From: Patescibacteria group bacterium
GTDB lineage: Bacteria > Patescibacteriota > Patescibacteriia > Magasanikbacterales > UBA922
Assembly (NCBI GenBank): GCA_018823045.1
Contig: JAHJIX010000017.1
Span: 52,300 to 116,299 of the forward strand
Direction of reading: 5' to 3'
Length of the DNA stretch: 64,000 nt
Shown: in pieces, positions 1 through 64,000 of the stretch
Numbering within the stretch: position 1 is the first letter of the stretch
Layout of the letters: every line of letters begins with the position of its first letter
Notes under the pieces: model-generated
Told to the model about the DNA's origin: nothing
Seen by the model: the letters and a program-made list of their open reading frames with translations, nothing else
The model's database searches: none
Program-made: the position numbers and the translations under genes

Positions 1-2070
1 CACATCAGCGCCATCTATTGCACGCAGTTCATCACGTACACTTGCGGCAATGTCATAACTCACACGATCTCGTTCTTTTTTATCTACTAGATTGACCATG
101 ATATTTGCGGTATGATCTCCATTATCAGCAGAATTTCCTGCATAAGCAGAAAAACCAGCACCAATCGTTGTGACATAATTATCTAACTCTGGAATAGATT
201 GAATAATAGATTCCGCCTCAAGCACACGGGCATTTGTTTTATCAACAGATGAACCTGTTGGCAAAGTAACACCTACAACAAAATAATCAAAATCAATAGC
301 CGGAAACATTTCTACTTTCATAATACCAACAATTGGCAGTGAAATCGCTACAAATACTAACACAAGCGCACTCACAATAATACTTCGTCTTTTTGCTTTA
401 GCAATTAATATCTTTCTGAGTGCCACTACATAATCTTTTTTCCACTGTTCTACTTTCTCTCTCCCCTTTTTCATGAGTGGATGTTTTTTCTTTTTTGACA
501 AATCATGACGCACATAAAAACGAGATGCCAGCGCCGGAATAATCACCAAAGCGACAAATAAAGATGCCAACAAAGTTGCAGACACCGTCTTTGGCAAAAT
601 ACTCATGTATTCTCCCATAATCCCAGAGACCAAAAGCATCGGTAAAAATGCAGCAACAGTCGTCATAGTCCCCGCTATAATTGGCCATTTATAATTCCAT
701 ACCGCTAATATTGCAGCTTCTTTTGCAGTCTTTCCGTGCTTATCCATGTATTCATTAATTCCCTCCATAACAATAATAGAATTATCCACCATGAGCCCCA
801 AAGATAGGACTAAAGAAAATAACACCATGCTATTAATCGTCATGCCTTGAAACATGATGAAAATAAAGGCAATCAAAAAGGCAATCGGTACAGAAAATCC
901 AGTAATGAGTGATCCACGTAAACCAAGGACAACTAACAAAAATAAAATAATCAATATCATTGTTTGTCCCCCACTTTTCCCTAATCGAGAAATATCTTCT
1001 TTAATATATACAGAATTATCATTTGTTTTGAGCATACTCACATCAGCCGGAAATACAGCAGAATCTTCTAATTCAGCAATGACAGACTCCGCATTGTCAA
1101 CAATACGCAAAATATTTCCGCCAGTTCGTTTATATATTTGTACAGATACGGTATTTTTTGATGCACTTTGCCCAATACCAATACGAGCACTCGTTTCTTG
1201 CTCTTTAAATCCATCTTGAATTGTAGCAATATCGCGAACATAAACCGGAGCTTCGTCAACATAGGTCACAATGACATCTTTAATATCATCAATACGAGTA
1301 AATTTACCTTGCACACGCACACTATATTCATATCCATCAATAGCAATATCTCCTGAAGGAGCATTCATATTTGACAAACGAATAGCTTGTGCTACTTGTG
1401 CCAAAGACACACCGTACAAATCTAATTTATTTTGATCAACCAGTATTTGATACTCTGGCATAATTTCTCCCACAATTGGTGCACGAGATACGTCGGGCAT
1501 GCGCTCAAATTCATCTTGCAATACTTGTGCAAACTCTCGCATTTGTACATCATTATAATCACCCACAAAACTATAGGTAACAATAGCAATATCATTGAAA
1601 TTCAACTCTTTTACCACAGGCTCTTCTGCATCTTCTGGTAAAAATGGGGCTACTTCGTCTACCGCATCTTTGACATCCGCAAGACTTTTATCAATGTCTG
1701 CTTCGGCCTCAAACTCAACAGAAATACTCGCATACCCCACACCTGCTGTTGCATTATATGCTTTTACATTATCAATATTTTTAATCTTTTCTTCAATTTC
1801 ATCTACAATCAAATCTTCAACATCCACAGGATTAGCCCCCGGATATGGCACCGTAATCATCACAAAAGGAACAGATACTTCAGGCTCAGCTTCTTTTGGT
1901 AATGTCATCATCGCATAAACACCTAACAAAATGATAACCGCCATCATCAAGTATGTCATACGAAAACGCTTGATAAAAAAATGGTTCCACGAAGAAGACT
2001 GTTGTGTTAACACCGTCTCTAATTGCTTTTCCATGTGTTCATCAACAATATGTTCTTCTTGTTCTGTCAT
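1..2070 (-). CDS. RND (AcrB/AcrD/AcrF family) efflux transporter permease; N-terminal ~690 aa present, C-terminus runs off window start
   Basis: Reverse-strand translation from ATG at 2068-2070 gives an uninterrupted frame to position 1. It begins MTEQEEHIVDEHMEKQLETVLTQQSSSWNHFFIKRF followed by the N-terminal TM helix and large periplasmic loops typical of RND pumps (…NSMVLFSLVLSLGLMVDNSIIVMEG…). It abuts the HlyD adaptor gene (stop at 2072). The ORF track omitted it because it is open at the window edge. Confidence 0.8.
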   Translation of the reverse strand, partial: MTEQEEHIVDEHMEKQLETVLTQQSSSWNHFFIKRFRMTYLMMAVIILLGVYAMMTLPKEAEPEVSVPFVMITVPYPGANPVDVEDLIVDEIEEKIKNIDNVKAYNATAGVGYASISVEFEAEADIDKSLADVKDAVDEVAPFLPEDAEEPVVKELNFNDIAIVTYSFVGDYNDVQMREFAQVLQDEFERMPDVSRAPIVGEIMPEYQILVDQNKLDLYGVSLAQVAQAIRLSNMNAPSGDIAIDGYEYSVRVQGKFTRIDDIKDVIVTYVDEAPVYVRDIATIQDGFKEQETSARIGIGQSASKNTVSVQIYKRTGGNILRIVDNAESVIAELEDSAVFPADVSMLKTNDNSVYIKEDISRLGKSGGQTMILIILFLLVVLGLRGSLITGFSVPIAFLIAFIFIMFQGMTINSMVLFSLVLSLGLMVDNSIIVMEGINEYMDKHGKTAKEAAILAVWNYKWPIIAGTMTTVAAFLPMLLVSGIMGEYMSILPKTVSATLLASLFVALVIIPALASRFYVRHDLSKKKKHPLMKKGREKVEQWKKDYVVALRKILIAKAKRRSIIVSALVLVFVAISLPIVGIMKVEMFPAIDFDYFVVGVTLPTGSSVDKTNARVLEAESIIQSIPELDNYVTTIGAGFSAYAGNSADNGDHTANIMVNLVDKKERDRVSYDIAASVRDELRAIDGADV

Positions 2071-2071
2071 A

Positions 2072-3841
2072 TTATTCTTTTATTTTCACCGTGTCTCCAA
2101 CCAACACATGACTAATTGATTCTACAATAGACTCAACATTATCTAAACCAGCAATCACTTCAACCATATTTCCCATTACTCGATCAACCACAACAGGCTG
2201 TGCTTGAACGACTTGATTTTCGTCAAGAATATATACCATAGTTCCGTCCACTCCAATACGCACACTTGATAATGGTAATAACAGTGAATTTGTTTCCATT
2301 TGTTCTGTAGATTCTTCTAAAACGATTTCCACAAAATCACCAACAACAAATTGATCAATATATTCTGCATCAATCGCTACACGTACTTCTACTTTTTTTG
2401 TTGTAGGATCAATACTTGGTGCAATATGCGTAATAGTTCCTGTTGCATGTTCACCGATATGTGCAATACCGCCAACAGCAATACGATTTCTCTCAACACT
2501 ATTAATATATCCTTTAATTTGTAATCCACTTGTGTTGACAATTGATGTCACAATATTACCAGGACTGAGTAATTCTCCTGTTTTGACCGGAAGAACAGCT
2601 ACTGTCCCAGAAATTGGTGAGCGAAATACTGTTTTATTTATTTGTGCATATAATCCATTAATAACCCCTTGTGCACGACGTAATTGCGTATCTCGCCCAC
2701 TTCGTGCTACTTCTTTTTGTGTAAGTTGTGCCTGAGAAGCAGTCACACTAGGATGGTATTGCGCTTCTGCGTATGCAAGATCACGCTCGGCTTTTTCGTA
2801 CGCAATAGTATACTGCTCTAAACTATTTCTTGCGGTATCTGTTGCTTGTATATAAGTATTGATACTTGTTTGTTGCGCTACAATACTTGACCGCGCTGTT
2901 TGGACTGAAGAAACAAGACTGTTAAGTGTTGTTTGGCTCAGTGGCCCAATTGCACGTGTATTATCTAATACAGCTGTCATATCGGTAAACAGTACTGCGT
3001 GTGCTTCAAGACCTTCTTGCACAATTGGAATAATGTCATCAAGCTGACTTGGTGTTGGATGTACCCCAACAGTAGCAAGTGCGGTATCAAGCGCTTGTTT
3101 TTTCCGTTTTGCTTGTAAATAACTCGTTTTTGCTTGTGTTTTTGCACTACTATGTAATACAGATAACACTTGCTCATAACTATCATTCACCAAACTATTG
3201 TCTACCCCTAAAATACTATCTGCTGTATTTAGTGTATTTGCAAATGTTTGCTGGGTTGTCACAATTGCGGTATACAGATTGGCATAAGCATCACGAACAA
3301 TTTGACTATTTTCCTCATCTTCAACTAATTTTAATTGTGCTTCGGCAGCTTCAAGAGCACTTTTCGCTGCAGCAATATTATGTGCTGACGTTTCTTCATT
3401 TTGTTCATGTTGTGCTTGGCCTGCAACAAGTTGTGCATCGTACTCTGCCATAGACAAACGAATTCCATCATAATCTGCGCGTGCTTGTTGCAATTGCGCC
3501 ATTAAGTCAGCGTTTACAATGCCAGCAATGACTTGTCCTTTATAAATATATTGTCCAAGACCAACAGAAACATAAGCGATCTTTCCACTGACTTCACTTT
3601 TCATGTCCACTTGATTTGACGCTTCAATTTCTCCTGTTGTTTGTATTGTCGACTGTGCCTCGCGTATATCTGCTAAACTCAGTAGTGTCACACTGGCCAC
3701 TTTTTCTTGTTGAGATTCTTCTTTCACCTCTTCTTGTACTGCTCGTACAAAAACAATACCCATGAGTGCAAGAATAACTCCTCCAATAATAATTTTCTTT
3801 TTATGTATTGTATATAGTTTTTTTATCATATGTTTATGCAT
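2072..3841 (-). CDS. HlyD-family membrane fusion protein / RND periplasmic adaptor subunit
   Basis: 589-aa ORF with an N-terminal TM anchor, a long coiled-coil (QLQQARADYDGIRLSMAEYDAQLVAGQAQ…), and a beta-barrel/lipoyl-like C-terminal region. It lies immediately upstream of the RND permease and overlaps the upstream repressor gene's stop. Confidence 0.8.
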   Translation of the reverse strand: MHKHMIKKLYTIHKKKIIIGGVILALMGIVFVRAVQEEVKEESQQEKVASVTLLSLADIREAQSTIQTTGEIEASNQVDMKSEVSGKIAYVSVGLGQYIYKGQVIAGIVNADLMAQLQQARADYDGIRLSMAEYDAQLVAGQAQHEQNEETSAHNIAAAKSALEAAEAQLKLVEDEENSQIVRDAYANLYTAIVTTQQTFANTLNTADSILGVDNSLVNDSYEQVLSVLHSSAKTQAKTSYLQAKRKKQALDTALATVGVHPTPSQLDDIIPIVQEGLEAHAVLFTDMTAVLDNTRAIGPLSQTTLNSLVSSVQTARSSIVAQQTSINTYIQATDTARNSLEQYTIAYEKAERDLAYAEAQYHPSVTASQAQLTQKEVARSGRDTQLRRAQGVINGLYAQINKTVFRSPISGTVAVLPVKTGELLSPGNIVTSIVNTSGLQIKGYINSVERNRIAVGGIAHIGEHATGTITHIAPSIDPTTKKVEVRVAIDAEYIDQFVVGDFVEIVLEESTEQMETNSLLLPLSSVRIGVDGTMVYILDENQVVQAQPVVVDRVMGNMVEVIAGLDNVESIVESISHVLVGDTVKIKE

Positions 3842-4095
3842 TACATGCTCGCTAATGTTTTAAAAATTTGTTTTATTTTTTTTCGATCTTCATCATTGGT
3901 AATCACTTCTGAAGAGCTAAAAATTTCTTCCATATACGCAACCCCTATACCATGAAAGGCTCTGTGAACCGCTTTCATTTGTGTCATTATTTTTTCATAT
4001 TGTTTGTGATCTTCTTCAACCATTTTAATAATACCATCGATTTGACCACGTACAATGCTGAGCCGACGACGAATATTCTTTTTATGTAAACACAT
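3841..4095 (-). CDS. CsoR/RcnR/FrmR-family (DUF156) transcriptional repressor
   Basis: 84-aa helical protein (RRRLSIVRGQIDGIIKMVEEDHKQYEKIMTQMKAVHRAFHGIGVAYMEE) matching the RxxRIxGQxxGIxxM signature of the CsoR/RcnR fold. It is the first gene of the repressor-HlyD-RND operon and is preceded by a palindromic operator. Confidence 0.6.
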   Translation of the reverse strand: MCLHKKNIRRRLSIVRGQIDGIIKMVEEDHKQYEKIMTQMKAVHRAFHGIGVAYMEEIFSSSEVITNDEDRKKIKQIFKTLASM

Positions 4096-4130
4096 ATATC
4101 TTTTATTTACTATTATTTAAGATACGCTAT

Positions 4131-4149
4131 TATACCCTATAGGGGTATA
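4131..4149. promoter_or_regulatory. Palindromic operator TATACCC-N-GGGGTATA (CsoR-type GC-core inverted repeat) upstream of the repressor-efflux operon
   Basis: Sequence tataccctataggggtata lies ~35 bp upstream of the repressor start. It resembles known CsoR operators (ATACCC…GGGTAT). Confidence 0.55.
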
Positions 4150-4232
4150 TGGTGTCAAGTGTGTACACTGAATAAAAACCTACAGAACAAATACTCTCAA
4201 TGTATTTTTGTTGCGGAACGTACATTAAACAC

Positions 4233-4250
4233 ATCATTGCGAGGTGGCGT
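4233..4250. repeat. Half-copy (one arm, CATCATTGCGAGGTGGCGT) of the nested-palindrome repeat family
   Basis: Matches the left arm of the 9212-9306 and 12500-12623 elements. No partner arm is present. Confidence 0.5.
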
Positions 4251-4296
4251 ATTACTCATGTATCAAAAAACAGCCCTATACAGGACTGTTTTTATA

Positions 4297-5445
4297 TTAT
4301 GCTACATGCACCGGAGAGAGATTGTGCATCGTATGCTCTTTTTTATACACTGAGATGATTTCTTCAATCACACGATCCCAGGTATATTCTTTTTCAATGA
4401 TTTTTTTGTATTGTTGTCCTTTTTTGTTCAACACGGCTTGTTCTGTTTGAAGTATTATATCAAGCAAACTTGTCAATTGCTTGATACTTCCTGCACGATA
4501 CAATGCTTCTTTATCTCCGAGTAAATACTCATGCTCCGGAATGTCTGACAATATCATAGGGAGACCATAACTCATCGCTTCAAGCACTACGATTGGTAAT
4601 CCTTCATTAAGTGAAGGGTGCACATAAAGTGATGCATGTGAGAATAATGTATAAAGATCGTTCCCGGATTGAAATCCAGTAAAGATAATACTCTTATCCT
4701 CTGCTGCCAAACGATGCAACTCCTGCACATAGGCATTCGTATGGTATCCATCTCCAACAATAACTAATTGCTTATCTTTTCCTGCCGTTCTTTTTCCCCA
4801 TGCTTTAATTAAATGATGCATTGCTTTATGTGGAATCAGACGACTCACTGCTAAAACATAATTACCTGATTGAATCTTATGTTTTGTAAGGACATCAGTT
4901 TCTTCTTTTTTTGTTGGAATATACACTGCATTTGGAATAAACACCGCATCAGTATCATACACATCACGAGCGTACTGTTGAATCGTTTTAGATACCGCAA
5001 TCGTCATATGTGGAAAATGACATGACGCCCACTCACCAACTTTAAGCATAGTGCGAGCAAACAATCCCCATTTTTCATGTTTTCTATCAATCGAATGGAA
5101 TGTTGAAATCACACGAATCTTTGGGGTAAATACACGAGGAATCCATGCTAAAAGTGATGGCCCAACTCCATGATAATGAATCACATCAACATGTTCTTTC
5201 ATTGCATGAATCGTTGACGTAAAGGTATGAGTCAAGGCATCTAAATGTTTTGTTCGAATACTTTTTGTAAAAATGGTACGGACACCATCAACTTCTGTCG
5301 TTTCTTTACCGGTATACCATAAACGGCTATACACAGTCACATCCATGCCTTCTTTTTTTAAACGCATAGCAAGATCGTGAACGTGTTTTTCAACGCCACC
5401 ATGTACAGCAGGAATACCCTTTTGTCCGATCATTGCAATACGCAT
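4297..5445 (-). CDS. Glycosyltransferase family 4 (GT-B fold, group 1)
   Basis: 382 aa. N-term MRIAMIGQKGIPAVHGGVEKHV; C-terminal domain has the EGLPIVVLEAMSYGLP motif (EX7E-like) typical of GT4 enzymes. Confidence 0.8.
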   Translation of the reverse strand: MRIAMIGQKGIPAVHGGVEKHVHDLAMRLKKEGMDVTVYSRLWYTGKETTEVDGVRTIFTKSIRTKHLDALTHTFTSTIHAMKEHVDVIHYHGVGPSLLAWIPRVFTPKIRVISTFHSIDRKHEKWGLFARTMLKVGEWASCHFPHMTIAVSKTIQQYARDVYDTDAVFIPNAVYIPTKKEETDVLTKHKIQSGNYVLAVSRLIPHKAMHHLIKAWGKRTAGKDKQLVIVGDGYHTNAYVQELHRLAAEDKSIIFTGFQSGNDLYTLFSHASLYVHPSLNEGLPIVVLEAMSYGLPMILSDIPEHEYLLGDKEALYRAGSIKQLTSLLDIILQTEQAVLNKKGQQYKKIIEKEYTWDRVIEEIISVYKKEHTMHNLSPVHVA

Positions 5446-5560
5446 AAAGGATGTTAGTAGTAAATAAAGTGAAATAATACTATGCTATATATAGCACATA
5501 TATATCTATATAACAATAGACTATAACACAACATAATGCTTTTGTCAAGTACTAAAAAGC

Positions 5561-5590
5561 AAAAAACAGCTAACCTTAGCTGTTTTTTGC
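5561..5590 (-). terminator. Bidirectional intrinsic terminator (hairpin AACAGCTAACCTTAGCTGTT flanked by A-run/T-run)
   Basis: Perfect 8-bp stem with U-run on both strands, ~95 nt downstream of the hicB stop. Confidence 0.55.
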
Positions 5591-5685
5591 ATATATTCTT
5601 TATATTATTTCAATCCAGCAGCACGTAAAATGCTTTTTAATGTTCCAATTGGGACATCTTTTGTTTTGCTGTTAAACGAGATGTT

Positions 5686-5919
5686 TTAGGCATACGCCAC
5701 ATCAAGAGAAGAAATAAAACTATTTTCATCACTTATAATCTCTTCTTCATGCTCTTCAACGCTTTCTAAATATAATTTAATAGCATCAGCAGCCATTTCT
5801 CTTGCTTCTTCTAAACTTTTACCATATGTAATACACCCAGGTAAAGCTGGTACTTGTACCGTAAATCCTCCCTCAGGTTCTGGACGAAAAATTAAATTGT
5901 AGTGTAATGTTTTTTTCAT
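5686..5919 (-). CDS. hicB: HicB-family antitoxin (UPF0150), type II TA system
   Basis: 77 aa. FRPEPEGGFTVQVPALPGCITYGKSLEEAREMAADAIKLYLESV matches the HicB N-terminal RNase-H-like fold signature. Confidence 0.75.
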   Translation of the reverse strand: MKKTLHYNLIFRPEPEGGFTVQVPALPGCITYGKSLEEAREMAADAIKLYLESVEEHEEEIISDENSFISSLDVAYA

Positions 5920-6008
5920 ATATATTATTAACGTTATGCAACCATATCTAATACAGCATATATATAGTTAGTATAGCAAAATAACATCAAAAGTCAATGA
6001 AATAATCA

Positions 6009-8003
6009 CTAAATTCCACTACTCAAGCCAATAATATCGTCTTTCCCATCAAAATCAACATCAACCGCTCTTACATCGATTCCCTCTTTTAAAAAGCTCT
6101 CATAGGCCACAAATGGCCCAGAAATACGTGTCCCATCTATACTAAATACGGAAATTTCTGGTTTTTTTCCTTTTCCTGCTCCAACAATAATTTCATCCCA
6201 TCCATCACCATCAACATCTCCTGCAGCTACGTTTATCCCACCAGTATAGCTCGCTTCATAGGGCAACCAGGTATGCTCTAACGTATATGGACGATAGGTA
6301 TATACATGTACTTTCGGAGCGTACCCCACTCCCCCAGCAATCACTAAACGATTATTTTTAACAAAGCTCTTGTTTTTAGCGACTGCCAAAGAGTAGCCAC
6401 CAGTATACCCTTCTCCAAATGGATACCAATCTCTATGTTTTTGTATACCATCATAGGTATAAATACGAATAGGTAGAGTGTCCCCCGCCCCTGGAGTTGC
6501 ATAAACTTCCATATGCCGGTCTTTATTGACGTCTGCAACATGAAACGTTACTTCTCCCTCATAATATGGAAATGGATATTTTCTTTTCATCATCGGACGC
6601 CCATCATGCTTATACGCTCGAAAACTATTTTTTGTTGCCACAAAATAATCCCGCTTTCCATCTCCATTTAAATCAATATAGGCAATACGGTCTCCCCCAC
6701 GTTCTTTTTCATCAAAAATAAAGAACCCATTTCGTACACGAGAACCATCTGGCCGAAAAAACCGAACAAAACTCCCATTTGGGAAAATAATATCTTTTAA
6801 GGTATCAAATGTTTTTAAGAGTATACGACTATCATAATAATTTAAAAATATTTCAGAAACAATATCACCACTATTTGCAAGCGGATCTTGCGTGCCATGA
6901 ATTAACTCATACTCTCCATCAAGCTCTACATGTTGTTTTTGATTGGTACTGTTTAATACCACAAGCCCATTTTCAAATGGACGTGTCCAAATGTCATAGA
7001 CATATTCTTTTACACCACTTTTAGAACTGGAGTCATCAATTGGTGCACCTAAATCAATATCATACTCATCATACCACCACGTTTGGCCATGATCTTGATC
7101 GCCGTGGTCAAAAGATGAATAGGCATTTTCAAGCAATGCGCTCCCTAAACCAAAACGCATTTGCTGATAATTATATTGATTACCTGTATTATGTGTGTTG
7201 GTATTTAATATGGTTATGTATGGCTGATCATTTTGCTTCTGATTTTTTACCAGATTATTCATAATAGTAGGCCAGGTACCATTTCCTTCCCATGGTGTCG
7301 GGAATGTTTCAAACATACGTCCATTCACATATGGCTGAAGCGCATCATGAGAAGAACCATTCATGACAATGTATCGTGTATCTAATTGTTCTTGTGCGTA
7401 TTTTAAAAAGAATGTTGTTCGTTTTAACCATTCATTATCAATCGTCAAAGCACTATCTCTTTGCCCATTTTCATCTAAATCAATATCACCATTATTTGCC
7501 CAAGAAATATTATGAGAAACCATATCAAAAAAGACCCCATCCATATCGATTTTTTCTATCATGTAGGTATTAATAAACCCAACAAGATAGCGTGACCAAT
7601 CTTCACTCATATTTATTCCTTTAAGACTTGGCCAAATATATATAGGAGACCCAGCACTACTGCGCAACCACCAATTCTCTTGCACTGTTAAATACCGAAA
7701 TATAGGATCTTGCCCCCAATACGCAGTATTATAACTTTGTATTGGAATATACGCCAAAATAATAATTTCTCTATTTTTTGCTCGAATTTGTGCAACAACA
7801 GACGGATGTGCCTTCATTTGTGCCGGCGTTAAAATAAGCAAATCATATTTTGCCATTTTTGTCGTAAATGATGGTGATGACTGCAATTCATCTAAGTAAT
7901 AATTCGCAATCAAGGGATGATCATCTGATACAGCCTTTGCAGTACTCCCCCAAAGAAAGCACAAAGCAATACTGATAACAGAAATAATTATTTTTTTATA
8001 CAT
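6009..8003 (-). CDS. Secreted protein: N-terminal TIM-barrel glycoside-hydrolase-like domain fused to C-terminal FG-GAP/VCBS-type repeats
   Basis: 664 aa. Signal peptide (MYKKIIISVISIALCFLWGSTAKA). The N-terminal region resembles putative glycosyl-hydrolase-like (GHL/GH114-type) domains. The C-terminus has repeated DxDGDGxxD loops (DLNGDGKRDYFVA, DVDGDGWDEIIVGAG, DVDFDGKDDIIG) typical of FG-GAP beta-propeller blades. Confidence 0.5.
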   Translation of the reverse strand: MYKKIIISVISIALCFLWGSTAKAVSDDHPLIANYYLDELQSSPSFTTKMAKYDLLILTPAQMKAHPSVVAQIRAKNREIIILAYIPIQSYNTAYWGQDPIFRYLTVQENWWLRSSAGSPIYIWPSLKGINMSEDWSRYLVGFINTYMIEKIDMDGVFFDMVSHNISWANNGDIDLDENGQRDSALTIDNEWLKRTTFFLKYAQEQLDTRYIVMNGSSHDALQPYVNGRMFETFPTPWEGNGTWPTIMNNLVKNQKQNDQPYITILNTNTHNTGNQYNYQQMRFGLGSALLENAYSSFDHGDQDHGQTWWYDEYDIDLGAPIDDSSSKSGVKEYVYDIWTRPFENGLVVLNSTNQKQHVELDGEYELIHGTQDPLANSGDIVSEIFLNYYDSRILLKTFDTLKDIIFPNGSFVRFFRPDGSRVRNGFFIFDEKERGGDRIAYIDLNGDGKRDYFVATKNSFRAYKHDGRPMMKRKYPFPYYEGEVTFHVADVNKDRHMEVYATPGAGDTLPIRIYTYDGIQKHRDWYPFGEGYTGGYSLAVAKNKSFVKNNRLVIAGGVGYAPKVHVYTYRPYTLEHTWLPYEASYTGGINVAAGDVDGDGWDEIIVGAGKGKKPEISVFSIDGTRISGPFVAYESFLKEGIDVRAVDVDFDGKDDIIGLSSGI

Positions 8004-9187
8004 ACTCTCTTATATACCACTTCTAATGCATGCAAATAGTTTTCTTTATTATATTTCTTTTTTGTTTCTTTATAGATACTATTTTGCATGATTTGTTTTT
8101 CTTTTGACGATCGACTATACCATAATTTTACCTTTTCTGCAAGAGCATGACTATCTCCTGCTTCACATAATAGTTCTTTTGAAACGAGCTCAGAAATTCC
8201 ACCAATGTCAGCTCCAATAACGATTTTTCCTTTTGCATGTGCTTCTAAAATACTCAATGGACAATTTTCATACCAAATTGATGGCACAACGAGTAATGAT
8301 GCCTTGTCTATATACTGTTCTAATTGTTTCCCTGTTTGCCAACCAACTAACGATACATTCTCTAATTGTTCTTTTTGTATATATGCTTTTATTTTTTTTT
8401 CTTCAGGACCAGTACCAACAATTATATAAGAAATATCTGGTGTTTCTTTTGCTGCAGCGAGCAATACATGAATTCCTTTTTCTTTTGACAATCGTCCAAC
8501 ATAAGCAACATACTTTTTTTCTTTTGTTGCCAACTCCCCAATATCAACAGCATTTGGAATGACATTTATATTTTCTTCAGACAAACCACCTGTTACAGAA
8601 ATATCTTTCATAAACTGACTAGGCGCAATATATGCATCAATCACTTGATGCCATTTTTTCCATACTCTTACATAAGCCTCAATCATTGCAAAAAAACTTT
8701 GCCCCAAAGACTCCATACAATTCCCCAATAAACAACGGTAATATTTTTTACCAATCATCTGTTTTTCAATAGCCCCATGGTGAAACAAACGATAATTTGG
8801 AGAAATCATTTTATAATCATGCAAAGTCATCACTGATGGAATGCACTTTTCTTTTACTACATCAAGTAATGAAAAAGATAGTTGATGATAAATATTATGA
8901 ACATGAACAACATCAGGCTGCACTTGCTCAATATAGGCTGCAAATTTTTTCTTGGCTTCTTTATTATAAATACTTTTCCACCCTGCAGAAATTTTTCCAA
9001 AAAATCCTAAAGAAGCATAATCAATATATGCACTAAACTGTTTTTCATCAATAGTATTTTTTGGGTGATGCATACCAAAAATAAACACCTCATGCCCGGC
9101 ATTCTCTAATAATTCTTTTGTATCAAAAAGTACGCGCTCTGCTCCACCACGAATGTACCAATATTTATTAACAAGTAATATTTTCAT
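7988..9187 (-). CDS. Glycosyltransferase family 4
   Basis: 399 aa. MKILLVNKYWYIRGGAERVL N-terminus and C-terminal E…EAHAKGKIVIGADIGG block typical of GT4/group 1 glycosyltransferases. Confidence 0.75.
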   Translation of the reverse strand: MKILLVNKYWYIRGGAERVLFDTKELLENAGHEVFIFGMHHPKNTIDEKQFSAYIDYASLGFFGKISAGWKSIYNKEAKKKFAAYIEQVQPDVVHVHNIYHQLSFSLLDVVKEKCIPSVMTLHDYKMISPNYRLFHHGAIEKQMIGKKYYRCLLGNCMESLGQSFFAMIEAYVRVWKKWHQVIDAYIAPSQFMKDISVTGGLSEENINVIPNAVDIGELATKEKKYVAYVGRLSKEKGIHVLLAAAKETPDISYIIVGTGPEEKKIKAYIQKEQLENVSLVGWQTGKQLEQYIDKASLLVVPSIWYENCPLSILEAHAKGKIVIGADIGGISELVSKELLCEAGDSHALAEKVKLWYSRSSKEKQIMQNSIYKETKKKYNKENYLHALEVVYKRVCIKK

Positions 9188-9211
9188 AACATATGTTCTT
9201 TCAACCTACGT

Positions 9212-9306
9212 ACGTCATTGCGAGGTGGCGATAGCACAGCGCGGCAATCCCATGGTTTTTGCACGGAAGAATGAGATTGCTTCGTCGTGCCTCCTCGCAA
9301 TGACGT
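9212..9306. repeat. Nested-palindrome intergenic repeat element (copy B): outer arms ACGTCATTGCGAGG/CCTCGCAATGACGT, inner arms GCGGCAATCCC/GATTGCTTCG
   Basis: Direct reading: the 14-bp inverted termini are perfect and the inner inverted pair is nested. The element occupies the gap between a GT4 gene and the radical-SAM gene. Confidence 0.85.
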
Positions 9307-9334
9307 AAACTGTAACCATTCGCCTCCATATTAA

Positions 9335-10330
9335 TTACAAATCACGCATGCCTGTAATTTTATTCTTCACAATCCAGCACGCTACTTTATGTGGGTTCTT
9401 TTTAATCGCTGTTCTTGCAGTACAAATCATCCAGGCAGGTTGCCCAATGGTGCGTACTTGTTTTCGTGATTCATTTGCTTTTTTCCCTTGCCATAAACTA
9501 TCCCAATATGCATGCTCACGCAAATTGCCCATTGGAAAATTATGCACCACAGATGGATACACCACTCCATCTGGATCAAGATAAAAGAATTTTGTTCCTG
9601 GATCATTATTTAACACCTGTTTTTTTTCTATACTAAATTTGTAGAGCCCGTGTGCAAAAAATGCACGAACCCACTTTTTCGGATTCCAGCTAGAGAGCTC
9701 ACTATTCATGATATGCAAATACTGTTTTTTTAACTCTTTTTTATCTGGATTATTATCAATATCGATGCCAAAATAGTGCTCTGAACTTTGCGCAAATGCA
9801 TGGGTAAACTGAATGCCTCGTTTTTTACTCTCATCATATACCTTACCGAAGTCTTGAATATTTTCTGGTAAAATAGTAAATGCCAAGCGTAAATTTTTCA
9901 TGCCTAATTTTTGAAGACGCTCAATCGTATCCATGTCTTTATTCCACGCATCTGGAATACGACGAATTTTTTCATGCATGTCTTTATACCCATCCACAGA
10001 AATTGCAACACCAATATCTGGCATAATCTTTAAAATTTCTTTCATGCGTTTTTCGATCAAATCAGGCATAAACCCGTTTGATGAAATAACAATACGCGCT
10101 TTAGGGCAACGCTCATGCACAACACGAACAATCTCTACAATATCTTTGCGTAAAAATGGTTCACCACCAGAGATATTAATATCTCTAAGTGATTGTGGTA
10201 ATTTTTTATATTCTGCCACTGGTAATTCTGGAGAATTTTTAATTTTCCAAATATTACACATGGTACAGCGAGAATTACAATTATACGTTGTTCCGATCAC
10301 ACAATCAATTGGTTGTTCTACTTTTTTCAT
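9335..10330 (-). CDS. Radical SAM domain protein
   Basis: 331 aa. CxxxCxxC cluster near the N-terminus (YNCNSRCTMCNIW) plus a glycine-rich SAM motif (NISGGEPFL). Confidence 0.7.
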   Translation of the reverse strand: MKKVEQPIDCVIGTTYNCNSRCTMCNIWKIKNSPELPVAEYKKLPQSLRDINISGGEPFLRKDIVEIVRVVHERCPKARIVISSNGFMPDLIEKRMKEILKIMPDIGVAISVDGYKDMHEKIRRIPDAWNKDMDTIERLQKLGMKNLRLAFTILPENIQDFGKVYDESKKRGIQFTHAFAQSSEHYFGIDIDNNPDKKELKKQYLHIMNSELSSWNPKKWVRAFFAHGLYKFSIEKKQVLNNDPGTKFFYLDPDGVVYPSVVHNFPMGNLREHAYWDSLWQGKKANESRKQVRTIGQPAWMICTARTAIKKNPHKVACWIVKNKITGMRDL

Positions 10331-10441
10331 AATCAGACATTATTTGACAAAATTGCTTTTTTATGGTATATTTTACTTACTTTTTGACGCCTCGATTTAT
10401 CGAGGAGGTTCGTCCCCCGCTTCATGCGAGGGACAGTTTTT

Positions 10442-10852
10442 TTATAGAAATTGTTTAATATACACTTCTACTATTTTTTTAAATTCATCTATTGGAACCA
10501 CACCGTCCTTATTTAACAATCTTTTACTACTTATTGTTCTTCCTTGAGTTATATTTATAACTCTTTTTTTATCACCAACACTTACAGGCACCTGATACCA
10601 AACAACTGGATTCTTTATTTGAGTAGTTAGTGGCAAAACAAAACACATATCAGCATTATATTTTTTTACAATCAATACAGGTCGATGAAAATCTTCATGT
10701 TTACCATCTACTTCCAATCCAATGTTCTTTCCTAATGCTGCCCACCAAACTTGCCCTTCATAAAAATAAATGTCTCTTTTCTTTTTTTTGATGTGATATC
10801 TTATTTTCTTTTTTGTCCAATCAATAAATGATTCTGCAATATTCATAATCAT
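10442..10852 (-). CDS. MazF/PemK-family type II toxin (mRNA interferase)-like protein with ~40-aa N-terminal extension
   Basis: 136 aa. EGQVWWAALGKNIGLEVDGKHEDFHRPVLIVKKYNADMCFVLPLTTQ matches the MazF/PemK signature (G-V-W…G-E-GK-RP-L-V…V-PLT). Confidence 0.55.
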   Translation of the reverse strand: MIMNIAESFIDWTKKKIRYHIKKKKRDIYFYEGQVWWAALGKNIGLEVDGKHEDFHRPVLIVKKYNADMCFVLPLTTQIKNPVVWYQVPVSVGDKKRVINITQGRTISSKRLLNKDGVVPIDEFKKIVEVYIKQFL

Positions 10853-10883
10853 AATATAGTGTTAATCATATAATATGTGCGAA

Positions 10884-10944
10884 TTACGAATGTGACTACG
10901 TCACTACGAATAGATTCGTATATTCGTACTATTCGTCATTCGCA
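10884..10944. promoter_or_regulatory. Array of 6-7 ACGAAT/ATTCGT hexamer repeats (direct and inverted) in the 5' region of the MazF-like gene
   Basis: ttacgaat…ctacgaatagattcgtatattcgtactattcgtcattcg; includes the palindrome CGAATAGATTCG. It resembles an operator/iteron cluster. Confidence 0.45.
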
Positions 10945-10948
10945 TCCC

Positions 10949-12451
10949 CTACTCCCATTTATCAGTAAGAAAATCACCTTTTTTCTTTTCTTCTCTCCAA
11001 AAGAGTACCATAATCCCAATCAAAATCCAAATATAAAACATTTGTGTTCTAAATTCAAAATACGGTCCAAAAAAACCAATGACCATATATCCAACTAAGG
11101 TACCCACTAATCCGGTTGCAAAAATATATAATATATTTTTTTCTCGCTGTCTTTGACGCACATAGAGTGCAGCACGAATACTTGCCCCCCAAAGTGCGAT
11201 ATAAGCAAGAAGACCAATAGTCCCAAGCTCTCCCCAGAGGCTCATCCAACTATTATCTATTTGCCCATATTTATTTTCAATACCAAATGGCATTTTTAAG
11301 CGATCATATGTTTCTGTGTTTAATAGCGCTGCTGCGACTCCTCCACCATAATTACCTGGCCCCACTCCAAAAAATGGATGGTACTGCACCACCATACGTG
11401 GCGTATTGATAATAAAGAAAATTCGTCCATATCCTTCATAACTTTCTCGCCATGCCCGCAAACTCACTGCCTCAAGCATACGCTCTGGAATAGATTGGTT
11501 TGGTGTCTCGACTATATGCGAAACATTTTCTTGTACCATGACAAACATACCAATATAGCCAATCATACAGGCCGCAAAAGCTCCAACAGCAATCATGATT
11601 CTTTTATCTTTCATGAGAATAATTCCCATGGTCATCACCGCTGCTACATATCCAATCCAACTTGCTCGTGAATATGTTAGCACTAAGGCAAGAATACCAA
11701 TTGCACTTGCAACCCAATACAAATAATATTGAGTACTCTGTTTTTTAAGTACATATAAAAATGGAAACAGCATGCTCAATCCAATAGCAAGTAAACTTCC
11801 TAAACGATCATAACGCCCCATAGTAGCAAAAACACGACTGCCAGGAGTCCAAAATTGCTCAATGCCACCCAAAACTGCGGTATTCCCAATATTAACCACA
11901 GCTGTAGAAAATAAATAGGCATCAAGTCGTCCACCTGCAGCGTATTGGAGTAAGCCTAATACAGCTTGAAAGAGTATCATGACTCCTCCTAAATATAGCA
12001 ATCGGATAAGAATTGGCTTTTCTAGTCGCAAAAATAATAAAACAAAAAATATTAGACCAAAGCGGAGTATTTGCCGCATACCCAATAACCAAACAAATGG
12101 TTCATATTGATTGAGTATAAGCGAGATACAGGCAAACAAAACAAATAGAACAAACCACTTATTGAGTGGATTTTTAGGAAGAATTTGCCGTGCATTTCGT
12201 ATATAATGCACCCACGCACCAATAGTTAAACTATACAATAATAATTCTGGAATATATTTTATATATGCGTAATAATCGATTGGCGCATATTGCAAAATCA
12301 GACTTTCAAACGGAAACCAAATAATAAGTGCATAAATAATCCAATATGTTCTTTTTATTTGAAACAAAAAGAATAGCCCAAAGAATGCTGTAAATAGTAA
12401 CAGACAAAATAAAATAATATTTGGTGGTAGGTATGCAAGAATGGCTGACAT
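10949..12451 (-). CDS. O-antigen ligase/polymerase family (Wzy_C domain) integral membrane protein
   Basis: 500 aa, ~12 TM helices, with the characteristic LTYSRASWIG motif and a large periplasmic loop. Confidence 0.7.
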   Translation of the reverse strand: MSAILAYLPPNIILFCLLLFTAFFGLFFLFQIKRTYWIIYALIIWFPFESLILQYAPIDYYAYIKYIPELLLYSLTIGAWVHYIRNARQILPKNPLNKWFVLFVLFACISLILNQYEPFVWLLGMRQILRFGLIFFVLLFLRLEKPILIRLLYLGGVMILFQAVLGLLQYAAGGRLDAYLFSTAVVNIGNTAVLGGIEQFWTPGSRVFATMGRYDRLGSLLAIGLSMLFPFLYVLKKQSTQYYLYWVASAIGILALVLTYSRASWIGYVAAVMTMGIILMKDKRIMIAVGAFAACMIGYIGMFVMVQENVSHIVETPNQSIPERMLEAVSLRAWRESYEGYGRIFFIINTPRMVVQYHPFFGVGPGNYGGGVAAALLNTETYDRLKMPFGIENKYGQIDNSWMSLWGELGTIGLLAYIALWGASIRAALYVRQRQREKNILYIFATGLVGTLVGYMVIGFFGPYFEFRTQMFYIWILIGIMVLFWREEKKKGDFLTDKWE

Positions 12452-12499
12452 AGTGACATCATAGATGTCATCTTTAATTCTTATTTACAGACAATACTC

Positions 12500-12623
12500 A
12501 CGTCATTGCGAGGTGGCGTGAGCACACCGCGGCAATCCCGTTGTTAAAGAAAAACAATTGTTTTAAGACATAAACAAAGGGATTGCTGCGCCCCGTTTTA
12601 CAAGACGGAGCTCGCAATGACGT
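12500..12623. repeat. Nested-palindrome intergenic repeat element (copy C)
   Basis: ACGTCATTGCGAGGTGGCGTGAGCACACCGCGGCAATCCC…GGGATTGCTGCGCC…GCTCGCAATGACGT. It has the same outer and inner inverted pairs as copy B, with a longer AT-rich central loop. Confidence 0.85.
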
Positions 12624-12713
12624 AAAGTACTGTAGCACTCAAATTAAGGATGACAGTAATATTGTCATTATACCAAAAATAAGCTCTTTTGAGAAGAAAA
12701 AATAAGTATTATA

Positions 12714-12752
12714 AAACCCTGTCTCCGAAGAAACAGGGTTTTGTTTTTTTTG
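12714..12752. terminator. Intrinsic terminator hairpin (AACCCTGTCTCCGAAGAAACAGGGTT + T8)
   Basis: 11-bp stem followed by TTGTTTTTTTT on the plus strand. A weaker U-run is on the minus strand downstream of the TSP3 gene. Confidence 0.5.
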
Positions 12753-12885
12753 ATCTCATACCACCGAAGTGATTTGAGATACATACCACAGAGCTTTTAG
12801 GTAGCAATGTGGCTAGAGTTACGTGTGCCCTACTCACTCAAACCTAATTTTGAGTGGATCGTTGGGTAGCACTGATGAGTATTAT

Positions 12886-14805
12886 TTATTGATTGTCGCC
12901 GTTGTGGCTACAACCAACAGCGCCTGAAGGCAGCGGTGCGCAGGAATAATCCCCGTTCACCGTGTGGCATATGCACGTGGAAAAGTCCCAAGTGGACACG
13001 CTACACTCGCCTTGCTCGCTCCAGTGCCGGCCGTCAGAAACGGCCTCGTTACGAGAAGCACCTCGGACGGGCCACCACTCAAGGTAGGCCTGGTTACCGG
13101 GGGCGCTCGCGGACGCCGTGATAGTCACTGCAAATGAATTGCAATTGCCAGCTTGAGCGATCTGGACGCAGAGGTCCAATACACAGCTCTCACCGTCAGC
13201 GCAGTCAGCATCGTCCATGCAGGTATCCGCGGGAGGCGGAACCTCACAGAGATTACTGACGCAAACTTCGCCATCACCCTGGCAGGGGTTCTGCGGGTCG
13301 CAGTAGCCGGGGATGGGTAGATTTGCGCAGACACCGCTGTTGCAGGTGTCGTTGGTGCTCGGATCGGAGTCATCACAGTCCGCGTCGGTGACGCAGACTG
13401 CACAACCCTCGTTGATCTCACCGTCACAGTCGTTGTCGGCCATGTCATCACAGAGCTCAGGAGCTCCTGGGTAGACACTCGAGTTTCCGTCTTGGCAATC
13501 GACGTCGGCAGTAAAGCCGTCGCCGTCCAAGTCTTCCTCGCCGGGAGTGAAATCACACGCGCCGGGGGCGTCTTCAACGCCGTCACCGTCACAATCGCTG
13601 TCACAGGCGTTGCCGAGGCCGTCGAGGTCGAGGTCTTCTTGACCGGGGTTGGACACGTTGGGGCAGTTGTCGAGGACGTCGGGCACGCCGTCGCCGTCGA
13701 GATCGCTCTCACAAGCGTCGCCGATGCCATCGCCGTCCTGGTCGCACTGGACCGGATCCGTTGTCGGATCATCGTCGCAGTCGGAGGGGGCGTTGGCTAC
13801 GTCAGGGCAGTTGTCTTCGTCGTTGAGGACGTCATCACCGTCGAGGTCGCCGTCGCAAACGTCGCCGTCGCCGTCACCGTCCGTGTCGAGCTGGTTACGG
13901 TTGGCGAGGATACGACAGTTGTCGTCATCATCGTTCCCAGCGATGCCATCGTGGCCATCGTCAGGGATGCGGTCGTTGTCGTCGTCATCGTCACAGGCGT
14001 CGCCGAACTCGTCGTCGTCGCTGTTCAACTGGTCGACGTTGTGGATATCGGGGCAGTTGTCCACGTCGTTGTCGTGGTCATCGCCGTCACGATCGGTGTC
14101 ACAGACATCGCCGAACTCGTCGCCGTCCATGTTCTCTTGGTTGGGGTTCGCGGTGTCGGGGCAGTTGTCGATGCCATCGCCGATGCCATCGCCGTCACGA
14201 TCGTCCTCACAGACGTCGCCAGTGCCGTCACCGTCGGTGTCAATCTGGTCGGCGTTGGGGACGAGGCGGCAATTGTCGTCGTCTTCGTTTCCGTCGACGC
14301 CGTCATCACCGAAGTCAAGGACGCCGTCGTTGTCGTCATCGTCGTCGCAAGCGTCGCCGAGATCGTCGTCGTCGGTGTTCGCTTGCATCGGGTTGGGCAC
14401 GTCGGGGCAGTTGTCGTCATCGTTGCCGAGGGCGTCGTTATCGCGATCGCTGTCGCACTCGTCGCCGATGCCATCGCTGTCGATGTCGATCTGCCGAACG
14501 CACATGTTCTCGACGCAGAAGATCGGAGCAGCGAACTTGGCGCCATCGGGCCCCACCATGATGGCGGGGATGTCGATGCAGTCGTTGGCGTCGGCGCAGG
14601 CCACGGGGGCCTCGTCGACGAGCGCGGGCTCAGCGGGGGGGTTGGCGGTGCGGGGGCAGTTGTCAGCCCCGATGGGGATGCCGTCGGGGGTCAAGGCCGC
14701 CTCAGAGGCGGACGTGGAAGAGGGACCCTGGCCGGTCGCGCTACACGCGACGGCGAAGATCGAGAAGAGAAACAGGGCGATCATGCGCTGCATGACTTTC
14801 TCCAT
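12886..14805 (-). CDS. Thrombospondin type-3 (TSP3) repeat calcium-binding lipoprotein, Asp-rich
   Basis: 639 aa. Signal peptide + lipobox (LFSIFAVAC|S). More than 10 tandem repeats fit the TSP3 consensus DNCPxxxNxxQxDxDxDGxGDxCDxDxDNDG (e.g. [63 protein letters not shown]). Cys-rich C-terminal domain. ~65% GC. Confidence 0.8.
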
Positions 14806-14882
14806 TACTGGTATCGTGTATGATCTTTATGCTTAAAAAGATTACTTCATATCACGATACGTTAACAAAACCAGAAACTTTT

Positions 14883-15677
14883 CTAGAACGTCCAGCCGGT
14901 AGACACACCTAAGCGTGTCGCACCGAAACCGGATTCTTGCGTCGGAACCATGGGCGGCTCTGTCCCTGCTGGGAAGAGACCGACCTGGGGGCGTTGCGCC
15001 ACCCACTCAGAATGACCGAAACCGACTTGAAGGCCGATCCGAAAACCAGAGTTAAACAGACGCTCAACCTGCAGCTCGCCCATGTGGGTCTGCAACAGGT
15101 CGCCCTCGATATCAGCAGTTTCATCCCAAATGAGAAGACCTCGATACCCAAGCGCAAAGCGCCAGGCATCGATTCCTCGATACTGGGTCCCGAGAAACAC
15201 CGAAGTGCCTCCGGGTTTGAAACCGTCCATGTAGGCCGGAGCCCACGCGGTCGTTCCACGTCCATACCAGTTCTCGGCTATGCGGAGGTTTAACTCCAAA
15301 CCAAGTTCCAATAAAAACGCGTTGTCACCGTTGTCTGGTGTGATCAAGGCCACGGGGGTTAACCCGAGTCCCCAATCCCACTTTTTCTCCAAAGTCTCAA
15401 CCCTCTTTACAATCTGAGGGTCGGCTTGTGGCGGGGGCGGAGGAACTGGACATGAAACGATTTCAGAGGCCGTCTGCTCGTCAGAGCAGATGCCCGTTAT
15501 GCGAACCTTCTTACCAGGCGCACACTCGTTTAGGTCAAGGACCTTTTCCAATACCTCTCCATCCGGACAGGTAAGCTTAACTTTCCAACTGTTTTGTGCG
15601 TTAACCGGGTTCAGCCCGGCACTGATCACGGCCAGCATGGCCGTGACGAAGAGCGCCTTAATGGTGCTCCTTATCAT
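14883..15677 (-). CDS. Outer-membrane beta-barrel-like protein (signal peptide, C-terminal …TGWTF)
   Basis: 264 aa. N-terminal signal peptide (MIRSTIKALFVTAMLAVISAGLNPVNA). Alternating amphipathic beta-strand pattern in the C-terminal half, ending in an aromatic residue (F) as in OMP barrels. Immediately upstream of the TSP3 gene (operon-like). GC-rich. Confidence 0.5.
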   Translation of the reverse strand: MIRSTIKALFVTAMLAVISAGLNPVNAQNSWKVKLTCPDGEVLEKVLDLNECAPGKKVRITGICSDEQTASEIVSCPVPPPPPQADPQIVKRVETLEKKWDWGLGLTPVALITPDNGDNAFLLELGLELNLRIAENWYGRGTTAWAPAYMDGFKPGGTSVFLGTQYRGIDAWRFALGYRGLLIWDETADIEGDLLQTHMGELQVERLFNSGFRIGLQVGFGHSEWVAQRPQVGLFPAGTEPPMVPTQESGFGATRLGVSTGWTF

Positions 15678-15727
15678 ACCAACCTCCTTGCCAGCCGTTT
15701 AGGTGGCGGGGTTTATGTGTTTGGTAA

Positions 15728-15770
15728 CTACAGGATTAAAGAAAGTATATTACTTTGCTTAATCCTGTAG
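15728..15770. repeat. Perfect 12-bp inverted repeat CTACAGGATTAA…TTAATCCTGTAG with a palindromic 19-bp loop, in an AT-rich spacer inside the GC-rich island
   Basis: Direct reading of both arms. No T-run follows. Confidence 0.6.
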
Positions 15771-16026
15771 TCCAAATACAATTGGTAGATATGATGTATA
15801 TTAGTTTAATACTCATCAATTGTAATGATCGATTTAGGATGTGTTAAATCCTCAATCATCATTTAACTTGTCATAAGCATAAATGATGATAGTTGGATCC
15901 TCTATACAAGAAAGTATAGAGGTTAAGGCTCATCTAATAGTTGATCTACGTTGTGGACGTAATTCAATTATATAACGATGCTATCACGCGCCTTGAGGTG
16001 AGTGTGATAGTATTTGAAGATAGAAA

Positions 16027-17004
16027 TTAGGGAATGTACTCCGTCTCCAAACGGGGACGAGCACGAGCAGTCCTTCGACTGTCTCCTAATGATGTGGGGT
16101 TGGAGGCCGGAGCAGGCTTCTTCGCCTTGGCGACGGCCTTATTCTCCTTCTCCCACTTGTTGATTGAATTTTTTGTTAACCAGACACCGTGATCCTTGCG
16201 GATCTTTTTGCGGCACTCTTTGACGCTCTTGGAGGAATTTCGGCAAAGTTTGTACTCTTCCTCATGTCCCTTGGAGCGGAAAGATCGGATGGCGTAGGCC
16301 TGTTGGTTTACCTTTAAAGACAAATTCTTGAAATCATCGTCGTGATCATCTAACCGATCACTGTTGATCTTGATATCTACCCTGTTATCCTTGATCAACT
16401 TTAAATGTCCATCGAAGACGGTCTTGGCTGTTGCAAAGGCCTTATCGTGATTACCGAGACGGGTATCATGACCAGCGAGCTTCGTGTCGTGGTCGACGAG
16501 GCGAGCCTCGACGGCAGTGATACGATCATCTTGGTTATGATTCCAATCCATGAAACCGTCACGAGAAAACACCCAGACCATCGCCAAGATGAGAACTAAG
16601 ATGAGGGCCAAGACCCCCCAGAGCCAGCCTTTCCCGGTAGGGAGGTTGCTCAGGACGGCTTGGAGTCTATCTTCGCGAACGAGCTTATTGTTTGTGCGCC
16701 CGTTGTTGTTCTCGAACGTGTTCAAACGATCAGTGATGTAGGTGTCACGATCATGGTTGGCGAGCTGCGCGGCGGTCTGAACCGCGAGGTAGATCTTGAG
16801 GGCGGCGGCTTGATCGGTAGGGTCAGTGATATCCCTCTTGATCACAGCTTGCCCCTTTGAGGGATCAGCGATGATTTCGTTGAGAGCGGACTCGCTGAGC
16901 CCTGGAATGAGTTCCTTGAGTTTATCCTTCACGGTTCGTTCTTCCTTTGGCCACTGGGGCCGGCTTTTTGGTAAGCCCCAAGTACAGGGCCAGTGACACC
17001 GCAA
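16027..17004 (-). CDS. Hypothetical membrane protein (single TM, His/Asp-rich repeats HD-T-K-L-A-G-HD), GC ~52%
   Basis: 325-aa ORF. TM segment LWGVLALILVLILAMVWVF. Repeated xHDxxL motifs (VDHDTKLAGHDTRLGNHDKAF). The true start is uncertain. Confidence 0.4.
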   Translation of the reverse strand: MRCHWPCTWGLPKSRPQWPKEERTVKDKLKELIPGLSESALNEIIADPSKGQAVIKRDITDPTDQAAALKIYLAVQTAAQLANHDRDTYITDRLNTFENNNGRTNNKLVREDRLQAVLSNLPTGKGWLWGVLALILVLILAMVWVFSRDGFMDWNHNQDDRITAVEARLVDHDTKLAGHDTRLGNHDKAFATAKTVFDGHLKLIKDNRVDIKINSDRLDDHDDDFKNLSLKVNQQAYAIRSFRSKGHEEEYKLCRNSSKSVKECRKKIRKDHGVWLTKNSINKWEKENKAVAKAKKPAPASNPTSLGDSRRTARARPRLETEYIP

Positions 17005-17176
17005 CGATTGTCGCGGCAGGTTTCGGTTTTAATTTTTTTCTATCTTCAATTGTAGGGTACAGTGTTATCTGTAAAGTATATTTTCATACACTTATCATAT
17101 AACAGCACACTATAACACACTTTCAGACTTTTGTCAAGTCTTTCTGTGTGTATAATTATTTTTTGGCTTAAATAAG

Positions 17177-17211
17177 CAAAAAAAGAATCAGATATTACTC
17201 TGATTCTTTTT
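17177..17211 (-). terminator. Bidirectional intrinsic terminator (AGAATCAGATATTACTCTGATTCT flanked by A7/T5)
   Basis: 9-bp stem. U-run on the minus strand directly downstream of the 1779-aa gene. Confidence 0.65.
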
Positions 17212-17227
17212 ACTCTATTATAACTTA

Positions 17228-20200
17228 TTAACTAAAAGTATATACTGGTTTACCATTTTCAAATTTAATTCCTAGAACTTCACTTTGAGCAGCTCCATCT
17301 ACTTTATATAATTTTTCACCATCTGTTTCAAATGTATATCTGTTATCATCAATAAAGACATGTTTTCCTTCTGGTGTTAAATATTTAATTCCATGCCCAT
17401 CAGCAGATACGGCATATGGATTACTCTGATCTACAGGATCAAGTAAATTACCATATCTTGGATGCTCTAAATCACTGATATTATCTTTTAAATTAAAAGC
17501 ATCTCCTGAAGGATTGTTAAGAACTTCTTGTAATTTATCTACAATATGTTTAGCATCCTCACCAATAACATCTAATTTACTCAACATATCATTAGCTTCT
17601 TCAACAGTAGGTTCCATGTCAAAACCATCTATATCATCGCTTTGTTCAATATCTGAAGTAAGATCTTCTTGATATATATTAGCAGCATCTGCTTCAACAG
17701 CGTCAGAACTACCTGATATCTCTTGCAACTTTTGATCTATCTGACTAGAATCTATACTACCCTCATTTAATTTATTGTGAATATCTAGATGTTTATTAAT
17801 ATTTTCTTCCTCAACCAAGATACTCCTCCCCTTATATTCAGCATATATAGCATTACTCTCTGACTCAACTGTATATGCTATATCATGTCCCAATACTTTA
17901 TTGTTTCCTTGAGCATTTGCTATTAACCCCTTTAAGTTCATCAACTTGTCATGAGAATTAGATAAGCCATTAATTGTATCTAATCGTCCTTCTTCTATAG
18001 ATACATCTGCTACCACATCACTACTAACTTCTTGCTCACTAAACAAAGACTTATTGCTCACCTTTGGATGAAAAGCCTTTTTATTGGTATCGATAACCTC
18101 TCTACCACTACGTTCTACCGTTTTTACAGGAGCACCCTCTCCTGCTATAGCACCAGATCCACCTTTCGCATGTACACCAAGCGCATCTTCTCCTGTTTTT
18201 ATAGCTTCAGGCGTCATTGTTTTTTGCTTGATAATATCATCTACAAAATTACGTCTGTCTGTAGGTAAAGGATCTGTTACAAATCTCCCTTCTTCTACTC
18301 TTGGTGGGTTTGATCCTTTAAGTGCATCTAAACTTGTCTTAATAACCGTACCGCTTCCTGTCTTAATATGAACATCTCCAGTTTTTTTATCTGCCCAAAA
18401 TTCATAGCCAAAATCGTCAGATCCACTAGAAGCTGCTAATCCAGTTCTCTTACCTAATCCTTCAGGAAGTTTATCTAGCACCTCTCCACTACTTGCTACA
18501 CGTCGAAGTTCTGCAGCGGCTTGTTCATTATATTCTGTGGTATTCCACTTATCTACCTCTTGATAATTATCATCTGTAACATTAGCTTGTTGATTTGTTT
18601 CAACAACGGTTGTTTCTCCACCACCACGATGATATTCTTTTACGTTGTCAAATAGGTTAATTTGATTGTCTTCTGCAACAATATGGAAATGTGGGTTTCC
18701 TTTTGCGTCAAAAGCAAGCTGAATTTTAGCTCCTGGACGAAGGGTAAAGCCTCTCGCTTCAACTCCCCCACCAATCTTAATTTGCCACTCTTTTAATTGT
18801 GCTCTATACATTCCTTGAATATCTTTATCTGAATGACCATATCCTTCAAGAAGACGTTTCATCGCACGGATTTCTGCTCCACGGACATTATCTGCCCCCA
18901 CATCTATCTCAGCAGCAAGACGTTGCCCATCTGCATTCACTAAATTTTTATCATCAAAATAATTAACATTTGAGACCTTAGCCCCAATTTTTGGTAACTC
19001 TATAGCTGGTTTTAGCTCTGGCGTTGGTTCTGCTTGTTCTGGAGCATTTTTATTTTCTGTACTTCCTTCCTCTTGACTTTGAGTATTAGCAGAGTCTTGA
19101 TGTGTCTCTGCACTGCTTTGAGTTCCCCAATTCTTAGCAACCAATTCACCATCTTCATTATATACTCCTGTTTTTACAGATGCACCAGCTGTTTCACCAG
19201 CAGCAACCATTCTTACAGTATCCTTTGCCTCTTGAACTCCCCAACCAACTAATAAAGCAGCACCTGTACCTAATGTAGCACCAGCTAGTACCCCTATTGC
19301 TCTATATTTGAGCTTACTTTTTCTTTTTCGTGCATCAGCAGTTTCTAATACTTGCCCTGCATTTTTCATTGCACGCACACCGGCTTCTAAATTCATTTTT
19401 TGTTCAGGACTTTCAAGCAAAACGCCTTCTTTCTCTACCTCATATACTAACTGACGAATTTCCGTTAACAATAGTTTATCTCGCATGATCACTTGCTTTC
19501 CATCTTCATCTGCTTCCCAATACATTACTGCTGTCATTTCTTCTGGAGAAGCTGTTCCATGCAATAATCGTTTTAAGTATAATGTTTGCTGTTTTAATTC
19601 CTTCATCTCAGGATTCTCCTTACTAGGATCCAAAAATGCACGAAGATTATCTAAAACACTACTTACATGCGCTTTTTCTTCTTTTCTCTCTCCACTCAAA
19701 CGCATTCCTTCTGCCATACGATAGCCTGTGAGTGTTCCTGCAGCAGCTCCCATAGCCCCTCTATAGATCATACTATCAAACATAATAAACCCTGTTGCGG
19801 CAGCTCCTAATAGGATACTTACTCCTAAACTTTTCTTACCACCAAATGCTTGTAATACGTATTCTAATTTACTAATGACAATAGGATCAACAGTTCCATC
19901 TTCAATTTGTTTTTCTAAATCACCACTGAGACGATCCCCTTGATCGCGCATAACAAAAATAGCTTTTGCAAGTTGCAATTTTTTTGTTTCATTTCCAGCA
20001 TCTGCTCGTTCAATTAATTGATCAAGCATTTGTTGATATACTTTTCTTTCATCTGCAGTTAATTTTGCTAATTCTGTATCTAATTCTTTATTTCCTTCCT
20101 CTGTTCCTTGCACTTGTTCTGTAAGAGCGCGGAGTGTTTGTGACATAATTGCACCAGCCTGTTCTAAATGCTGTGTCATATCTAAAACACCATTATTAAA

Positions 20201-22567
20201 ATCTAAGAGCTCACTTACAATTTCTTGTTTTATTCGTTCTTCTTGTTCTGTCTTAACCGCATCTTGTCCTTTTTTAAACTTACCATTTAACCATGCATTG
20301 TTTGCAATTAAATGACGAAAAGCACCACCAACACCACCACCAGCAACAATCGTTCCTGTAGCGGCTAAACCAGTCAATGCAAAACCTCCTGCAATCAAAC
20401 CAGCTCCTGTTGCTGCACCACCAACTAATCCAATCGTTAACCCCGTTTTTATTGCTAATTGCTTCCACAGTTTCTCTTGCTTCTTTACAAATTCACCTAA
20501 ACCATGCATTCTTTCTGCTACTTTTGCACGCACGGTCTCTTCTGCAGAAATAGCATATGTTTTGGCAACAACTTCAGCAAAACGTCCTTTCCATAGTTCA
20601 ACAAATTCTGGAGACTCTCCCTCTTTTAAAATATCTTGAAATTTACTTAAAATTTCTTGTGACAAAGAACCATTAAATCCATGCTCAACAATATGAGTAT
20701 ATAATTCTTTTAATGCTGCTTGTAATTTCTTCGAATCAATTTTCTCTTTTGCTTCTTTAAGAGACAAATCAAATTCTTTTCCTTGATATTCTCTCCCAGA
20801 AACCCGTTCTTGTAATTCAGCTGTTTCTTGTCTCTTTTTTGCTTTTTCTGCTTCAACTGTAGCTTGGTTGCTAGCTTCTGTGTGTAATGCTCCAAAATGT
20901 TGTTCTTTTAATTTTTTTAATGCTGCTTTTCTATCAGTTACAGCATTTTTACGTTGTTGTGTTATTTGATCTTCCACGGACAGTGAGACATGATTATAAA
21001 CAATACTACTACTACTAGCCAAAACACCCACCAAACTTCCCCCCAATGCTTTCATGTTCTTTGCTAGAGTAATAAATGTATCAATACTATCCTTTAAATT
21101 ATTATCAGTCACCTGAGCCTTTAATGCTTCTGCTTCTATCACTAACGCATCCATTTCTGCCTCAAAATCAAACATTCCCTCTTCGATAGTGTCGGGTCTT
21201 TGTACATTTTCCCAATCATTTAGGAGCTCTTTTAAAATATCAGCAGAACGTGAATCTTTAATACCTAATACATAATCAGTTTCAGCAACAATTCCTACAG
21301 CAACACCACTTGCAGCAAGTTCGGATTCAGGAATTGGATTATGATTACTATCTACAAAATCATCACCAATCTTTTTATATAAAGTGTCACCTTTTTTTTC
21401 TACATTATCTCCAATAAGCTCTTGCTCAGCCTGTTTTTTTCTTTTTTTATCAACTTCATTCCATATATATTGATATAAAGGGTGAGAATTACTCTCTAAA
21501 GAATGAAAAATATCAATATAGACATCTTCTTCTACATGAGCTAACTGATCATTATAATCGGCAATTACTGCTGGAGATAACTTTACTTCATTTGCGTTAA
21601 AATCATTAATTGTAGGAATAATCAACTGTCTTGGAGGAGCACCTCTTCTTCCTCCACCTTGATATTTTACAGGTAAATGATGTTGTTTTAATAATGCTTC
21701 TCTTTGACGATCATTTGCATTTCTAAATTCATCACCACTTAACGTATTCCCTGCTTCATCTCTTGCAGCATTAACCAAATCACTTAAGATAGTCTTCCTA
21801 TCCTCTTCAATATTATTTTTTATCAACTTAATTTCTTTTTCAATTTGTTCTAAAATTCTTTTTGCTAAATCTTTCTTTTCTTTCACCTCTGCTGCAGCAG
21901 GAACCGCTTCAGTCCAATTAGGATCTTTTTCTAATTGAGAAGCCCCTTTTACTTCTTTTACAGCCCTTTCTAGTTCTGCAATCACATCTTGCGCTTGTGT
22001 GTGCAACGCTTCTAATTTTTTTACTCTTTCTTTTATTGCACGCTTTCCTAAATGCGCAATATTTTCCATAGATAAAATTGCCTCTGCTTCAGCAACTGTT
22101 TTTTGTACTTCAGTAATACCTGTTTGTAAAGTAATACCTTCAGCAGATAAAACACCTGTAACTTCTCCTTTTAAACTATCTAATAAATCGCGTGTTTTTT
22201 GTAAATTTTTTAATGCATCGATTATCTCTTGTCCAACTGTATATGTTTCACCACTATGGTTCAATGTATACTCTACAGCACCATTTTTTTCAGATACATT
22301 TGTATCACCTATATTATATCCAGCAGGCAATCCATCTCCTGCCTTATCAACAATATCTGGTGCATAATCAAGCTGAATTGCATCACCATCTCCTTCTAAC
22401 ACAAGAATAAATTTTCCATCTTTACTAATTCGTGCTGGTTTTGCAAGTTTCCTTTCTTGCCATGTATTTCCAATATTAACAACAACCGTTGTATCTTTTA
22501 TATATTGGCTTAGCTCCATTGGCTGTTCCTGTCCTTCTCTATTTTTAAATTTTATTTCTTGTGACAT
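17228..22567 (-). CDS. Giant (1779 aa) hypothetical protein: long coiled-coil regions interrupted by three Gly-zipper hydrophobic hairpins. No signal peptide.
   Basis: ORF track. Gly-zipper segments GLTIGLVGGAATGAGLIAGGFALTGLAATGTIVAGGGVGGAF, GVSILLGAAATGFIMFDSMIYRGAMGAAAGTLTGY, AIGVLAGATLGTGAALLVGWGV. Extensive K/E-rich heptad-like stretches. Beta-rich C-terminus. Confidence 0.6.
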   Translation of the reverse strand: MSQEIKFKNREGQEQPMELSQYIKDTTVVVNIGNTWQERKLAKPARISKDGKFILVLEGDGDAIQLDYAPDIVDKAGDGLPAGYNIGDTNVSEKNGAVEYTLNHSGETYTVGQEIIDALKNLQKTRDLLDSLKGEVTGVLSAEGITLQTGITEVQKTVAEAEAILSMENIAHLGKRAIKERVKKLEALHTQAQDVIAELERAVKEVKGASQLEKDPNWTEAVPAAAEVKEKKDLAKRILEQIEKEIKLIKNNIEEDRKTILSDLVNAARDEAGNTLSGDEFRNANDRQREALLKQHHLPVKYQGGGRRGAPPRQLIIPTINDFNANEVKLSPAVIADYNDQLAHVEEDVYIDIFHSLESNSHPLYQYIWNEVDKKRKKQAEQELIGDNVEKKGDTLYKKIGDDFVDSNHNPIPESELAASGVAVGIVAETDYVLGIKDSRSADILKELLNDWENVQRPDTIEEGMFDFEAEMDALVIEAEALKAQVTDNNLKDSIDTFITLAKNMKALGGSLVGVLASSSSIVYNHVSLSVEDQITQQRKNAVTDRKAALKKLKEQHFGALHTEASNQATVEAEKAKKRQETAELQERVSGREYQGKEFDLSLKEAKEKIDSKKLQAALKELYTHIVEHGFNGSLSQEILSKFQDILKEGESPEFVELWKGRFAEVVAKTYAISAEETVRAKVAERMHGLGEFVKKQEKLWKQLAIKTGLTIGLVGGAATGAGLIAGGFALTGLAATGTIVAGGGVGGAFRHLIANNAWLNGKFKKGQDAVKTEQEERIKQEIVSELLDFNNGVLDMTQHLEQAGAIMSQTLRALTEQVQGTEEGNKELDTELAKLTADERKVYQQMLDQLIERADAGNETKKLQLAKAIFVMRDQGDRLSGDLEKQIEDGTVDPIVISKLEYVLQAFGGKKSLGVSILLGAAATGFIMFDSMIYRGAMGAAAGTLTGYRMAEGMRLSGERKEEKAHVSSVLDNLRAFLDPSKENPEMKELKQQTLYLKRLLHGTASPEEMTAVMYWEADEDGKQVIMRDKLLLTEIRQLVYEVEKEGVLLESPEQKMNLEAGVRAMKNAGQVLETADARKRKSKLKYRAIGVLAGATLGTGAALLVGWGVQEAKDTVRMVAAGETAGASVKTGVYNEDGELVAKNWGTQSSAETHQDSANTQSQEEGSTENKNAPEQAEPTPELKPAIELPKIGAKVSNVNYFDDKNLVNADGQRLAAEIDVGADNVRGAEIRAMKRLLEGYGHSDKDIQGMYRAQLKEWQIKIGGGVEARGFTLRPGAKIQLAFDAKGNPHFHIVAEDNQINLFDNVKEYHRGGGETTVVETNQQANVTDDNYQEVDKWNTTEYNEQAAAELRRVASSGEVLDKLPEGLGKRTGLAASSGSDDFGYEFWADKKTGDVHIKTGSGTVIKTSLDALKGSNPPRVEEGRFVTDPLPTDRRNFVDDIIKQKTMTPEAIKTGEDALGVHAKGGSGAIAGEGAPVKTVERSGREVIDTNKKAFHPKVSNKSLFSEQEVSSDVVADVSIEEGRLDTINGLSNSHDKLMNLKGLIANAQGNNKVLGHDIAYTVESESNAIYAEYKGRSILVEEENINKHLDIHNKLNEGSIDSSQIDQKLQEISGSSDAVEADAANIYQEDLTSDIEQSDDIDGFDMEPTVEEANDMLSKLDVIGEDAKHIVDKLQEVLNNPSGDAFNLKDNISDLEHPRYGNLLDPVDQSNPYAVSADGHGIKYLTPEGKHVFIDDNRYTFETDGEKLYKVDGAAQSEVLGIKFENGKPVYTFS

Positions 22568-22606
22568 ATAACGATGAGTTTATACAAATGATCAGATGAT
22601 AAAATA

Positions 22607-22813
22607 TTAATGATTGGTATCGATATCTTTTAAAACTTCAGCAAGCTTTAGTTTATCAATATCTTTATGAAGTGCTTGCAGGGTTTCCTGTTCTTTTTTT
22701 TCAATATCTTTCCAGGTAGCCAAAAAATGATCATATGCGCGTTGAAGCTTATTAATCTTTATTTGCGTATCATCAATTTCTTGTTGAATATGTTGTGAAT
22801 CTAAGACAGGCAT
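22607..22813 (-). CDS. Small (68 aa) coiled-coil hypothetical protein, co-operonic with the giant protein
   Basis: ORF track. 7-nt gap to the upstream gene, 40-nt gap to the giant gene. Confidence 0.45.
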   Translation of the reverse strand: MPVLDSQHIQQEIDDTQIKINKLQRAYDHFLATWKDIEKKEQETLQALHKDIDKLKLAEVLKDIDTNH

Positions 22814-22819
22814 AGATAT

Positions 22820-23146
22820 TTATGACATGACAGATGCAAATTCTTGTGCAAAATCATCTAATGTTTGTTTGACAATAGCATCAAACTCAGGCACATTGGT
22901 TTGCCAAAACTGTTGTAATTTTTCTGGTGAAATATTTTCATCTTCAAGTAAGCCTTGAAGTTGCTTTGCAGCAGGTTCATCAATTTTATCAATCAGTGCT
23001 AGACCAATACGACGTTGCGCTTCTGCTACAAACTGTGGAATATATTGTGCGCGAGATTCTTCTGAAAGTGTATCAAAACCATGCTGATCTAAAAGTTGTT
23101 CGATGTATTGATTTAAAAAATCAAACTGCTCATTTTGTTGTGACAT
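22820..23146 (-). CDS. Small (108 aa) acidic helical hypothetical protein, first gene of three-gene module
   Basis: ORF track. Acidic, helical (MSQQNEQFDFLNQYIEQLLDQ…). Confidence 0.45.
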   Translation of the reverse strand: MSQQNEQFDFLNQYIEQLLDQHGFDTLSEESRAQYIPQFVAEAQRRIGLALIDKIDEPAAKQLQGLLEDENISPEKLQQFWQTNVPEFDAIVKQTLDDFAQEFASVMS

Positions 23147-23288
23147 ATGTCTTTGAAGTTAGATAATAATTATATATACGATTATTTTATTGTAAACGGC
23201 TTACTATAGCATAAAAAAGCCCTTTTGTCAATTATAGCATGTTTTGGGTGATATGAACAAGCAAAAAAAGTCTGATTGTGCTTGAGGA

Positions 23289-23385
23289 TGGGATTGCTTC
23301 GTCATTCCGCTTCGCTCCATTCCTCGCAATGACGTGCTTTTATTACGTCATTGCGAGCCCTGTGAAACAAGGGCGCGGCAATCCC
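23289..23385. repeat. Nested-palindrome repeat, circularly permuted copy D (GGGATTGCTTCG…CCTCGCAATGACGT | ACGTCATTGCGAG…GCGGCAATCCC)
   Basis: The same four arm sequences as copies B/C, with outer and inner pairs swapped. It abuts the GIY-YIG gene. Confidence 0.8.
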
Positions 23386-23685
23386 TTACTTCATATCCTC
23401 AATCCATTGTTTATATAAATCCTCCCATTTAGGATTGTTTTTATTAATCAATAACTCTTTTTTTACACGCGAACCTGATTTTAACTGTTTTTCACGACTG
23501 ATTGCATCTTTTATACTGTCATATGTTTCTACATGTACCAACATATGTACATTATATTTTTTTGTAAAATGAGAACCGATTCCTTGTTTATGTTCAATAA
23601 TTCTTTTCTGTATATTTTGTGTTACTCCTACATATAATACGGTCTTTCTAAAATTTGTTAAAATATAGGTATAGTATGTATCCAT
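23386..23685 (-). CDS. GIY-YIG nuclease family protein (small YhbQ/UPF0213-like)
   Basis: 99 aa. YTYILTN…VLYVGVTQNIQKRIIEHKQG matches the GIY-x10-YIG motif with the downstream R and E. Confidence 0.7.
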   Translation of the reverse strand: MDTYYTYILTNFRKTVLYVGVTQNIQKRIIEHKQGIGSHFTKKYNVHMLVHVETYDSIKDAISREKQLKSGSRVKKELLINKNNPKWEDLYKQWIEDMK

Positions 23686-23710
23686 ATTTAATGTTTAGTG
23701 AGTTGTTGTA

Positions 23711-23757
23711 TGGGATTGCTTCGTCATTCCGCTTCGCTCCATTCCTCGCAATGACGT
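23711..23757. repeat. Half-element copy E of the repeat family (identical to first half of copy D)
   Basis: TGGGATTGCTTCGTCATTCCGCTTCGCTCCATTCCTCGCAATGACGT. It supplies the last 11 codons and the stop of the KilA-N ORF. Confidence 0.8.
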
Positions 23758-24104
23758 GGTAAAAAAAAGGGGTCGAATTCAAAAGCAATGTCTTTGTGTG
23801 CAAAAGTGCCACCATATCGACCCGCTTTTGATACGATACCTATGGCATTAACACCTTCAATCCATCGTTTTGATGTCATGACAAAATGATTTAACCCAGC
23901 CTCCATTCTAAACCCAGGGTTATTAATTTGCTCCCATAACCCCAAAAACTGCAAAGTATTTTTATTCCTTAACCAATTTTTAATGACATCATCCATTCTT
24001 TTTGCATCTTTAAATCGTGCAATATCAGTTAACGAAATAAAGTCATGCTCATTTTTAACAAAAAAATTGACATGAATATCTTTTACAATAAGATCTTGTT
24101 TCAT
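23724..24104 (-). CDS. KilA-N domain protein
   Basis: 126 aa. FISLTDIARFKDAKRMDDVIKNWLRNKNTLQFLGLWEQINNPGF resembles the KilA-N/APSES-type DNA-binding domain. The C-terminal PRHCEEWSEAE* is encoded by the repeat element. Confidence 0.5.
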   Translation of the reverse strand: MKQDLIVKDIHVNFFVKNEHDFISLTDIARFKDAKRMDDVIKNWLRNKNTLQFLGLWEQINNPGFRMEAGLNHFVMTSKRWIEGVNAIGIVSKAGRYGGTFAHKDIAFEFDPFFLPRHCEEWSEAE

Positions 24105-24184
24105 ATGCTCCTCCTTTTTTAATATCTAAAAGTCTAACCGTGTCAAATTCGACACGGTTAACTGTATTACTACATTCAGTAATA

Positions 24185-24802
24185 CTACCCAAAATGCCTT
24201 TTTTGCTTTTGCAAAACAAGTACTGCCCCAAATAGCAAACCAGCAAACAATCCAAATAGACCATTTACAACAATATTTGGACGCACTGGCCATTTTGTTA
24301 CTACTGGGCGATTAACAATTTTCATGGTGACGTCTCCCCCAACATACTCCCAACCTTTTGAGACAAGCGCATCAACGGTAGCACCCGCAAAAGCGATTGC
24401 TTGATTTTTATCTGTATTATACGCACTTACCCGCAAGACTCCTGTACCAAATACAACTGAAGATTGTACCATCTTCCCCCATGCTTTTCTTTTTTCTCTT
24501 GCACTGAGTGCATCTAATTCTAATGTATCTAAACTATACCCTGGCTGATCAATGACTTTTGCATAAAAATCATCTGTCGCAGTAATTTGTGCAAGATTTT
24601 CTCCCACACGTTCCGCTGATTTAATAACGGTATACGGGTCGACCCCATAGCGTGTTTTTGAAATAATAAGTACATCAGCATCTGCACGATATTCAAGTGG
24701 CAACACAATAGTCACCAATAAAGAAATAACCATAAACAACGCCCCCATAAGAAAAAGGAAGTTTTTTCGTTTGAGTAAGAGACGCATAGGATGATGATGC
24801 AT
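24185..24802 (-). CDS. Wzz/CpsC-like polysaccharide chain-length-determinant-type membrane protein (N- and C-terminal TM helices)
   Basis: 205 aa, two terminal TM segments flanking a soluble domain (LRVSAYNTDKNQAIAFAGATVDALV). Confidence 0.4.
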   Translation of the reverse strand: MHHHPMRLLLKRKNFLFLMGALFMVISLLVTIVLPLEYRADADVLIISKTRYGVDPYTVIKSAERVGENLAQITATDDFYAKVIDQPGYSLDTLELDALSAREKRKAWGKMVQSSVVFGTGVLRVSAYNTDKNQAIAFAGATVDALVSKGWEYVGGDVTMKIVNRPVVTKWPVRPNIVVNGLFGLFAGLLFGAVLVLQKQKRHFG

Positions 24803-24900
24803 ATACTTGTAATAAAAAATAAATGATAGATTTATAATAATATTATAGCATTTTTTTTGTTTTGATGCGAGAGGACATAGAAAAACATAATTTATCTCTC

Positions 24901-24983
24901 ACGTCATTGCGAGTGTAGCGAAGCAATCCCGCACTTTAATACCCTAAACATTGAGATTGCCGCGCTGTGCTAACGCCAGCTCG
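24901..24983. repeat. Nested-palindrome repeat copy F (variant with inner arms swapped: CGAAGCAATCCC … GATTGCCGCG)
   Basis: ACGTCATTGCGAGTGTAGCGAAGCAATCCC…GATTGCCGCGCTGTGCTAACGCCAGCTCGCAATGAC. Confidence 0.85.
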
Positions 24984-25059
24984 CAATGACATATATTTTT
25001 TTTGACAAAATAAATAATTCATGTTAATCTAAAGTTAATCTATATATAAACTTCAGAAT

Positions 25060-25287
25060 ATGCAAAAAACATACCCTATTATTGGCGTAAAAGAGTTGCG
25101 AGAAAATTTAAATTTCTATATTCAACAAATAAATGAAGGGCACAGCTTCACCATTGTAAAAAGATCAAAGCCTGTTTTTCATATAACCCCAATACAAGAA
25201 GATGAAGCATGGGAACAAGTCGCTGATTTTACACAAATCCAAACCGGTGGAGTAAACATACAAGACATCTTGTCTCGATTATCATAA
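25060..25287 (+). CDS. Phd/YefM-family antitoxin
   Basis: 75 aa. IIGVKELRENLNFYIQQINEGHSFTIVKRSKPVFHITP is the typical Phd/YefM N-terminal domain. 1-nt gap to the toxin gene. Confidence 0.7.
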   Translation: MQKTYPIIGVKELRENLNFYIQQINEGHSFTIVKRSKPVFHITPIQEDEAWEQVADFTQIQTGGVNIQDILSRLS

Positions 25288-25288
25288 T

Positions 25289-25528
25289 ATGGTCGACAAA
25301 ATAACAAAAACATTACAACGCCTCTCTCCAAAAGAAAAAAAATGGGTAAAAAATATTCTTACACAACTTAAAAAAAAAAATTTGAAACATCTTGATATAA
25401 AAAAGCTAAAAGGAAGAACTGATGTGTACAGAATAAGAAAAGGAAAAATACGTATTATGTTTCGGATGCACAAAGAAGATATCTATTTACTTGCAATAGA
25501 AAGACGTGCAGATACTACATATAACTAA
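25289..25528 (+). CDS. RelE/ParE-family toxin
   Basis: 79 aa. GRTDVYRIRKGKIRIMFRMHKEDIYLLAIERRADTTY matches the RelE/ParE core (R…YRIR-G-YRI…L-I-HR). Confidence 0.7.
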   Translation: MVDKITKTLQRLSPKEKKWVKNILTQLKKKNLKHLDIKKLKGRTDVYRIRKGKIRIMFRMHKEDIYLLAIERRADTTYN

Positions 25529-25547
25529 TATATAAGTATAAAGAACC

Positions 25548-25639
25548 ACGTCATTACGAGTGTAGCGAAGCAATCCCATTGTTTGGTGCATTAAACGATA
25601 AGATTGCCGCGCTGTGCTAACGCCAGCTCGCAATGACGT
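25548..25639. repeat. Nested-palindrome repeat copy G (same variant and orientation as copy F)
   Basis: ACGTCATTACGAGTGTAGCGAAGCAATCCC…GATTGCCGCGCTGTGCTAACGCCAGCTCGCAATGACGT. It shares ~85% identity with copy F over the shared arms and forms a direct repeat with it around the TA pair. Confidence 0.85.
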
Positions 25640-25694
25640 ATATAATAAAAAAAAGAAGAAAAGCATCTTCTTTTTTTTATCTTGAATCTAGCGA

Positions 25695-26789
25695 TTAAAT
25701 TGCAACCTTTTCCACCTCAATATCAAGCACCTCAGATCCGCGTAACACTTGAAATGTAATCGTACTTGTTCCGCTCGTTAAGATATCTTTTGCAATTGTT
25801 TGTGCGTGAAACGGACGACCTTGTACAGTCAAAATAACATCACCAATACGCAGTGTACTTTTTGCTAACTGATACGGCACAAAAGAAATATAAAATCCTT
25901 CTATTGCTGTTTGACTACCCTCTTCTGTTTGCATATATGAGACCACTTGCCCTTTTAGTGGAATTCCACTATAAGCAATCACTCCTTGATCAAATAAAGA
26001 AGCTAACTGTGTTGCCATATACCAAGAAGGAAGCAAAGTACCATCTTCGCGCATAAATCCAACAAATGCTCCACGGTCGGTAACCAGCGGCTGGTTAATC
26101 AATGCATCAATCTCTTTACCTGCATCAAGCTCTAATGCTTGTGTTTCTTGAGATAATACAATAGTATGTTGGTCAACCATTGGCACTGAAGAACCAATCG
26201 TTATCGGTGTTTCTGTATCAACGACACTCCACAAGATATTTCCAGGAGTAATTTCTTCCCAATCTGGAAAATGAACATCACCACGAAATCCTTCACCACG
26301 TAATTGTATATATAACACATCACTCATTGGATCTTGAATAACCGTTTCTACAGAAGCAATGTGTCCTTGATGATCAACCACTTCCATATATTGCTCCATA
26401 CCACGAGTGTATTGTGGAATCATCACTGTTGCCCATCCTTCATTACTCAAGACAATCGCATGCCCAAGCAAGGCATTTTTTGTATAATAGCCTCCAGATA
26501 ATTTTTCTCGTGTATCAAAAATTTGCACCATTCTTTGCGCTACTTGTTGCTGTACAAAAGAATCCAACTGTGGTGTTTCTTCTGTAACATGTGTATAATT
26601 TGAAGAAATAAATGGTTGATACATCATTGAAGGGTTTGGAACAACCCAGGCAATCGCAACCATTGTTGCCGCAAAACCACTCACAATAGCTAAAATAACA
26701 ACCATAAATACCCATGGAAGTGATTCATAGGTACGACGTAAACGAATATGACAAGCTTTTGGTGGTAAATGTGGCGGAAAATACTTCAT
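25695..26789 (-). CDS. Membrane-anchored PDZ-domain protein
   Basis: 364 aa. N-terminal TM (VFMVVILAIVSGFAATMVAIAWVV). C-terminal PDZ-like block (LRIGDVILTVQGRPFHAQTIAKDIL…ITFQVLRGSEVLDIEV). Confidence 0.45.
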   Translation of the reverse strand: MKYFPPHLPPKACHIRLRRTYESLPWVFMVVILAIVSGFAATMVAIAWVVPNPSMMYQPFISSNYTHVTEETPQLDSFVQQQVAQRMVQIFDTREKLSGGYYTKNALLGHAIVLSNEGWATVMIPQYTRGMEQYMEVVDHQGHIASVETVIQDPMSDVLYIQLRGEGFRGDVHFPDWEEITPGNILWSVVDTETPITIGSSVPMVDQHTIVLSQETQALELDAGKEIDALINQPLVTDRGAFVGFMREDGTLLPSWYMATQLASLFDQGVIAYSGIPLKGQVVSYMQTEEGSQTAIEGFYISFVPYQLAKSTLRIGDVILTVQGRPFHAQTIAKDILTSGTSTITFQVLRGSEVLDIEVEKVAI

Positions 26790-26816
26790 AACAATCTTTC
26801 TTTTTTAATCAATGTC

Positions 26817-27605
26817 TTACACCCAACGGACGAAGAGCCATAACAATAGCACAAACAAGACCACATTTGCAATAAGGAAGGCCTTTTGTTTTTCCCAAAG
26901 TACTCCACGACTGGTAAAATGAAAACGCGCAAGCAGCTGAAATACATACCATACCCATGTCACAAAAAATCCTAAAATTGGGTATCCAAAGGGTAATAAA
27001 TGCACGACCCAGATTAATTCCATGGTCACAACGCCCATAATAAGCATCCAAAAAAGAAAAGCTTTTACTTGGACACGAAAATACAAACGCCACATAAATA
27101 AAGACAGTACAGCAAACCACAGCCCACCTAACACGGTAAAAAGTAGTGGCAAACGTGGTGATGAAGTAAATGAAGAGAGCGCAAAAAAGAATGTTATGAG
27201 CGCATAGGCATCAAAAGCAAGCACCATAGAGGCAAAACGCCGAAAAGGCTTTTCACTCTTCCACCCCGCATCAATGCGCACTATCCCCCATCCATAGAGC
27301 GCTCCTACAATGGCAGCAATGACAACTATTAATACAAAACGAATTTGCGCACGCTCAACAACAGATAATAAACTAAATAAAGAAAAAACAGTCACCAATA
27401 TATATGCAAGCAATGGATACTTCCATCCAAAACGAATATCAATATACCAATATGCTAAAATAAGCAACACAAGCCAAGATACCATGACTGGAAAAAAGAC
27501 AGCTAATGATGGAAATTGATGCACAGTAAATAACGCGGCAGCACTCAACGCCCCTATAATGGCTCCAATATGTGTAGGTGATTGCATAAACAGTCTTTGT
27601 AACAT
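26817..27605 (-). CDS. Polytopic integral membrane protein, hypothetical
   Basis: 262 aa, ~8 hydrophobic helices. Confidence 0.4.
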   Translation of the reverse strand: MLQRLFMQSPTHIGAIIGALSAAALFTVHQFPSLAVFFPVMVSWLVLLILAYWYIDIRFGWKYPLLAYILVTVFSLFSLLSVVERAQIRFVLIVVIAAIVGALYGWGIVRIDAGWKSEKPFRRFASMVLAFDAYALITFFFALSSFTSSPRLPLLFTVLGGLWFAVLSLFMWRLYFRVQVKAFLFWMLIMGVVTMELIWVVHLLPFGYPILGFFVTWVWYVFQLLARFHFTSRGVLWEKQKAFLIANVVLFVLLLWLFVRWV

Positions 27606-27701
27606 ACAAAGGAAACATTTTCCCCTTGTAAAAATAATCTAAGTATAGTATACAATATTGACTATATATAGTACAATGTATACAGGAAATAATCAAGTAA
27701 A

Positions 27702-28154
27702 TTGTATATGCCTACTCTTGCCAAAAACAAAAAAGCATTTTTTGACTATACGATCCTCGAGAAATTTGAGGCGGGTTTAGTATTGACCGGGCAAGAAGTA
27801 AAATCGCTACGTACAGGCAATATTCGCCTTACTGGGGCCTATGTGACTTTTCACAAAGATAGCCCACAATTAACCAATGTACATATTCCACTGTATAAAT
27901 ACGCAAGCCCAAAAGAAGAATACGATCCTGAACGATCACGGGCGCTCTTATTAAAGAAAAAAGAAATAGCTTATTTAAGAGGAAAAACACAAGAAAAAGG
28001 CTTGACAATAGTGCCACTTTCAGTATATACTAAAGGACGAAAAATAAAGATAGAAATCGGTATTGCTCAAGGAAAAAAACAATACGACAAACGACGTGCA
28101 ATCCAAAAAAGAGATCAGCAACGAGAAGATCGACGAATGATGAAAGAAATGTAA
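27702..28154 (+). CDS. smpB: SsrA-binding protein SmpB
   Basis: 150 aa. KKAFFDYTILEKFEAGLVLTGQEVKSLRTGNIRLTGAYV matches SmpB (NRKARHDY…E-EAGI-L-GTEVKSLR). Confidence 0.85.
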   Translation: MYMPTLAKNKKAFFDYTILEKFEAGLVLTGQEVKSLRTGNIRLTGAYVTFHKDSPQLTNVHIPLYKYASPKEEYDPERSRALLLKKKEIAYLRGKTQEKGLTIVPLSVYTKGRKIKIEIGIAQGKKQYDKRRAIQKRDQQREDRRMMKEM

Positions 28155-28282
28155 CTTTTTTCAAAAAGTTCCTTACAATTTTACCCATACAATAAAGCAC
28201 TTGTCCTTGCGAAAAAAGACATAAGCTCTGCCACCATTCTCATGTAAATATATTGCATACGATTGTTTTGTGGCAACAGCCG

Positions 28283-28314
28283 GTCACGTAAAAGCCCTAC
28301 CGGGCTCACGTGAC
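28283..28314. repeat. 31-bp hairpin motif GTCACGTAAAAGC…GCTCACGTGAC (inverse orientation of the motif found downstream of ssrA)
   Basis: Its arms are the reverse complements of GTCACGTGAGC / GCTTTTACGTGAC at 28788-28818 and 28893-28923. Confidence 0.6.
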
Positions 28315-28342
28315 GCTCAAAAAAGCTTACGCTTTTTTTCGC

Positions 28343-28760
28343 GGGGATGACAGGCTTCGATAGACGGCAACGTTATCTATGTATGCATACCAAGAGTGTC
28401 ATCTCTTGTAAATCAATGACAAATCGATACGTGTAAACGTTATCAGTCGAGTAAAAGGCGCTATTGCTAACGCATTTAGCATGCCACAACTCGCATCTGT
28501 TGTTGCCTAAATAAGGCTAAACGACCATCGCCATGAAGATACTCGCTATTCATATCCGCGGTGTCAACCATACAGAGTTCGTCTCTGTGAGCGAGCGTAG
28601 AATATATGTGCTGACTGACGCGTATATTTGAACTTCCATCAGTATGTAGTGTGTTTCTTTTTGATATTTTTAAAAAAGCACATGAACCAACAAAATATCT
28701 ATGTATGTAGAGTACCTAGCTAACCCGATCTAGACCCGGGTTCAATTCCCGGCATCTCCA
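28343..28760 (+). ncRNA. ssrA: tmRNA (ssrA)
   Basis: 5' end GGGGAUGACAGGCUUCGAUAGACGG matches the tmRNA 5' consensus (GGGGxUGA…GGxUUCGA…ACGG). 3' end GACCCGGGUUCAAUUCCCGGCAUCUCCA has a T-arm and an acceptor 3' strand complementary to the 5' GGGGAUG, with the G3·U pair. It lies immediately downstream of smpB. A candidate tag frame ends …GCA UCU GUU GUU GCC UAA-A-UAA (28496-28512). Confidence 0.75.
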
Positions 28761-28785
28761 CGAAAAATGGCGCTAGCTATTTTTC

Positions 28786-28974
28786 GTGTCACGTGAGCAC
28801 GAAGTGCTTTTACGTGACCAGTATAAACATACCCGTCCTAGCACGGCGCCATCTCGTGGCGAGCCAATCAAAATGATACAGCAATATTAAGTGTCACGTG
28901 AGCACGAAGTGCTTTTACGTGACCAGTATAAACATACCCGTCCTAGCACGGCGCCATCTCGTGGCGAGCCAATC
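28786..28974. repeat. Tandem direct repeat, 2 × 84 bp separated by 21 bp, each starting with a GTCACGTGAGCACGAAGTGCTTTTACGTGAC hairpin
   Basis: Copies at 28786-28869 and 28891-28974 are identical by eye. They lie immediately 3' of ssrA and 5' of a GIY-YIG gene. Confidence 0.85.
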
Positions 28975-29002
28975 CAACACAAAACAATAAGGAGGAACAC
29001 AT

Positions 29003-29260
29003 ATGTATATTATCTATTTTCTAGAGTCTATCCAAGATAATACAAGACATTATATTGGATATACAACAAATCTAACACAACGCATAAAAACACATAACAA
29101 CGGTTCTGTTTCTTCAACAAAAAGATATAGACCCTGGAAAATAATCTATGCAGAAGCATATATACACCAACAAGATGCACGTGGAAGAGAAAAATTCCTT
29201 AAAAGTGGATCTGGATGGAAATACTTAAAAAAACAGCTAACACATCACTTTAACACTTAG
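29003..29260 (+). CDS. GIY-YIG nuclease family protein (second small YhbQ-like paralog)
   Basis: 85 aa. MYIIYFLESIQDNTRHYIGYTTNLTQRIKTHN (GIY…YIG, R, E/H). Strong SD AAGGAGG 8 nt upstream. Confidence 0.7.
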   Translation: MYIIYFLESIQDNTRHYIGYTTNLTQRIKTHNNGSVSSTKRYRPWKIIYAEAYIHQQDARGREKFLKSGSGWKYLKKQLTHHFNT

Positions 29261-29264
29261 ATCT

Positions 29265-29813
29265 ATGCGAATATCCCGAAAAAAACGCCCAAAGAAATCC
29301 CTAGTCCCTCGTTATAACCTGAATCACAGTATTACAGCAAAAGAAGTACGTGTGCTTGGGGCTGATGGATCAAATGTTGGTGTTATGACTCTATCAGCTG
29401 CGATTTCAATGGCAAAAGACCTAGAACTCGATTTGGTAGAAATTAACCCAAAAGCACTCCCTCCTGTAACACAAATCCTTGATTTCAAGCATTTCAAATA
29501 CCAAAAAGAAAAAGAAATGCGAAAACAAAAAAATAATTCTCATGTAAGCGATATAAAAGGAATTCGCCTTTCTATGCGTATTGGTGCAGGTGATATGGAA
29601 ACACGAAAAAATCAAGCAGTAAAATTTCTTGATCGTGGTGATAAAGTAAAGGTTGAAATCATCCTTCGTGGTGCAGAAAGATACAAAACTCCCCTTGCAT
29701 TTGACGTTATTGGTAAATTTTACACCTTATTACATGAAGAAATGAACGTAAAATACGAACAAGAAGCCCTTCGTCAAGGAAACAAAATTACAGCAATTAT
29801 TATAAAATCATAG
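29265..29813 (+). CDS. infC: Translation initiation factor IF-3
   Basis: 182 aa. N-domain ITAKEVRVLGADGSNVGVMTLSAAISMAKDLELDLVEINPKALPPV and C-domain VKVEIILRGAERYKTPLAFDVIGKF are IF-3 hallmarks. Confidence 0.85.
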   Translation: MRISRKKRPKKSLVPRYNLNHSITAKEVRVLGADGSNVGVMTLSAAISMAKDLELDLVEINPKALPPVTQILDFKHFKYQKEKEMRKQKNNSHVSDIKGIRLSMRIGAGDMETRKNQAVKFLDRGDKVKVEIILRGAERYKTPLAFDVIGKFYTLLHEEMNVKYEQEALRQGNKITAIIIKS

Positions 29814-29889
29814 AATAGTGCACAGCCTCCTATTGACTTAATGGCGAGATATAGTGTATACTTCCTGCGTCTTATCTAAGAAAAATTGT

Positions 29890-30105
29890 ATGCCAAAAAT
29901 AAAAACACACAAGGCAACAGCAAAGCGATTTCGCGCAACCAAGCCAAAAGACAAAGCTAAAGTTAAATTCATGCACGCAACTGGTGGACGTGGACACTTT
30001 AATGGAAAAGAGAGTGGCAATACGGGAACAGCGAAAAGAACTGATGCTAGCGCAGTACGCGCAGATGTTTCAACTATTAAACGATCTATGCCGTACGCTG
30101 CATAA
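29890..30105 (+). CDS. rpmI: 50S ribosomal protein L35
   Basis: MPKIKTHKATAKRFRATKPKDKAKVKFMHATGG… The start is taken at the internal Met of the ORF-track frame. Confidence 0.8.
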   Translation: MPKIKTHKATAKRFRATKPKDKAKVKFMHATGGRGHFNGKESGNTGTAKRTDASAVRADVSTIKRSMPYAA

Positions 30106-30119
30106 TTAATGAAGAATAT

Positions 30120-30464
30120 ATGCCTAGAGTAAAACGTGGTTTAGGACACTTAAAGAAACGCCGTTCACTCATGAAACGAGTAAAAGGATTTCGTGGTGGC
30201 CTCAGAAAATTACAAAAACAAGCAAAAACAGCTGATACACGTGCCGGAATGCATGCATACCGTGATCGTCGTGTAAAAAAACGTCTCTTCCGCCGTCTAT
30301 GGCAAGTACGTATCAATGCAGCTATACGTAACTACGATATGAGTTACAGTGCTTTCATGGGTAAACTCAAAGAAAAACAAGTTGGTTTAAACAGAAAAAT
30401 GCTTTCAGAAGTAGCAGCATCAAAACCAGAAGTGTTTAAAAAAATTATAGAGTTTGTCAAATAA
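30120..30464 (+). CDS. rplT: 50S ribosomal protein L20
   Basis: MPRVKRGLGHLKKRRSLMKRVKGFRGG…RDRRVKKRLFRRLWQVRINAA. Canonical L20. Confidence 0.9.
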   Translation: MPRVKRGLGHLKKRRSLMKRVKGFRGGLRKLQKQAKTADTRAGMHAYRDRRVKKRLFRRLWQVRINAAIRNYDMSYSAFMGKLKEKQVGLNRKMLSEVAASKPEVFKKIIEFVK

Positions 30465-30684
30465 TTATCAAAAAAACTCTCTATATTGATATATAATTAG
30501 AGAGTTTTTTTATACACTAAAAAAATAGACCACCTTTTTAACATATTGGATATAACAGATCATTGTTTATATAATACATATAATTATCCACAACACATAT
30601 ATTAAACAAAGGGGTCCCCTACTTGACAAAATGCTCATAAACTGTTATACTGGGGCATCATCAAAAATGGAAATGGTCAATATC

Positions 30685-30935
30685 ATGTTCGCACATGAGC
30701 AGGAGCACCCCCTCCTTTGCTCCTTTGCTCTGTGTGAACATCATGTTGATCAATACAATCAAACAAAGGTCTCGAGAATGTTCGCACATGAGCAGGAGCA
30801 CCCCCTCCTTTGCTCCTTTGCTCTGTGTGAACATTCTCGAGATCTATAACAATAAATGCCCACTGTATGTTCGTACATGAGCAGGAGCACCCCCTCCTTT
30901 GCTCCTTTGCTCTGTACGAACATACAGTGGGTTTT
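30685..30935 (+). repeat. Three tandem copies of a 57-bp hairpin-forming element (ATGTTCGCACATGAGCAGGAGCACCCCCTCCTTTGCTCCTTTGCTCTGTGTGAACAT). The third is extended and followed by T7, acting as the rplT operon terminator.
   Basis: Copies at 30685-30741, 30778-30834, 30867-30923, with spacers of 36 and 32 bp bounded by TCTCGAGA. The last copy sits in the stem CCCACTGTATGTTCG…CGAACATACAGTGGG + TTTTTTT. Confidence 0.8.
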
Positions 30936-31222
30936 TTTATACCCATAAAAACCTTGACAATTCTATCATATTCTAGTATCATATGCTTGTAATTTGTTAG
31001 CAAAATATATGGGACTTCGAAAGAAAAACAACCAAAAAAGATACCAACAACGATTGATTGCAAAAGCAAAAAGAAATATCAAAAAATTGAACCGTCTTGC
31101 AAAAGCAAAAACTCCCGGTCAAACACTTCACGATACAATGCATAGAAGAAAAGAGGCATAATCACTTTGCAAAAAAATAAATATATGATATACTCTTATC
31201 TATAATAAGATAAGAGGTTACT

Positions 31223-31296
31223 GGATCGGTAGTTCAACTGGTTAGAGCACCGCCCTGTCACGGCGGAAGTTGCGGGTTCGAGTCCCGTCCGGTCCG
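31223..31296 (+). tRNA. tRNA-Asp (anticodon GUC)
   Basis: Cloverleaf: acceptor GGATCGG/CCGGTCC; D-arm GTTCAACTGGTTAGAGC; anticodon loop CTGTCAC; T-arm GCGGGTTCGAGTCCCGT; discriminator G. CCA is not encoded. Confidence 0.85.
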
Positions 31297-32847
31297 CTCA
31301 ACGGAAGGCAAAGCACCCGAAAGGGTGTTTTTTGCTTTTGTTAAGCTATTTTCTGAAGTTCTAAAGCTTGTATTACGTTTCATTATCATTTCGAACGGTT
31401 TTCTATACTCTATAACTAATTTCTTATCGATAAGCTGACAGTTCGAAAGTAAATATCCAAGTAGCTCCCTTTTCTCTTCATCATTAGCCATACGGTATAA
31501 TTTAGAAGCCTTATGAGCTAATTCTAATATACCTGAACCATAACGATAATAATCAATATCAGCTTGCGTATAATTTGAAATACGACTATCTAAATCTGTT
31601 ACCTGCTCCGTATACTCATTAAATTTTCTATTATAAAAATCCTCAGTAATATTATTATCTAACTTATCCTCATAAAGTCTATCGAGACGTGTCATTAGTT
31701 TTATCTTTCTATCCTCTAATCGTTTACGTTCTCTATCCGTTGTATCACGTTTAATATCCAATGAATCTTTTAATGCTTCGGTAATATAGTCAACGGTATC
31801 TTTTGGCAATTCAATATCTTTTAATGCTTGCTCTATCTGCTCGTTAATAGCATTCTCATTAACTGGCTTTTGTGAACACTCACTCTTATATTTTGTACAA
31901 CGATAATAAACATACTCCTTACCTGAACTCTTTGTTTTCTTATCTCCCGTAACAGTTCTATGACACTCTCCACACTCAAGTAACCCTTTAAATGTAAAGT
32001 GCCTAGTCCCCCATTTGGCTTGCTTTCCTCTATTTTCTCGACTATCCAGTATATCTTGTACATTCTTCCATAATACTTTATTGATAATCGGCTCATGTAC
32101 TCCTACATGAATTTTATCTTTCCAAATGAAATCACCGTAATAAATAGGATTACGTAAAATCCTTTGAACAGAGCTTTTACTTATTTTTTTTAGTTTAGAG
32201 CTTCTCGGAAAATTTTCAGGTATAACAATACCCTCCTTATACAATTCATCAATAAGACTCTTCAAAGAATATCTACCAGTAGCAAATCTCTCAAACATAG
32301 CTATTACTAAATCTCTATTCAATTCATCTACTACAGGACCCGCCTTATCGGCTATCTTCCCCATCTTGTAACCTAACGGGGGCATACTACAAGGATATAT
32401 TCCCTGCTCTGCTTTTTGTTTGAGTCCTTTCTTTACTTCTTCACTCAAATTATCTACATAGTTTTTTGCCATCAAGACCTTAATTCCATGCATGAACTTT
32501 TGATGAGAAGAGGCTTCTTTTCCAATAACTTCATTTTCTTTAACCAAAAAAACCGTAACATCAAGCTCGTCTATCAAAACGTAATCTTTAAAGTTACGGT
32601 ATAGTCTATCCGTCTTTTCGACAAGAATTGTATTTACATCTTTGTGTGACTTTACATAGTCCACCATTGCCCCAAAATTGCTCCTACCGGAACTTTTAGC
32701 CGTCTCATCGTCCTCAAACTCCTGTACTATACTAAAGCCATTCTGACGTGCAAATTCTTTAAGTAACTTCCTCTGAGCAGGTATTGAATACCCCTCTTGT
32801 TTTTGTTCACGAGAAGATACACGTACGTAAATGACGGCTTTTTTCAT
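31258..32847 (-). CDS. Large serine recombinase (resolvase domain + recombinase domain + zinc ribbon)
   Basis: 529 aa. Begins [12 protein letters not shown]…GYSIPAQ (catalytic Ser motif) and has a Cys-rich zinc ribbon (CGECHRTV…[11 protein letters not shown]). The ORF's last ~13 codons overlap tRNA-Asp (31258-31296), so the real stop may differ. Confidence 0.75.
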
Positions 32848-33023
32848 ACTTTAGTCTTCTCTAAAAAATCAGCAAAATCTTCTGTGGAAATCCTAAACTC
32901 CTTACCTAACTTATTAGCTTTTAGCTTACCCGCTTCTATATATCTATAAACTGTCATCTTTGAAATTCTTAATTTGCTTGCTATTTCTTCAACTAAATAA
33001 AAATCTTTATCTATTTCTTTCAT
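32844..33023 (-). CDS. Small helix-turn-helix DNA-binding protein (excisionase/AlpA-like), overlapping recombinase start by 4 nt
   Basis: Manual translation: [59 protein letters not shown] (59 aa). HTH is EIASKLRISKMTVYRYIEAG. Below the ORF-track size cut-off. Confidence 0.55.
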   Translation of the reverse strand: MKEIDKDFYLVEEIASKLRISKMTVYRYIEAGKLKANKLGKEFRISTEDFADFLEKTKV

Positions 33024-33031
33024 AAACTAAA

Positions 33032-33955
33032 TTAAGTAGATAAAACTTTCTCAATTTTTTTTGCTATAGCTCGTATTACAGGTACAGCAACACTATTCCC
33101 AAATTGTTTATAACACTGTACATTACTAACAGTTAATACAAAATCTTTGGGAAATCCTTGTAGTCGAGAAGCTTCTCTTGGAGTAATCTTTCGAGGATTT
33201 TTATTTTTTTGTCTAATCAAAATTTCAGAACCATCTTTATAATACCTAGCTGACATAGTACTTGTATATGCAGAATTGGCATCAAATAGACTATATCCAA
33301 ATCCATTACCCTTTAATTTATGAGCTTCCTTTCTTCTTTTATGACCTGCCCACAATTTATCTGATATTGTATATTTTTCATCAACTTTTTCTTCTAAAAT
33401 ATCTCCTAATTTAACTTTTTTGTATGAAGGAGTTGGAAAAACAAATTCGTTATAATTTTTTACTTTCTTTTTATTAAATGCAATTATATATATTCTCTCT
33501 CTATTTTGAGGTACACCGAAGTCTTTAGCATTAAATATCTTATCAAAAACATGATAATCTAGTTTTTCTAAACTTTCTTTTACTATCTTAAAGGTATTCC
33601 CCTTATCATGTGATTTAAACCCTTTAACATTTTCTAAAAAAACTAGCTCAGGTTTATGATAAGCAATTATTTTTTCAATATAAAAAAACAATGTCCCTCT
33701 AGTATCTTGAAAGCCCTTTTTAAGACCAGCATTAGAAAAAGGCTGACAAGGAAATCCCGCAAGAATTATATTATGTTTAGGTATATCAGCAACCTTAATT
33801 TTAGTTATATCTCCATCGGGACACTCACCAAAGTTATCTTTATATGTTTGTTGAGAAAACTTATCCCACTCAGAAGTAAATACACAGTTATAACCAATTT
33901 CATCAAATGGAATTCTAATTCCACCAATGCCTGCAAATAAATCAATAAATTTCAT
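33032..33955 (-). CDS. DNA (cytosine-5)-methyltransferase
   Basis: Motif I DLFAGIGG, motif IV GFPCQPFS, motif VI ENVKG, motif VIII QNRERIYII. The start is taken at the Met of MKFIDLFAGIGG (the ORF-track frame extends to 34012). Confidence 0.8.
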   Translation of the reverse strand: MKFIDLFAGIGGIRIPFDEIGYNCVFTSEWDKFSQQTYKDNFGECPDGDITKIKVADIPKHNIILAGFPCQPFSNAGLKKGFQDTRGTLFFYIEKIIAYHKPELVFLENVKGFKSHDKGNTFKIVKESLEKLDYHVFDKIFNAKDFGVPQNRERIYIIAFNKKKVKNYNEFVFPTPSYKKVKLGDILEEKVDEKYTISDKLWAGHKRRKEAHKLKGNGFGYSLFDANSAYTSTMSARYYKDGSEILIRQKNKNPRKITPREASRLQGFPKDFVLTVSNVQCYKQFGNSVAVPVIRAIAKKIEKVLST

Positions 33956-33959
33956 ATTT

Positions 33960-34847
33960 TTATTTCCAATAATCAAGATATTTAGGAATTTCTTCAAAGA
34001 AATATTCTTCAAAACTAATTATATTTTTGCAGTCCAACAAACTGTCACTATCTGCCAATTCTTTTGAAGTCACAATAACTATATTATGCATACCCATTTC
34101 TTTTGCTTTACTACCCGCAATATGAGTATCAACCGTTAATAAATGAATTTCAGGTATTTTTGTACGTTCAATTTCTTCTGCTACTTCCTGCCATCTTTCT
34201 CTAAGACTTGTTTTCATCGTCCCTATAATAGTTTTGTTTCTTCTTCGCTTGAATTCTTCTATACTTGGTAAAACAGAATCAACTTTTTTACCAAGTCCCA
34301 CAGACTCAAACACCTTTCTTCCAACTTTTCCTTGAGAATCAAATGGATAATCTAAAATATCATATATTTTATATATAATAGCTTCAAATGTTCTACCTGA
34401 CCTCGATCTTCGTGAATTAGTATTACTTAAAGAAAGCATATATACATATGGAGCAACTCGTCCAGCATATTCTCCACATACACTATAGATAGCAACCTTT
34501 AATTCTTCACCCGTCTTATTAACAATCTCACTAGTAACTAAAAAGTCTAAAATTTTCTTAGGTGTTTCAATTCTTTTATGTAAATCCTTTAAAAGTGTTG
34601 CATTAAACTCTGCCTCCTCTTTCAAAAATAAATTATAAGCACGCTCTCTTACCTCTAATATTACCTTAGACACATCTTTATGCTCTATGATCTCTTTTGA
34701 ATAATTACCTTCATCAAAAACCTGAGCAACAAATTCATCAGATGTTCTTATAGATTCTTTTCTTGTCTTTTTTATTAAATTAGCAAATATTTCCTTCTCT
34801 GATTCAGGAACATCAATCAAACTCCTAATATCCTTATTTACATCCAT
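33960..34847 (-). CDS. Putative type II restriction endonuclease partner of the m5C MTase
   Basis: 295-aa ORF immediately upstream and co-directional with the MTase (gap of a few nt). No recognisable family motif by eye. The call rests on the R-M context only. Confidence 0.4.
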   Translation of the reverse strand: MDVNKDIRSLIDVPESEKEIFANLIKKTRKESIRTSDEFVAQVFDEGNYSKEIIEHKDVSKVILEVRERAYNLFLKEEAEFNATLLKDLHKRIETPKKILDFLVTSEIVNKTGEELKVAIYSVCGEYAGRVAPYVYMLSLSNTNSRRSRSGRTFEAIIYKIYDILDYPFDSQGKVGRKVFESVGLGKKVDSVLPSIEEFKRRRNKTIIGTMKTSLRERWQEVAEEIERTKIPEIHLLTVDTHIAGSKAKEMGMHNIVIVTSKELADSDSLLDCKNIISFEEYFFEEIPKYLDYWK

Positions 34848-34927
34848 ACTTATATTTATAAAACTTATTGATACAATATTATAATATCTACTATATCATA
34901 CTTTACAATGGTTAACAATTAGTCCTA

Positions 34928-36016
34928 TCAATCCATCCTTTGAGCTACAAATTTTAAGAGCTCTTCCTTACTCAAAGAAGCAACATTTACTCTAGTAAGG
35001 TTATTAAATGAAATTTCTTGTATTATTCTTGCCTGTTTTAGTGAGTCAATATGTCCATACCCATAACTTCCAAAAGTGGTACCAACATTTTCATGACCCA
35101 AATTTTGACTAAAAGCTTTCTTTTGTATTTCAGTAAGTGGTAATTTAGATATTTCACTCACCAACAAATTTCTAAAGGTATGAGGATGAAAATATGTTAC
35201 TCCTGCCTGCTTAAATCGCTTTTCAAATATCTTTCTCAAAGAAGTAGTACTCTTCCAAAACGTAGCTTCCACTTCCCCATTACTATAAAATCCTAAATTT
35301 TTTTTACCTACTTCTGTTTTTGTTGCAGGGAAAATAGGATCAACAGGTTTAAAACCTTTCTGCACCTCAAGATATTCTACCCATTCCATAAAATACTTTT
35401 GTGCTTTTTTGTATGGAATAGGTACAAAAACGGAAGTTATCCTTTTACTGAACTTTGTTTTTACACCCAACTTAGGATTTTGATCGATAATCATAGTCTT
35501 TTTATCAAAACACTGCAAAGACAAACTAGCTAATGCTGAGATACGTATCCCCGTTAATAAATTAAGAGAAATAAGTGCTTTATCTCGCATTTCAACTTCT
35601 GTATTACCCTCAATATGCTCTATCACCGTTTTTACTTGATCAATTGATGGAAAACTAGTATTAGTGCTTTGTGTAGCTATTCTATTTTCTGCCTTTGTGA
35701 GATTAAGATATTCTACATCTTGCTCATGTACCTTTGATTTATATCCATCTTGTTTAGACAACCACACAAAAAAAGATTTCAAATATCTTATATTATTATA
35801 GCAATAAGATAAACTCACATTACCTTCACCATGTTTCTTTTTTTTTGATTTCAACCAACTTTTGAAATCAATAGCTTTTTGTTTATTAAATAAAGCAAAA
35901 TCATCTTGAACTGAGAACTCTTCCCAAAGCCAAATTCCTTTCTCATAACATCTAATCGATTTTGTTGAATACTGCTTTGCATTTTCAAGATATACATAAA
36001 AACTTCTTATTGTCAA
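34928..36016 (-). CDS. Tyrosine-type site-specific recombinase/integrase
   Basis: 362 aa. Box I R (ALISLNLLTGIRISALASL), HxxR (HPHTFRNLLVS) and the catalytic Tyr region (GHENVGTTFGSYGY). Confidence 0.75.
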   Translation of the reverse strand: MTIRSFYVYLENAKQYSTKSIRCYEKGIWLWEEFSVQDDFALFNKQKAIDFKSWLKSKKKKHGEGNVSLSYCYNNIRYLKSFFVWLSKQDGYKSKVHEQDVEYLNLTKAENRIATQSTNTSFPSIDQVKTVIEHIEGNTEVEMRDKALISLNLLTGIRISALASLSLQCFDKKTMIIDQNPKLGVKTKFSKRITSVFVPIPYKKAQKYFMEWVEYLEVQKGFKPVDPIFPATKTEVGKKNLGFYSNGEVEATFWKSTTSLRKIFEKRFKQAGVTYFHPHTFRNLLVSEISKLPLTEIQKKAFSQNLGHENVGTTFGSYGYGHIDSLKQARIIQEISFNNLTRVNVASLSKEELLKFVAQRMD

Positions 36017-36093
36017 TATACATTATACTTTATTTTGACAAATACGACAGTCTGATATAAGCTATTACTATAATTAATAAAAAAACGAATAAT

Positions 36094-36432
36094 ATGGCTA
36101 CAATAACAATGAAACTAGAACCAAAGCCTTTTGATGCTATAAAATCTAAAAAAAAACAAATTGAACTACGCCTATACGATGATAAAAGAAAAAACATTAA
36201 TATTGGAGACATTATTGAATTTAAAAGAGAACCTGAACGAACAATATCCATTAAAACGCGGGTTGTCGCACTACTCAGATATGAAAATTTCTCAAAATTA
36301 TTTGAAGACTTTGAACCTAGTATATTTGGAGGAAATAATAAGCAAGAATTACTTGATGGTGTTACACGATTTTATTCAAAAGAAAAACAAAATGAATACG
36401 GCATACTAGGCATAAAAATAGAATTACTCTAA
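36094..36432 (+). CDS. ASCH (PUA-like) domain protein
   Basis: 112 aa. MKLEPKPFDAIKSKKKQIELRLYDDKRKNINIGDIIEF is an ASCH beta-barrel signature. Confidence 0.5.
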   Translation: MATITMKLEPKPFDAIKSKKKQIELRLYDDKRKNINIGDIIEFKREPERTISIKTRVVALLRYENFSKLFEDFEPSIFGGNNKQELLDGVTRFYSKEKQNEYGILGIKIELL

Positions 36433-36493
36433 AAAAAGAAAAAAGGGGTCCGATGAAAGACCTCTTTTAATTTATCTGGGAAGAATCCCCGCG

Positions 36494-36844
36494 CTATACA
36501 ACCTCTTCAAGTTGAAACACCAGAACTCCTAACCTCTCCTTGTTTGGTGGAAAAATCTTCCTTATGTTACGCAACTGTTGCTCCGCACTACGATACGGGT
36601 TTATTTTTTGTACATCCTCGTTAGCCAACATCTCTCTAAAGTTGTTGTACTTGCTCACACGCACGACGCGTCTATCGCAAGAACGCTGTTTACAAAGGAA
36701 GCGTACAGTATCCCCTCTCTGAATGCGCAGCAAACTACTGTATGCGACACGAACCTCCACAGTTTTTGTTCCTTCGACGATCATGTCAAAGTATTGTTTA
36801 TAGATCTGGAGAGTCCGGATCCGTTTTTTTTTCGCCATTTTCAC
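36494..36844 (-). CDS. ASCH (PUA-like) domain protein
   Basis: 116 aa. IYKQYFDMIVEGTKTVEVRVAYSSLLRIQRGDTVRF. Confidence 0.5.
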   Translation of the reverse strand: MKMAKKKRIRTLQIYKQYFDMIVEGTKTVEVRVAYSSLLRIQRGDTVRFLCKQRSCDRRVVRVSKYNNFREMLANEDVQKINPYRSAEQQLRNIRKIFPPNKERLGVLVFQLEEVV

Positions 36845-37935
36845 TCTTCCTTTCGATAGGCTTCAAGAAGCCTCATTATCTCGGTGTAGGTATAACATCT
36901 GAACATGTGCCTCGGATGACTCAAAAACTGTTGAACCAACCAAATCATCTTTGACACATAGTCAGGATGTTCTTCACGGAATTTACTCATATCTAAGAGC
37001 CAATTAGGCACATCAAACATACTACCATCATTATCTCTTATGAGAGATTTAGATAACTTAGCTCCTGTCCCCGTAATGACCTGAGGAGTAAAAAACCTCA
37101 TTGGTGTATTGACTGAGGTATAACCTAATGCACCAAGTGCCCAATCAACGGGCTGTGTGCTCATAGTCCAGTCCCCGCCTTTTACCATAACACCAAGTGT
37201 ACCATTTTCTTGACTGTAAACAGCCTCTTTTATTACATTCCTATATAATGTATTCAAATCAAGATAGGTACCATCATCACCATCGACAGAAACCATTTTT
37301 TCATAAAATCTTCCATCTCTAGCACGACACCTAAACAATACCTTGTCTTTCCCTGTATAAATAATTTTTGTATGCTCCCCCCTTTTTTGAGCATAAAAAT
37401 CATCATCAGAGTTAGGTAATCGCACTCTCAAAATACCATTTGAAGGTGCTACACACCAACGGATAACTTCTTGAAATTGCAAAGACTTGATGAATTGATA
37501 GCGAAATGAAGGCATACTTTGCTGATCTTTATAAGTAGACCAACTATATGAGATACCCACAATTTTTGCTAATTCATCAAAAAAATCTAAATAGTGCACA
37601 GATAATAAATCATGTAATTCCAAAGAGGATAATACATGACCATAGGCGCGCTGGAATTCGGTACCATCCTTCCCTTGTGTAATATCATAAGGAGCATTAT
37701 CAAGTGCTCCAAAGCAAACCTCACAAGGGATATCAAACTTTTCTTGGATCATTCCGGCGAGTACAAAACTTGTCGTCTGGACGAGATATGTACCAATGTG
37801 CGGGATACCATTAATCTGAGTACCCACTGAAAATACTACGCGCTCAGGATTTGAAATAGCAATACGAGCACCAATGAGATCAATTGCACAGTTCAAGCTA
37901 TTAGCCAAAACGGTATTTGGAGAGTGGATGAGCAT
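36841..37935 (-). CDS. Class I aminoacyl-tRNA-synthetase-like protein, catalytic domain only (HIGH-like PHIGT and KMSKS-like KLSKS motifs)
   Basis: 364 aa. GTQINGIPHIGTYLV near the N-terminus and TGTGAKLSKSLIRDNDG ~240 aa later. This spacing is typical of class I LysRS (LysK)/GluQRS-type Rossmann domains. No anticodon-binding domain. Confidence 0.45.
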   Translation of the reverse strand: MLIHSPNTVLANSLNCAIDLIGARIAISNPERVVFSVGTQINGIPHIGTYLVQTTSFVLAGMIQEKFDIPCEVCFGALDNAPYDITQGKDGTEFQRAYGHVLSSLELHDLLSVHYLDFFDELAKIVGISYSWSTYKDQQSMPSFRYQFIKSLQFQEVIRWCVAPSNGILRVRLPNSDDDFYAQKRGEHTKIIYTGKDKVLFRCRARDGRFYEKMVSVDGDDGTYLDLNTLYRNVIKEAVYSQENGTLGVMVKGGDWTMSTQPVDWALGALGYTSVNTPMRFFTPQVITGTGAKLSKSLIRDNDGSMFDVPNWLLDMSKFREEHPDYVSKMIWLVQQFLSHPRHMFRCYTYTEIMRLLEAYRKEE

Positions 37936-38124
37936 TGTTTTTCCCTTTGTTGTAGTGAACGAAACCTTTTTATTTAGATACCAGATCTAAATAACTATTA
38001 TAAAAAGGTTAGCAGATTTCCCTACTTTTGTCAACCATTTTAAAGAAACCGGAATTTTTATAATCACAGTCAATTTTGACCCAATCTAAAGTTCTAAAAT
38101 CGTCCCGTAAGCCCCGCTAATGGA

Positions 38125-38147
38125 ATATACCCCTAAATGGGGTATAT
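38125..38147. promoter_or_regulatory. Second CsoR-type operator-like palindrome ATATACCCC-TAAAT-GGGGTATAT
   Basis: Perfect 9-bp arms. Same core as the operator at 4131-4149. Located in the 383-bp intergenic region between 37935 and 38319. Confidence 0.5.
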
Positions 38148-38318
38148 TTTATTTGTGTATTGTGATATCTGAAGGTCCCGCGTGCCCCGCAATGGCTAGG
38201 ACAGATGAAGCGATAGCGAATCTGCCTAAGACATGTTCCTTCATAGATCCTGTTCACTAATAAAAAACATTTTTGTCAATCTATGCTATACTATATATAG
38301 TTAATTTTAAAAAAATCT

Positions 38319-38690
38319 ATGAACAGCAAACTCAAAACATTTTTTATGGTCATTGGAATTATTTCTACCATTGCCCTCATTATTATCATTATTGTTATTT
38401 TTGGTGTCTATAATATTATTAAAAACATGACAGGATCATATACAACAGCACCAATAAATACAGATGGAGTAAACACAGAAGAAGTCTACGATCACCCAGC
38501 ATTGTCTGAAGATCAAGAACAAACACTAGATAAACTTGGTATTGATGTCTCAACACTTCCAACAAGTATTACTCCTGAACAACAAGCCTGTGCTGTTGAA
38601 AAACTTGGACAAGACCGAGTTCTTGAAATAGTTGGCGGCGCATCACCTAGTGCTATAGAATTAGTAAAAGCAGGATCTTGTTTTAAATAA
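38319..38690 (+). CDS. Small membrane-anchored hypothetical protein
   Basis: 123 aa. N-terminal TM (FFMVIGIISTIALIIIIIVIFGV). C-terminal soluble domain with two Cys. Confidence 0.4.
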   Translation: MNSKLKTFFMVIGIISTIALIIIIIVIFGVYNIIKNMTGSYTTAPINTDGVNTEEVYDHPALSEDQEQTLDKLGIDVSTLPTSITPEQQACAVEKLGQDRVLEIVGGASPSAIELVKAGSCFK

Positions 38691-38755
38691 TACATCTTTA
38701 TACAAAAAAAATAACTGATATACTCAGTTATTTTTTATTTACACAATATTATCTA

Positions 38756-40153
38756 TTAAAACAACTTATCAATTAATACCAAACCACTAAAAAATCCAAA
38801 GAATAAGAAAATACCGATCATGACAATCTTTCTCCACCAACGTGGACGGTATGCCTTTGGTAATAGTTTGTGATTGACAACAAAGACCAACCCGACATGA
38901 ACAAACATGGCAAATGCATTAATAACAGCGGCTAAGACAAGAAGAGTCTTTGGCTCATAAATATTAAATAAAAACAAGAGAATGCCAAATCCAATTTGCG
39001 CCCACAAAAAAATATAATATAATTTGCTTAGGTTCACCGTTTCTTTTTTATCATGTTCTACTTGCTTGATTGCAACATTTTCTGCCATAATTCGAGAGGT
39101 TGAGTCCATAACCCCTAATTGTGTCTGAAATAACATAACTCCAACAACAAATAAAAAGCTGACACCTACCGCAGGGAATAATTGCGATCCAATAGCAGCC
39201 CCTTCATAGATAACAAACAGAATGCCCTCTTCTGTGCCTGTGGAGCCGTATACAGTAACATAAGCCAACAACATGAGCAAACACATAGACAAGAGCCCTA
39301 CAAACCAAAATATAAGTCCATGCTCAATACTAATCATCTTCCACCACTGATTAAATCGTGCACGATGTTCTTTATTGTCGACAAAAGAAGTCCCTGTCAA
39401 CTTAATCTTTTGAGCACCATCTTTACTTGCAAAAAGACCAGCTATCTTTTGGGCGTACTTCCCCATGCCATAGCCTTTTTCTTTTACGTAAATTGATTGG
39501 GTTAAATTTAAATTACCAGCAGCACCAGAATACGCAAATGCAGCCAAAAATGTCGCAAATGATATTCCCGCTGGGAAAAATGTATATCCCTCACCTTTAC
39601 CCATTAATCCTTGAAATAAGGTCCCCCAGTCACTTGATTGACTTAATACAATTGTAAGAACAAATACAAAAGGAACACCTATTAAAATAATCGTACGAGT
39701 AAGCCCCTCCATAAGGGTATAGACTGTTTTCCCAACAGAAAGAATAATACCAATCAATAGTAAAAAGATAATCGCAATCCACTTAAATTGTTCTACGCCT
39801 ATAATTGAACCAAATACTTGGGCAGAAGCCGCAATAATACCAGGTAAACCAAAACCGATAAATGTAGAAAAAATAAACCAATACACTGCTTTTGGAAAAA
39901 TTTTAGCAATACCAACAAAAACGCTCTCCCCTTTTACTAAGGCATAGCGCTCAATTTCCATGTTAATAAAATATTGAAATGTAATCCCTAAAAATGCTCC
40001 CCAGGCTATCCCTAAGCCATAATTTGATACCATATACGGCCAAAGGATGACTTCTCCTGACCCGAGCCCTAAAGCCAAAATAATAAAACTAGGACCAATA
40101 AGTTGTTTAAAGGGAACCGGTTTTGGAAATACTTTTTTTGATTGTTTTTTCAT
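38756..40153 (-). CDS. Polytopic membrane transporter, Nramp/APC-superfamily-like (putative divalent-metal transporter)
   Basis: 465 aa, ~11 TM helices. N-terminal LIGPSFIILALGLGSGEVILWPY resembles the Nramp GPGxL…DPGN region. Confidence 0.4.
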   Translation of the reverse strand: MKKQSKKVFPKPVPFKQLIGPSFIILALGLGSGEVILWPYMVSNYGLGIAWGAFLGITFQYFINMEIERYALVKGESVFVGIAKIFPKAVYWFIFSTFIGFGLPGIIAASAQVFGSIIGVEQFKWIAIIFLLLIGIILSVGKTVYTLMEGLTRTIILIGVPFVFVLTIVLSQSSDWGTLFQGLMGKGEGYTFFPAGISFATFLAAFAYSGAAGNLNLTQSIYVKEKGYGMGKYAQKIAGLFASKDGAQKIKLTGTSFVDNKEHRARFNQWWKMISIEHGLIFWFVGLLSMCLLMLLAYVTVYGSTGTEEGILFVIYEGAAIGSQLFPAVGVSFLFVVGVMLFQTQLGVMDSTSRIMAENVAIKQVEHDKKETVNLSKLYYIFLWAQIGFGILLFLFNIYEPKTLLVLAAVINAFAMFVHVGLVFVVNHKLLPKAYRPRWWRKIVMIGIFLFFGFFSGLVLIDKLF

Positions 40154-40517
40154 ACGATAGAAGAAAAAATATATTTATATTAGTATAAGTATAACATAAT
40201 TACTCCTCTTTGATTAATTCTCCCCCTACGAGGGGGAGTTAGAGGGGGTCCATCTTTGCAATTTAAATGGTTTAGTCTATGATATTCTTTATTTACTTCA
40301 AAAGACCCCACCTAACCTCCCCTCACAGGGGAGGAATATTTCCCAAAAAATAACTACAAAAAATATATTATTTTTAGTAGTATTTTTTAGCTAACCTTAG
40401 CCAAGTCAATAGGCACAGCTATTGACAAAAGGAATAAAATGTGGTATAGTATGCTGTTGTAAGGGAGTCCGTTAGGGACTTTTTTTATTACAATATATTC
40501 AGTCATAATCAATACAT

Positions 40518-41033
40518 ATGAATACATTACTCCTTATATTTTTCGGATTTACGAATCTTGCAACAAACCACGTAAATACTATCCCCATGATTTCAACGGC
40601 TATCATACCCCAAGAAATTGTAGAACAAGTAGAAGTAGATACACGTGCTGCACGTGTTGATGCATACTTTGCAAAAAGAAACATGCCCCTTGAAGGGTAT
40701 GGTGCACAATTTATAGAAACAGCAGATAAATATAACATGGACTGGAGATTACTTCCTGCGATTGCCGTACGTGAATCATCTGGTGGAAAAAATCTTATGA
40801 ACAACAATCCATTTGGTTGGGGTTCTGCAAAAATTCCATTTGAGGATTTTAATCATGCAATTGACATTGTTGGCATGCATTTATCTGGTAATCACGAAGC
40901 AACTGCTCGTTATTACAAAGATAAAGATGTATATGATAAATTATACTCATATAACGGAACAGTACTTCCATCATACCCAAATGAAGTTATTGCCATCATG
41001 GATTTATTTGAAACAACTTCTATTGATGCCTAA
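40518..41033 (+). CDS. Secreted hypothetical protein with glucosaminidase (FlgJ/Bax-like)-type motif
   Basis: 171 aa, signal peptide. AIAVRESSGGKNLMNNNPFGWG resembles the ESGWG…NNxFG motif of the glucosaminidase domain. Confidence 0.3.
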   Translation: MNTLLLIFFGFTNLATNHVNTIPMISTAIIPQEIVEQVEVDTRAARVDAYFAKRNMPLEGYGAQFIETADKYNMDWRLLPAIAVRESSGGKNLMNNNPFGWGSAKIPFEDFNHAIDIVGMHLSGNHEATARYYKDKDVYDKLYSYNGTVLPSYPNEVIAIMDLFETTSIDA

Positions 41034-41178
41034 AAACTTGATCTCTATGCGAGATCAAACAGAGAAAAGAAAACTGGCCTTTTTAAAGCCGTATAAAAGA
41101 TATTATACAGGTTCTACACAAGATACAAAGAAAAACATCCCGACGTAGTCAGGATGTTTTTTTATATCTAATATATTT

Positions 41179-44100
41179 TTATTTTTCTTTTGCTAAGTCA
41201 TTAGCATCACAAACCTGCCAAGCATCTGGTACATCACAAGGAGTTGCAAATGCCTGACAACTACCCTCTTCATTCTTTCGCGCATAGGTAACCATTTGTA
41301 CACAAACTCGCTTTTCACGCACATCCCAATGATTCCACGCATATGACTCATCTTCCAAAAAGACAATGGTATCCAAGATCTCTTGCAAATGCTCCCCATT
41401 TCCATTTATTTCTATTATTTTTTCTTCATCAATCGGAATTTCAATAATAGTCATAGTTTGTTTATTTACCCCGTCTCCAATAACCTCTTCAAAACGCCAG
41501 GCTTTCTTTTCTCCTACCAGTACCGTTGTTTTATTTTTTTGGTCAATCGGGTGATCTACCAGTTGTAAAAAGAGACTAACATACTCTTCGCTCGATCTGT
41601 CTTCAAAAACGACCCCATTTGGCCAACGCGTTGTTGCCCAAGTACTCGGAAAACTCAATGTTAAATTCGCAAATGTTTTATCTTCAAATACAGATACACG
41701 ATTAGCAAATTCTTCTTCTTTTTTCTGTGTTGTTTTTTCTACAGTACGCTCCCGAATTGCCGCAGGTGAAATATAATTATCAGTATGTACAGCAATATCT
41801 TGTGTTGGACTAACACATCCTGCGCCAACTGATAATATTCCTGCAGCAAGCAAACCAAATGCAACAACTAACCCTAAAAATGGCTTATTCGTCTTTTTCC
41901 CTTTTTTCCCTAATGTCTTTTCAAGAGCCGCTATTTGTGTTTTTGTTTCAATTACTTTGTCTGGATTAATCGAAATACTATCAATCCCCTGTTTCACGAT
42001 CCACTCCGCAAACTCAGGAGAATCACTCGGTGCTTGCCCACAAATACCAATCTTTTTCTTATGTTTATGTGCTACTTTAATAACTGACTGAATCAATTTT
42101 TTTACGGTTTCATCTTGTTCATCATAAATATGGCTCACTAAGGCCGAATCTCGGTCAATACCTAAAGCAAGTTGAGTCAAATCATTTGAACCAATACTAA
42201 ATCCATCAAATATCTGTGCAAAATCTTCTGCTAAAATAACATTTGATGGAATTTCACACATCACATACACCTGCAAGCCATTTTCTCCTTGTTTCAAGCC
42301 AAAAGACTCCATGGTTTTTAGCACTTTTCTTCCTTCTTCTGGTGTTCGACAAAATGGAATCATGACAATCACATTTGTTAATCCCCAATCTTCTCGTACT
42401 TTTTTAATTGCCGCACACTCAAGTCCAAATGCTTCTTTGTATTCTTTTGAATAATATCTACTTGCACCACGCCAACCAATCATTGGATTTTCTTCTTTTG
42501 GTTCAAATTCTTTTCCACCAATTAATGTCGCATATTCATTTGTTTTAAAATCACTTAAACGAATAATCACGGGCTTATCGTAAGCGGCAACAGCAATACG
42601 TGCAATACCTTCTGCTAATTTATTAACACAATAATCTGATTTTTTCTTATACCCTCGTGTCATGTCTGAAATCAATTTTTTTGCCTTTTTATCTTTTAGT
42701 GTTTTATAGTGAATCAATGCAAGTGGATGAATTCGGATAAAATGAGAAAAAATAAATTCTTCTCGTGCAAGACCAATACCATCATGTGGCAAAAAGGATA
42801 ATGCAAACGCATTGTCAGGGTCTCCAATATTCATCATGATTTTTGTCTTTGTTTTTGGCAACACTTTTACTTCGGTCTTTTTTACCTCAAAAGAAAGCGC
42901 CCCTTTGTAAATCATACCAACATCTCCTTCTGCACATGATACTGTCACTGCTTGACCATTTTTACATATCTTTCGCGCATCAGCAGCCCCCACAATACAT
43001 GGAACACCAAGTTCACGTGATACAATTGCAGCATGGCTTGTTTTTCCACCTTGCTCAGTAACAATGGCTGAAGCCATACGCATAATTGGCTCCCAATCAG
43101 GATCAGTAATACGCGTTACCAATACCTCCCCTTTTTTAAATTGTTTCATCTCTGTAGGAGTTTGAATAATTCTCACTTTTCCAACTCCAATCTTTTGCCC
43201 AACAGCAACACCCCGCAATAATTCTTTCCCGACTGTTTTGAGCTGATATTGTTCAATAATCGTTTTACTTCCTTGAGATTTTACTGTTTCAGGTCGAGCT
43301 TGAACAATATAAAGTTTTCCACTCTCCCCGTCTTTTGCCCATTCAATATCTTGCGCCTTACCATAATGTTCTTCAATCAACATTCCCCATGTTGTCAATG
43401 TTGTTAAATCTTCTTGTGAAATAGAAAACGTATCTCTTTTTGCTTTTGGTACCGTTGCCTGTTTTGTTCCTCCATTTTTTCCATATATCAACTTCACATC
43501 TTTTGTTCCTAAAATGCTACTGATCACAGCTTTTTTTCCTTTTTTTACTCCTGCTTTAAATACATAAAATTGATCTGGCGTTACACGGCCTTTCACTATA
43601 TATTCTCCTAAACCATAACTCGAATTAATAAGTGTGACACCCTCAAAACCAGATTCTGTATCAACAGTAAACATCACTCCGCTACTCCCCATATCTGAAC
43701 GAACCATGATTTGAACCGTAACGGACAAAGCCACATGATGATGTTGAAATCCTTTTGTTTCTCTGTATGAAATTGCACGATCAGTAAAGAGTGACGCTAT
43801 ACATTTTTTTGTTGCCAAAAGCAATGCTTTTTCTCCAACAACATTTAAATACGTTTCTTGCTGCCCTGCAAAACTCGCATCTGGCAAATCCTCGGCTGTG
43901 GCACTTGATCTTACTGCTACAGCAATATTTTTCGTACTACCTAAACGCTTATATGCATGTACAATAGCTTGCTCAATTTCTTTTGGAATATCAGCCGCTA
44001 AAATAAGTGCTCGAATTTTTTTTCCTGTTTTTTCTAACGCTGCAATATCATGAACATCTAAACCACTGAGTATTTTTTTAATCTGTTTATCTAACCCTGT

Positions 44101-44286
44101 TGTACGCAAAAATTGCCAATACGCATCGGCAGTCATGGCAAAACCATTTGGAACATTTACTCCTTTTTTCGTCAAATGACGATACATTTCTCCTAAACTG
44201 GCGTTTTTTCCACCAACAATAGGGACATCTTGTATAGAAATATCCTCAAACCAGCGAACAAATTGTGTTTGCTTTACTCCTTTCAT
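41179..44286 (-). CDS. ppsA: Phosphoenolpyruvate synthase (pyruvate, water dikinase) with a ~250-aa C-terminal TM + unknown-domain extension
   Basis: FVRWFEDISIQDVPIVGGKNASLGEM N-terminus (ATP-grasp). Phospho-His domain (GGKTSHAAIVSRELGVPCIVG). PEP-utilising TIM barrel. The frame continues into KPFLGLVVAFGLLAAGILSVGAGC… and a Cys-containing C-terminal domain. The start is set at the Met preceding KGVKQTQF. Confidence 0.8.
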   Translation of the reverse strand: MKGVKQTQFVRWFEDISIQDVPIVGGKNASLGEMYRHLTKKGVNVPNGFAMTADAYWQFLRTTGLDKQIKKILSGLDVHDIAALEKTGKKIRALILAADIPKEIEQAIVHAYKRLGSTKNIAVAVRSSATAEDLPDASFAGQQETYLNVVGEKALLLATKKCIASLFTDRAISYRETKGFQHHHVALSVTVQIMVRSDMGSSGVMFTVDTESGFEGVTLINSSYGLGEYIVKGRVTPDQFYVFKAGVKKGKKAVISSILGTKDVKLIYGKNGGTKQATVPKAKRDTFSISQEDLTTLTTWGMLIEEHYGKAQDIEWAKDGESGKLYIVQARPETVKSQGSKTIIEQYQLKTVGKELLRGVAVGQKIGVGKVRIIQTPTEMKQFKKGEVLVTRITDPDWEPIMRMASAIVTEQGGKTSHAAIVSRELGVPCIVGAADARKICKNGQAVTVSCAEGDVGMIYKGALSFEVKKTEVKVLPKTKTKIMMNIGDPDNAFALSFLPHDGIGLAREEFIFSHFIRIHPLALIHYKTLKDKKAKKLISDMTRGYKKKSDYCVNKLAEGIARIAVAAYDKPVIIRLSDFKTNEYATLIGGKEFEPKEENPMIGWRGASRYYSKEYKEAFGLECAAIKKVREDWGLTNVIVMIPFCRTPEEGRKVLKTMESFGLKQGENGLQVYVMCEIPSNVILAEDFAQIFDGFSIGSNDLTQLALGIDRDSALVSHIYDEQDETVKKLIQSVIKVAHKHKKKIGICGQAPSDSPEFAEWIVKQGIDSISINPDKVIETKTQIAALEKTLGKKGKKTNKPFLGLVVAFGLLAAGILSVGAGCVSPTQDIAVHTDNYISPAAIRERTVEKTTQKKEEEFANRVSVFEDKTFANLTLSFPSTWATTRWPNGVVFEDRSSEEYVSLFLQLVDHPIDQKNKTTVLVGEKKAWRFEEVIGDGVNKQTMTIIEIPIDEEKIIEINGNGEHLQEILDTIVFLEDESYAWNHWDVREKRVCVQMVTYARKNEEGSCQAFATPCDVPDAWQVCDANDLAKEK

Positions 44287-44357
44287 ATATATTGAGTATA
44301 TCATGAATATATGAAGAAAACAATGAACTATACACAAAAAAACCTCTGTGAATTTGA

Positions 44358-45797
44358 TTAATCCAAATCCCGTACTTCAAGCAAATTTACATGCCCTTTT
44401 TGTCCAACAGGCTCTCCAGCAACGATAATAATTCTGTCTCCTTTTTTTAATAATTTTTTTTCTTTTAAATGCACCAAAGAACGTTCAATCAGTTCTTCAA
44501 TCGTATGACAACGAGGCAAGACAAATGGTTGCACTCCCCATGAAAGAGCCAACTGGGCCTCAACACGCTTATTTTCTGCCGCAACAAATACTGGCAACTC
44601 TGGACGATACCGACTAATTAAACGACCTGTTTCTCCTGATAAAGAAGCCGCTAAAATAGCTTTTGCTCCAACATCTTCTGCAAGCACTCGAGAAAGACCA
44701 CTAATAATATCATCTACATTATGTTTATTTTTTTGAATATATACAGGTAACGAATCGTAGGTTGATTTTTCAACTTCAGAAATAATAGCATGCATCATTT
44801 CCACTGATTTTACTGGATAAGCCCCCATAGCAGTTTCATTTGATAACATAACTGCATCTGTATGATCAATAACAGCATTTGCCACATCAGACACTTCCGC
44901 ACGTGTTGGTCGTGGATTACTATACATGGAATCAAGCATCTGAGTTGCAACGATAACCGGTTTTGCCTGAAGAAGACATGCATCAATTAACCGTTTTTGA
45001 ACGAGTGGAACCTGTTGAACAGGAATTTCAATTCCTAAATCACCGCGCGCAACCATAATACCATCAGATACTTCAATAATTTCTTTCATATGCTCAACAG
45101 CTTCTCTTCGTTCTATTTTTGCAATAATTTTAATTGGATGTTCTTGTACAATATTTTTTTCTTGTACATATGCATCAATAAAATATCGTAAATCTAAAAT
45201 ATCTTGTGGACGAGTCACAAAAGACATCGCAATCATGTCTACTTGTTGCTCTATACCAAACAACACATCTTCTTTATCTTTATCAGTAAGTACGGGAATA
45301 TGAGAAACAACATCAGGAACATTAATCCCTGCATAAGAAAATATTTTTCCAGCAACAACTACCACAGCATATATTCGAGTACCAACAATACTGGTAATAG
45401 ATACTTCTACTTTTCCATCTGATAACAATAAACGCTCTCCTGCTTGTACCATCGTATGCAATTGATCATATCCTATTGGAATAATATCTTCATGATATTT
45501 TTCTAATCCTGTATCAAATATAATCGCCTCATCTTCAGCAAGCATAATTCCTTCTTCAGGAAGTATTCCTAAACGAATTTTTGGTCCCTGTATATCTTGA
45601 AGAACACCAACAACTTGTTGTTTTTCTGTGGCAACCGCACGTACAATACGAATAAAGTTTGCATGATTTTCGTGTGTACCATGAGAAAAATTAAGGCGAG
45701 CAACATTCATTCCAGCATCAATTAATTGACCAATTTTTTCTTCGGTATTACAGGCTGGCCCAAGTGTACATACAATTTTCGTTCTTTTCTTGATCAT
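44358..45797 (-). CDS. pyk: Pyruvate kinase
   Basis: 479 aa. TKIVCTLGPA…ARLNFSHG…MVARGDLGIEIP motifs. Confidence 0.9.
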   Translation of the reverse strand: MIKKRTKIVCTLGPACNTEEKIGQLIDAGMNVARLNFSHGTHENHANFIRIVRAVATEKQQVVGVLQDIQGPKIRLGILPEEGIMLAEDEAIIFDTGLEKYHEDIIPIGYDQLHTMVQAGERLLLSDGKVEVSITSIVGTRIYAVVVVAGKIFSYAGINVPDVVSHIPVLTDKDKEDVLFGIEQQVDMIAMSFVTRPQDILDLRYFIDAYVQEKNIVQEHPIKIIAKIERREAVEHMKEIIEVSDGIMVARGDLGIEIPVQQVPLVQKRLIDACLLQAKPVIVATQMLDSMYSNPRPTRAEVSDVANAVIDHTDAVMLSNETAMGAYPVKSVEMMHAIISEVEKSTYDSLPVYIQKNKHNVDDIISGLSRVLAEDVGAKAILAASLSGETGRLISRYRPELPVFVAAENKRVEAQLALSWGVQPFVLPRCHTIEELIERSLVHLKEKKLLKKGDRIIIVAGEPVGQKGHVNLLEVRDLD

Positions 45798-45861
45798 AAT
45801 ACTTATACATGATAAATAATGAAACTTGTTATAGAATACACATCTACGGTAACCAAGTCTA

Positions 45862-46185
45862 CTACTTTAATAAACCCTCTAATTGCTGAAAAAATGAAGA
45901 AGAAATTCCATCTGCACTTGAATTTCCAAACTCTTGAATATACGTATCAACATACCCTGGTAGATAAAAAATACTTAATAAAATAGCAATAATGATAGGC
46001 AAATAGACAAATACAAAACGGATAAGATTCCCAATACTCATCCACAACAGACGACGCTGGATTTTTTCATTCTGTGCATAAATATCCTCTAACATTTTTT
46101 TTTCAACCACAACAAACTCTTCTTTCTTTTTTTTCTTTGATACGGATTCTTGCACCTTTTCTATTTTTTTGGGCAACATACACAA
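45862..46185 (-). CDS. Small membrane hypothetical protein
   Basis: 107 aa. K/E-rich N-terminus, one TM helix. Confidence 0.35.
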   Translation of the reverse strand: MCMLPKKIEKVQESVSKKKKKEEFVVVEKKMLEDIYAQNEKIQRRLLWMSIGNLIRFVFVYLPIIIAILLSIFYLPGYVDTYIQEFGNSSADGISSSFFQQLEGLLK

Positions 46186-46190
46186 AAAAG

Positions 46191-46646
46191 TTAACTATTT
46201 TTTTTTAGAGATTGCACTGTTTCTTTAAATGTATCAACATCACTAAATGCACGATAAATTGATGCAAAACGAATGTAACCTACATGATCAAAGGCTTTTA
46301 GTTGATCCATTACAATATCTCCAATAACTTTACTCGATATTTCACGTTGTTTCTTTTTTTGAATATCTCGCTCTATTGCAAATAATAATTGGTCAATATC
46401 TTCCTGACCATATGGTAATTTTATAAGAGAATGTTTTATTCCTTCAAGAATTTTATCTCGCTGATAGGCTTCTCTTTTTCCTGTTCTTTTTATCACAATA
46501 ATATCAAGCAATTCAATCTGCTCAAGTGTAGAAAATCTATATTCACAGGCAGTACATTCGCGTCGACGGCGAATACTCATTCCATCAGTACTACCTCTTG
46601 AGTCAACAACTTTTATATCAGGTGATTGGCAAATTGGACAAAACAT
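46191..46646 (-). CDS. nrdR: Transcriptional repressor NrdR (zinc ribbon + ATP cone)
   Basis: MFCPICQSPDIKVVDSRGSTDGMSIRRRRECTACEYRFST… The start is taken at this Met (the ORF-track frame extends 8 codons upstream). Confidence 0.85.
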   Translation of the reverse strand: MFCPICQSPDIKVVDSRGSTDGMSIRRRRECTACEYRFSTLEQIELLDIIVIKRTGKREAYQRDKILEGIKHSLIKLPYGQEDIDQLLFAIERDIQKKKQREISSKVIGDIVMDQLKAFDHVGYIRFASIYRAFSDVDTFKETVQSLKKNS

Positions 46647-46765
46647 ATTATGTAAGAATAGAAATAACATGCCTATTCGGCTTATTTTACAACAAGTCTA
46701 TTATAGCATTTTTTCTTTTATCATAAAAGAAGGCAGTCAACTACCTTCTTTTTATTAAACATTTT

Positions 46766-48097
46766 TTACATTCCCATCTTCTTTCGAATAAATGCAGGGA
46801 TTTCTAAATCATCAGCAGGATCATCATCACTTTTATTCTTTTTTTGTGCAAGTGATTGCTGCATAGACTGCGTTGACATTGTTGATGAATTAATGACCGG
46901 TTTTTGATGTACATCTTCTTCTGTATCAACAACCTGCTTTGTCGTAAATCGTCTCTCTTGCGTAGTAGTTGGTTCAGAAAACATATATTCTGACTCTTCT
47001 CGTTTTGGAGACTCAGGTTCTACTGGTTTTTGAGCAAACGGAGAACGATATGGTTTACTGACTCGTTTAGTAAACACTGAGTGTATTTCTTTTTCTGAAA
47101 GATCCTTTTCAGCAGGAATAATACTTGATGAAATAGAATTTCCACCACGATCAAATCCTGTAGCAATAACAGTAATACGAACATCTTCGCCAAGGCTTTC
47201 ATCAATAACCGTCCCAAAGATTACTTTCACATCATCTGAAGCGCTACTGGTAACAATTTGTGCTGCCTCAGATACTTCTTGCATACCAAGACTTTTTCCA
47301 CCAGTAATAGTAAAAAGAATACCACGCGCACCTTCAATAGACATTTCAAGAAGTGGACTAGAAATTGCCGCTTTTGCAGCATCTGCTGCACGACTTTCTC
47401 CTGAACCAACACCAATACCCATAAGAGATGATCCCTTATCTTTCATAATCGTTTTTACATCAGCAAAATCAACGTTGATTAACCCAGGGACAGTAATTAA
47501 TTCTGAAATTCCTTGCACTCCTTGCCTAAGCACATCATCAGCAATCTTAAATGCATCGAGCATTGAAGTCTTTTTATCTATAATTTGTAAAATACGATCA
47601 TTTGGAATAGTAATGATCGTATCAACATTACGGACCAAATCTTCATATGCTTGATTTGCAATTTTCGTTCTTTGTGGTCCTTCAAAGGTGAATGGTTTTG
47701 TAACAACGGCAACAGTTAAAGCACCAACTTCACGTGCAATTTGAGCAATAGTAGGACTTGCTCCTGATCCGGTTCCTCCACCAAGTCCACAGGTAACAAA
47801 AACCATATCCGTGTCTTTAAGCAATTCACGAATTTCATTTTGTGATTCTTCAGCACTGCGTTTTCCCATTTCAGGATCCATTCCTGCCCCGAGTCCTCGA
47901 GTAACGGTTTTTCCAATATGTAATTTGGTTGCAGCACTATTATGATGCAAGGCTTGTACGTCTGTATTCATGACAACAAATTCAACCCCTCGAATACCGG
48001 TTTTTACCATTCGGTCAACTGCAGAATTTCCTGATCCCCCTACACCGACGACTTTAATTTTTGCAAATGTTTCAACTTCTGGTTTCACTTGCGGCAT
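46766..48097 (-). CDS. ftsZ: Cell division protein FtsZ
   Basis: GVGGSGNSAVDRM…GLGGGTGSGASPTIAQIARE tubulin signature. Long low-complexity C-tail ending in a conserved peptide. Confidence 0.95.
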   Translation of the reverse strand: MPQVKPEVETFAKIKVVGVGGSGNSAVDRMVKTGIRGVEFVVMNTDVQALHHNSAATKLHIGKTVTRGLGAGMDPEMGKRSAEESQNEIRELLKDTDMVFVTCGLGGGTGSGASPTIAQIAREVGALTVAVVTKPFTFEGPQRTKIANQAYEDLVRNVDTIITIPNDRILQIIDKKTSMLDAFKIADDVLRQGVQGISELITVPGLINVDFADVKTIMKDKGSSLMGIGVGSGESRAADAAKAAISSPLLEMSIEGARGILFTITGGKSLGMQEVSEAAQIVTSSASDDVKVIFGTVIDESLGEDVRITVIATGFDRGGNSISSSIIPAEKDLSEKEIHSVFTKRVSKPYRSPFAQKPVEPESPKREESEYMFSEPTTTQERRFTTKQVVDTEEDVHQKPVINSSTMSTQSMQQSLAQKKNKSDDDPADDLEIPAFIRKKMGM

Positions 48098-48228
48098 AGC
48101 TGTTAGTTATTGAACAATTTTTATACTCACTAAAGAAAACTCCTCTAGTATCTATAGTGTATCTTGTTTTTCCTTATAGGTCAAGATACAGCTGGGTACT
48201 ATATAATCATCCGATAGATATACCTATT

Positions 48229-49500
48229 CTACGGAACTAAAAATTTAAATATCTTTCGCATATGAGTGGCTACCTGCTTTCCACCTGGGAACCGAATCAT
48301 ACTTTTATCCCCACTTCTCATATTCATCAGTGCACCCCATTTAACTAAACCAATGGCTCCTGTATATGCAGAATCTTTAATTTTATCAGTGGCACTTTGT
48401 ATCCCATGTGGATATCCAAGTGTTGCATTAACTTGCAATACTTGCTTTGCAACATCAGTCATTCCACGCAACTTTGAACCACCACCTGCAAAAATAGCTC
48501 CTGCAGGTAACAGTGCTTTTCGTTGAATACTTAGTAATTCTGCATTAATTTTTTCCATTAATTCTGTTACGCGAGCTGAAATAATTTCTACCATAAATGC
48601 TTTTGATACAGGCTGAGGCTCTTCACCAAATTCAGATAGGTCAATAATATCATCTGATGAAACTCCTTTCATGGTACATTGACCATAAGCCATCTTTATT
48701 TGATCAGCAACATCAATTGAAGTTTGTAACCCTAAAGCTAAATCATTCGTAATATGATTTGATCCAATAGGAATAACCGCAGAATGAATCATATTTCCTT
48801 CTTCATACACAGCAATAGTCGTAGTGCTTCCACCAACATCAACCATAACAACACCTAATTCTTTTTGACGTGAGGTAAGCACAATATCTGCAGTAGCAAC
48901 AACAGATAACACCAAGTCATCAATATCTATCCCTGTACGATATACAGCTTTACTAATATTTTTAATATGAGAACTTGCGCCATAAATCATTTGTGCATCA
49001 ACTTCTAAACGAATTCCTGTCATACCAACAGGATCTTTTACTCCTGTTTGCCCATCAACAGTAAACGTTTTTGGTAAAATATGAATTACTTCATAATTTA
49101 ATGGTGCAGCAACTGTTTGTGCCGCGTCAACTACTCGTGAGACATCTTCATAAGAAATTTCTCCATCACTTTTAGCTACAGCAACAACTCCCCTACTTTC
49201 TTGAGAAATAATTTGCGCACCACATATACCTATCCAAGCATGCTCAACAGGAACACCAACTAAACGTTCAGCTTCTTCAAGTATATGAGAAACAGATGAG
49301 ACCACTTCTTCAATACTCGTTATAGTGCCCCGATGCATCCCTTCAGATGCTACTTCTGCGGTACCAATAATTTGAATATCAGGTGCTTGACCATCAGTAA
49401 ATACATATTGTCCTATGGCAATACGAATAGCCGTTGACCCAATATCCAGGCCAGCAATAATATCTGTATGTGTGTTCCCACGAACCATATTGGTATTCAT
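48229..49500 (-). CDS. ftsA: Cell division protein FtsA
   Basis: Actin-fold motifs GLDIGSTAIRIAIGQ and VMVDVGGSTTTIAVYEEG. Lies immediately upstream of ftsZ. Confidence 0.9.
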   Translation of the reverse strand: MNTNMVRGNTHTDIIAGLDIGSTAIRIAIGQYVFTDGQAPDIQIIGTAEVASEGMHRGTITSIEEVVSSVSHILEEAERLVGVPVEHAWIGICGAQIISQESRGVVAVAKSDGEISYEDVSRVVDAAQTVAAPLNYEVIHILPKTFTVDGQTGVKDPVGMTGIRLEVDAQMIYGASSHIKNISKAVYRTGIDIDDLVLSVVATADIVLTSRQKELGVVMVDVGGSTTTIAVYEEGNMIHSAVIPIGSNHITNDLALGLQTSIDVADQIKMAYGQCTMKGVSSDDIIDLSEFGEEPQPVSKAFMVEIISARVTELMEKINAELLSIQRKALLPAGAIFAGGGSKLRGMTDVAKQVLQVNATLGYPHGIQSATDKIKDSAYTGAIGLVKWGALMNMRSGDKSMIRFPGGKQVATHMRKIFKFLVP

Positions 49501-49613
49501 GAAATACTTACGTTCTTTATATGCGTAAGCGATGAGTAAATATCACCCTCTTTTTCTTCTACATTGTGTATATAAACACAAAAAAGTGCTTCGTATACAT
49601 TAGTATATCATTT

Positions 49614-49973
49614 TTACCAAAAGAACTCAAACATATACGGCCAAAATAATATCCCTCCAATAACAACGGCTCCTATTGATGCCATCAACACCATTGCCGC
49701 TAACATATCCTTTACAATCTTTACCTGATATACCAAACGAGGTCTGAGTACATCAAGCATCTTTTCAAATACCGTATTTAATATTTCAAGTGTCAATACC
49801 GCTAAACTCATTGCAACAACAACAATCATCTCCCAACGATTCATCCCCACAAAAATTCCTCCAGCTATGACAATATAGGCACAAATCAATTGTAAACGAA
49901 AATTATATTCATGTTGAAATACATAAACTATACCTTCCCAAGCATACAAAAAACTTTTTAATACTTTTTTCAT
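49614..49973 (-). CDS. dgkA: Diacylglycerol kinase (DgkA family)
   Basis: 119 aa, three TM helices. ENxxR-type N-terminus and LEILNTVFEKMLDVLRP core. Confidence 0.7.
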   Translation of the reverse strand: MKKVLKSFLYAWEGIVYVFQHEYNFRLQLICAYIVIAGGIFVGMNRWEMIVVVAMSLAVLTLEILNTVFEKMLDVLRPRLVYQVKIVKDMLAAMVLMASIGAVVIGGILFWPYMFEFFW

Positions 49974-50392
49974 AAGAACTTTTTTATATACTGTTCTTGC
50001 AACTGATACATCTGTTGTGCTTCTTTTTCTTTTTGATGGTCATGCCCCAATAAATGAAGGAGGCCATGTACTAACATGCGCATACTTTCTTCACGATACG
50101 ATACATCAAAACGTTTTGCCTGTGCACGAATATATGGTACTGAAATAAAAATATCACCTAAATCTTCTGTTGGTGTAATCCACTCTCCCTCTTGCTGTGC
50201 AAACGATAAAACATCGGTAGAATACTCTTTTCCTCTATATTGTTTATTTAGACGTTTCATTTTTGTATCTCCAATAAAATGCACACTCACATCTCCATGT
50301 ACCTTAGACTGTTTTAATATAAAAGAAACAAGTTCTTTAATTGTCTTTTCTGAAACACCTTTCTTTTTTACTGTTGAATATATACTAATCAT
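49970..50392 (-). CDS. ybeY: rRNA maturation endoribonuclease YbeY
   Basis: 140 aa. HGLLHLLGHDH zinc-binding motif. 4-nt overlap with dgkA. Confidence 0.85.
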   Translation of the reverse strand: MISIYSTVKKKGVSEKTIKELVSFILKQSKVHGDVSVHFIGDTKMKRLNKQYRGKEYSTDVLSFAQQEGEWITPTEDLGDIFISVPYIRAQAKRFDVSYREESMRMLVHGLLHLLGHDHQKEKEAQQMYQLQEQYIKKFL

Positions 50393-51534
50393 AGCGTTGA
50401 AGAAACAGAGCTTGTCACTACAGGTTCGGGAAGAACAGTTTGCTCTGGAATCACAATATTTGTTTTGCTTGGACGAAAACTTTCCAAAAGCATATTCATA
50501 ATATATGGATATGCAACTGTTTTTGTATCTCCAAATTGATATGTGATCACATAAACAAATGACTCTGACGGAACATACGCCACTAATCCATCATTTCTTT
50601 TATATGCCTCTACGGTAAATATATTAGAAAAACGACTGATATCACTATATGACTCCCCCGTTGCATAACGTGCAAACCATGAACGAAAATTTTCTATATC
50701 AGCTAATGGAATTGCTCGAATATCAATATAATCTCCTGTAATACTACTCACTAATACATGCGCTGATTTTGGGTCAACACTTGCAGCATTCCATGACAAT
50801 GGATAATATAAACGATATCCATACTCTGGATTAATATATTCTCGCACCAATCCAGAATCAATTAATTTCATAGGTGCTACACCTTTTGGATTATATAAGT
50901 GTGCAACTTCTTGTCCATCATAATATCCATCTCCATCTGTATCCCAAACAGACAAATCAACGCCAAACACTTCTTCTTCTGCGTCAGTCAGCTCATCATT
51001 ATCTTGATCAGCTCCTTTTGTAAAAAATATATTAGGGAATTGTAAAGGAAGAATAGTTACAATCCCCATATTTGATTCTTCTTTTATGATCGTTGATGTT
51101 GTACTTGTCACAACAATTGGGATCACTTCTTCTTTCACTTCAGGAAGAGTTGAGGAAACAATAGGCACTACAACCTCTTGTTCGGGTACAAATACTTGAG
51201 GAATAACTGTTGCTTGTTGTTTTTTTGCATCAGACAAATAATACCACGTAGCTCCTGTAATAAATATAATAAAAAAAAGTATAAATGCAACAATCCAAGG
51301 CCATTTTTTCTTTGGTCTGTCTTGAGGAATATACTCATATACTGATTTCTTTTTTTCTCTAATATCTTCAGAAAATCGTGCAGGAATAGATTTGTTTTCT
51401 GCCATTTGTTCTTCAGGAGATTTTTTATAAATTTCAGGATTTTTTCCACCATAAAAAGAACTCGGTATTATTTGAATATCTACCGCGTCTTTTTTTTGTT
51501 GTTCTGCTTTTGGTTGTACTAAAGTAGATTTCAT
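50389..51534 (-). CDS. Membrane-anchored hypothetical protein with one EF-hand-like loop (DTDGDGYYDGQE) + GYNPxG motif (paralog 1 of 3)
   Basis: 381 aa. Charged N-terminus, single TM (WIVAFILFFIIFITGATWYYL), then DTDGDGYYDGQEVAHLYNPKG. Confidence 0.5.
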   Translation of the reverse strand: MKSTLVQPKAEQQKKDAVDIQIIPSSFYGGKNPEIYKKSPEEQMAENKSIPARFSEDIREKKKSVYEYIPQDRPKKKWPWIVAFILFFIIFITGATWYYLSDAKKQQATVIPQVFVPEQEVVVPIVSSTLPEVKEEVIPIVVTSTTSTIIKEESNMGIVTILPLQFPNIFFTKGADQDNDELTDAEEEVFGVDLSVWDTDGDGYYDGQEVAHLYNPKGVAPMKLIDSGLVREYINPEYGYRLYYPLSWNAASVDPKSAHVLVSSITGDYIDIRAIPLADIENFRSWFARYATGESYSDISRFSNIFTVEAYKRNDGLVAYVPSESFVYVITYQFGDTKTVAYPYIMNMLLESFRPSKTNIVIPEQTVLPEPVVTSSVSSTL

Positions 51535-51564
51535 ATTGAAATATAGTACATTTAAATACCGATC

Positions 51565-52776
51565 CTACATACCTTCAGGAATACGTGCACACGCGGCTAA
51601 TTGCTTAGCAATATCTTCTACTACTTTATTATATACTACTAAATCTTCCCATAACTCTGGTTTTTGCAGTAATGTAATGTCTTGTGCAAGTGCTGCAGGA
51701 ATACTATATCCCTGCGCATCTAAATCAAGCATTACTGTTTCAACAGCAAGCAAAATATCTTCACCAGTACACTGACTTAAATCAACACTATTGGTTGGTT
51801 CAGATATGGGTTTTACTTCTAAAATACGTCCAGGTCCAGCAGGATTATATCCATTTTTTACTTCTTGACCATCAAGATAGGTATCGCCATCACTGTCTTG
51901 GACTAATGGATCTGTTTTCCAAATAGTAACTTCATTTCCATCACTTAAATCATCTCCATCAGTATCCCAATTATACGGATCTGTCCGTAGTGTTTCTTCT
52001 CGTAAATCATCAAGCCCATCTTCATCTGAATCAAGTGGCTGACCAAATAAAATATCATTTTCTCTTGTTTTTGTAGTATTAAGTGCATTGTCTTCTACTG
52101 GATTTAATATCTCATCAATAACAGGTGTTGTAAACTCTTCATCTAAAGTAGTGTCTACCAATGGCTCTTGAAATGCAGGAACAACGACGGTTGGCTCAAC
52201 AATAAATGATTGATAAATCCAAAAACCACCACCACCTAAAATAGCAACCACCACCACAATGATAATAGCAGACATAATTCCCCGACTCAGTGCAGGCTCT
52301 TTAATCCGATACAAATCATCTTGTGCTCCTTGTGGAAGTACATCAATTCCTCCGATATCTCCACCGGAAATTTGTCCATCCATATATGATGGTGCTTGAC
52401 CAGTCATCGGTATTTTTTCTTGAATTTGGTGCTGTGTTCTTGCAATTAACGGCTCTTCAAACGTTGTTGGTGGCACTCCTTCCATAGCAGGTGCCACTTG
52501 TGGAATGACTGGCTCTGGTGGCACTGTAGGAGAAACAGGATCAACTGACGGCATTTGATCAACTTGCTTTGGACGCAAAATTCCAGCATCAAGTGCACTT
52601 GGAGGTGCCTGAGGTATTTCTGGTGGAATAGCCCCTGGTACCGCCTGCACTGGCATTTGTGGCACAGCTGGTGTTGCCATAGGGTCCGTTCCCGCAAAAA
52701 TATCTTCAGTGCCATTAGCAATTGGTAAATTTGGTGGGATTTGTCCTAGGGCAACTCCCTGATGATCATCAAACAT
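51565..52776 (-). CDS. Membrane-anchored Pro-rich hypothetical protein with two EF-hand-like loops (paralog 2 of 3)
   Basis: 403 aa. Pro-rich N-terminus, TM (IMSAIIIVVVVAILGGGGFWIY), then DTDGDDLSDGNEV and DSDGDTYLDGQEVKNGYNPAGPG. Confidence 0.5.
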   Translation of the reverse strand: MFDDHQGVALGQIPPNLPIANGTEDIFAGTDPMATPAVPQMPVQAVPGAIPPEIPQAPPSALDAGILRPKQVDQMPSVDPVSPTVPPEPVIPQVAPAMEGVPPTTFEEPLIARTQHQIQEKIPMTGQAPSYMDGQISGGDIGGIDVLPQGAQDDLYRIKEPALSRGIMSAIIIVVVVAILGGGGFWIYQSFIVEPTVVVPAFQEPLVDTTLDEEFTTPVIDEILNPVEDNALNTTKTRENDILFGQPLDSDEDGLDDLREETLRTDPYNWDTDGDDLSDGNEVTIWKTDPLVQDSDGDTYLDGQEVKNGYNPAGPGRILEVKPISEPTNSVDLSQCTGEDILLAVETVMLDLDAQGYSIPAALAQDITLLQKPELWEDLVVYNKVVEDIAKQLAACARIPEGM

Positions 52777-52788
52777 ATAACAATAATT

Positions 52789-53286
52789 TTATTGAACAGG
52801 AATATTTCCTGCGCCATTAGGATTATAGCCTTTTAATATTTCAAAACCGTCAGCAAATCCATCGCCATCTGTATCTCTATTTAATGGATCAGTATTCCAC
52901 ACAGTTATTTCTACTTGATCACTTATCCCATCTCCATCAGTATCAAAATCATCTGATGATGTGCCGAGTCGCTCTTCTTCACTATTTGAAATACCATCTC
53001 GATCAGTATCATCTGGATATAAATCAATACGCTCAACCACTTCTTTTTGTTCTTCTATTATCTGTGGAACATCAGTGTTATCTTTTTCTTTTGAAAGAGA
53101 AGAAAAGACAAGTACTAATAGAACACTCACCAACACAAATATACCGACAAGCAAAAATACTCCCCATTTTCTTTTTTTCGACGGAGGAACAGGAGAAACA
53201 GCCGGCATTTGTGCTTGCCTGTTTTGCGGTTGATATTGTGGTGGCATTTGTTGATATGTTGGTTCCATAATGATGTACGTTATCAT
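52789..53286 (-). CDS. Membrane-anchored hypothetical protein with three EF-hand-like loops (paralog 3 of 3)
   Basis: 165 aa. TM (WGVFLLVGIFVLVSVLLVLVF), then DTDRDGISNSEE, DTDGDGISDQVE, DTDGDGFADGFEILKGYNPNGAGN. Confidence 0.5.
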   Translation of the reverse strand: MITYIIMEPTYQQMPPQYQPQNRQAQMPAVSPVPPSKKRKWGVFLLVGIFVLVSVLLVLVFSSLSKEKDNTDVPQIIEEQKEVVERIDLYPDDTDRDGISNSEEERLGTSSDDFDTDGDGISDQVEITVWNTDPLNRDTDGDGFADGFEILKGYNPNGAGNIPVQ

Positions 53287-53398
53287 GTACGCTATATTTT
53301 TTCACAAATATTTTTATCATTGCACAATCGTGTATCTAGTATACCATAAAACAAGTACACCCGTCATTATATCTTTATAATGACGGATAACTTATTTG

Positions 53399-56300
53399 TT
53401 AATTAATAGGAATAGGATGACGAGGAATATTTCCAAAGATTTGTTTAAGATTTGTTTCAACTGTTCCTATTGGTCGTATATTTTGACCGACTTTACTCAC
53501 ATTAAATACATGCCAATACTTTGCTGCTAAGTTTTCACTTGTATCTACCGATGCACTATCAAAAGTAAATGAATAATCTGGTGTATAGAGTGAGAGTAAA
53601 CCAAGTTGCTCTTTATGATATTCGTACACATCAACACTAATCCCTAAGTCAATAAAATTACCTATAGATAACTCTGCACCATCTGCAGAAATAATACTGA
53701 CAAAGAAAGCATAATGATAATCACTTGAAGTCATATCACCTATACCCAAAGTCATTGCACTGGCAACTGTTTCTTCTAATTCTCCAAATGCATGCATATA
53801 TACTCTATCAGACTGAGGATCACTTTCAAGATGACGTGTATTTGTTAGTTTTAACCATGCACAACTTGCTGCCGGTACCCAATATTCATCTTTTTCTTGT
53901 AAATCTCCACAAATATATGGTTGATCTTGGGTTGCTGACATGACTTGTAGTGCATTTAATGTATGAAATGTACTACTTGCTAATGGATAATTGGTCGTAT
54001 CATCTTGAAATCCATCTTCTGAATACAAATTCGCTAAAACAATAATATCTTCATCAATTTTTGATTTATCATAACGCACTACAATACGATAGACCTCTTC
54101 AGGTACAGCAGGAGAAAGCACAAACTCACGATTAATTACTCCTGCTTGATGAGTTACTGGATATGGGAAGAAGCTTGTATATTTTTCAATCTCATAACCA
54201 TACGTATCTTCATCTACAACAGCACTCTCTTGCCATGGATCACCAATGTTTAAACTATTTATGATACTCTCTCGATTAAATACCACCGCATATTCATCTT
54301 TACATAATGGATAGGTCTTTATTCCTAATTGAAGAGAATCTTCAATCCAGTTTCCATTATCCAAACGTTCTCTTTCGAAAAAGGCATCAAATGGATAATC
54401 ATTATTGTCAGCAAGTAACCATTGTGAATCTGTATATTTTTTATAATTAACACCTTCCCTATATCGATAATCTGGAAATACAGTATCTGAAATATCTTTC
54501 CAAAATGAATTACCTAACAAATCAGGATTTCCTAATTCATCCATATCAAATAATTCTTTTCTTATGGTAGGGCCCCACTGTTCTTCAGCATTCGGAATCC
54601 AAATATTTTCTCCCAAATCAAGTGTTTGATTATCTGTATATGTATCAACAACTGTATACCCATCACCCCCTTTTGTCGCTAAAACATTAAGCACAGATAT
54701 TTTTGGTACCGCTGACTCTGGGTCATTTGTCACCACTCCACATTCAACACAATTATTCACTACTTTTTTACAATCATCTGAACACTCATATGCCCCTTTA
54801 TCTGTACAAATTGCTTCTGCCACAGTTATACCATTTTCTTGGAAGCTTTCTGTCAACCAAGTTTCTGCTGCATCATATTTTTTAATAACAATACCATCTT
54901 GTGTATCACACTCTTCATAAGCTGGATCACCATTTTCGTCTACACCAACTTGATCAGTATCAATAATTCCATTACCGCACCATGCTGTTTGCTCACGGGT
55001 CATGACTCGACAATCAGCACTACAATACTCACAACTTTCACCATATGCAGGGTCACATACGATACCATTTTCTTCTCCTAAATCACAAACTTCGCGGAGA
55101 TTATCTACATTTGGTGATTGCACAACACCATCACCACAAGTTCCTGGTGGCGTTGTTGGTGGTGCTTGTTGGCCATCGTAAACTCCATCACAATATACGG
55201 CAACAAACAAGCTATGCTCTACTTGATTTTCCAAAAAATCTAATCCTAAAAATTCTGTTAAATCAGTTTCACAATCTACTGCACTGTCTCTTCCATAAAA
55301 TATAGTTGTATAATCACAGGTGAGACCATATGCCCTACAAACATCAGCTGCAGTTGTATTTTCATAGCAAGAATCAATTTGAGTATCAAAAAGATAATCA
55401 TCTCCCTCATTATTTATCACCACCATTGTACTCCCCACAGGATTTTCACTAAATGTTGCCTCGGCCTTACAAGCAAAATTTTCTTTCTGACATTCATTAC
55501 TACACCCATCTAAACTCTCTCTATTTCCATCATCACAAGCTTCACCTTCATCATATTGTACTTCTCCATCACCACAATATTCACCGTAATCTTGACAGGT
55601 GTATGAACAAGATTTTTCTTTCTCAAGTGCGTATGAGTTAAATTCATAAATTCTACTTCCTGAACCTTGACTAGAATATACAGAAGCATCACAGAGCTCT
55701 AATAAAGCAAGTGGTTGATCAGGAGAATTTGAAGCTTTATTAATAAATCCATCTTTATTTCTATCTAGATAGTCTTTTTCTATATTCCCACAAAACTGCC
55801 AATGTGGCCCTTTACATGCTTTTACACGATTAGGATCATCACCACCCAAATAATCAGAACAGTGACCATATGTTCCATTTAACTCACCATCATCACATAC
55901 TTCATACCTTTCAATAATACCATTACCACAGTCAAATTCGGGTTCACAACTTCCATACTCAAACTCACAAGTATCAGAACATGTTTTTTGTGCATGATTG
56001 TTATCAAAACAACTACCATTATCAGTTTCTACCACCCATTCAATAAACTTCCCGGGTGGATCACATTGTTCACCACTACTTACAATACCATCACCACAAC
56101 GAGCACCAAAAGGACTGTGCACCTGCTCTGGTTGGCACCAACGAGTATCACTTACATGATCACTATTAATACCAAATACTTCTGACACAATATTATATGA
56201 TGTATCAAAATATTCAAACGGAACATGTAATGTATAATCATCTCCCTGACTTTCATATTCAAAAGTACTCATGCTCACAGGGCAAATAAATTGTGCAACC

Positions 56301-59300
56301 CCTTCATCCCAACAGGTTTGTGCATCGAGCTGTGTACAGGTATTATTTTCTCCCGGGCAATCACTATCTGCAGTACAACTCGTTACTTGTACTGTTTGAC
56401 CACTTGCGACTACTTGTTGTGGTAGCGATTCATTTGGTACACCATCTAAATTATCATCCAGTCGCCACTCCCCATCAAGACAAACCTTATTACTACCATA
56501 TTCTAATCCCCGCACTGCTGTATCCCATATTTCTCCATCAGGACGACAAGAATCATCTTCTGGCATAAATCCACATTCATTTCTTCCACAACACACACCT
56601 ATATCTCCCCCTATTTTACTACATTTTCCTGTTTGACATTCATTATCTTGTGTACACTCACTTTGTCTCGCTAAATCTCCTGTTTCACCTAAAAATTCTT
56701 CTACAGGAACTTCAACTATTTCTGTACAACGACCACAACTACTCCACTGATCAATTGGATCTTTTTGCGTCGTTCCAATGGCAGCACCAAATACATTGCC
56801 CCATGATGGCCAACGACTATTCACATAGTTTGGAATATACGTTCCTGAAGCAAGTGCAGGGTACAAACTATCTCCTGCATAATCTTCTAATTTGTCAACA
56901 ACTGTTCCTGCACGATTTAAACGATCCCAATCACGTAAAAATTTTGTTTTCACATTAGAACACACTCCGTTTGTCCCTTCACGTGGATATCCTTCACTCG
57001 TACGACAATCTAAATCAGTAGAACAAGACACATCAACATCAGCAACAATATTTGCTCGATCATCATGAGGAACACGTCTATTAATTAATGGAATATTTTC
57101 ATCAACATCACTGGCAAGACAATATCCTAAATCACTTAAATTTGTATTAAAGGCAAGAGAAGCTAGTAATTGATCAAAGACGGTTCGTGTACTATCTTGT
57201 GCTCCAGCATTAATACTTAAGAGCATTATATTATTATATACATTACCATTACTTTCATTGAGCACATTTATATAGTAATTATTTCCATCAGTAATGGCAT
57301 CATACCCTGCCACTGAAATTCCTTGCATATCATCAGCACTCCCTGGTAATGTAAATTGATCTAAAAACCAACTCATTGCAGACATACGCTCGGTATTTGA
57401 AAATAATTGCATTCCTATGACATCTTCATTTTGTTCATTAAAGAATAATGTTCTGTAAAGTAAATTTTCACCCATGGCTACATTAAAACTACCTGTATCT
57501 TCTGGTTTACAATCAGGAATACCATTTTGATTTGTATCAATTATAGCAGATAAACCACCTTGAGATAATAACGATTTATCATTACTATTAATAACTCCAT
57601 TACAATCAATGTCTGCTTCATTTACTGTTGATTGCATACATCCTTCCATACCCACAATCATCCATCCATAACATTGAACATCTAGTATCGTTATTTGTCC
57701 ATCATTTGTAATATCTCCATACAAAGAAGTATTACGATCAGCGGTCACCACAGCACGTAAATACGGCAAATCATCTGTCTCAATACCAGACAAACCATCA
57801 TCTGTACAATACCCCATACTAAAATTATAAACATCATTTGTGTATGGATACAATACTCGTTCAGGCCAAGGTCTTTCACAAAAATCAGCAATAAGTTGTG
57901 TCGTCCCACTGATAATATTTCCCTCTTGATCTCCACTACTATCTGCAACAATGGTTACTTGTGCAGCGGCAAATAATTCTCCTTCAATATCTTTTGAGGC
58001 AATCGTTATTTGTGCAGTTTCATCTGTCTCTGGTGGTAATGGAATAGAAAACAATGCATTATTTTCTGGTCCCCAAGACCATACCCAGTCATATGAATCT
58101 GTCGGTTGAATAAATTGTCCAGATGTACTTTCTACTAATGCCTCAAATACTTGTGATTCTGATGGCGTTGTAAAGAGTGCAGTACTTGGTACAACTGAAA
58201 TTTCTTTAATGCGACAAATATCTTCACCTGTGCTAAAAGTAAACACATCATCAGATGGGAAGACTCCTTGTATCTCATTTTTTCCACGAATACTGACTCC
58301 TTCTGCATTCACAATACCTGAAAGACCACCTTGTAATACCACGGCATATGTTTCTGTTGGATCTAAAATATCTGTAAGCTGAACATGAATTTGTGTTTGG
58401 ACTTCGTCGGTATCCACTTCTTCAATATAATTTACTTCTGTTTGTACTCCTGGGACAAGACACCATACTGCCATATCTCCTGCAGCAGCAGAAACATTAT
58501 CGCTAAATAATCCAACAAACCAATCACGAATTGATTGCCAGATTCGTTTAAAAAATCCGACAGGCTCACCTGCTTGTACAAAGAATTGATGGACATCGTT
58601 CGTTACATCTTTTGTCACACAAATATGCTCTTCATCAGTGTACCCTTGCGCAAGTAACACAGAACCTTCAACACTGTCTTCATCAATACGCTCATCAAAT
58701 GTGACAGAAATAGCCACATTTCGACACATCCCAATCGCTTCATCTTCAGGATAGGTATAACTATATGTTGGACGAGGATAACAGCAAGAATTAAATCCAA
58801 CACCCTCTGTATTCCCTTCATTATCAGGGCAATCGTTTACTGTACTTACTGGGACATCTGTATAGGCAACAATACGCACATCATCAATAAATGCAATGCC
58901 CCCTGAATTACTAAATCGAGTTAAAAATGGAGTCCCAGCATTTTCTGGAAGAGTAAATACTCGCTCATAATATACCCAAGAACCATTTGTTAACCCAAGT
59001 ATAGAACCTGCACCTTCAAAATCATTATTTGCACGATTATTTACACCAATAATATGTGATAGGGTTCCAGAATCAATACGATACCAAAATGATACTTGAT
59101 ATGTTTTTCCTGCCTCCATTGCTAAATCTGTTTGATATAGTCCTCCCCCATTTATTGTTTCTCCTAATAACAAACTTCTATTTCCATTATGAAAAACATC
59201 TGTTGTTTTTCTCCAATCAGTATTGCCACCCCAACCACGCCAAAAATCAATATCATCTCTTTCCATGTCACCATCATTGACCAAATTACTCGTATATGCG

Positions 59301-62300
59301 GTTGAAATCCATTCGCTATATCCACACATCAATTGATACGCCCCATCACCATACACATCTTCTTCAATATCAACCAATGTACTATCTGGTAACTCAAGAC
59401 GAAGCGCCCGTGCACGTACACTTGTTTCTTGTACCGGGTCTTCTGCCGCAATATTTTTACCAACGGCAGTAACTACTTGTATTGGATTTTGTCCTAATTG
59501 TGCCCGTGTTTGTGCTGTAACAACTTCACAACCTGCATATTCTCCAATACCGACAACACTATCACCACAAAATGATGATTCATCATAAAGTACAGAAGAA
59601 CCAATTAATTGACATGTTGCATCATAGCACCCCGGTGTTCCTGGTTGACAACGAAGTCCCCCAAGGTCAACACTACGTACAGCTAATCCTAATTCACAAA
59701 TATTTACTGCCAAACAACTATTACTACAATATCTTTCCGGATTTCTATTACGAGGAAGTGTTACTCTTCCATTTTGTCCTGCAAGATAGAGATTTCCATC
59801 AATAACTTCACATGACTCTCCTACTTCAAATATACCATTTCCACAAACACTAAGAGCAGAACTACAGGCACGATAAATTTCATCTGAATCATCTTGATGA
59901 ATACTACACCATACTTGAGATAATGATGTCCCTTCGTGCAAACATTGTGCAGAACATAATTCACTAGATAAATATTTTTGATCTTCTGGAGCACCAGCAT
60001 ATGACAAAGCAATATCACAATCTTCTCCTGTAGTTACTTCTCGACTTCCACACCATGGAACATCTTCCCCTTGTGGTTCTTGTCTTGATGAACCGGTATT
60101 TAAACAAGTATTTGAACAAAAATCACTATCATTATCACATTCTTCTCCAACAGATGCTTCAACAACACCATTTCCACATGATCCAGCCCCATTCCCCACT
60201 TGCTCATTTCCTGGACGAAGACAAGATAAGGTACAACTTGCACCAATAACTTCTTGTGGCAACGCAATATCACAATCTTCTCCTGGACCAACGACTCCAT
60301 CACCACATAAAGATGGTAATCGTGTATAGTCAGCACTAGACACATCACTTCCAGCAAGTAAACAACCAGAAGTACAGTAGGGTTTTTCTTCTACAGCAGA
60401 AGCAAAGTCGCTAATAGTAGCAACGGAAGAATCAAGTACTGACCAATTCCAACCATATTCCCACGGATTTAATTCTTGTCCAATAGGACTACACTCATTT
60501 CTTGCACTGTATGGTAATGATAAATATTTTGTTTTTTCTCCAATATTATTTGCAACAAAAGATACAGGATCGATCCGAATAGAATCAAGAACACAATACC
60601 CATCAACTGATTTTGTTCTAAATTTCCAACTAAACGGAGTAAGCGCTGGTCCTGCTAATGGAAGAGGCTCTGCAAAACGTGCAATAGAATCAATTGCGTC
60701 TGTTGCTTCAACAAGATACCAAGTATTTTCTTCTAAGACCTCTCGTGGATTTGCACGATATATATAATAATTTTCCTGTAGAGCATCCAGAGCTATTTCA
60801 TCAGTAACACGATTAATATCTTCCATTTGACACGCCTCATTGGCACAACGATACAAATGGATGCCGTCATCATACGTATCAGGAATCATTGCGCGATTAA
60901 ACCGAAGTCCAATGACTGCATTCGTACATGATTCTGCACAGTTTGGCCAATTATCAATAACTTTTGGATCTCCAATATTTATGACTAATTCAGATAAAGC
61001 TTGCATTGGTCCAAGTGCATCTTCATTAGATAAGTTCGCTGTAATTTCTACCACATCTGGCGCAGTATGTTCTAAAGCATCAACCACTGCACGAGAGTCA
61101 GTATACACACGACCACCGACATTTCCTGCCTGTAATTGTACCTCTGCACGCAAGTCATTACTTCTCCATTCCCATCCTAAACCATCGGCTGATAATGGTT
61201 GACATACTTTTTCTCCTCGTCCCCACACATTATAATATAATGGATATACAGGATTAAAAATATGTGTACTATCAAAAGCATAACGTGGATCTTGTAGACG
61301 CCCTAAATAACTGGCCGTATGATCGGGTGGTTCAATTGCGGCATGTTGAATTTCGCAAGCACCATTCCCTGTTTTAAATTCAAAACAATACGCTGTTCCA
61401 TCTCCACAAGGACGTGTTGCTTGTAGTGGATATGATTTTTCTTCAATTGCTCCTAAAATTTGTACTTGTTCAAGTGATTGAATACTGTCAGCTAACTCTA
61501 CACGATACCATTGGTTTGGATTTAACAGGATACCATCATGAGGTTCCCAAATATAGAGTGCTGGATGGATATAACTAATAACCGTGTCATTAACTTCTTG
61601 TTTATTTGTACAATCAGGACTTCCATAAAGTTCATCACAAGTAAACATTTTCACAAAATCACTTGTAAGTGTCTCTTCATCCATTCCAACACTAAATTTC
61701 ACAAGAATTGATGCATTTAAACAAGATTCTTGCCCTTGAGGGCGTTGCGCCCAAGGTGCAGGTGATGGCAATGCCATTGCCGCTCCCTCTGTATGCCATT
61801 CTCCTTGTGCACATTCTTCAAGCACACGAGGAAAATTAGGGATAATTCCTGAACTAAATCTCCAGACATACCCAGCGTCTCGTGTTTCTCCTGCACAAAT
61901 AAATCCTTCTTCTTTCCATTGTCCCGCTTCCGTTCCACTTTCACAACAATGATAATTTTCTCCAGGATTCCCATCTCCATCACGACAATCAAGTACAGTG
62001 TAATACACAGGATTACTTAACTTTCCATCAACAACCACTCGGATAGGATTGTCTCCTCGCATGAGCGTTTGTCCTTCATCAGTAAATGGAAGGTATGTTT
62101 TTAACATGTCTCCATCATTATTTGATACTACTCCTGCAAGAATAGCATCACCATTCATCCGTGTTTCATTTGCTGAAGATAACCACGTACTCATGATGTC
62201 ATTAAGATCATCACTTGCTTGTGCGGCTGTATTCCAATAATATACCGTTGGATCATTTGAAATATTTATTCCGTAAATTGCAAGTGGGTCAGCATCTTCT

Positions 62301-64000
62301 GCTAATGGAGCAGTCCCTATTTGTGGGAGTATTGCACAAAGCCCTGGTTGTGGACCACCAGCAATAATATCTAAACGTTCGGTGCTATTTGATAAAAATC
62401 CATCGGCATTACGCACGACTGGATAATATGTCCCTTCTTCTACTTCTGCTGTGTTTGGAATTTTTATAATAATATGATTATTACTCCATGTATCTCCGCA
62501 AAAAGCATGTTCTACTTCTGCCAACACACATGTTTGTGGTGTACACGTTTGCCCAAGTTCTGGATTTGTAGCCAAATAAACAACACCTACGGCTTCCCCA
62601 AACCGTTCTCCACTCACAGTAACAAAACTACCTTTTGTTGTCTCTCTTGGACTAATATCTGTAATGAATGGCGTATGCTCTGCAGCATTTGGGTCAGCAA
62701 TATTTAAAGGATATTGATTACTCACTTCTCCTTCTACTTCTACAAAAACACCAACACGCCCAAAGATACGAGGGACTTCTGTTTGTACCATCGTATTATT
62801 CCAAAAACTAAAACCATTATCACGAGTACCAAACACTATTTTTCGGTCTCCTTCTGTCCCAAAGCCTTTTCCTTGTACTGCAACGGCTATTTCAGGAGCA
62901 GCCGCAGTAATAACTGGCCCAATATTTCCATCAACAATTTCTTTTATGACACAAATACCCGGGCGACTTACATTATTATTTACAAATATTCCTAAGCGTG
63001 GACCTGGTTTTGGTCCATGTGCGTCGGTACTTGTATCTTCAAAAGTAAGATCCATTGCTTTTTGTACACGAATACGTGCTGGAGTTCCTTGTGGCAATGC
63101 TGCCGGCACACTCACGATAATCCAATTATCTCTCCATAAATCATTTCCTAAACATTCCTCAGGTAAAAATGCTTCATAGCTTTGAAGAACAACACCGCTA
63201 TCATTTACTGTATCAAAAAATACACGTCCAACATCTTCTCCAAAAAACTTTCCTTCAATAGTTACTAAATTACCACTTGCACCATCCCAAGAATTTGGGG
63301 TCATCCCAGTAATCATTGGCCATACAATACATTGATTATCCACACAACGATTTGACGCGCACTCCCAATCTTCAGTACAAGCACCCATACCTAAACATGA
63401 ACCACCAATATCAACTCCTGTCTCATCTCCATCTTGAATACCATTTGAACATGTTTCTCCAACCAATACAAAATGACTTTCTTTTACTTCTTGATTTGAA
63501 TCAATATCAGTAGCAGTCATCACAACCGTATATCGCGCAGGGACAGGAATACCTACCCCAAGTGGAAATTGATACAATATGTCTATCGCATTTTTAGCAG
63601 CATCAATGTCTACCCGTGGTGCATTATAGCGAAATACTTCATCATCACCGCCATCACGAAATACATGTGTTTCGACGAGTGATACTCCTCCTTGATCATT
63701 TTTACGATCTTTTACAACACTCTGCACAGAAAAATTTTGTCCTCGCTGTAATATAATTCCATTAACACCCGCTACTTCTTCTGTTTTCCCATCAATTTCA
63801 ATTGCATCTATTGTTGGTTTTACTTGATCTAGTTGATCTTTATTATTTTGAAATTTACTCTTTGCTTTAAAGACACCACACACCGTATCTGTTTGTAAAA
63901 CTTGTCCAAAATTATCTTCTAATAGTTCATTTACATCTACGATATACGTATCTACTGGCAAACAAGACTCATGCTGATTGTTTTGACAAACGGCAGTATC
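53399..64000 (-). CDS. Giant (>3530 aa) Cys-rich surface protein with Myxococcus-type cysteine-rich repeats (CGDG…E-CDDGN). 5' end beyond window.
   Basis: The ORF-track frame starts at a TTG at 63961, but the frame remains open to 64000 (…DTAVCQNNQHESCLPVDTY…). Multiple CGDGVV…GE-CD/ CGNGII…CDDGELNG repeats and DTDGDG motifs. No internal stops over 10.6 kb. Confidence 0.8.
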   Translation of the reverse strand, partial: DTAVCQNNQHESCLPVDTYIVDVNELLEDNFGQVLQTDTVCGVFKAKSKFQNNKDQLDQVKPTIDAIEIDGKTEEVAGVNGIILQRGQNFSVQSVVKDRKNDQGGVSLVETHVFRDGGDDEVFRYNAPRVDIDAAKNAIDILYQFPLGVGIPVPARYTVVMTATDIDSNQEVKESHFVLVGETCSNGIQDGDETGVDIGGSCLGMGACTEDWECASNRCVDNQCIVWPMITGMTPNSWDGASGNLVTIEGKFFGEDVGRVFFDTVNDSGVVLQSYEAFLPEECLGNDLWRDNWIIVSVPAALPQGTPARIRVQKAMDLTFEDTSTDAHGPKPGPRLGIFVNNNVSRPGICVIKEIVDGNIGPVITAAAPEIAVAVQGKGFGTEGDRKIVFGTRDNGFSFWNNTMVQTEVPRIFGRVGVFVEVEGEVSNQYPLNIADPNAAEHTPFITDISPRETTKGSFVTVSGERFGEAVGVVYLATNPELGQTCTPQTCVLAEVEHAFCGDTWSNNHIIIKIPNTAEVEEGTYYPVVRNADGFLSNSTERLDIIAGGPQPGLCAILPQIGTAPLAEDADPLAIYGINISNDPTVYYWNTAAQASDDLNDIMSTWLSSANETRMNGDAILAGVVSNNDGDMLKTYLPFTDEGQTLMRGDNPIRVVVDGKLSNPVYYTVLDCRDGDGNPGENYHCCESGTEAGQWKEEGFICAGETRDAGYVWRFSSGIIPNFPRVLEECAQGEWHTEGAAMALPSPAPWAQRPQGQESCLNASILVKFSVGMDEETLTSDFVKMFTCDELYGSPDCTNKQEVNDTVISYIHPALYIWEPHDGILLNPNQWYRVELADSIQSLEQVQILGAIEEKSYPLQATRPCGDGTAYCFEFKTGNGACEIQHAAIEPPDHTASYLGRLQDPRYAFDSTHIFNPVYPLYYNVWGRGEKVCQPLSADGLGWEWRSNDLRAEVQLQAGNVGGRVYTDSRAVVDALEHTAPDVVEITANLSNEDALGPMQALSELVINIGDPKVIDNWPNCAESCTNAVIGLRFNRAMIPDTYDDGIHLYRCANEACQMEDINRVTDEIALDALQENYYIYRANPREVLEENTWYLVEATDAIDSIARFAEPLPLAGPALTPFSWKFRTKSVDGYCVLDSIRIDPVSFVANNIGEKTKYLSLPYSARNECSPIGQELNPWEYGWNWSVLDSSVATISDFASAVEEKPYCTSGCLLAGSDVSSADYTRLPSLCGDGVVGPGEDCDIALPQEVIGASCTLSCLRPGNEQVGNGAGSCGNGVVEASVGEECDNDSDFCSNTCLNTGSSRQEPQGEDVPWCGSREVTTGEDCDIALSYAGAPEDQKYLSSELCSAQCLHEGTSLSQVWCSIHQDDSDEIYRACSSALSVCGNGIFEVGESCEVIDGNLYLAGQNGRVTLPRNRNPERYCSNSCLAVNICELGLAVRSVDLGGLRCQPGTPGCYDATCQLIGSSVLYDESSFCGDSVVGIGEYAGCEVVTAQTRAQLGQNPIQVVTAVGKNIAAEDPVQETSVRARALRLELPDSTLVDIEEDVYGDGAYQLMCGYSEWISTAYTSNLVNDGDMERDDIDFWRGWGGNTDWRKTTDVFHNGNRSLLLGETINGGGLYQTDLAMEAGKTYQVSFWYRIDSGTLSHIIGVNNRANNDFEGAGSILGLTNGSWVYYERVFTLPENAGTPFLTRFSNSGGIAFIDDVRIVAYTDVPVSTVNDCPDNEGNTEGVGFNSCCYPRPTYSYTYPEDEAIGMCRNVAISVTFDERIDEDSVEGSVLLAQGYTDEEHICVTKDVTNDVHQFFVQAGEPVGFFKRIWQSIRDWFVGLFSDNVSAAAGDMAVWCLVPGVQTEVNYIEEVDTDEVQTQIHVQLTDILDPTETYAVVLQGGLSGIVNAEGVSIRGKNEIQGVFPSDDVFTFSTGEDICRIKEISVVPSTALFTTPSESQVFEALVESTSGQFIQPTDSYDWVWSWGPENNALFSIPLPPETDETAQITIASKDIEGELFAAAQVTIVADSSGDQEGNIISGTTQLIADFCERPWPERVLYPYTNDVYNFSMGYCTDDGLSGIETDDLPYLRAVVTADRNTSLYGDITNDGQITILDVQCYGWMIVGMEGCMQSTVNEADIDCNGVINSNDKSLLSQGGLSAIIDTNQNGIPDCKPEDTGSFNVAMGENLLYRTLFFNEQNEDVIGMQLFSNTERMSAMSWFLDQFTLPGSADDMQGISVAGYDAITDGNNYYINVLNESNGNVYNNIMLLSINAGAQDSTRTVFDQLLASLAFNTNLSDLGYCLASDVDENIPLINRRVPHDDRANIVADVDVSCSTDLDCRTSEGYPREGTNGVCSNVKTKFLRDWDRLNRAGTVVDKLEDYAGDSLYPALASGTYIPNYVNSRWPSWGNVFGAAIGTTQKDPIDQWSSCGRCTEIVEVPVEEFLGETGDLARQSECTQDNECQTGKCSKIGGDIGVCCGRNECGFMPEDDSCRPDGEIWDTAVRGLEYGSNKVCLDGEWRLDDNLDGVPNESLPQQVVASGQTVQVTSCTADSDCPGENNTCTQLDAQTCWDEGVAQFICPVSMSTFEYESQGDDYTLHVPFEYFDTSYNIVSEVFGINSDHVSDTRWCQPEQVHSPFGARCGDGIVSSGEQCDPPGKFIEWVVETDNGSCFDNNHAQKTCSDTCEFEYGSCEPEFDCGNGIIERYEVCDDGELNGTYGHCSDYLGGDDPNRVKACKGPHWQFCGNIEKDYLDRNKDGFINKASNSPDQPLALLELCDASVYSSQGSGSRIYEFNSYALEKEKSCSYTCQDYGEYCGDGEVQYDEGEACDDGNRESLDGCSNECQKENFACKAEATFSENPVGSTMVVINNEGDDYLFDTQIDSCYENTTAADVCRAYGLTCDYTTIFYGRDSAVDCETDLTEFLGLDFLENQVEHSLFVAVYCDGVYDGQQAPPTTPPGTCGDGVVQSPNVDNLREVCDLGEENGIVCDPAYGESCEYCSADCRVMTREQTAWCGNGIIDTDQVGVDENGDPAYEECDTQDGIVIKKYDAAETWLTESFQENGITVAEAICTDKGAYECSDDCKKVVNNCVECGVVTNDPESAVPKISVLNVLATKGGDGYTVVDTYTDNQTLDLGENIWIPNAEEQWGPTIRKELFDMDELGNPDLLGNSFWKDISDTVFPDYRYREGVNYKKYTDSQWLLADNNDYPFDAFFERERLDNGNWIEDSLQLGIKTYPLCKDEYAVVFNRESIINSLNIGDPWQESAVVDEDTYGYEIEKYTSFFPYPVTHQAGVINREFVLSPAVPEEVYRIVVRYDKSKIDEDIIVLANLYSEDGFQDDTTNYPLASSTFHTLNALQVMSATQDQPYICGDLQEKDEYWVPAASCAWLKLTNTRHLESDPQSDRVYMHAFGELEETVASAMTLGIGDMTSSDYHYAFFVSIISADGAELSIGNFIDLGISVDVYEYHKEQLGLLSLYTPDYSFTFDSASVDTSENLAAKYWHVFNVSKVGQNIRPIGTVETNLKQIFGNIPRHPIPIN

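What the first reader, a model, noticed from the sequence alone, without database searches (positions are those of the whole stretch)
36841..37935. Orphan class-I aminoacyl-tRNA-synthetase-like catalytic domain (PHIGT … KLSKS) inside the mobile element next to tRNA-Asp
It has HIGH-like and KMSKS-like motifs at class-I spacing but is only 364 aa and lacks any anticodon-binding domain. This architecture is seen in Glu-Q tRNA(Asp) synthetase (which modifies tRNA-Asp) and in other truncated aaRS paralogs. It is accompanied by two ASCH (RNA-binding, PUA-like) genes. The association of a tRNA-modifying-enzyme-like gene with an element integrated at tRNA-Asp is intriguing, but the family assignment is uncertain.
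Basis: inference. Interest (0 to 1): 0.6.

Follow-up and report, generated by a model that had tools for sequence, protein, structure and literature searches.

The report
Synthetase-like ligase with ASCH partners
This gene encodes a stripped-down relative of the enzymes that load amino acids onto tRNA. It belongs to an unstudied family that is almost always fused or coupled to a small cytidine-handling (ASCH) domain, so it probably attaches an amino acid or similar acid to a nucleoside-type molecule rather than serving protein synthesis.

The parts
36841..37935 (-). Class-I aaRS-like adenylate-forming ligase ('HUP' protein), 364 aa. It has the HIGH motif P45HIGT49, G253GDW256 and the KMSKS motif G291AKLSKS297. 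It has no anticodon-binding domain. The zinc-knuckle ligands present in about 95% of the family are lost here (N175, D178, A205, G208).
36494..36844 (-). ASCH-B, 114-116 aa, the obligate partner. Its start is either a GTG overlapping the ligase stop codon by 4 nt, or an ATG 2 nt after that stop, preceded by GGAAGAG. The octapeptide GTKTVEVR is of the GKER type. pI is 10.3. It is orthologous to the C-terminal ASCH domain of the fused actinobacterial proteins.
   Evidence: Pfam ASCH E=3.8e-11; junction sequence; alignment with fused and downstream ASCH domains; 88/91 loci; K 98/98, E 95/98, R 98/98; PF0469/1XNE E=3.9e-13
36094..36432 (+). ASCH-C, 112 aa, a second and convergent ASCH gene (octapeptide SKKKQIELR). 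It is of the PH0355/PF0455 type. It is a conserved third member of the module in this Patescibacteria clade.
   Evidence: Pfam ASCH E=4.6e-09; 51-52% identical to the convergent ASCH genes next to the ligase in L012 and L009; same arrangement in L009/L010/L056, L011 and L012
36441..36468 (.). GC-rich hairpin flanked by A- and T-runs between the two convergent ASCH genes. It is a likely bidirectional intrinsic terminator closing both transcription units.
   Evidence: Terminator-like sites on both strands

Best explanation
The gene encodes a catalytically competent member of an uncharacterised family of class-I aaRS-type ligases that act as one unit with an ASCH domain. Step 1 (inferred from invariant HIGH, GxDW and KMSKS residues and the fold): ATP plus a carboxylic acid gives an acyl-adenylate. 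The acid is probably an alpha-amino acid, given the invariant acidic D/E79-N80 after strand 2. Step 2 (inferred from the obligate fusion or coupling): the acyl group is passed to an amine or hydroxyl of a nucleoside-type acceptor held by the ASCH pocket. The acceptor is most likely a free cytidine-like nucleoside, a nucleotide or a nucleoside-derived metabolite. It is not the 3' end of a tRNA for translation. The ASCH domains keep the Lys/Glu catalytic pair of N4-acylcytidine amidohydrolases. They are therefore predicted either to unmask the acceptor amine by deacylation before ligation, or to reverse or proof-read the product. The first option follows the same logic as MshB then MshC, and BshB then BshC, in mycothiol and bacillithiol synthesis. 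In this window the module is the minimal form: ligase, coupled ASCH-B and convergent ASCH-C. It lies on the chromosome beside an integrated island, not in it.
Against: No biochemical data exist for any member. The acid and the acceptor are both unknown. I could not inspect model coordinates, so no pocket comparison was made. ASCH-B is strongly basic in most lineages (pI 9-10.3), and ASCH proteins deacetylate tRNA in vitro, which fits an RNA substrate equally well. The neighbour sets differ between lineages, and in compact Patescibacteria genomes some adjacency may be fortuitous. The window itself has none of the kinase, phosphatase or NUDIX partners. A ligase fused to a hydrolase of the same bond type could also be a writer/eraser pair, or ASCH could be a pure binding domain.
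Confidence: 0.4

Rival explanations
1. It is an RNA (tRNA) base-modifying enzyme, mechanistically like GluQRS or TmcAL. The ligase activates an acid and puts it on a base of a tRNA or other RNA, for example N4 of a cytidine. ASCH replaces the missing anticodon-binding domain as the RNA or cytidine reader, or acts as the matching eraser.
For: ASCH occupies exactly the C-terminal position where class-I aaRS carry the anticodon-binding domain. ASCH-B is very basic (pI 10.3 here; median 9.1 for fused domains). All 19 ASCH proteins tested removed ac4C from tRNA in vitro, and an aaRS-like enzyme, TmcAL, writes ac4C34 (bioRxiv 10.64898/2026.02.27.708502). About 95% of members keep a zinc knuckle in the CP1-type insertion. 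From my own knowledge, this element contacts the acceptor end in GluRS-type enzymes. GluQRS is a precedent for an aaRS core without an anticodon-binding domain acting on an anticodon base.
Against: The distribution is sporadic (about 450 of 185,579 species). There is no consistent tRNA gene linkage. The conserved partners are kinases, phosphatases, NUDIX and a decarboxylase rather than RNA-modification enzymes. The ASCH of the phage clade is acidic. One Patescibacteria subclade lacks ASCH altogether. TmcAL-type Pfam models give no hit.
Confidence: 0.27
2. It is a DNA-base hypermodification or conflict (defence / anti-restriction) module. The ligase adds an amino-acid-type group to a DNA base, ASCH reads the modified base, and kinases and decarboxylases tailor it, as in phage thymidine hypermodification pathways.
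For: The gene pair lies beside the integrase in the temperate Streptomyces phages Picard and Mojorita and in Picard-like prophages. One copy is on a Kutzneria plasmid. L104 is on an element with TrwB, RadC, Dam and an AlkZ-like glycosylase, next to a decarboxylase. Here the module abuts a Dcm/EcoRII-type R-M island. ASCH and other PUA-like domains read modified DNA bases in R-M contexts (PMC7641849).
Against: No PADLOC hit for any component. Only 12 loci were found in 2.9 million viral contigs. Most copies are chromosomal, in ordinary neighbourhoods. No nuclease, glycosylase or DNA-binding partner is conserved across the family.
Confidence: 0.1
3. It is a genuine, auxiliary aminoacyl-tRNA synthetase (LysRS-I-like). 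It charges the 3' end of a tRNA, with ASCH serving as a substitute tRNA-binding domain.
For: Its best structural match is class-I LysRS. All catalytic motifs are intact. One source names a homologue 'Lysyl-tRNA synthetase, class I', and a distant member gives a faint PF01921 hit (E=0.044). Phage annotators call it 'tRNA synthetase'.
Against: It shares about 10-14% identity with any aaRS. No Pfam or PDB sequence hit was found even with a family profile. A profile search of 1.84 billion proteins finds only 429 cluster representatives, so the family does not merge into canonical aaRS families. There is no anticodon-binding domain. The phyletic pattern is sporadic, in genomes that have full aaRS sets.
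Confidence: 0.07
4. One reading: a GluQRS-type enzyme carried by the mobile element and functionally tied to the adjacent tRNA-Asp.
For: It lacks an anticodon-binding domain, as GluQRS does. The KLSKS and upstream P-x-(I/V) context resembles GluRS/GluQRS motifs (sequence). tRNA-Asp lies 5.5 kb away.
Confidence: 0.02

Closest known systems
Class-I lysyl-tRNA synthetase (LysK, PDB 1IRX; Pfam PF01921)
   Different: Sequence identity is 10-14%. The window protein has no PF01921 hit. It lacks the C-terminal helical anticodon-binding domain and carries an ASCH domain or gene in that position. Its phyletic distribution is sporadic and non-essential.
BshC and MshC (cysteine ligases of bacillithiol and mycothiol synthesis)
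   Different: There is no sequence-level relationship. The partner hydrolase here is an ASCH domain rather than a LmbE-type deacetylase. No thiol-pathway genes are nearby. The acceptor here is predicted to be a nucleoside, not an amino sugar.
GluQRS (YadB, PDB 4A91)
   Same: It is an aaRS catalytic core without an anticodon-binding domain, repurposed to acylate a modified base.
TmcAL (aaRS-like acetate ligase making ac4C34 in tRNA-Met)
   Same: It has an aaRS-like fold and activates a carboxylate with ATP to acylate N4 of cytidine. That is the bond type that ASCH amidohydrolases cleave.
   Different: There is no Pfam hit to the TmcAL family, and it is absent from the top 60 structural matches. 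TmcAL is not coupled to ASCH.
ASCH amidohydrolases (YqfB, TthASCH, EOLA1; PF0469/PH0355 structural-genomics proteins)
   Same: Both small genes are PF04266 domains with the GxKxxExR octapeptide. ASCH-B matches PF0469 (1XNE) at E=3.9e-13.
   Different: Known ASCH proteins are stand-alone or fused to HTH, helicase or ParB-type domains. Fusion or coupling to an aaRS-like ligase did not turn up in the papers I could search.

Membership tests
Class-I aaRS catalytic-domain superfamily (HUP Rossmann fold) | Rossmann-type nucleotide-binding fold superposable on class-I aaRS cores | tested here: met
Class-I aaRS catalytic-domain superfamily (HUP Rossmann fold) | Conserved HIGH and KMSKS signature motifs | tested here: met
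   PH[IL]GT: H46 291/291, G48 290/291. GAKLSKS: K293 289/290, K296 290/290. GxDW: 290/290.
Class-I aaRS catalytic-domain superfamily (HUP Rossmann fold) | ATP-dependent activation of an amino acid | not testable with these tools
   Needs ATP-PPi exchange assays.
Class-I LysRS (PF01921) | Profile match above Pfam gathering score | tested here: not met
   The window protein has no hit at E<=1. Only a faint 13.1-bit hit (cut-off 27) appears in the distant member P0203. A family profile finds no aaRS in PDB sequences.
Class-I LysRS (PF01921) | C-terminal alpha-helical anticodon-binding domain | tested here: not met
GluQRS (YadB) | Membership of the Glu/Gln synthetase family (PF00749) and closest similarity to GluRS cores | tested here: not met
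GluQRS (YadB) | Functional or genomic link to tRNA-Asp | tested here: not met
   48 related loci carry no credible tRNA-Asp. The only call is an 88-nt 'atc' prediction in L035.
GluQRS (YadB) | Absence of an anticodon-binding domain | tested here: met
BshC/MshC-type small-molecule amino-acid ligases | Class-I aaRS fold used without tRNA, with a partner deacetylase in the pathway | tested here: inconclusive
ASCH domain (PF04266), both small genes | Profile match above gathering score and the GxKxxExR octapeptide | tested here: met
   44.0 and 37.3 bits against a cut-off of 21.2. Octapeptides are GTKTVEVR and SKKKQIELR. The family-wide counts are K 98/98, E 95/98 and R 98/98.
ASCH domain (PF04266), both small genes | N4-acylcytidine amidohydrolase activity | not testable with these tools
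   The residues required in TthASCH, EOLA1 and TRIP4 (Lys and Glu) are present. Activity has not been measured.
Cargo of the tRNA-Asp integrated element | Lies between the element's ends, shares its composition, and is absent from or independent of recombinases elsewhere | tested here: not met
   Island GC is 0.26-0.33, against 0.35-0.45 for the ligase and ASCH-B. No enclosing repeats were found. An identical module arrangement occurs without recombinases in L009/L010, L011 and L012.
Known anti-phage defence systems (PADLOC-DB 2.0) | Profile match to a catalogued defence protein | tested here: not met
   No hits for the ligase, the fused form, the AAA_28 or 305-aa partners, or the phage versions. 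The only match is a marginal PDC-M11B hit for ASCH-B at E=1.2e-3.

The most novel reading that the evidence does not exclude
The ligase-ASCH unit is a dedicated writer plus reader/eraser for a nucleoside modification I could not find described: an amino acid (for example lysine) or other acid attached in an ATP-dependent way to the exocyclic N4 amine of cytidine, in tRNA/RNA or in the nucleotide pool. ASCH would first remove an existing N4-acyl group or later erase the new one. That would define a new branch of aaRS-derived nucleic-acid chemistry, shared by Actinomycetota, Patescibacteria and some of their phages.
Probability: 0.15. Interest if true: 0.85.

Novelty: new variant of a known kind. 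Interest (0 to 1): 0.6.

Why it matters
Each previously decoded 'orphan' aaRS paralogue (GluQRS, MshC, BshC, TmcAL, PoxA, cyclodipeptide synthases) revealed new chemistry. This family has no Pfam or NCBIfam model. It comprises roughly 430 clusters at 50% identity and is present in about 450 species. It is compact and has intact catalytic motifs. It is welded to a domain only recently shown to be an N4-acetylcytidine amidohydrolase. That pairing gives a concrete hypothesis that can be tested cheaply: which acid is activated, and which cytidine-type acceptor receives it. The family is retained in genome-reduced Patescibacteria and sits next to integrases in temperate Streptomyces phages. This suggests a selectable role in nucleoside salvage or tailoring, or in conflict.

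Tried and rejected
- **Profile and sequence searches of the ligase.** Pfam, NCBIfam and PADLOC gave no meaningful hit. phmmer and a family-profile hmmsearch against PDB sequences found no aaRS.
- **hhalign of the family against a Patescibacteria ArgRS.** It aligned the correct GxD...KMSKS region but was not significant (E=0.24).
- **afdb50 fold library.** It was unavailable.
- **The AAA_28 partner.** It has no PDB sequence relative.
- **Search for att-type direct repeats or a second copy of the tRNA-Asp 3' end.** Nothing convincing was found.
- **Rfam on 28-39 kb.** Only tmRNA and tRNA-Asp were found.
- **Literature searches** for ASCH with synthetase, AAA_28 or phage. No paper describes this family. 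The Iyer et al. 2013 NAR paper is not held.
- **Housekeeping LysRS/GluRS.** Considered and rejected on distribution and architecture.
- **GluQRS orthologue.** Considered and rejected on fold ranking and absence of tRNA-Asp linkage.
- **Known defence system.** Considered and rejected because PADLOC gave no match and viral carriage is rare.

Full report

The ORF is at exactly 36841..37935 on the minus strand and encodes 364 aa. It has an AAGGGAA Shine-Dalgarno sequence 6-7 nt upstream of the ATG. It contains P45-H-I-G-T49 and G291-A-K-L-S-K-S297.

A search of 5.8 billion clustered proteins returned 592 homologues at E<=1e-3. These range from 59% identical Patescibacteria proteins of about 360 aa to 42-45% identical actinobacterial proteins of 480-500 aa. 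The identical NCBI entry (P0001, Patescibacteria group bacterium) is annotated 9 codons shorter. The conserved N-terminal SPNTVLAN block shows that the longer ORF is correct.

In 294 aligned members the following residues are conserved:

| Residue | Count |
|---|---|
| H46 | 291/291 |
| G48 | 290/291 |
| T49 | 284 |
| D255-W256 | 290/290 |
| K293 | 289/290 |
| K296 | 290/290 |

The motifs are therefore under selection and are not fortuitous. No other ORF of at least 250 aa in the window has both motifs.

**2. What is the protein?**

Sequence-profile methods fail:
- Pfam gives nothing except a sub-threshold DUF5358 hit, and NCBIfam gives nothing.
- PADLOC gives nothing.
- phmmer and a family-profile hmmsearch against all PDB sequences find no synthetase.
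- Only PHROGs recognises it: phrog_35625, annotated 'tRNA synthetase', E=4.7e-84.

An AlphaFold2 model built on a 42-sequence alignment is very confident (pLDDT 93.2, pTM 0.91).
- Foldseek against the PDB puts class-I LysRS 1IRX first (E=1e-8). GluRS, ArgRS, BshC, GlnRS and MetRS follow.

The protein is thus a class-I aaRS catalytic core. It has a CP-type insertion at about residues 82-228 and a short helical tail after KMSKS. It has no anticodon-binding domain.

About 95% of members carry a CxxC...CxxH zinc knuckle in the insertion. The window protein and its closest relatives have lost all four ligands (N175, D178, A205, G208).

A profile search of 1.84 billion representative proteins finds only 429 clusters at E<=1e-3. 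The family is compact and does not grade into canonical synthetases.

**3. The ASCH partners**

*ASCH-B.* The gene at 36494-36844(-) starts either at a GTG overlapping the ligase stop (GTGA) or at an ATG 2 nt after that stop, behind GGAAGAG. It is an ASCH domain (Pfam E=3.8e-11). It is orthologous to the C-terminal domain of the fused actinobacterial proteins.

I examined 91 loci from a scan of 185,579 species genomes plus exact-protein look-ups. ASCH-B is fused or encoded immediately downstream in 88 of them. A few of these loci are duplicates of the same genome.

The ASCH octapeptide GxKxxExR is intact throughout: K 98/98, E 95/98, R 98/98. A 2026 preprint reports that the Lys and Glu of this motif are essential for N4-acetylcytidine hydrolysis in GKER-type ASCH proteins. 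It also reports that all 19 ASCH proteins tested deacetylate tRNA in vitro.

ASCH-B is closest to P. furiosus PF0469 (1XNE, E=3.9e-13). It is very basic here (pI 10.3).

*ASCH-C.* The second ASCH gene (36094-36432, +) is only 26% identical to ASCH-B. It is 51-52% identical to convergent ASCH genes placed identically next to the ligase in L012 and L009. That divergence matches the divergence of the ligase itself, so it is a co-inherited third member of the module. A hairpin at 36441-36468 scores as a terminator on both strands between the convergent genes.

*Other variants.* Other Patescibacteria (L003, L005, L006) instead have an upstream YqfB-like ASCH of the GKTR type.

**4. Is it in the mobile element, and is it linked to tRNA-Asp?**

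tRNA-Asp is at 31223-31297. It is followed by these genes:
- a large serine recombinase that overlaps the tRNA 3' end (31258-32847);
- a C5 cytosine methylase (33032-34012);
- an EcoRII-C-type endonuclease (33960-34847);
- a tyrosine integrase (34928-36016).

That block has 26-33% GC. The ligase and ASCH-B have 35-45% GC. No repeat of the tRNA end and no enclosing direct repeat was found.

The same arrangement (ligase, then ASCH-B, with ASCH-C convergent) occurs in L009/L010/L056, L011 and L012 among ordinary genes, with no recombinase. Across 48 related loci there is no recurrent tRNA, and no credible tRNA-Asp.

The module is therefore a chromosomal neighbour of the island. The tRNA-Asp adjacency is a by-product of where the island integrated.

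**5. Distribution and contexts**

About 450 species genomes carry a relative. They are mainly Actinomycetota, with some Patescibacteria and a few Bacteroidota. One copy is on a Kutzneria plasmid. Only 12 loci were found in 2.9 million viral contigs.

*Phages.* In the temperate Streptomyces phages Picard and Mojorita the ligase and ASCH genes sit beside the serine integrase. Streptomyces chromosomal copies share Picard-like neighbours.

*Fused forms.* In Actinomycetota and Bacteroidota, an AAA_28 P-loop kinase-like gene overlaps the start of the ligase in 67 loci. A 305-aa helical protein precedes it in 62 loci. The window has neither gene.

*Patescibacteria and Bacteroidota.* HAD hydrolases are translationally coupled in L011/L012, and NUDIX genes recur.

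*The ASCH-less subclade (L013, L014, L078).* Here the ligase lies with an APH-family kinase, a histidine phosphatase, a SAM methyltransferase, NUDIX, an S66 peptidase and an AsnRS/AspRS-core-only paralogue.

*Distant members.*
- They keep the motifs and the ASCH link. L104 has a cryptic ASCH (GEKKYEYR) directly downstream, and L106 has an ASCH nearby.
- They add two methyltransferase-like genes, PhyH dioxygenases, a nucleotidyltransferase and an efflux OEP.
- A pyruvoyl AdoMet-type decarboxylase is adjacent in L104 and fused in P0203.
- P0203 also gives the only, faint, PF01921 hit.

**6. How it most likely works**

*Shown.* A class-I aaRS fold with complete ATP-site signatures; obligate physical or translational coupling to an ASCH domain whose catalytic residues are intact; no anticodon-binding domain; a sporadic, partly mobile distribution; and neighbours dominated by phosphotransfer, NUDIX and tailoring enzymes.

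*Inferred.*
- The enzyme forms an acyl-adenylate. The acyl group is probably an aminoacyl group. From general knowledge of class-I enzymes, an acidic residue at the end of strand 2 binds the alpha-ammonium group, and D/E79-N80 is invariant here.
- It transfers the acyl group to a nucleoside-type acceptor presented by ASCH.
- ASCH either deacylates the acceptor first or removes the product. The first option is the MshB then MshC, or BshB then BshC, logic. BshC and MshC are among the closest folds.

I rate the acceptors as follows:

| Acceptor | Probability |
|---|---|
| Free nucleoside, nucleotide or nucleoside-derived metabolite | about 0.4 |
| A base in tRNA/RNA (GluQRS/TmcAL-like) | about 0.27 |
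| DNA-base hypermodification or conflict function | about 0.1 |
| True tRNA charging | about 0.07 |

The basic charge of most ASCH-B domains and the tRNA deacetylase data keep the RNA model alive. The kinase, phosphatase, NUDIX and decarboxylase partners favour the small-molecule model, as do the acidic ligase (median pI 5.8), the acidic ASCH of the phage clade, and the precedents of YqfB and EOLA1 acting on free ac4C.

**7. Comparison with known systems, and novelty**

The protein works like the aaRS-derived ligases (MshC, BshC, GluQRS, TmcAL). It fails the membership tests for LysRS-I (no profile hit, no anticodon-binding domain) and for GluQRS (no profile hit, low fold rank, no tRNA-Asp link).

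I found no paper describing a ligase-ASCH family in the searchable literature. It has no Pfam or NCBIfam model. I class it as a new variant of a known kind.

**8. Verdict**

- The aaRS-like call is right at fold level.
- The GluQRS, tRNA-Asp and mobile-element story is wrong.
- The valuable finding is a conserved, uncharacterised ligase-ASCH unit whose substrate can now be tested directly.
- Interest is 0.6.

Noticed in passing
window 31258-36016: A low-GC island (26-33% GC) of about 4.8 kb is integrated at tRNA-Asp. It carries a large serine recombinase whose 3' end overlaps the tRNA, a Dcm-type C5 methylase, an EcoRII-C-like restriction endonuclease, and a separate tyrosine integrase. Two recombinases suggest a composite or nested element. 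No att repeats were found.
   Followed up: partly
window 30685-30923: An 89-bp tandem repeat of 2.6 copies (86% matches) lies just upstream of tRNA-Asp. It gives rise to repeated short ORFs on both strands. It has no Rfam match.
   Followed up: no
window 27702-28761: An SmpB-like ORF (27702-28154) lies directly upstream of a tmRNA gene (28343-28761, tag AIANAFSMPQLASVVA). A small GIY-YIG protein is at 29003-29260.
   Followed up: no
window 41179-44337: This is a PEP-synthase / PPDK-type enzyme (PPDK_N, mobile and PEP-utilizers_C domains). It has a C-terminal extension of about 250 aa that includes a hydrophobic segment, which is an unusual architecture.
   Followed up: no
window 38756-40153 and 38319-38690: A 465-aa polytopic membrane protein and a 123-aa signal-anchored protein lie upstream of the ligase. 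Neither has a Pfam hit. They are not conserved neighbours of the module elsewhere.
   Followed up: no
L013 31-6974; L014; L078: This is the ASCH-less Patescibacteria subclade of the ligase. It sits in a recurring cluster with Peptidase_S66, His_Phos_1, an APH-family kinase (overlapping the ligase start in L013), a SAM methyltransferase, NUDIX, and a 371-aa AsnRS/AspRS-core-only class-II paralogue. Two truncated aaRS-like genes therefore lie in one cluster.
   Followed up: partly
P0203; L104 2066-7594; L106 597-9239: These are distant family members. P0203 is a ligase fused to an AdoMet_dc pyruvoyl decarboxylase. L104 has, in order, AlaDh_PNT, a methyltransferase, a methyltransferase-like gene, the ligase, a cryptic ASCH, AdoMet_dc and an AlkZ-like gene, on an element with TrwB, RadC and Dam. 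L106 has two PhyH dioxygenases, methyltransferases, a nucleotidyltransferase, the ligase, an outer-membrane efflux protein and an ASCH. P0238 appears to be a GDSL acylhydrolase fused to a ligase fragment.
   Followed up: partly
window 37909-37935: The public annotation of the identical protein (P0001, 355 aa) starts 9 codons downstream of the ATG at 37935. The family-wide conserved SPNTVLAN block and the ribosome-binding site support the longer ORF.
   Followed up: yes
window 36841-37935, residues 175-208: The window protein and its closest relatives have lost all four zinc-knuckle ligands (C175N, C178D, C205A, H208G). About 95% of the family retains them. The AF2 model remains confident in this region.
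   Followed up: partly
L083 and L084 (Actinomadura violacea contig NZ_JAGEPF010000018.1): Two copies of the fused ligase-ASCH gene lie about 150 kb apart on one contig. Another species carries the gene on a 207-kb plasmid (Kutzneria buriramensis pKutB-C1, L052). Both observations are consistent with recent mobility.
   Followed up: no

Follow-up and report, generated by a model that had tools for sequence, protein, structure and literature searches.

The window (the whole 64,000-nucleotide stretch of DNA that was analysed) ends inside a giant gene. An open reading frame scan found one unbroken frame of 3,533 sense codons on the minus strand (53399..64000) that reaches the window edge, in agreement with an earlier note on this DNA, which had reported no stop over 10.6 kb. 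The in-window coding part (53402..64000; this and all features of the giant gene and its cassette given below are on the minus strand) comprises codons 232-3764 of a 3,764-aa product and is followed by a TAA stop at 53399..53401. The earlier note had also seen no stop upstream of the first in-window start codon, and this was borne out: the start call "TTG at 63961" is an edge artefact, and codons 1-231 (693 nt), which encode a signal peptide and a hairpin matching PF18895, lie past window position 64000. The window aligns with 0 mismatches to contig JAHJAC010000010.1 of a Patescibacteria MAG (GCA_018814165.1), on which the gene is called as 3,764 aa (protein MBU0660911.1, hereafter P0010). Residues 232-3764 of P0010 are 100% identical to the window translation, and the frame is limited on its 5' side by a TAA that lies in frame 9 nt ahead of the ATG. 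The gene is longer still, as the note had it, in that it crosses the window edge, but by merely 231 codons.

We found nothing in favour of reading this frame as an assembly artefact or a decaying pseudogene that merely resembles a long open reading frame, although MAG contigs may in principle be chimeric. The identical 3,764-aa product is present in three NCBI MAGs and in an independent Logan assembly, the assemblies differ by 6 mismatches over 17.8 kb, and the same architecture recurs in hundreds of full-length homologues. An artefact or pseudogene is effectively refuted, and we assign it next to no probability.

The genes around the giant form a conserved cassette, consisting in order of a gene for a ~700-aa protein with a pilin module, the giant gene, and two to three genes for TSP3 membrane proteins, all upstream of ybeY–dgkA–ftsA–ftsZ. 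This synteny is identical in four loci, where the giants are only about 31-39% identical to P0010. The upstream neighbour here is 675 aa long and carries a copy of the giant's pilin module. On the other side, downstream gene 1 (52789..53286) encodes a 165-aa single-pass membrane protein with TSP3 (DTDGDG-type Ca-binding) repeats (Pfam PF18884, 5.4e-17), and a TSP3_bac gene occupies this position in 4/4 loci. Downstream gene 2 (51565..52776) encodes a 403-aa protein whose N-terminus is rich in Pro and which has a single TM segment and TSP3 repeats, and downstream gene 3 (50389..51534) encodes a single-pass membrane protein of 381 aa whose one TSP3 repeat scores sub-threshold; ybeY, dgkA, ftsA and ftsZ follow 3' of it. 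A terminator-like hairpin with a 14 bp stem and a T-rich tail (53358..53389) begins 10 nt past the giant's stop, and a promoter-like site for downstream gene 1 (53367..53338) overlaps it. Genes of type IV secretion systems (T4SS; VirB4, VirB6, VirB3, etc.) were found neither within 8-10 kb in the four loci nor among the ORFs scanned in the 64-kb window.

The N-terminal pilin-like module

The giant protein begins with a Sec-type signal peptide (MPYRKIFLTLLLTLCIGVFVSVFPQSVSA, followed by QD at the cleavage site), then a two-helix membrane hairpin and a Gly/Asp linker; cleavage, which would make Gln30 the first mature residue, and topology were predicted by rule. Hydropathy segments fall at aa 6-24, 49-67 and 89-107 of P0010, and a short, basic, Lys-rich loop (TAGGQEDKIAQAKK) joins the two hairpin helices. 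Three N-terminal hydrophobic segments are shared by 106/113 full-length homologues, and no TM-like segment occurs in the 3,533 in-window residues, where the 19-aa Kyte-Doolittle mean peaks at 1.28. The earlier note's description of a giant extracellular protein agrees with both observations. That note had named, as speaking against its reading, a frame that closes soon after the window edge and lacks a signal peptide; the frame does close there, after 231 codons, but a signal peptide is present.

The hairpin matches PF18895 at aa 53-116 of P0010 (39.4-41.1 bits versus a cutoff of 26.6), as do 38/38 sampled N-termini of the family, three of which also match PF04956. Identity to stand-alone, 110-140-aa Patescibacteria PF18895 pilins reaches 61% (E 2.7e-29), and a search with the N-terminal module returned 110 matches sized 95-221 aa, the giant itself being 3,764 aa. 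The N-terminal 130 aa resemble stand-alone VirB2-like Patescibacteria pilins (PF18895 T4SS_pilin; TrbC/VirB2 PF04956) in their Sec signal, two TM helices and Lys-rich loop. Whereas those pilins stop after the second helix, the giant runs on for ~3,600 aa, and unlike T4SS pilins encoded with their machinery it is not adjacent to virB4 or other T4SS genes. By sequence homology, the predicted hairpin belongs with VirB2-type T4SS pilins, and the giant's anchor appears to have been copied from a type IV secretion pilin.

Across 38 sequences the pilin module has 9 invariant and 15 near-invariant positions. This is conservation far beyond the needs of an anchor and hints at a specific interaction in addition to tethering. 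An HMM of the module detected no second copy within the window. Between the two adjacent genes of one genome the pilin modules are 57-68% identical, versus 41-57% between genomes, and outside this module the giant and its 675-aa neighbour share no sequence. These identities indicate that the two modules co-evolve. The N-terminal VirB2-like pilin module is, together with the conserved five-gene cassette, the defining feature of the giant; the earlier note did not see it because the module is located outside the window.

Ectodomain, cysteine-rich repeats and family distribution

The part of the protein that follows the hairpin is a mosaic of modules. The top-scoring IPT/TIG Ig-like segment lies at 62402..62671 (in-window aa 444-533; Pfam PF01833, 33.4 bits versus a cutoff of 20.9); by eye, several further TIG-like segments can be seen at in-window aa ~230-650. 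A CBM_4_9 carbohydrate-binding module (58940..59290, in-window aa 1571-1687; Pfam PF02018, 1.3e-11, 45.4 bits versus 25.9) is a lineage-specific insert, its stretch aligning in just 10-15% of homologues. It is followed by a Big_5 bacterial Ig-like domain (58613..58771, in-window aa 1744-1796; Pfam PF13205, 3.9e-12, 47.3 bits) and a Ca-binding dockerin type I (57563..57721, in-window aa 2094-2146; Pfam PF00404, 25.4 bits versus 22.9), the latter again a variable insert, alignable in 35-58% of homologues. A middle segment (56714..57508, in-window aa 2165-2429), composed in order of a PsbP/Mog1/DcrB/LpqN-like alpha/beta domain, a small Cys knot and a long helix, is kept family-wide. The C-terminal ~480-aa domain (53402..54850) is poor in Cys and rich in beta structure; its core is a TerD-like beta-sandwich, and FPYPV…SPAVP…RVVVRW and KYWHVFN are its conserved motifs. 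The C-terminal 483 aa gave only 3 distant matches in a word-indexed protein database, the giant itself not being among them. At the sequence level, no PDB match was found for the whole protein or for a profile of the middle domain, and searches of Pfam, NCBIfam and PDB sequences found no catalytic domain. The modules recognised in the ~3,600-aa ectodomain all appear to be binding or structural ones, alongside large parts that have no assigned fold.

The earlier note saw in this protein a product built from dozens of Myxococcus-type cysteine-rich repeats. Such repeats do exist: the pattern CG[DNS][GSR]…E..C[DE] occurs 10 times in the giant frame versus 0.02 expected (2,000 shuffles), CG[DN]G[IVFE][IVFL] occurs 8 times versus 0.0075 in the shuffle control, and 8/10 units have the closing C-x2-3-C. 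Two families the note had named for annotation fared differently, as TIGR02232 (NCBIfam) matches three stretches of the in-window protein at 31.3 bits versus a cutoff of 20.8, whereas DUF11 is absent from the Pfam scan; DUF4215 (Pfam) stays sub-threshold on the in-window protein at 17.1 versus 27. The units number ten, not dozens, and fall into two clusters that cover 345 of the 3,533 in-window residues (9.8%). Cluster 1 (59525..60307, in-window aa 1232-1492) holds five units of the form CG[DNS][GSR]…E-x-C-[DE]…C-x2-3-C, found by regular expression with the shuffle control, and its region is alignable in ~100% of 115 homologues; cluster 2 (54770..56098, in-window aa 2635-3077) holds the other five and includes the best TIGR02232 match (in-window aa 2807-2844). 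DTDGDG loops, also attributed to this frame, are not in it (zero matches to DTDGDG or D.D.DG) and occur instead in the three downstream TSP3_bac genes (50389-53286). Neither internal self-similarity of the protein (BLASTP, E<=0.01) nor tandem repeats in the DNA were detected, so a highly repetitive protein was dropped as a reading. The giant does resemble Myxococcus-type Cys-rich acidic repeat proteins (TIGR02232 myxo_disulf_rpt; DUF4215) in its ten four-Cys acidic units (C-G-D-G-x-V…G-E-x-C-D-D-G-N…C-x3-C), but differs from them in that repeats account for a small share (~10%) of a multidomain protein that is mostly not repetitive, and in that many units carry long insertions. To call it a repeat protein is overstated.

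Homologues of the giant are numerous, with 702 representatives of 50%-identity clusters at E<=1e-3 and 392 at E<=1e-30; the full-length homologues among the best 150 measure 3.0-5.3 kaa. In BLASTP, 115 align nearly end to end with the giant save at three insert sites, where other members carry BNR/sortilin, Laminin_G_3 or FG-GAP modules. The proteins encoded next to the giant gene are deposited as "Patescibacteria group bacterium", and the named homologues are all Candidatus Magasanikbacteria, which bears out the note's pointer to a reduced-genome bacterium, here one of the CPR. The taxonomic range rests on five named records in three clusters, because a profile search for named relatives with the family alignment gave nothing at E<=1e-10. 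A search of genome and metagenome contigs with in-window aa 1-400 found no related loci. In the literature, under TIGR02232, DUF4215 and giant Cys-rich CPR proteins as well as under the family itself, we found the family nowhere described. The giant belongs to a family of 3-5-kaa surface proteins of the Magasanikiibacteriota branch that is large, conserved and undescribed to date.

Proposed membrane-tethered adhesin and alternative readings

The frame encodes residues 232-3764 of an exported cell-surface protein, and the bacterium is one of the Patescibacteria, related to Magasanikiibacteriota. Our best reading, held with somewhat better than even confidence, is that this protein is a membrane-tethered fibrillar adhesin. 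Once signal peptidase has cleaved the protein, its hairpin would lie in the cytoplasmic membrane in the orientation of VirB2, the Lys-rich loop facing the cytoplasm and the two ends facing out, so that the whole ectodomain would project from the cell as a long fibril stiffened by disulfides and Ca2+. The variable inserts may bind glycans or proteins on the surface of a partner cell or substrate, and through the shared, co-evolving pilin modules the giant could associate with its 675-aa neighbour within the membrane. Host attachment is plausible; we infer adhesion and its target from domain content. The giant is similar to giant fibrillar adhesins, both the RTX/T1SS type (LapA, SiiE, MpIBP) and the LPXTG type of Gram-positive bacteria, in being a multi-kiloresidue protein with strings of Ig-like domains and Ca-binding elements, with ligand-binding modules set into the stalk and no catalytic domains. 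Unlike the RTX/T1SS adhesins, it has no RTX repeats, no T1SS signal and no stalk of near-identical tandem repeats. Pfam gave no RTX or HemolysinCabind match, export would proceed by the N-terminal Sec signal instead, and an RTX/T1SS adhesin was rejected despite an HlyD-like gene at 2072..3841, which lies 50 kb away. An LPXTG/sortase adhesin was likewise rejected: the protein ends in …KQIFGNIPRHPIPIN, lacks an LPXTG motif and a C-terminal TM segment (none is predicted past aa 107), and would be anchored at its N-terminus by the pilin-like hairpin.

Evidence against an adhesin comes from the inserts themselves, as the CBM_4_9 and the dockerin, the most adhesin-like matches, are the least conserved parts of the protein and therefore cannot explain its conserved core. 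Additionally, the strict conservation of this syntenic core-genome locus by ftsA/ftsZ is explained by a housekeeping function in the envelope no less well than by a host-specific adhesin. The cassette might accordingly build a surface layer or envelope scaffold, S-layer-like or spanning the cell wall, that shape or division requires, an idea favoured by its syntenic place in four divergent genomes, where it immediately precedes ybeY-dgkA-ftsA-ftsZ, by the end-to-end alignment of the 115 homologues and by the Ca-binding TSP3 membrane proteins alongside. We consider this rather unlikely: swapped ligand-binding inserts (CBM, Laminin_G, FG-GAP, BNR) are typical of adhesins and not of lattice proteins, Pfam and NCBIfam gave no match to S-layer-homology or known S-layer families, and the closeness to fts genes may be incidental. 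The CBM_4_9 and the dockerin could instead make the giant a cellulosome-like scaffold that harvests polysaccharide for nutrient acquisition; CBM_4_9 would attach to the polysaccharide, and enzymes bearing cohesins would be recruited by the dockerin. Both modules score above cutoff, and the NCBI name of the protein is "carbohydrate binding domain-containing protein". However, both are lineage-specific and absent from most homologues, the dockerin is barely above its cutoff, and neither a glycoside hydrolase in the giant nor a cohesin or glycoside hydrolase in the cassette neighbours was found; a cellulosomal scaffoldin, very improbable in our estimate, was rejected.

A further alternative takes the pilin module at face value. 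The VirB2-like module may be a working pilin, with the giant and its 675-aa neighbour serving as minor, tip or base subunits that are extracted from the membrane into a VirB2-type pilus of small PF18895 pilins and display the ectodomain as an adhesin. Its high conservation and its identity of up to 61% to free-standing CPR pilins would suit such a role, as would the co-evolution of the two adjacent modules, which is expected of subunits that pack together. In solved conjugative pili (F, T pilus), the C-terminus of the VirB2-type pilin points outwards, which makes a C-terminal fusion topologically permissible. The survey of CPR pilins and T4SS by Quinonero-Coronel et al. also lends itself to this reading, reporting VirB2-like pilins from 1,948 CPR assemblies and Magasanikiibacteriota among the bearers of T4SS, while a PrgB-like adhesin was not found in CPR (10.1101/2025.01.22.634366). 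Against it stand the lack of T4SS genes near the four loci and among the window ORFs scanned, and the size of the appendage, as the subunits of a helical pilus cannot all bear 3.6 kaa and a special low-copy role must therefore be assumed. CPR PF18895 proteins are themselves putative pilus formers, and we know of no characterised VirB2-type pilin with a large fused module, which likewise counts against it. In its boldest form this alternative would make the two proteins the first "modular VirB2-type pilins", with a T4SS pilin module fused to adhesin ectodomains, loaded onto or nucleating a Patescibacteria T4SS pilus; we regard this as unlikely, if not negligibly so, and the pilin role on which it depends as equally doubtful. 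PilB of Streptococcus sanguinis, a modular type IV pilin with a pilin module and an adhesive C-terminal module (PMC8179133), offers an analogy only: its pilin superfamily is unrelated, type IV pilins combine a class III signal peptide with a single N-terminal helix where the giant pairs a Sec/SPI signal with a VirB2 hairpin, and the giant's fused module is an order of magnitude larger. The PrgB-type adhesins of Gram-positive conjugative T4SS, surface adhesins that work with a monoderm-type T4SS, might hypothetically be functional analogues; unlike PrgB, the giant has no linkage to T4SS genes, and no similarity in sequence or architecture was detected.

To our knowledge, all cultivated Patescibacteria live attached to other microbes, and few of the molecules that recognise and hold their hosts are known. 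In the only cultivated species that has been studied by genetics, the T4SS together with its pilin arrays is essential, while an adhesin is yet to be assigned to them. With its pilin-bearing partner and its swappable ligand-binding inserts, the giant's family offers concrete candidates for host or substrate recognition, and the combination of PF18895 with a protein longer than 3 kaa provides a bioinformatic handle on the family. If the pilin module were functional, it would represent a new way of arming a T4SS-type pilus. Modular pilins of this sort would fill the place of the adhesin that CPR T4SS are reported to lack and would tie host recognition physically to the machinery for secretion or uptake, and the variable inserts would then be determinants of host range.

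Extent of the giant gene and its family

On the minus strand, a frame of 3,533 codons without a stop runs from position 64000 to a TAA at 53399-53401, with a terminator-like hairpin on the 3' side after the stop codon. A TTG at 63961 was rejected as the start, being merely the first start-like codon in the window; the frame continues above it with 13 further sense codons. Through a look-up of the neighboring 165-aa protein and FtsZ, we matched the window to a 132-kb contig, JAHJAC010000010.1 (GCA_018814165.1), which has 0 mismatches to it across the fetched 20.5- and 21.3-kb stretches (L001, L002) and on which the product is called at 3,764 residues. This full-length product, P0010 (MBU0660911.1, 'carbohydrate binding domain-containing protein [Patescibacteria group bacterium]'), was recovered by an exhaustive HMMER search with in-window aa 1-1200 as the query. 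The window translation is exactly its residues 232-3764, and the gene therefore overruns the window by 231 codons only: the earlier note rightly had it continuing past the edge, but it closes shortly beyond. In the full locus, the preceding gene stops at a TAA 9 nt upstream of the giant's ATG and in frame with it. Because identical copies occur in three MAGs and an independent Logan assembly, and because a large family of homologues exists, we consider an assembly artefact practically excluded.

Searched against cluster representatives (clusters at 50% identity), in-window aa 1-1200 matched 702 at E<=1e-3, 571 at E<=1e-10, and 392 at E<=1e-30. A word-indexed search missed the giant and its family, both found by the exhaustive representative search and exact look-up, and indexed-search negatives for this family do not equal absence. 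All five named homologue records (three clusters) come from Candidatus Magasanikbacteria, a group listed in the NCBI taxonomy as Ca. Magasanikiibacteriota, in the Parcubacteria group of the Patescibacteria group. Two members carry the JGI name 'cysteine-rich repeat protein', and we found no published description of the family in the literature; it has several hundred uncharacterised members. Among the best 150 homologues, 113 start with Met and are longer than 3,000 aa (median 3,771 aa, range 3,052-5,289 aa), with the same three N-terminal hydrophobic segments as P0010 in 106 of the 113. Full-length homologues from this set have 6-14 Cys-rich units each (median 10), and in 89 of 167 proteins the C-terminal domain was found at the very end.

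By BLASTP against 115 homologues, P0010 is aligned in 80-100% of them along nearly its full length, except for three sharp gaps: a CBM_4_9 insert (P0010 aa 1801-1950, 10-15% of homologues aligning), a dockerin insert (aa 2301-2400, 35-58%), and Cys knots (aa 2651-2800, 6-43%). A softer dip falls at aa 3050-3200. Homologues carry alternative binding modules, namely PSII_BNR/sortilin in P0100, Laminin_G_3 in P0061, and FG-GAP with Laminin_G_3 in P0141. The giants are a conserved scaffold with swappable inserts.

The N-terminal module and the ectodomain

The N-terminus of P0010, which lies outside the window, reads MPYRKIFLTLLLTLCIGVFVSVFPQSVSA with the cut before QD, a classical n-h-c Sec signal with V-x-A at -3/-1; the 'AQ' at the cleavage site is shared by at least 90% of 38 homologues. 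The earlier note had weighed against its own reading a frame that closes just beyond the window and lacks a signal peptide; the frame does close there, and the signal peptide is present. Two hydrophobic helices follow, connected by the loop TAGGQEDKIAQAKK, and P0010 aa 53-116 match Pfam PF18895 'T4SS_pilin' at 39.4-41.1 bits (cutoff 26.6), as do 38 of 38 sampled N-termini of the family. With P0010 aa 1-135 as the query, 110 proteins were matched, nearly all of 95-221 aa and nearly all with PF18895, at a best identity of 61% (E 2.7e-29). These small proteins come from Patescibacteria, Magasanikbacteria, Parcubacteria, and Uhrbacteria, and some carry the name 'pilin' or 'type IV secretion system pilin'. 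Judged by sequence, the module is homologous to PF18895 pilins beyond shared hydrophobicity, and by sequence and predicted topology it is a member of that family. In VirB2, the loop is cytoplasmic and both ends lie outside; by analogy, and by the positive-inside rule, the hairpin of the giant would be oriented likewise. From this predicted topology it follows that the ~3,600 residues after helix 2 would be extracellular, tethered via a Gly/Asp-rich linker.

No TM-like segment occurs in the in-window part (highest 19-residue Kyte-Doolittle mean 1.28), and as to a C-terminal anchor, there is neither LPXTG nor a hydrophobic segment. The earlier claim that this CPR protein is extracellular is supported by the Sec signal peptide, the hairpin, and the TM-free remainder. 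The ectodomain comprises solely binding or structural folds, with Pfam matches to IPT/TIG (best stretch in-window aa 444-533, 33.4 bits), CBM_4_9 (aa 1571-1687, 45.4 bits), Big_5 (aa 1744-1796, 47.3 bits), and Dockerin_1 (aa 2094-2146, 25.4 bits); in-window positions become P0010 positions on adding 231. Nowhere in the giant protein did we detect a catalytic family or fold, and no PDB chain matched it by sequence; two conserved segments without annotation were modelled from family alignments.

The cysteine-rich repeats are genuine. The pattern CG[DNS][GSR]…E..C[DE] has 10 matches, where 2,000 shuffles gave 0.02 on average and never more than 1, and the tighter CG[DN]G[IVFE][IVFL] has 8 against 0.0075 expected from shuffles. 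A C-x2-3-C closes most units, giving the four-Cys acidic unit of TIGR02232, which matches three stretches at 31.3 bits (cutoff 20.8); Pfam DUF4215 scores under its cutoff. Five units cluster at in-window aa 1232-1492 and the other five at aa 2635-3077; together they total 345 residues. With 10 units making up 9.8% of the in-window protein, the 'dozens' of the earlier note are wrong, and while bona fide repeats are shared with TIGR02232 proteins, the giant is not 'built from' Myxococcus-type repeats. There is no internal self-similarity by BLASTP at E<=0.01 and no tandem repeat in the DNA of the gene. Rather than a repeat protein, the giant is a conserved multidomain mosaic in which 10 Cys-rich units occur.

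Gene neighborhood and the wider window

The giants of three other loci are only ~31-39% identical to P0010, and gene order around the cassette is the same in 4/4 loci. The cassette comprises a gene for a 675-751-aa protein with PF18895 and Big_5, the giant, and 2-3 small genes that include at least one TSP3_bac; it is followed by YbeY–DagK–FtsA–FtsZ–NrdR. The upstream block, signal peptidase I–HisRS–small ORF–YqeY, is visible in three loci only, because the contig of L008, from another genome, starts shortly before the partner gene; in the window's own genome, NUDIX and acetyltransferase genes additionally follow YqeY. The signal peptidase I (Peptidase_S26) lies upstream of the cassette in L004, a stretch of the window's own locus (4023-4622), and in L006 and L007 of other genomes, a linkage that may be incidental; the partner and the giant are predicted SPase I substrates. 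No T4SS genes were found within 8-10 kb in any of the four loci or in the 64-kb window.

The partner (L004 7967-9994, plus strand) has 675 aa, with its own signal peptide, a PF18895 module, and three Big_5-like domains, and 6 nt separate the end of its gene from the giant's ATG (L004 10001). Its pilin module is 64% identical to that of the giant over 137 aa (E 3e-40), with no other significant similarity between the two proteins beyond it. In 4/4 genomes, the two modules are 57-68% identical within a genome, against 41-57% to the orthologue between genomes, a sequence pattern that points to gene conversion (concerted evolution) or co-evolution of partner and giant. A TSP3_bac gene lies immediately 3' of the giant in all loci examined. 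Here, three minus-strand genes (50389-53286) encode single-pass membrane proteins of 165, 403, and 381 aa, the first two with a Pro/Gln-rich N-terminus, each with a cytoplasmic N-terminus, one TM, and extracellular TSP3 (DxDxDG, DTDGDG-type) Ca-binding repeats. It is in these genes that DTDGDG-type motifs sit; the giant ORF, to which the 'DTDGDG loops' had been attributed, has 0 matches.

Elsewhere in the window, a GC-rich island (12000-16000, especially 12886-14805, minus strand; GC 0.49-0.55 vs 0.31-0.40 elsewhere) encodes a thrombospondin type 3 repeat protein of 639 aa (PF02412, 1.4e-38), and positions 13989-14261 of its gene hold a 108-nt tandem repeat. Its ORFs 14883..15677 and 16027..17004 have no Pfam match, and the island could reflect Asp/Gly codon composition or foreign origin. 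A second large minus-strand ORF (17228-22567) encodes an uncharacterised protein of 1,779 aa, to which no Pfam family matched at E<=0.001. An envelope/glycan cluster (2072-12451, minus strand) encodes an HlyD-like membrane-fusion protein, two GT4 glycosyltransferases, a GHL15 and FG-GAP protein, a radical SAM enzyme, and a Wzy_C O-antigen-ligase-like protein. The region 23700-36100 looks like an integrated mobile element with a restriction-modification system, holding a KilA-N protein (23724..24104), a tmRNA (28343-28763, plus strand), a tRNA (31223-31296, plus strand), a serine recombinase (31258..32847, minus strand), a C5 DNA methylase (33032..34012), an EcoRII-C-like endonuclease (33960..34847), and a tyrosine integrase (34928..36016).

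A candidate membrane-tethered adhesin

That the giant is an exported, membrane-anchored surface protein is highly probable; that it is a membrane-tethered fibrillar adhesin is the reading we lean toward. The giant would be exported by Sec, cleaved after Ala29, and held in the membrane by its hairpin, with the ectodomain projecting as a long fibril; stretched out, several dozen modules of ~100 aa could plausibly span well over 100 nm. Disulfides in the Cys-rich repeats and Ca2+ (dockerin, TerD-like domain, TSP3 partners) may stiffen the fibril, and the inserts, here the CBM_4_9 glycan-binding module and the dockerin, could bind molecules of a partner cell or substrate. Giant and 675-aa partner may pair in the membrane, as the co-evolution of their hairpins suggests. 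The giant would thereby work like giant fibrillar adhesins, although without RTX/T1SS features, LPXTG, or identical tandem Ig repeats.

Alternatively, the pilin module might place giant and partner in a T4SS-type pilus, as a functional subunit or tip adhesin. This is attractive because Quinonero-Coronel et al. (10.1101/2025.01.22.634366) find a T4SS and many VirB2-like pilins in Magasanikiibacteriota, but no PrgB-like adhesin; the cassette, however, is not linked to T4SS genes, and we hold a pilus role to be rather doubtful. In its size, as in having no T4SS genes nearby, the giant as a whole departs from the defining traits of a T4SS pilin. Core-genome synteny beside ftsA/ftsZ would suit a housekeeping envelope or S-layer-like scaffold, which strikes us as unlikely. 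A cellulosome-like scaffold is very improbable, as the CBM and dockerin are non-conserved inserts and neither enzyme nor cohesin is present in the giant or the cassette. In concept, the giant comes closest to the modular type IV pilin PilB of S. sanguinis (PMC8179133), which is of an unrelated pilin superfamily. What would be new here is a giant protein, somewhat more probably than otherwise a surface adhesin, with a VirB2-derived module for anchoring or assembly.
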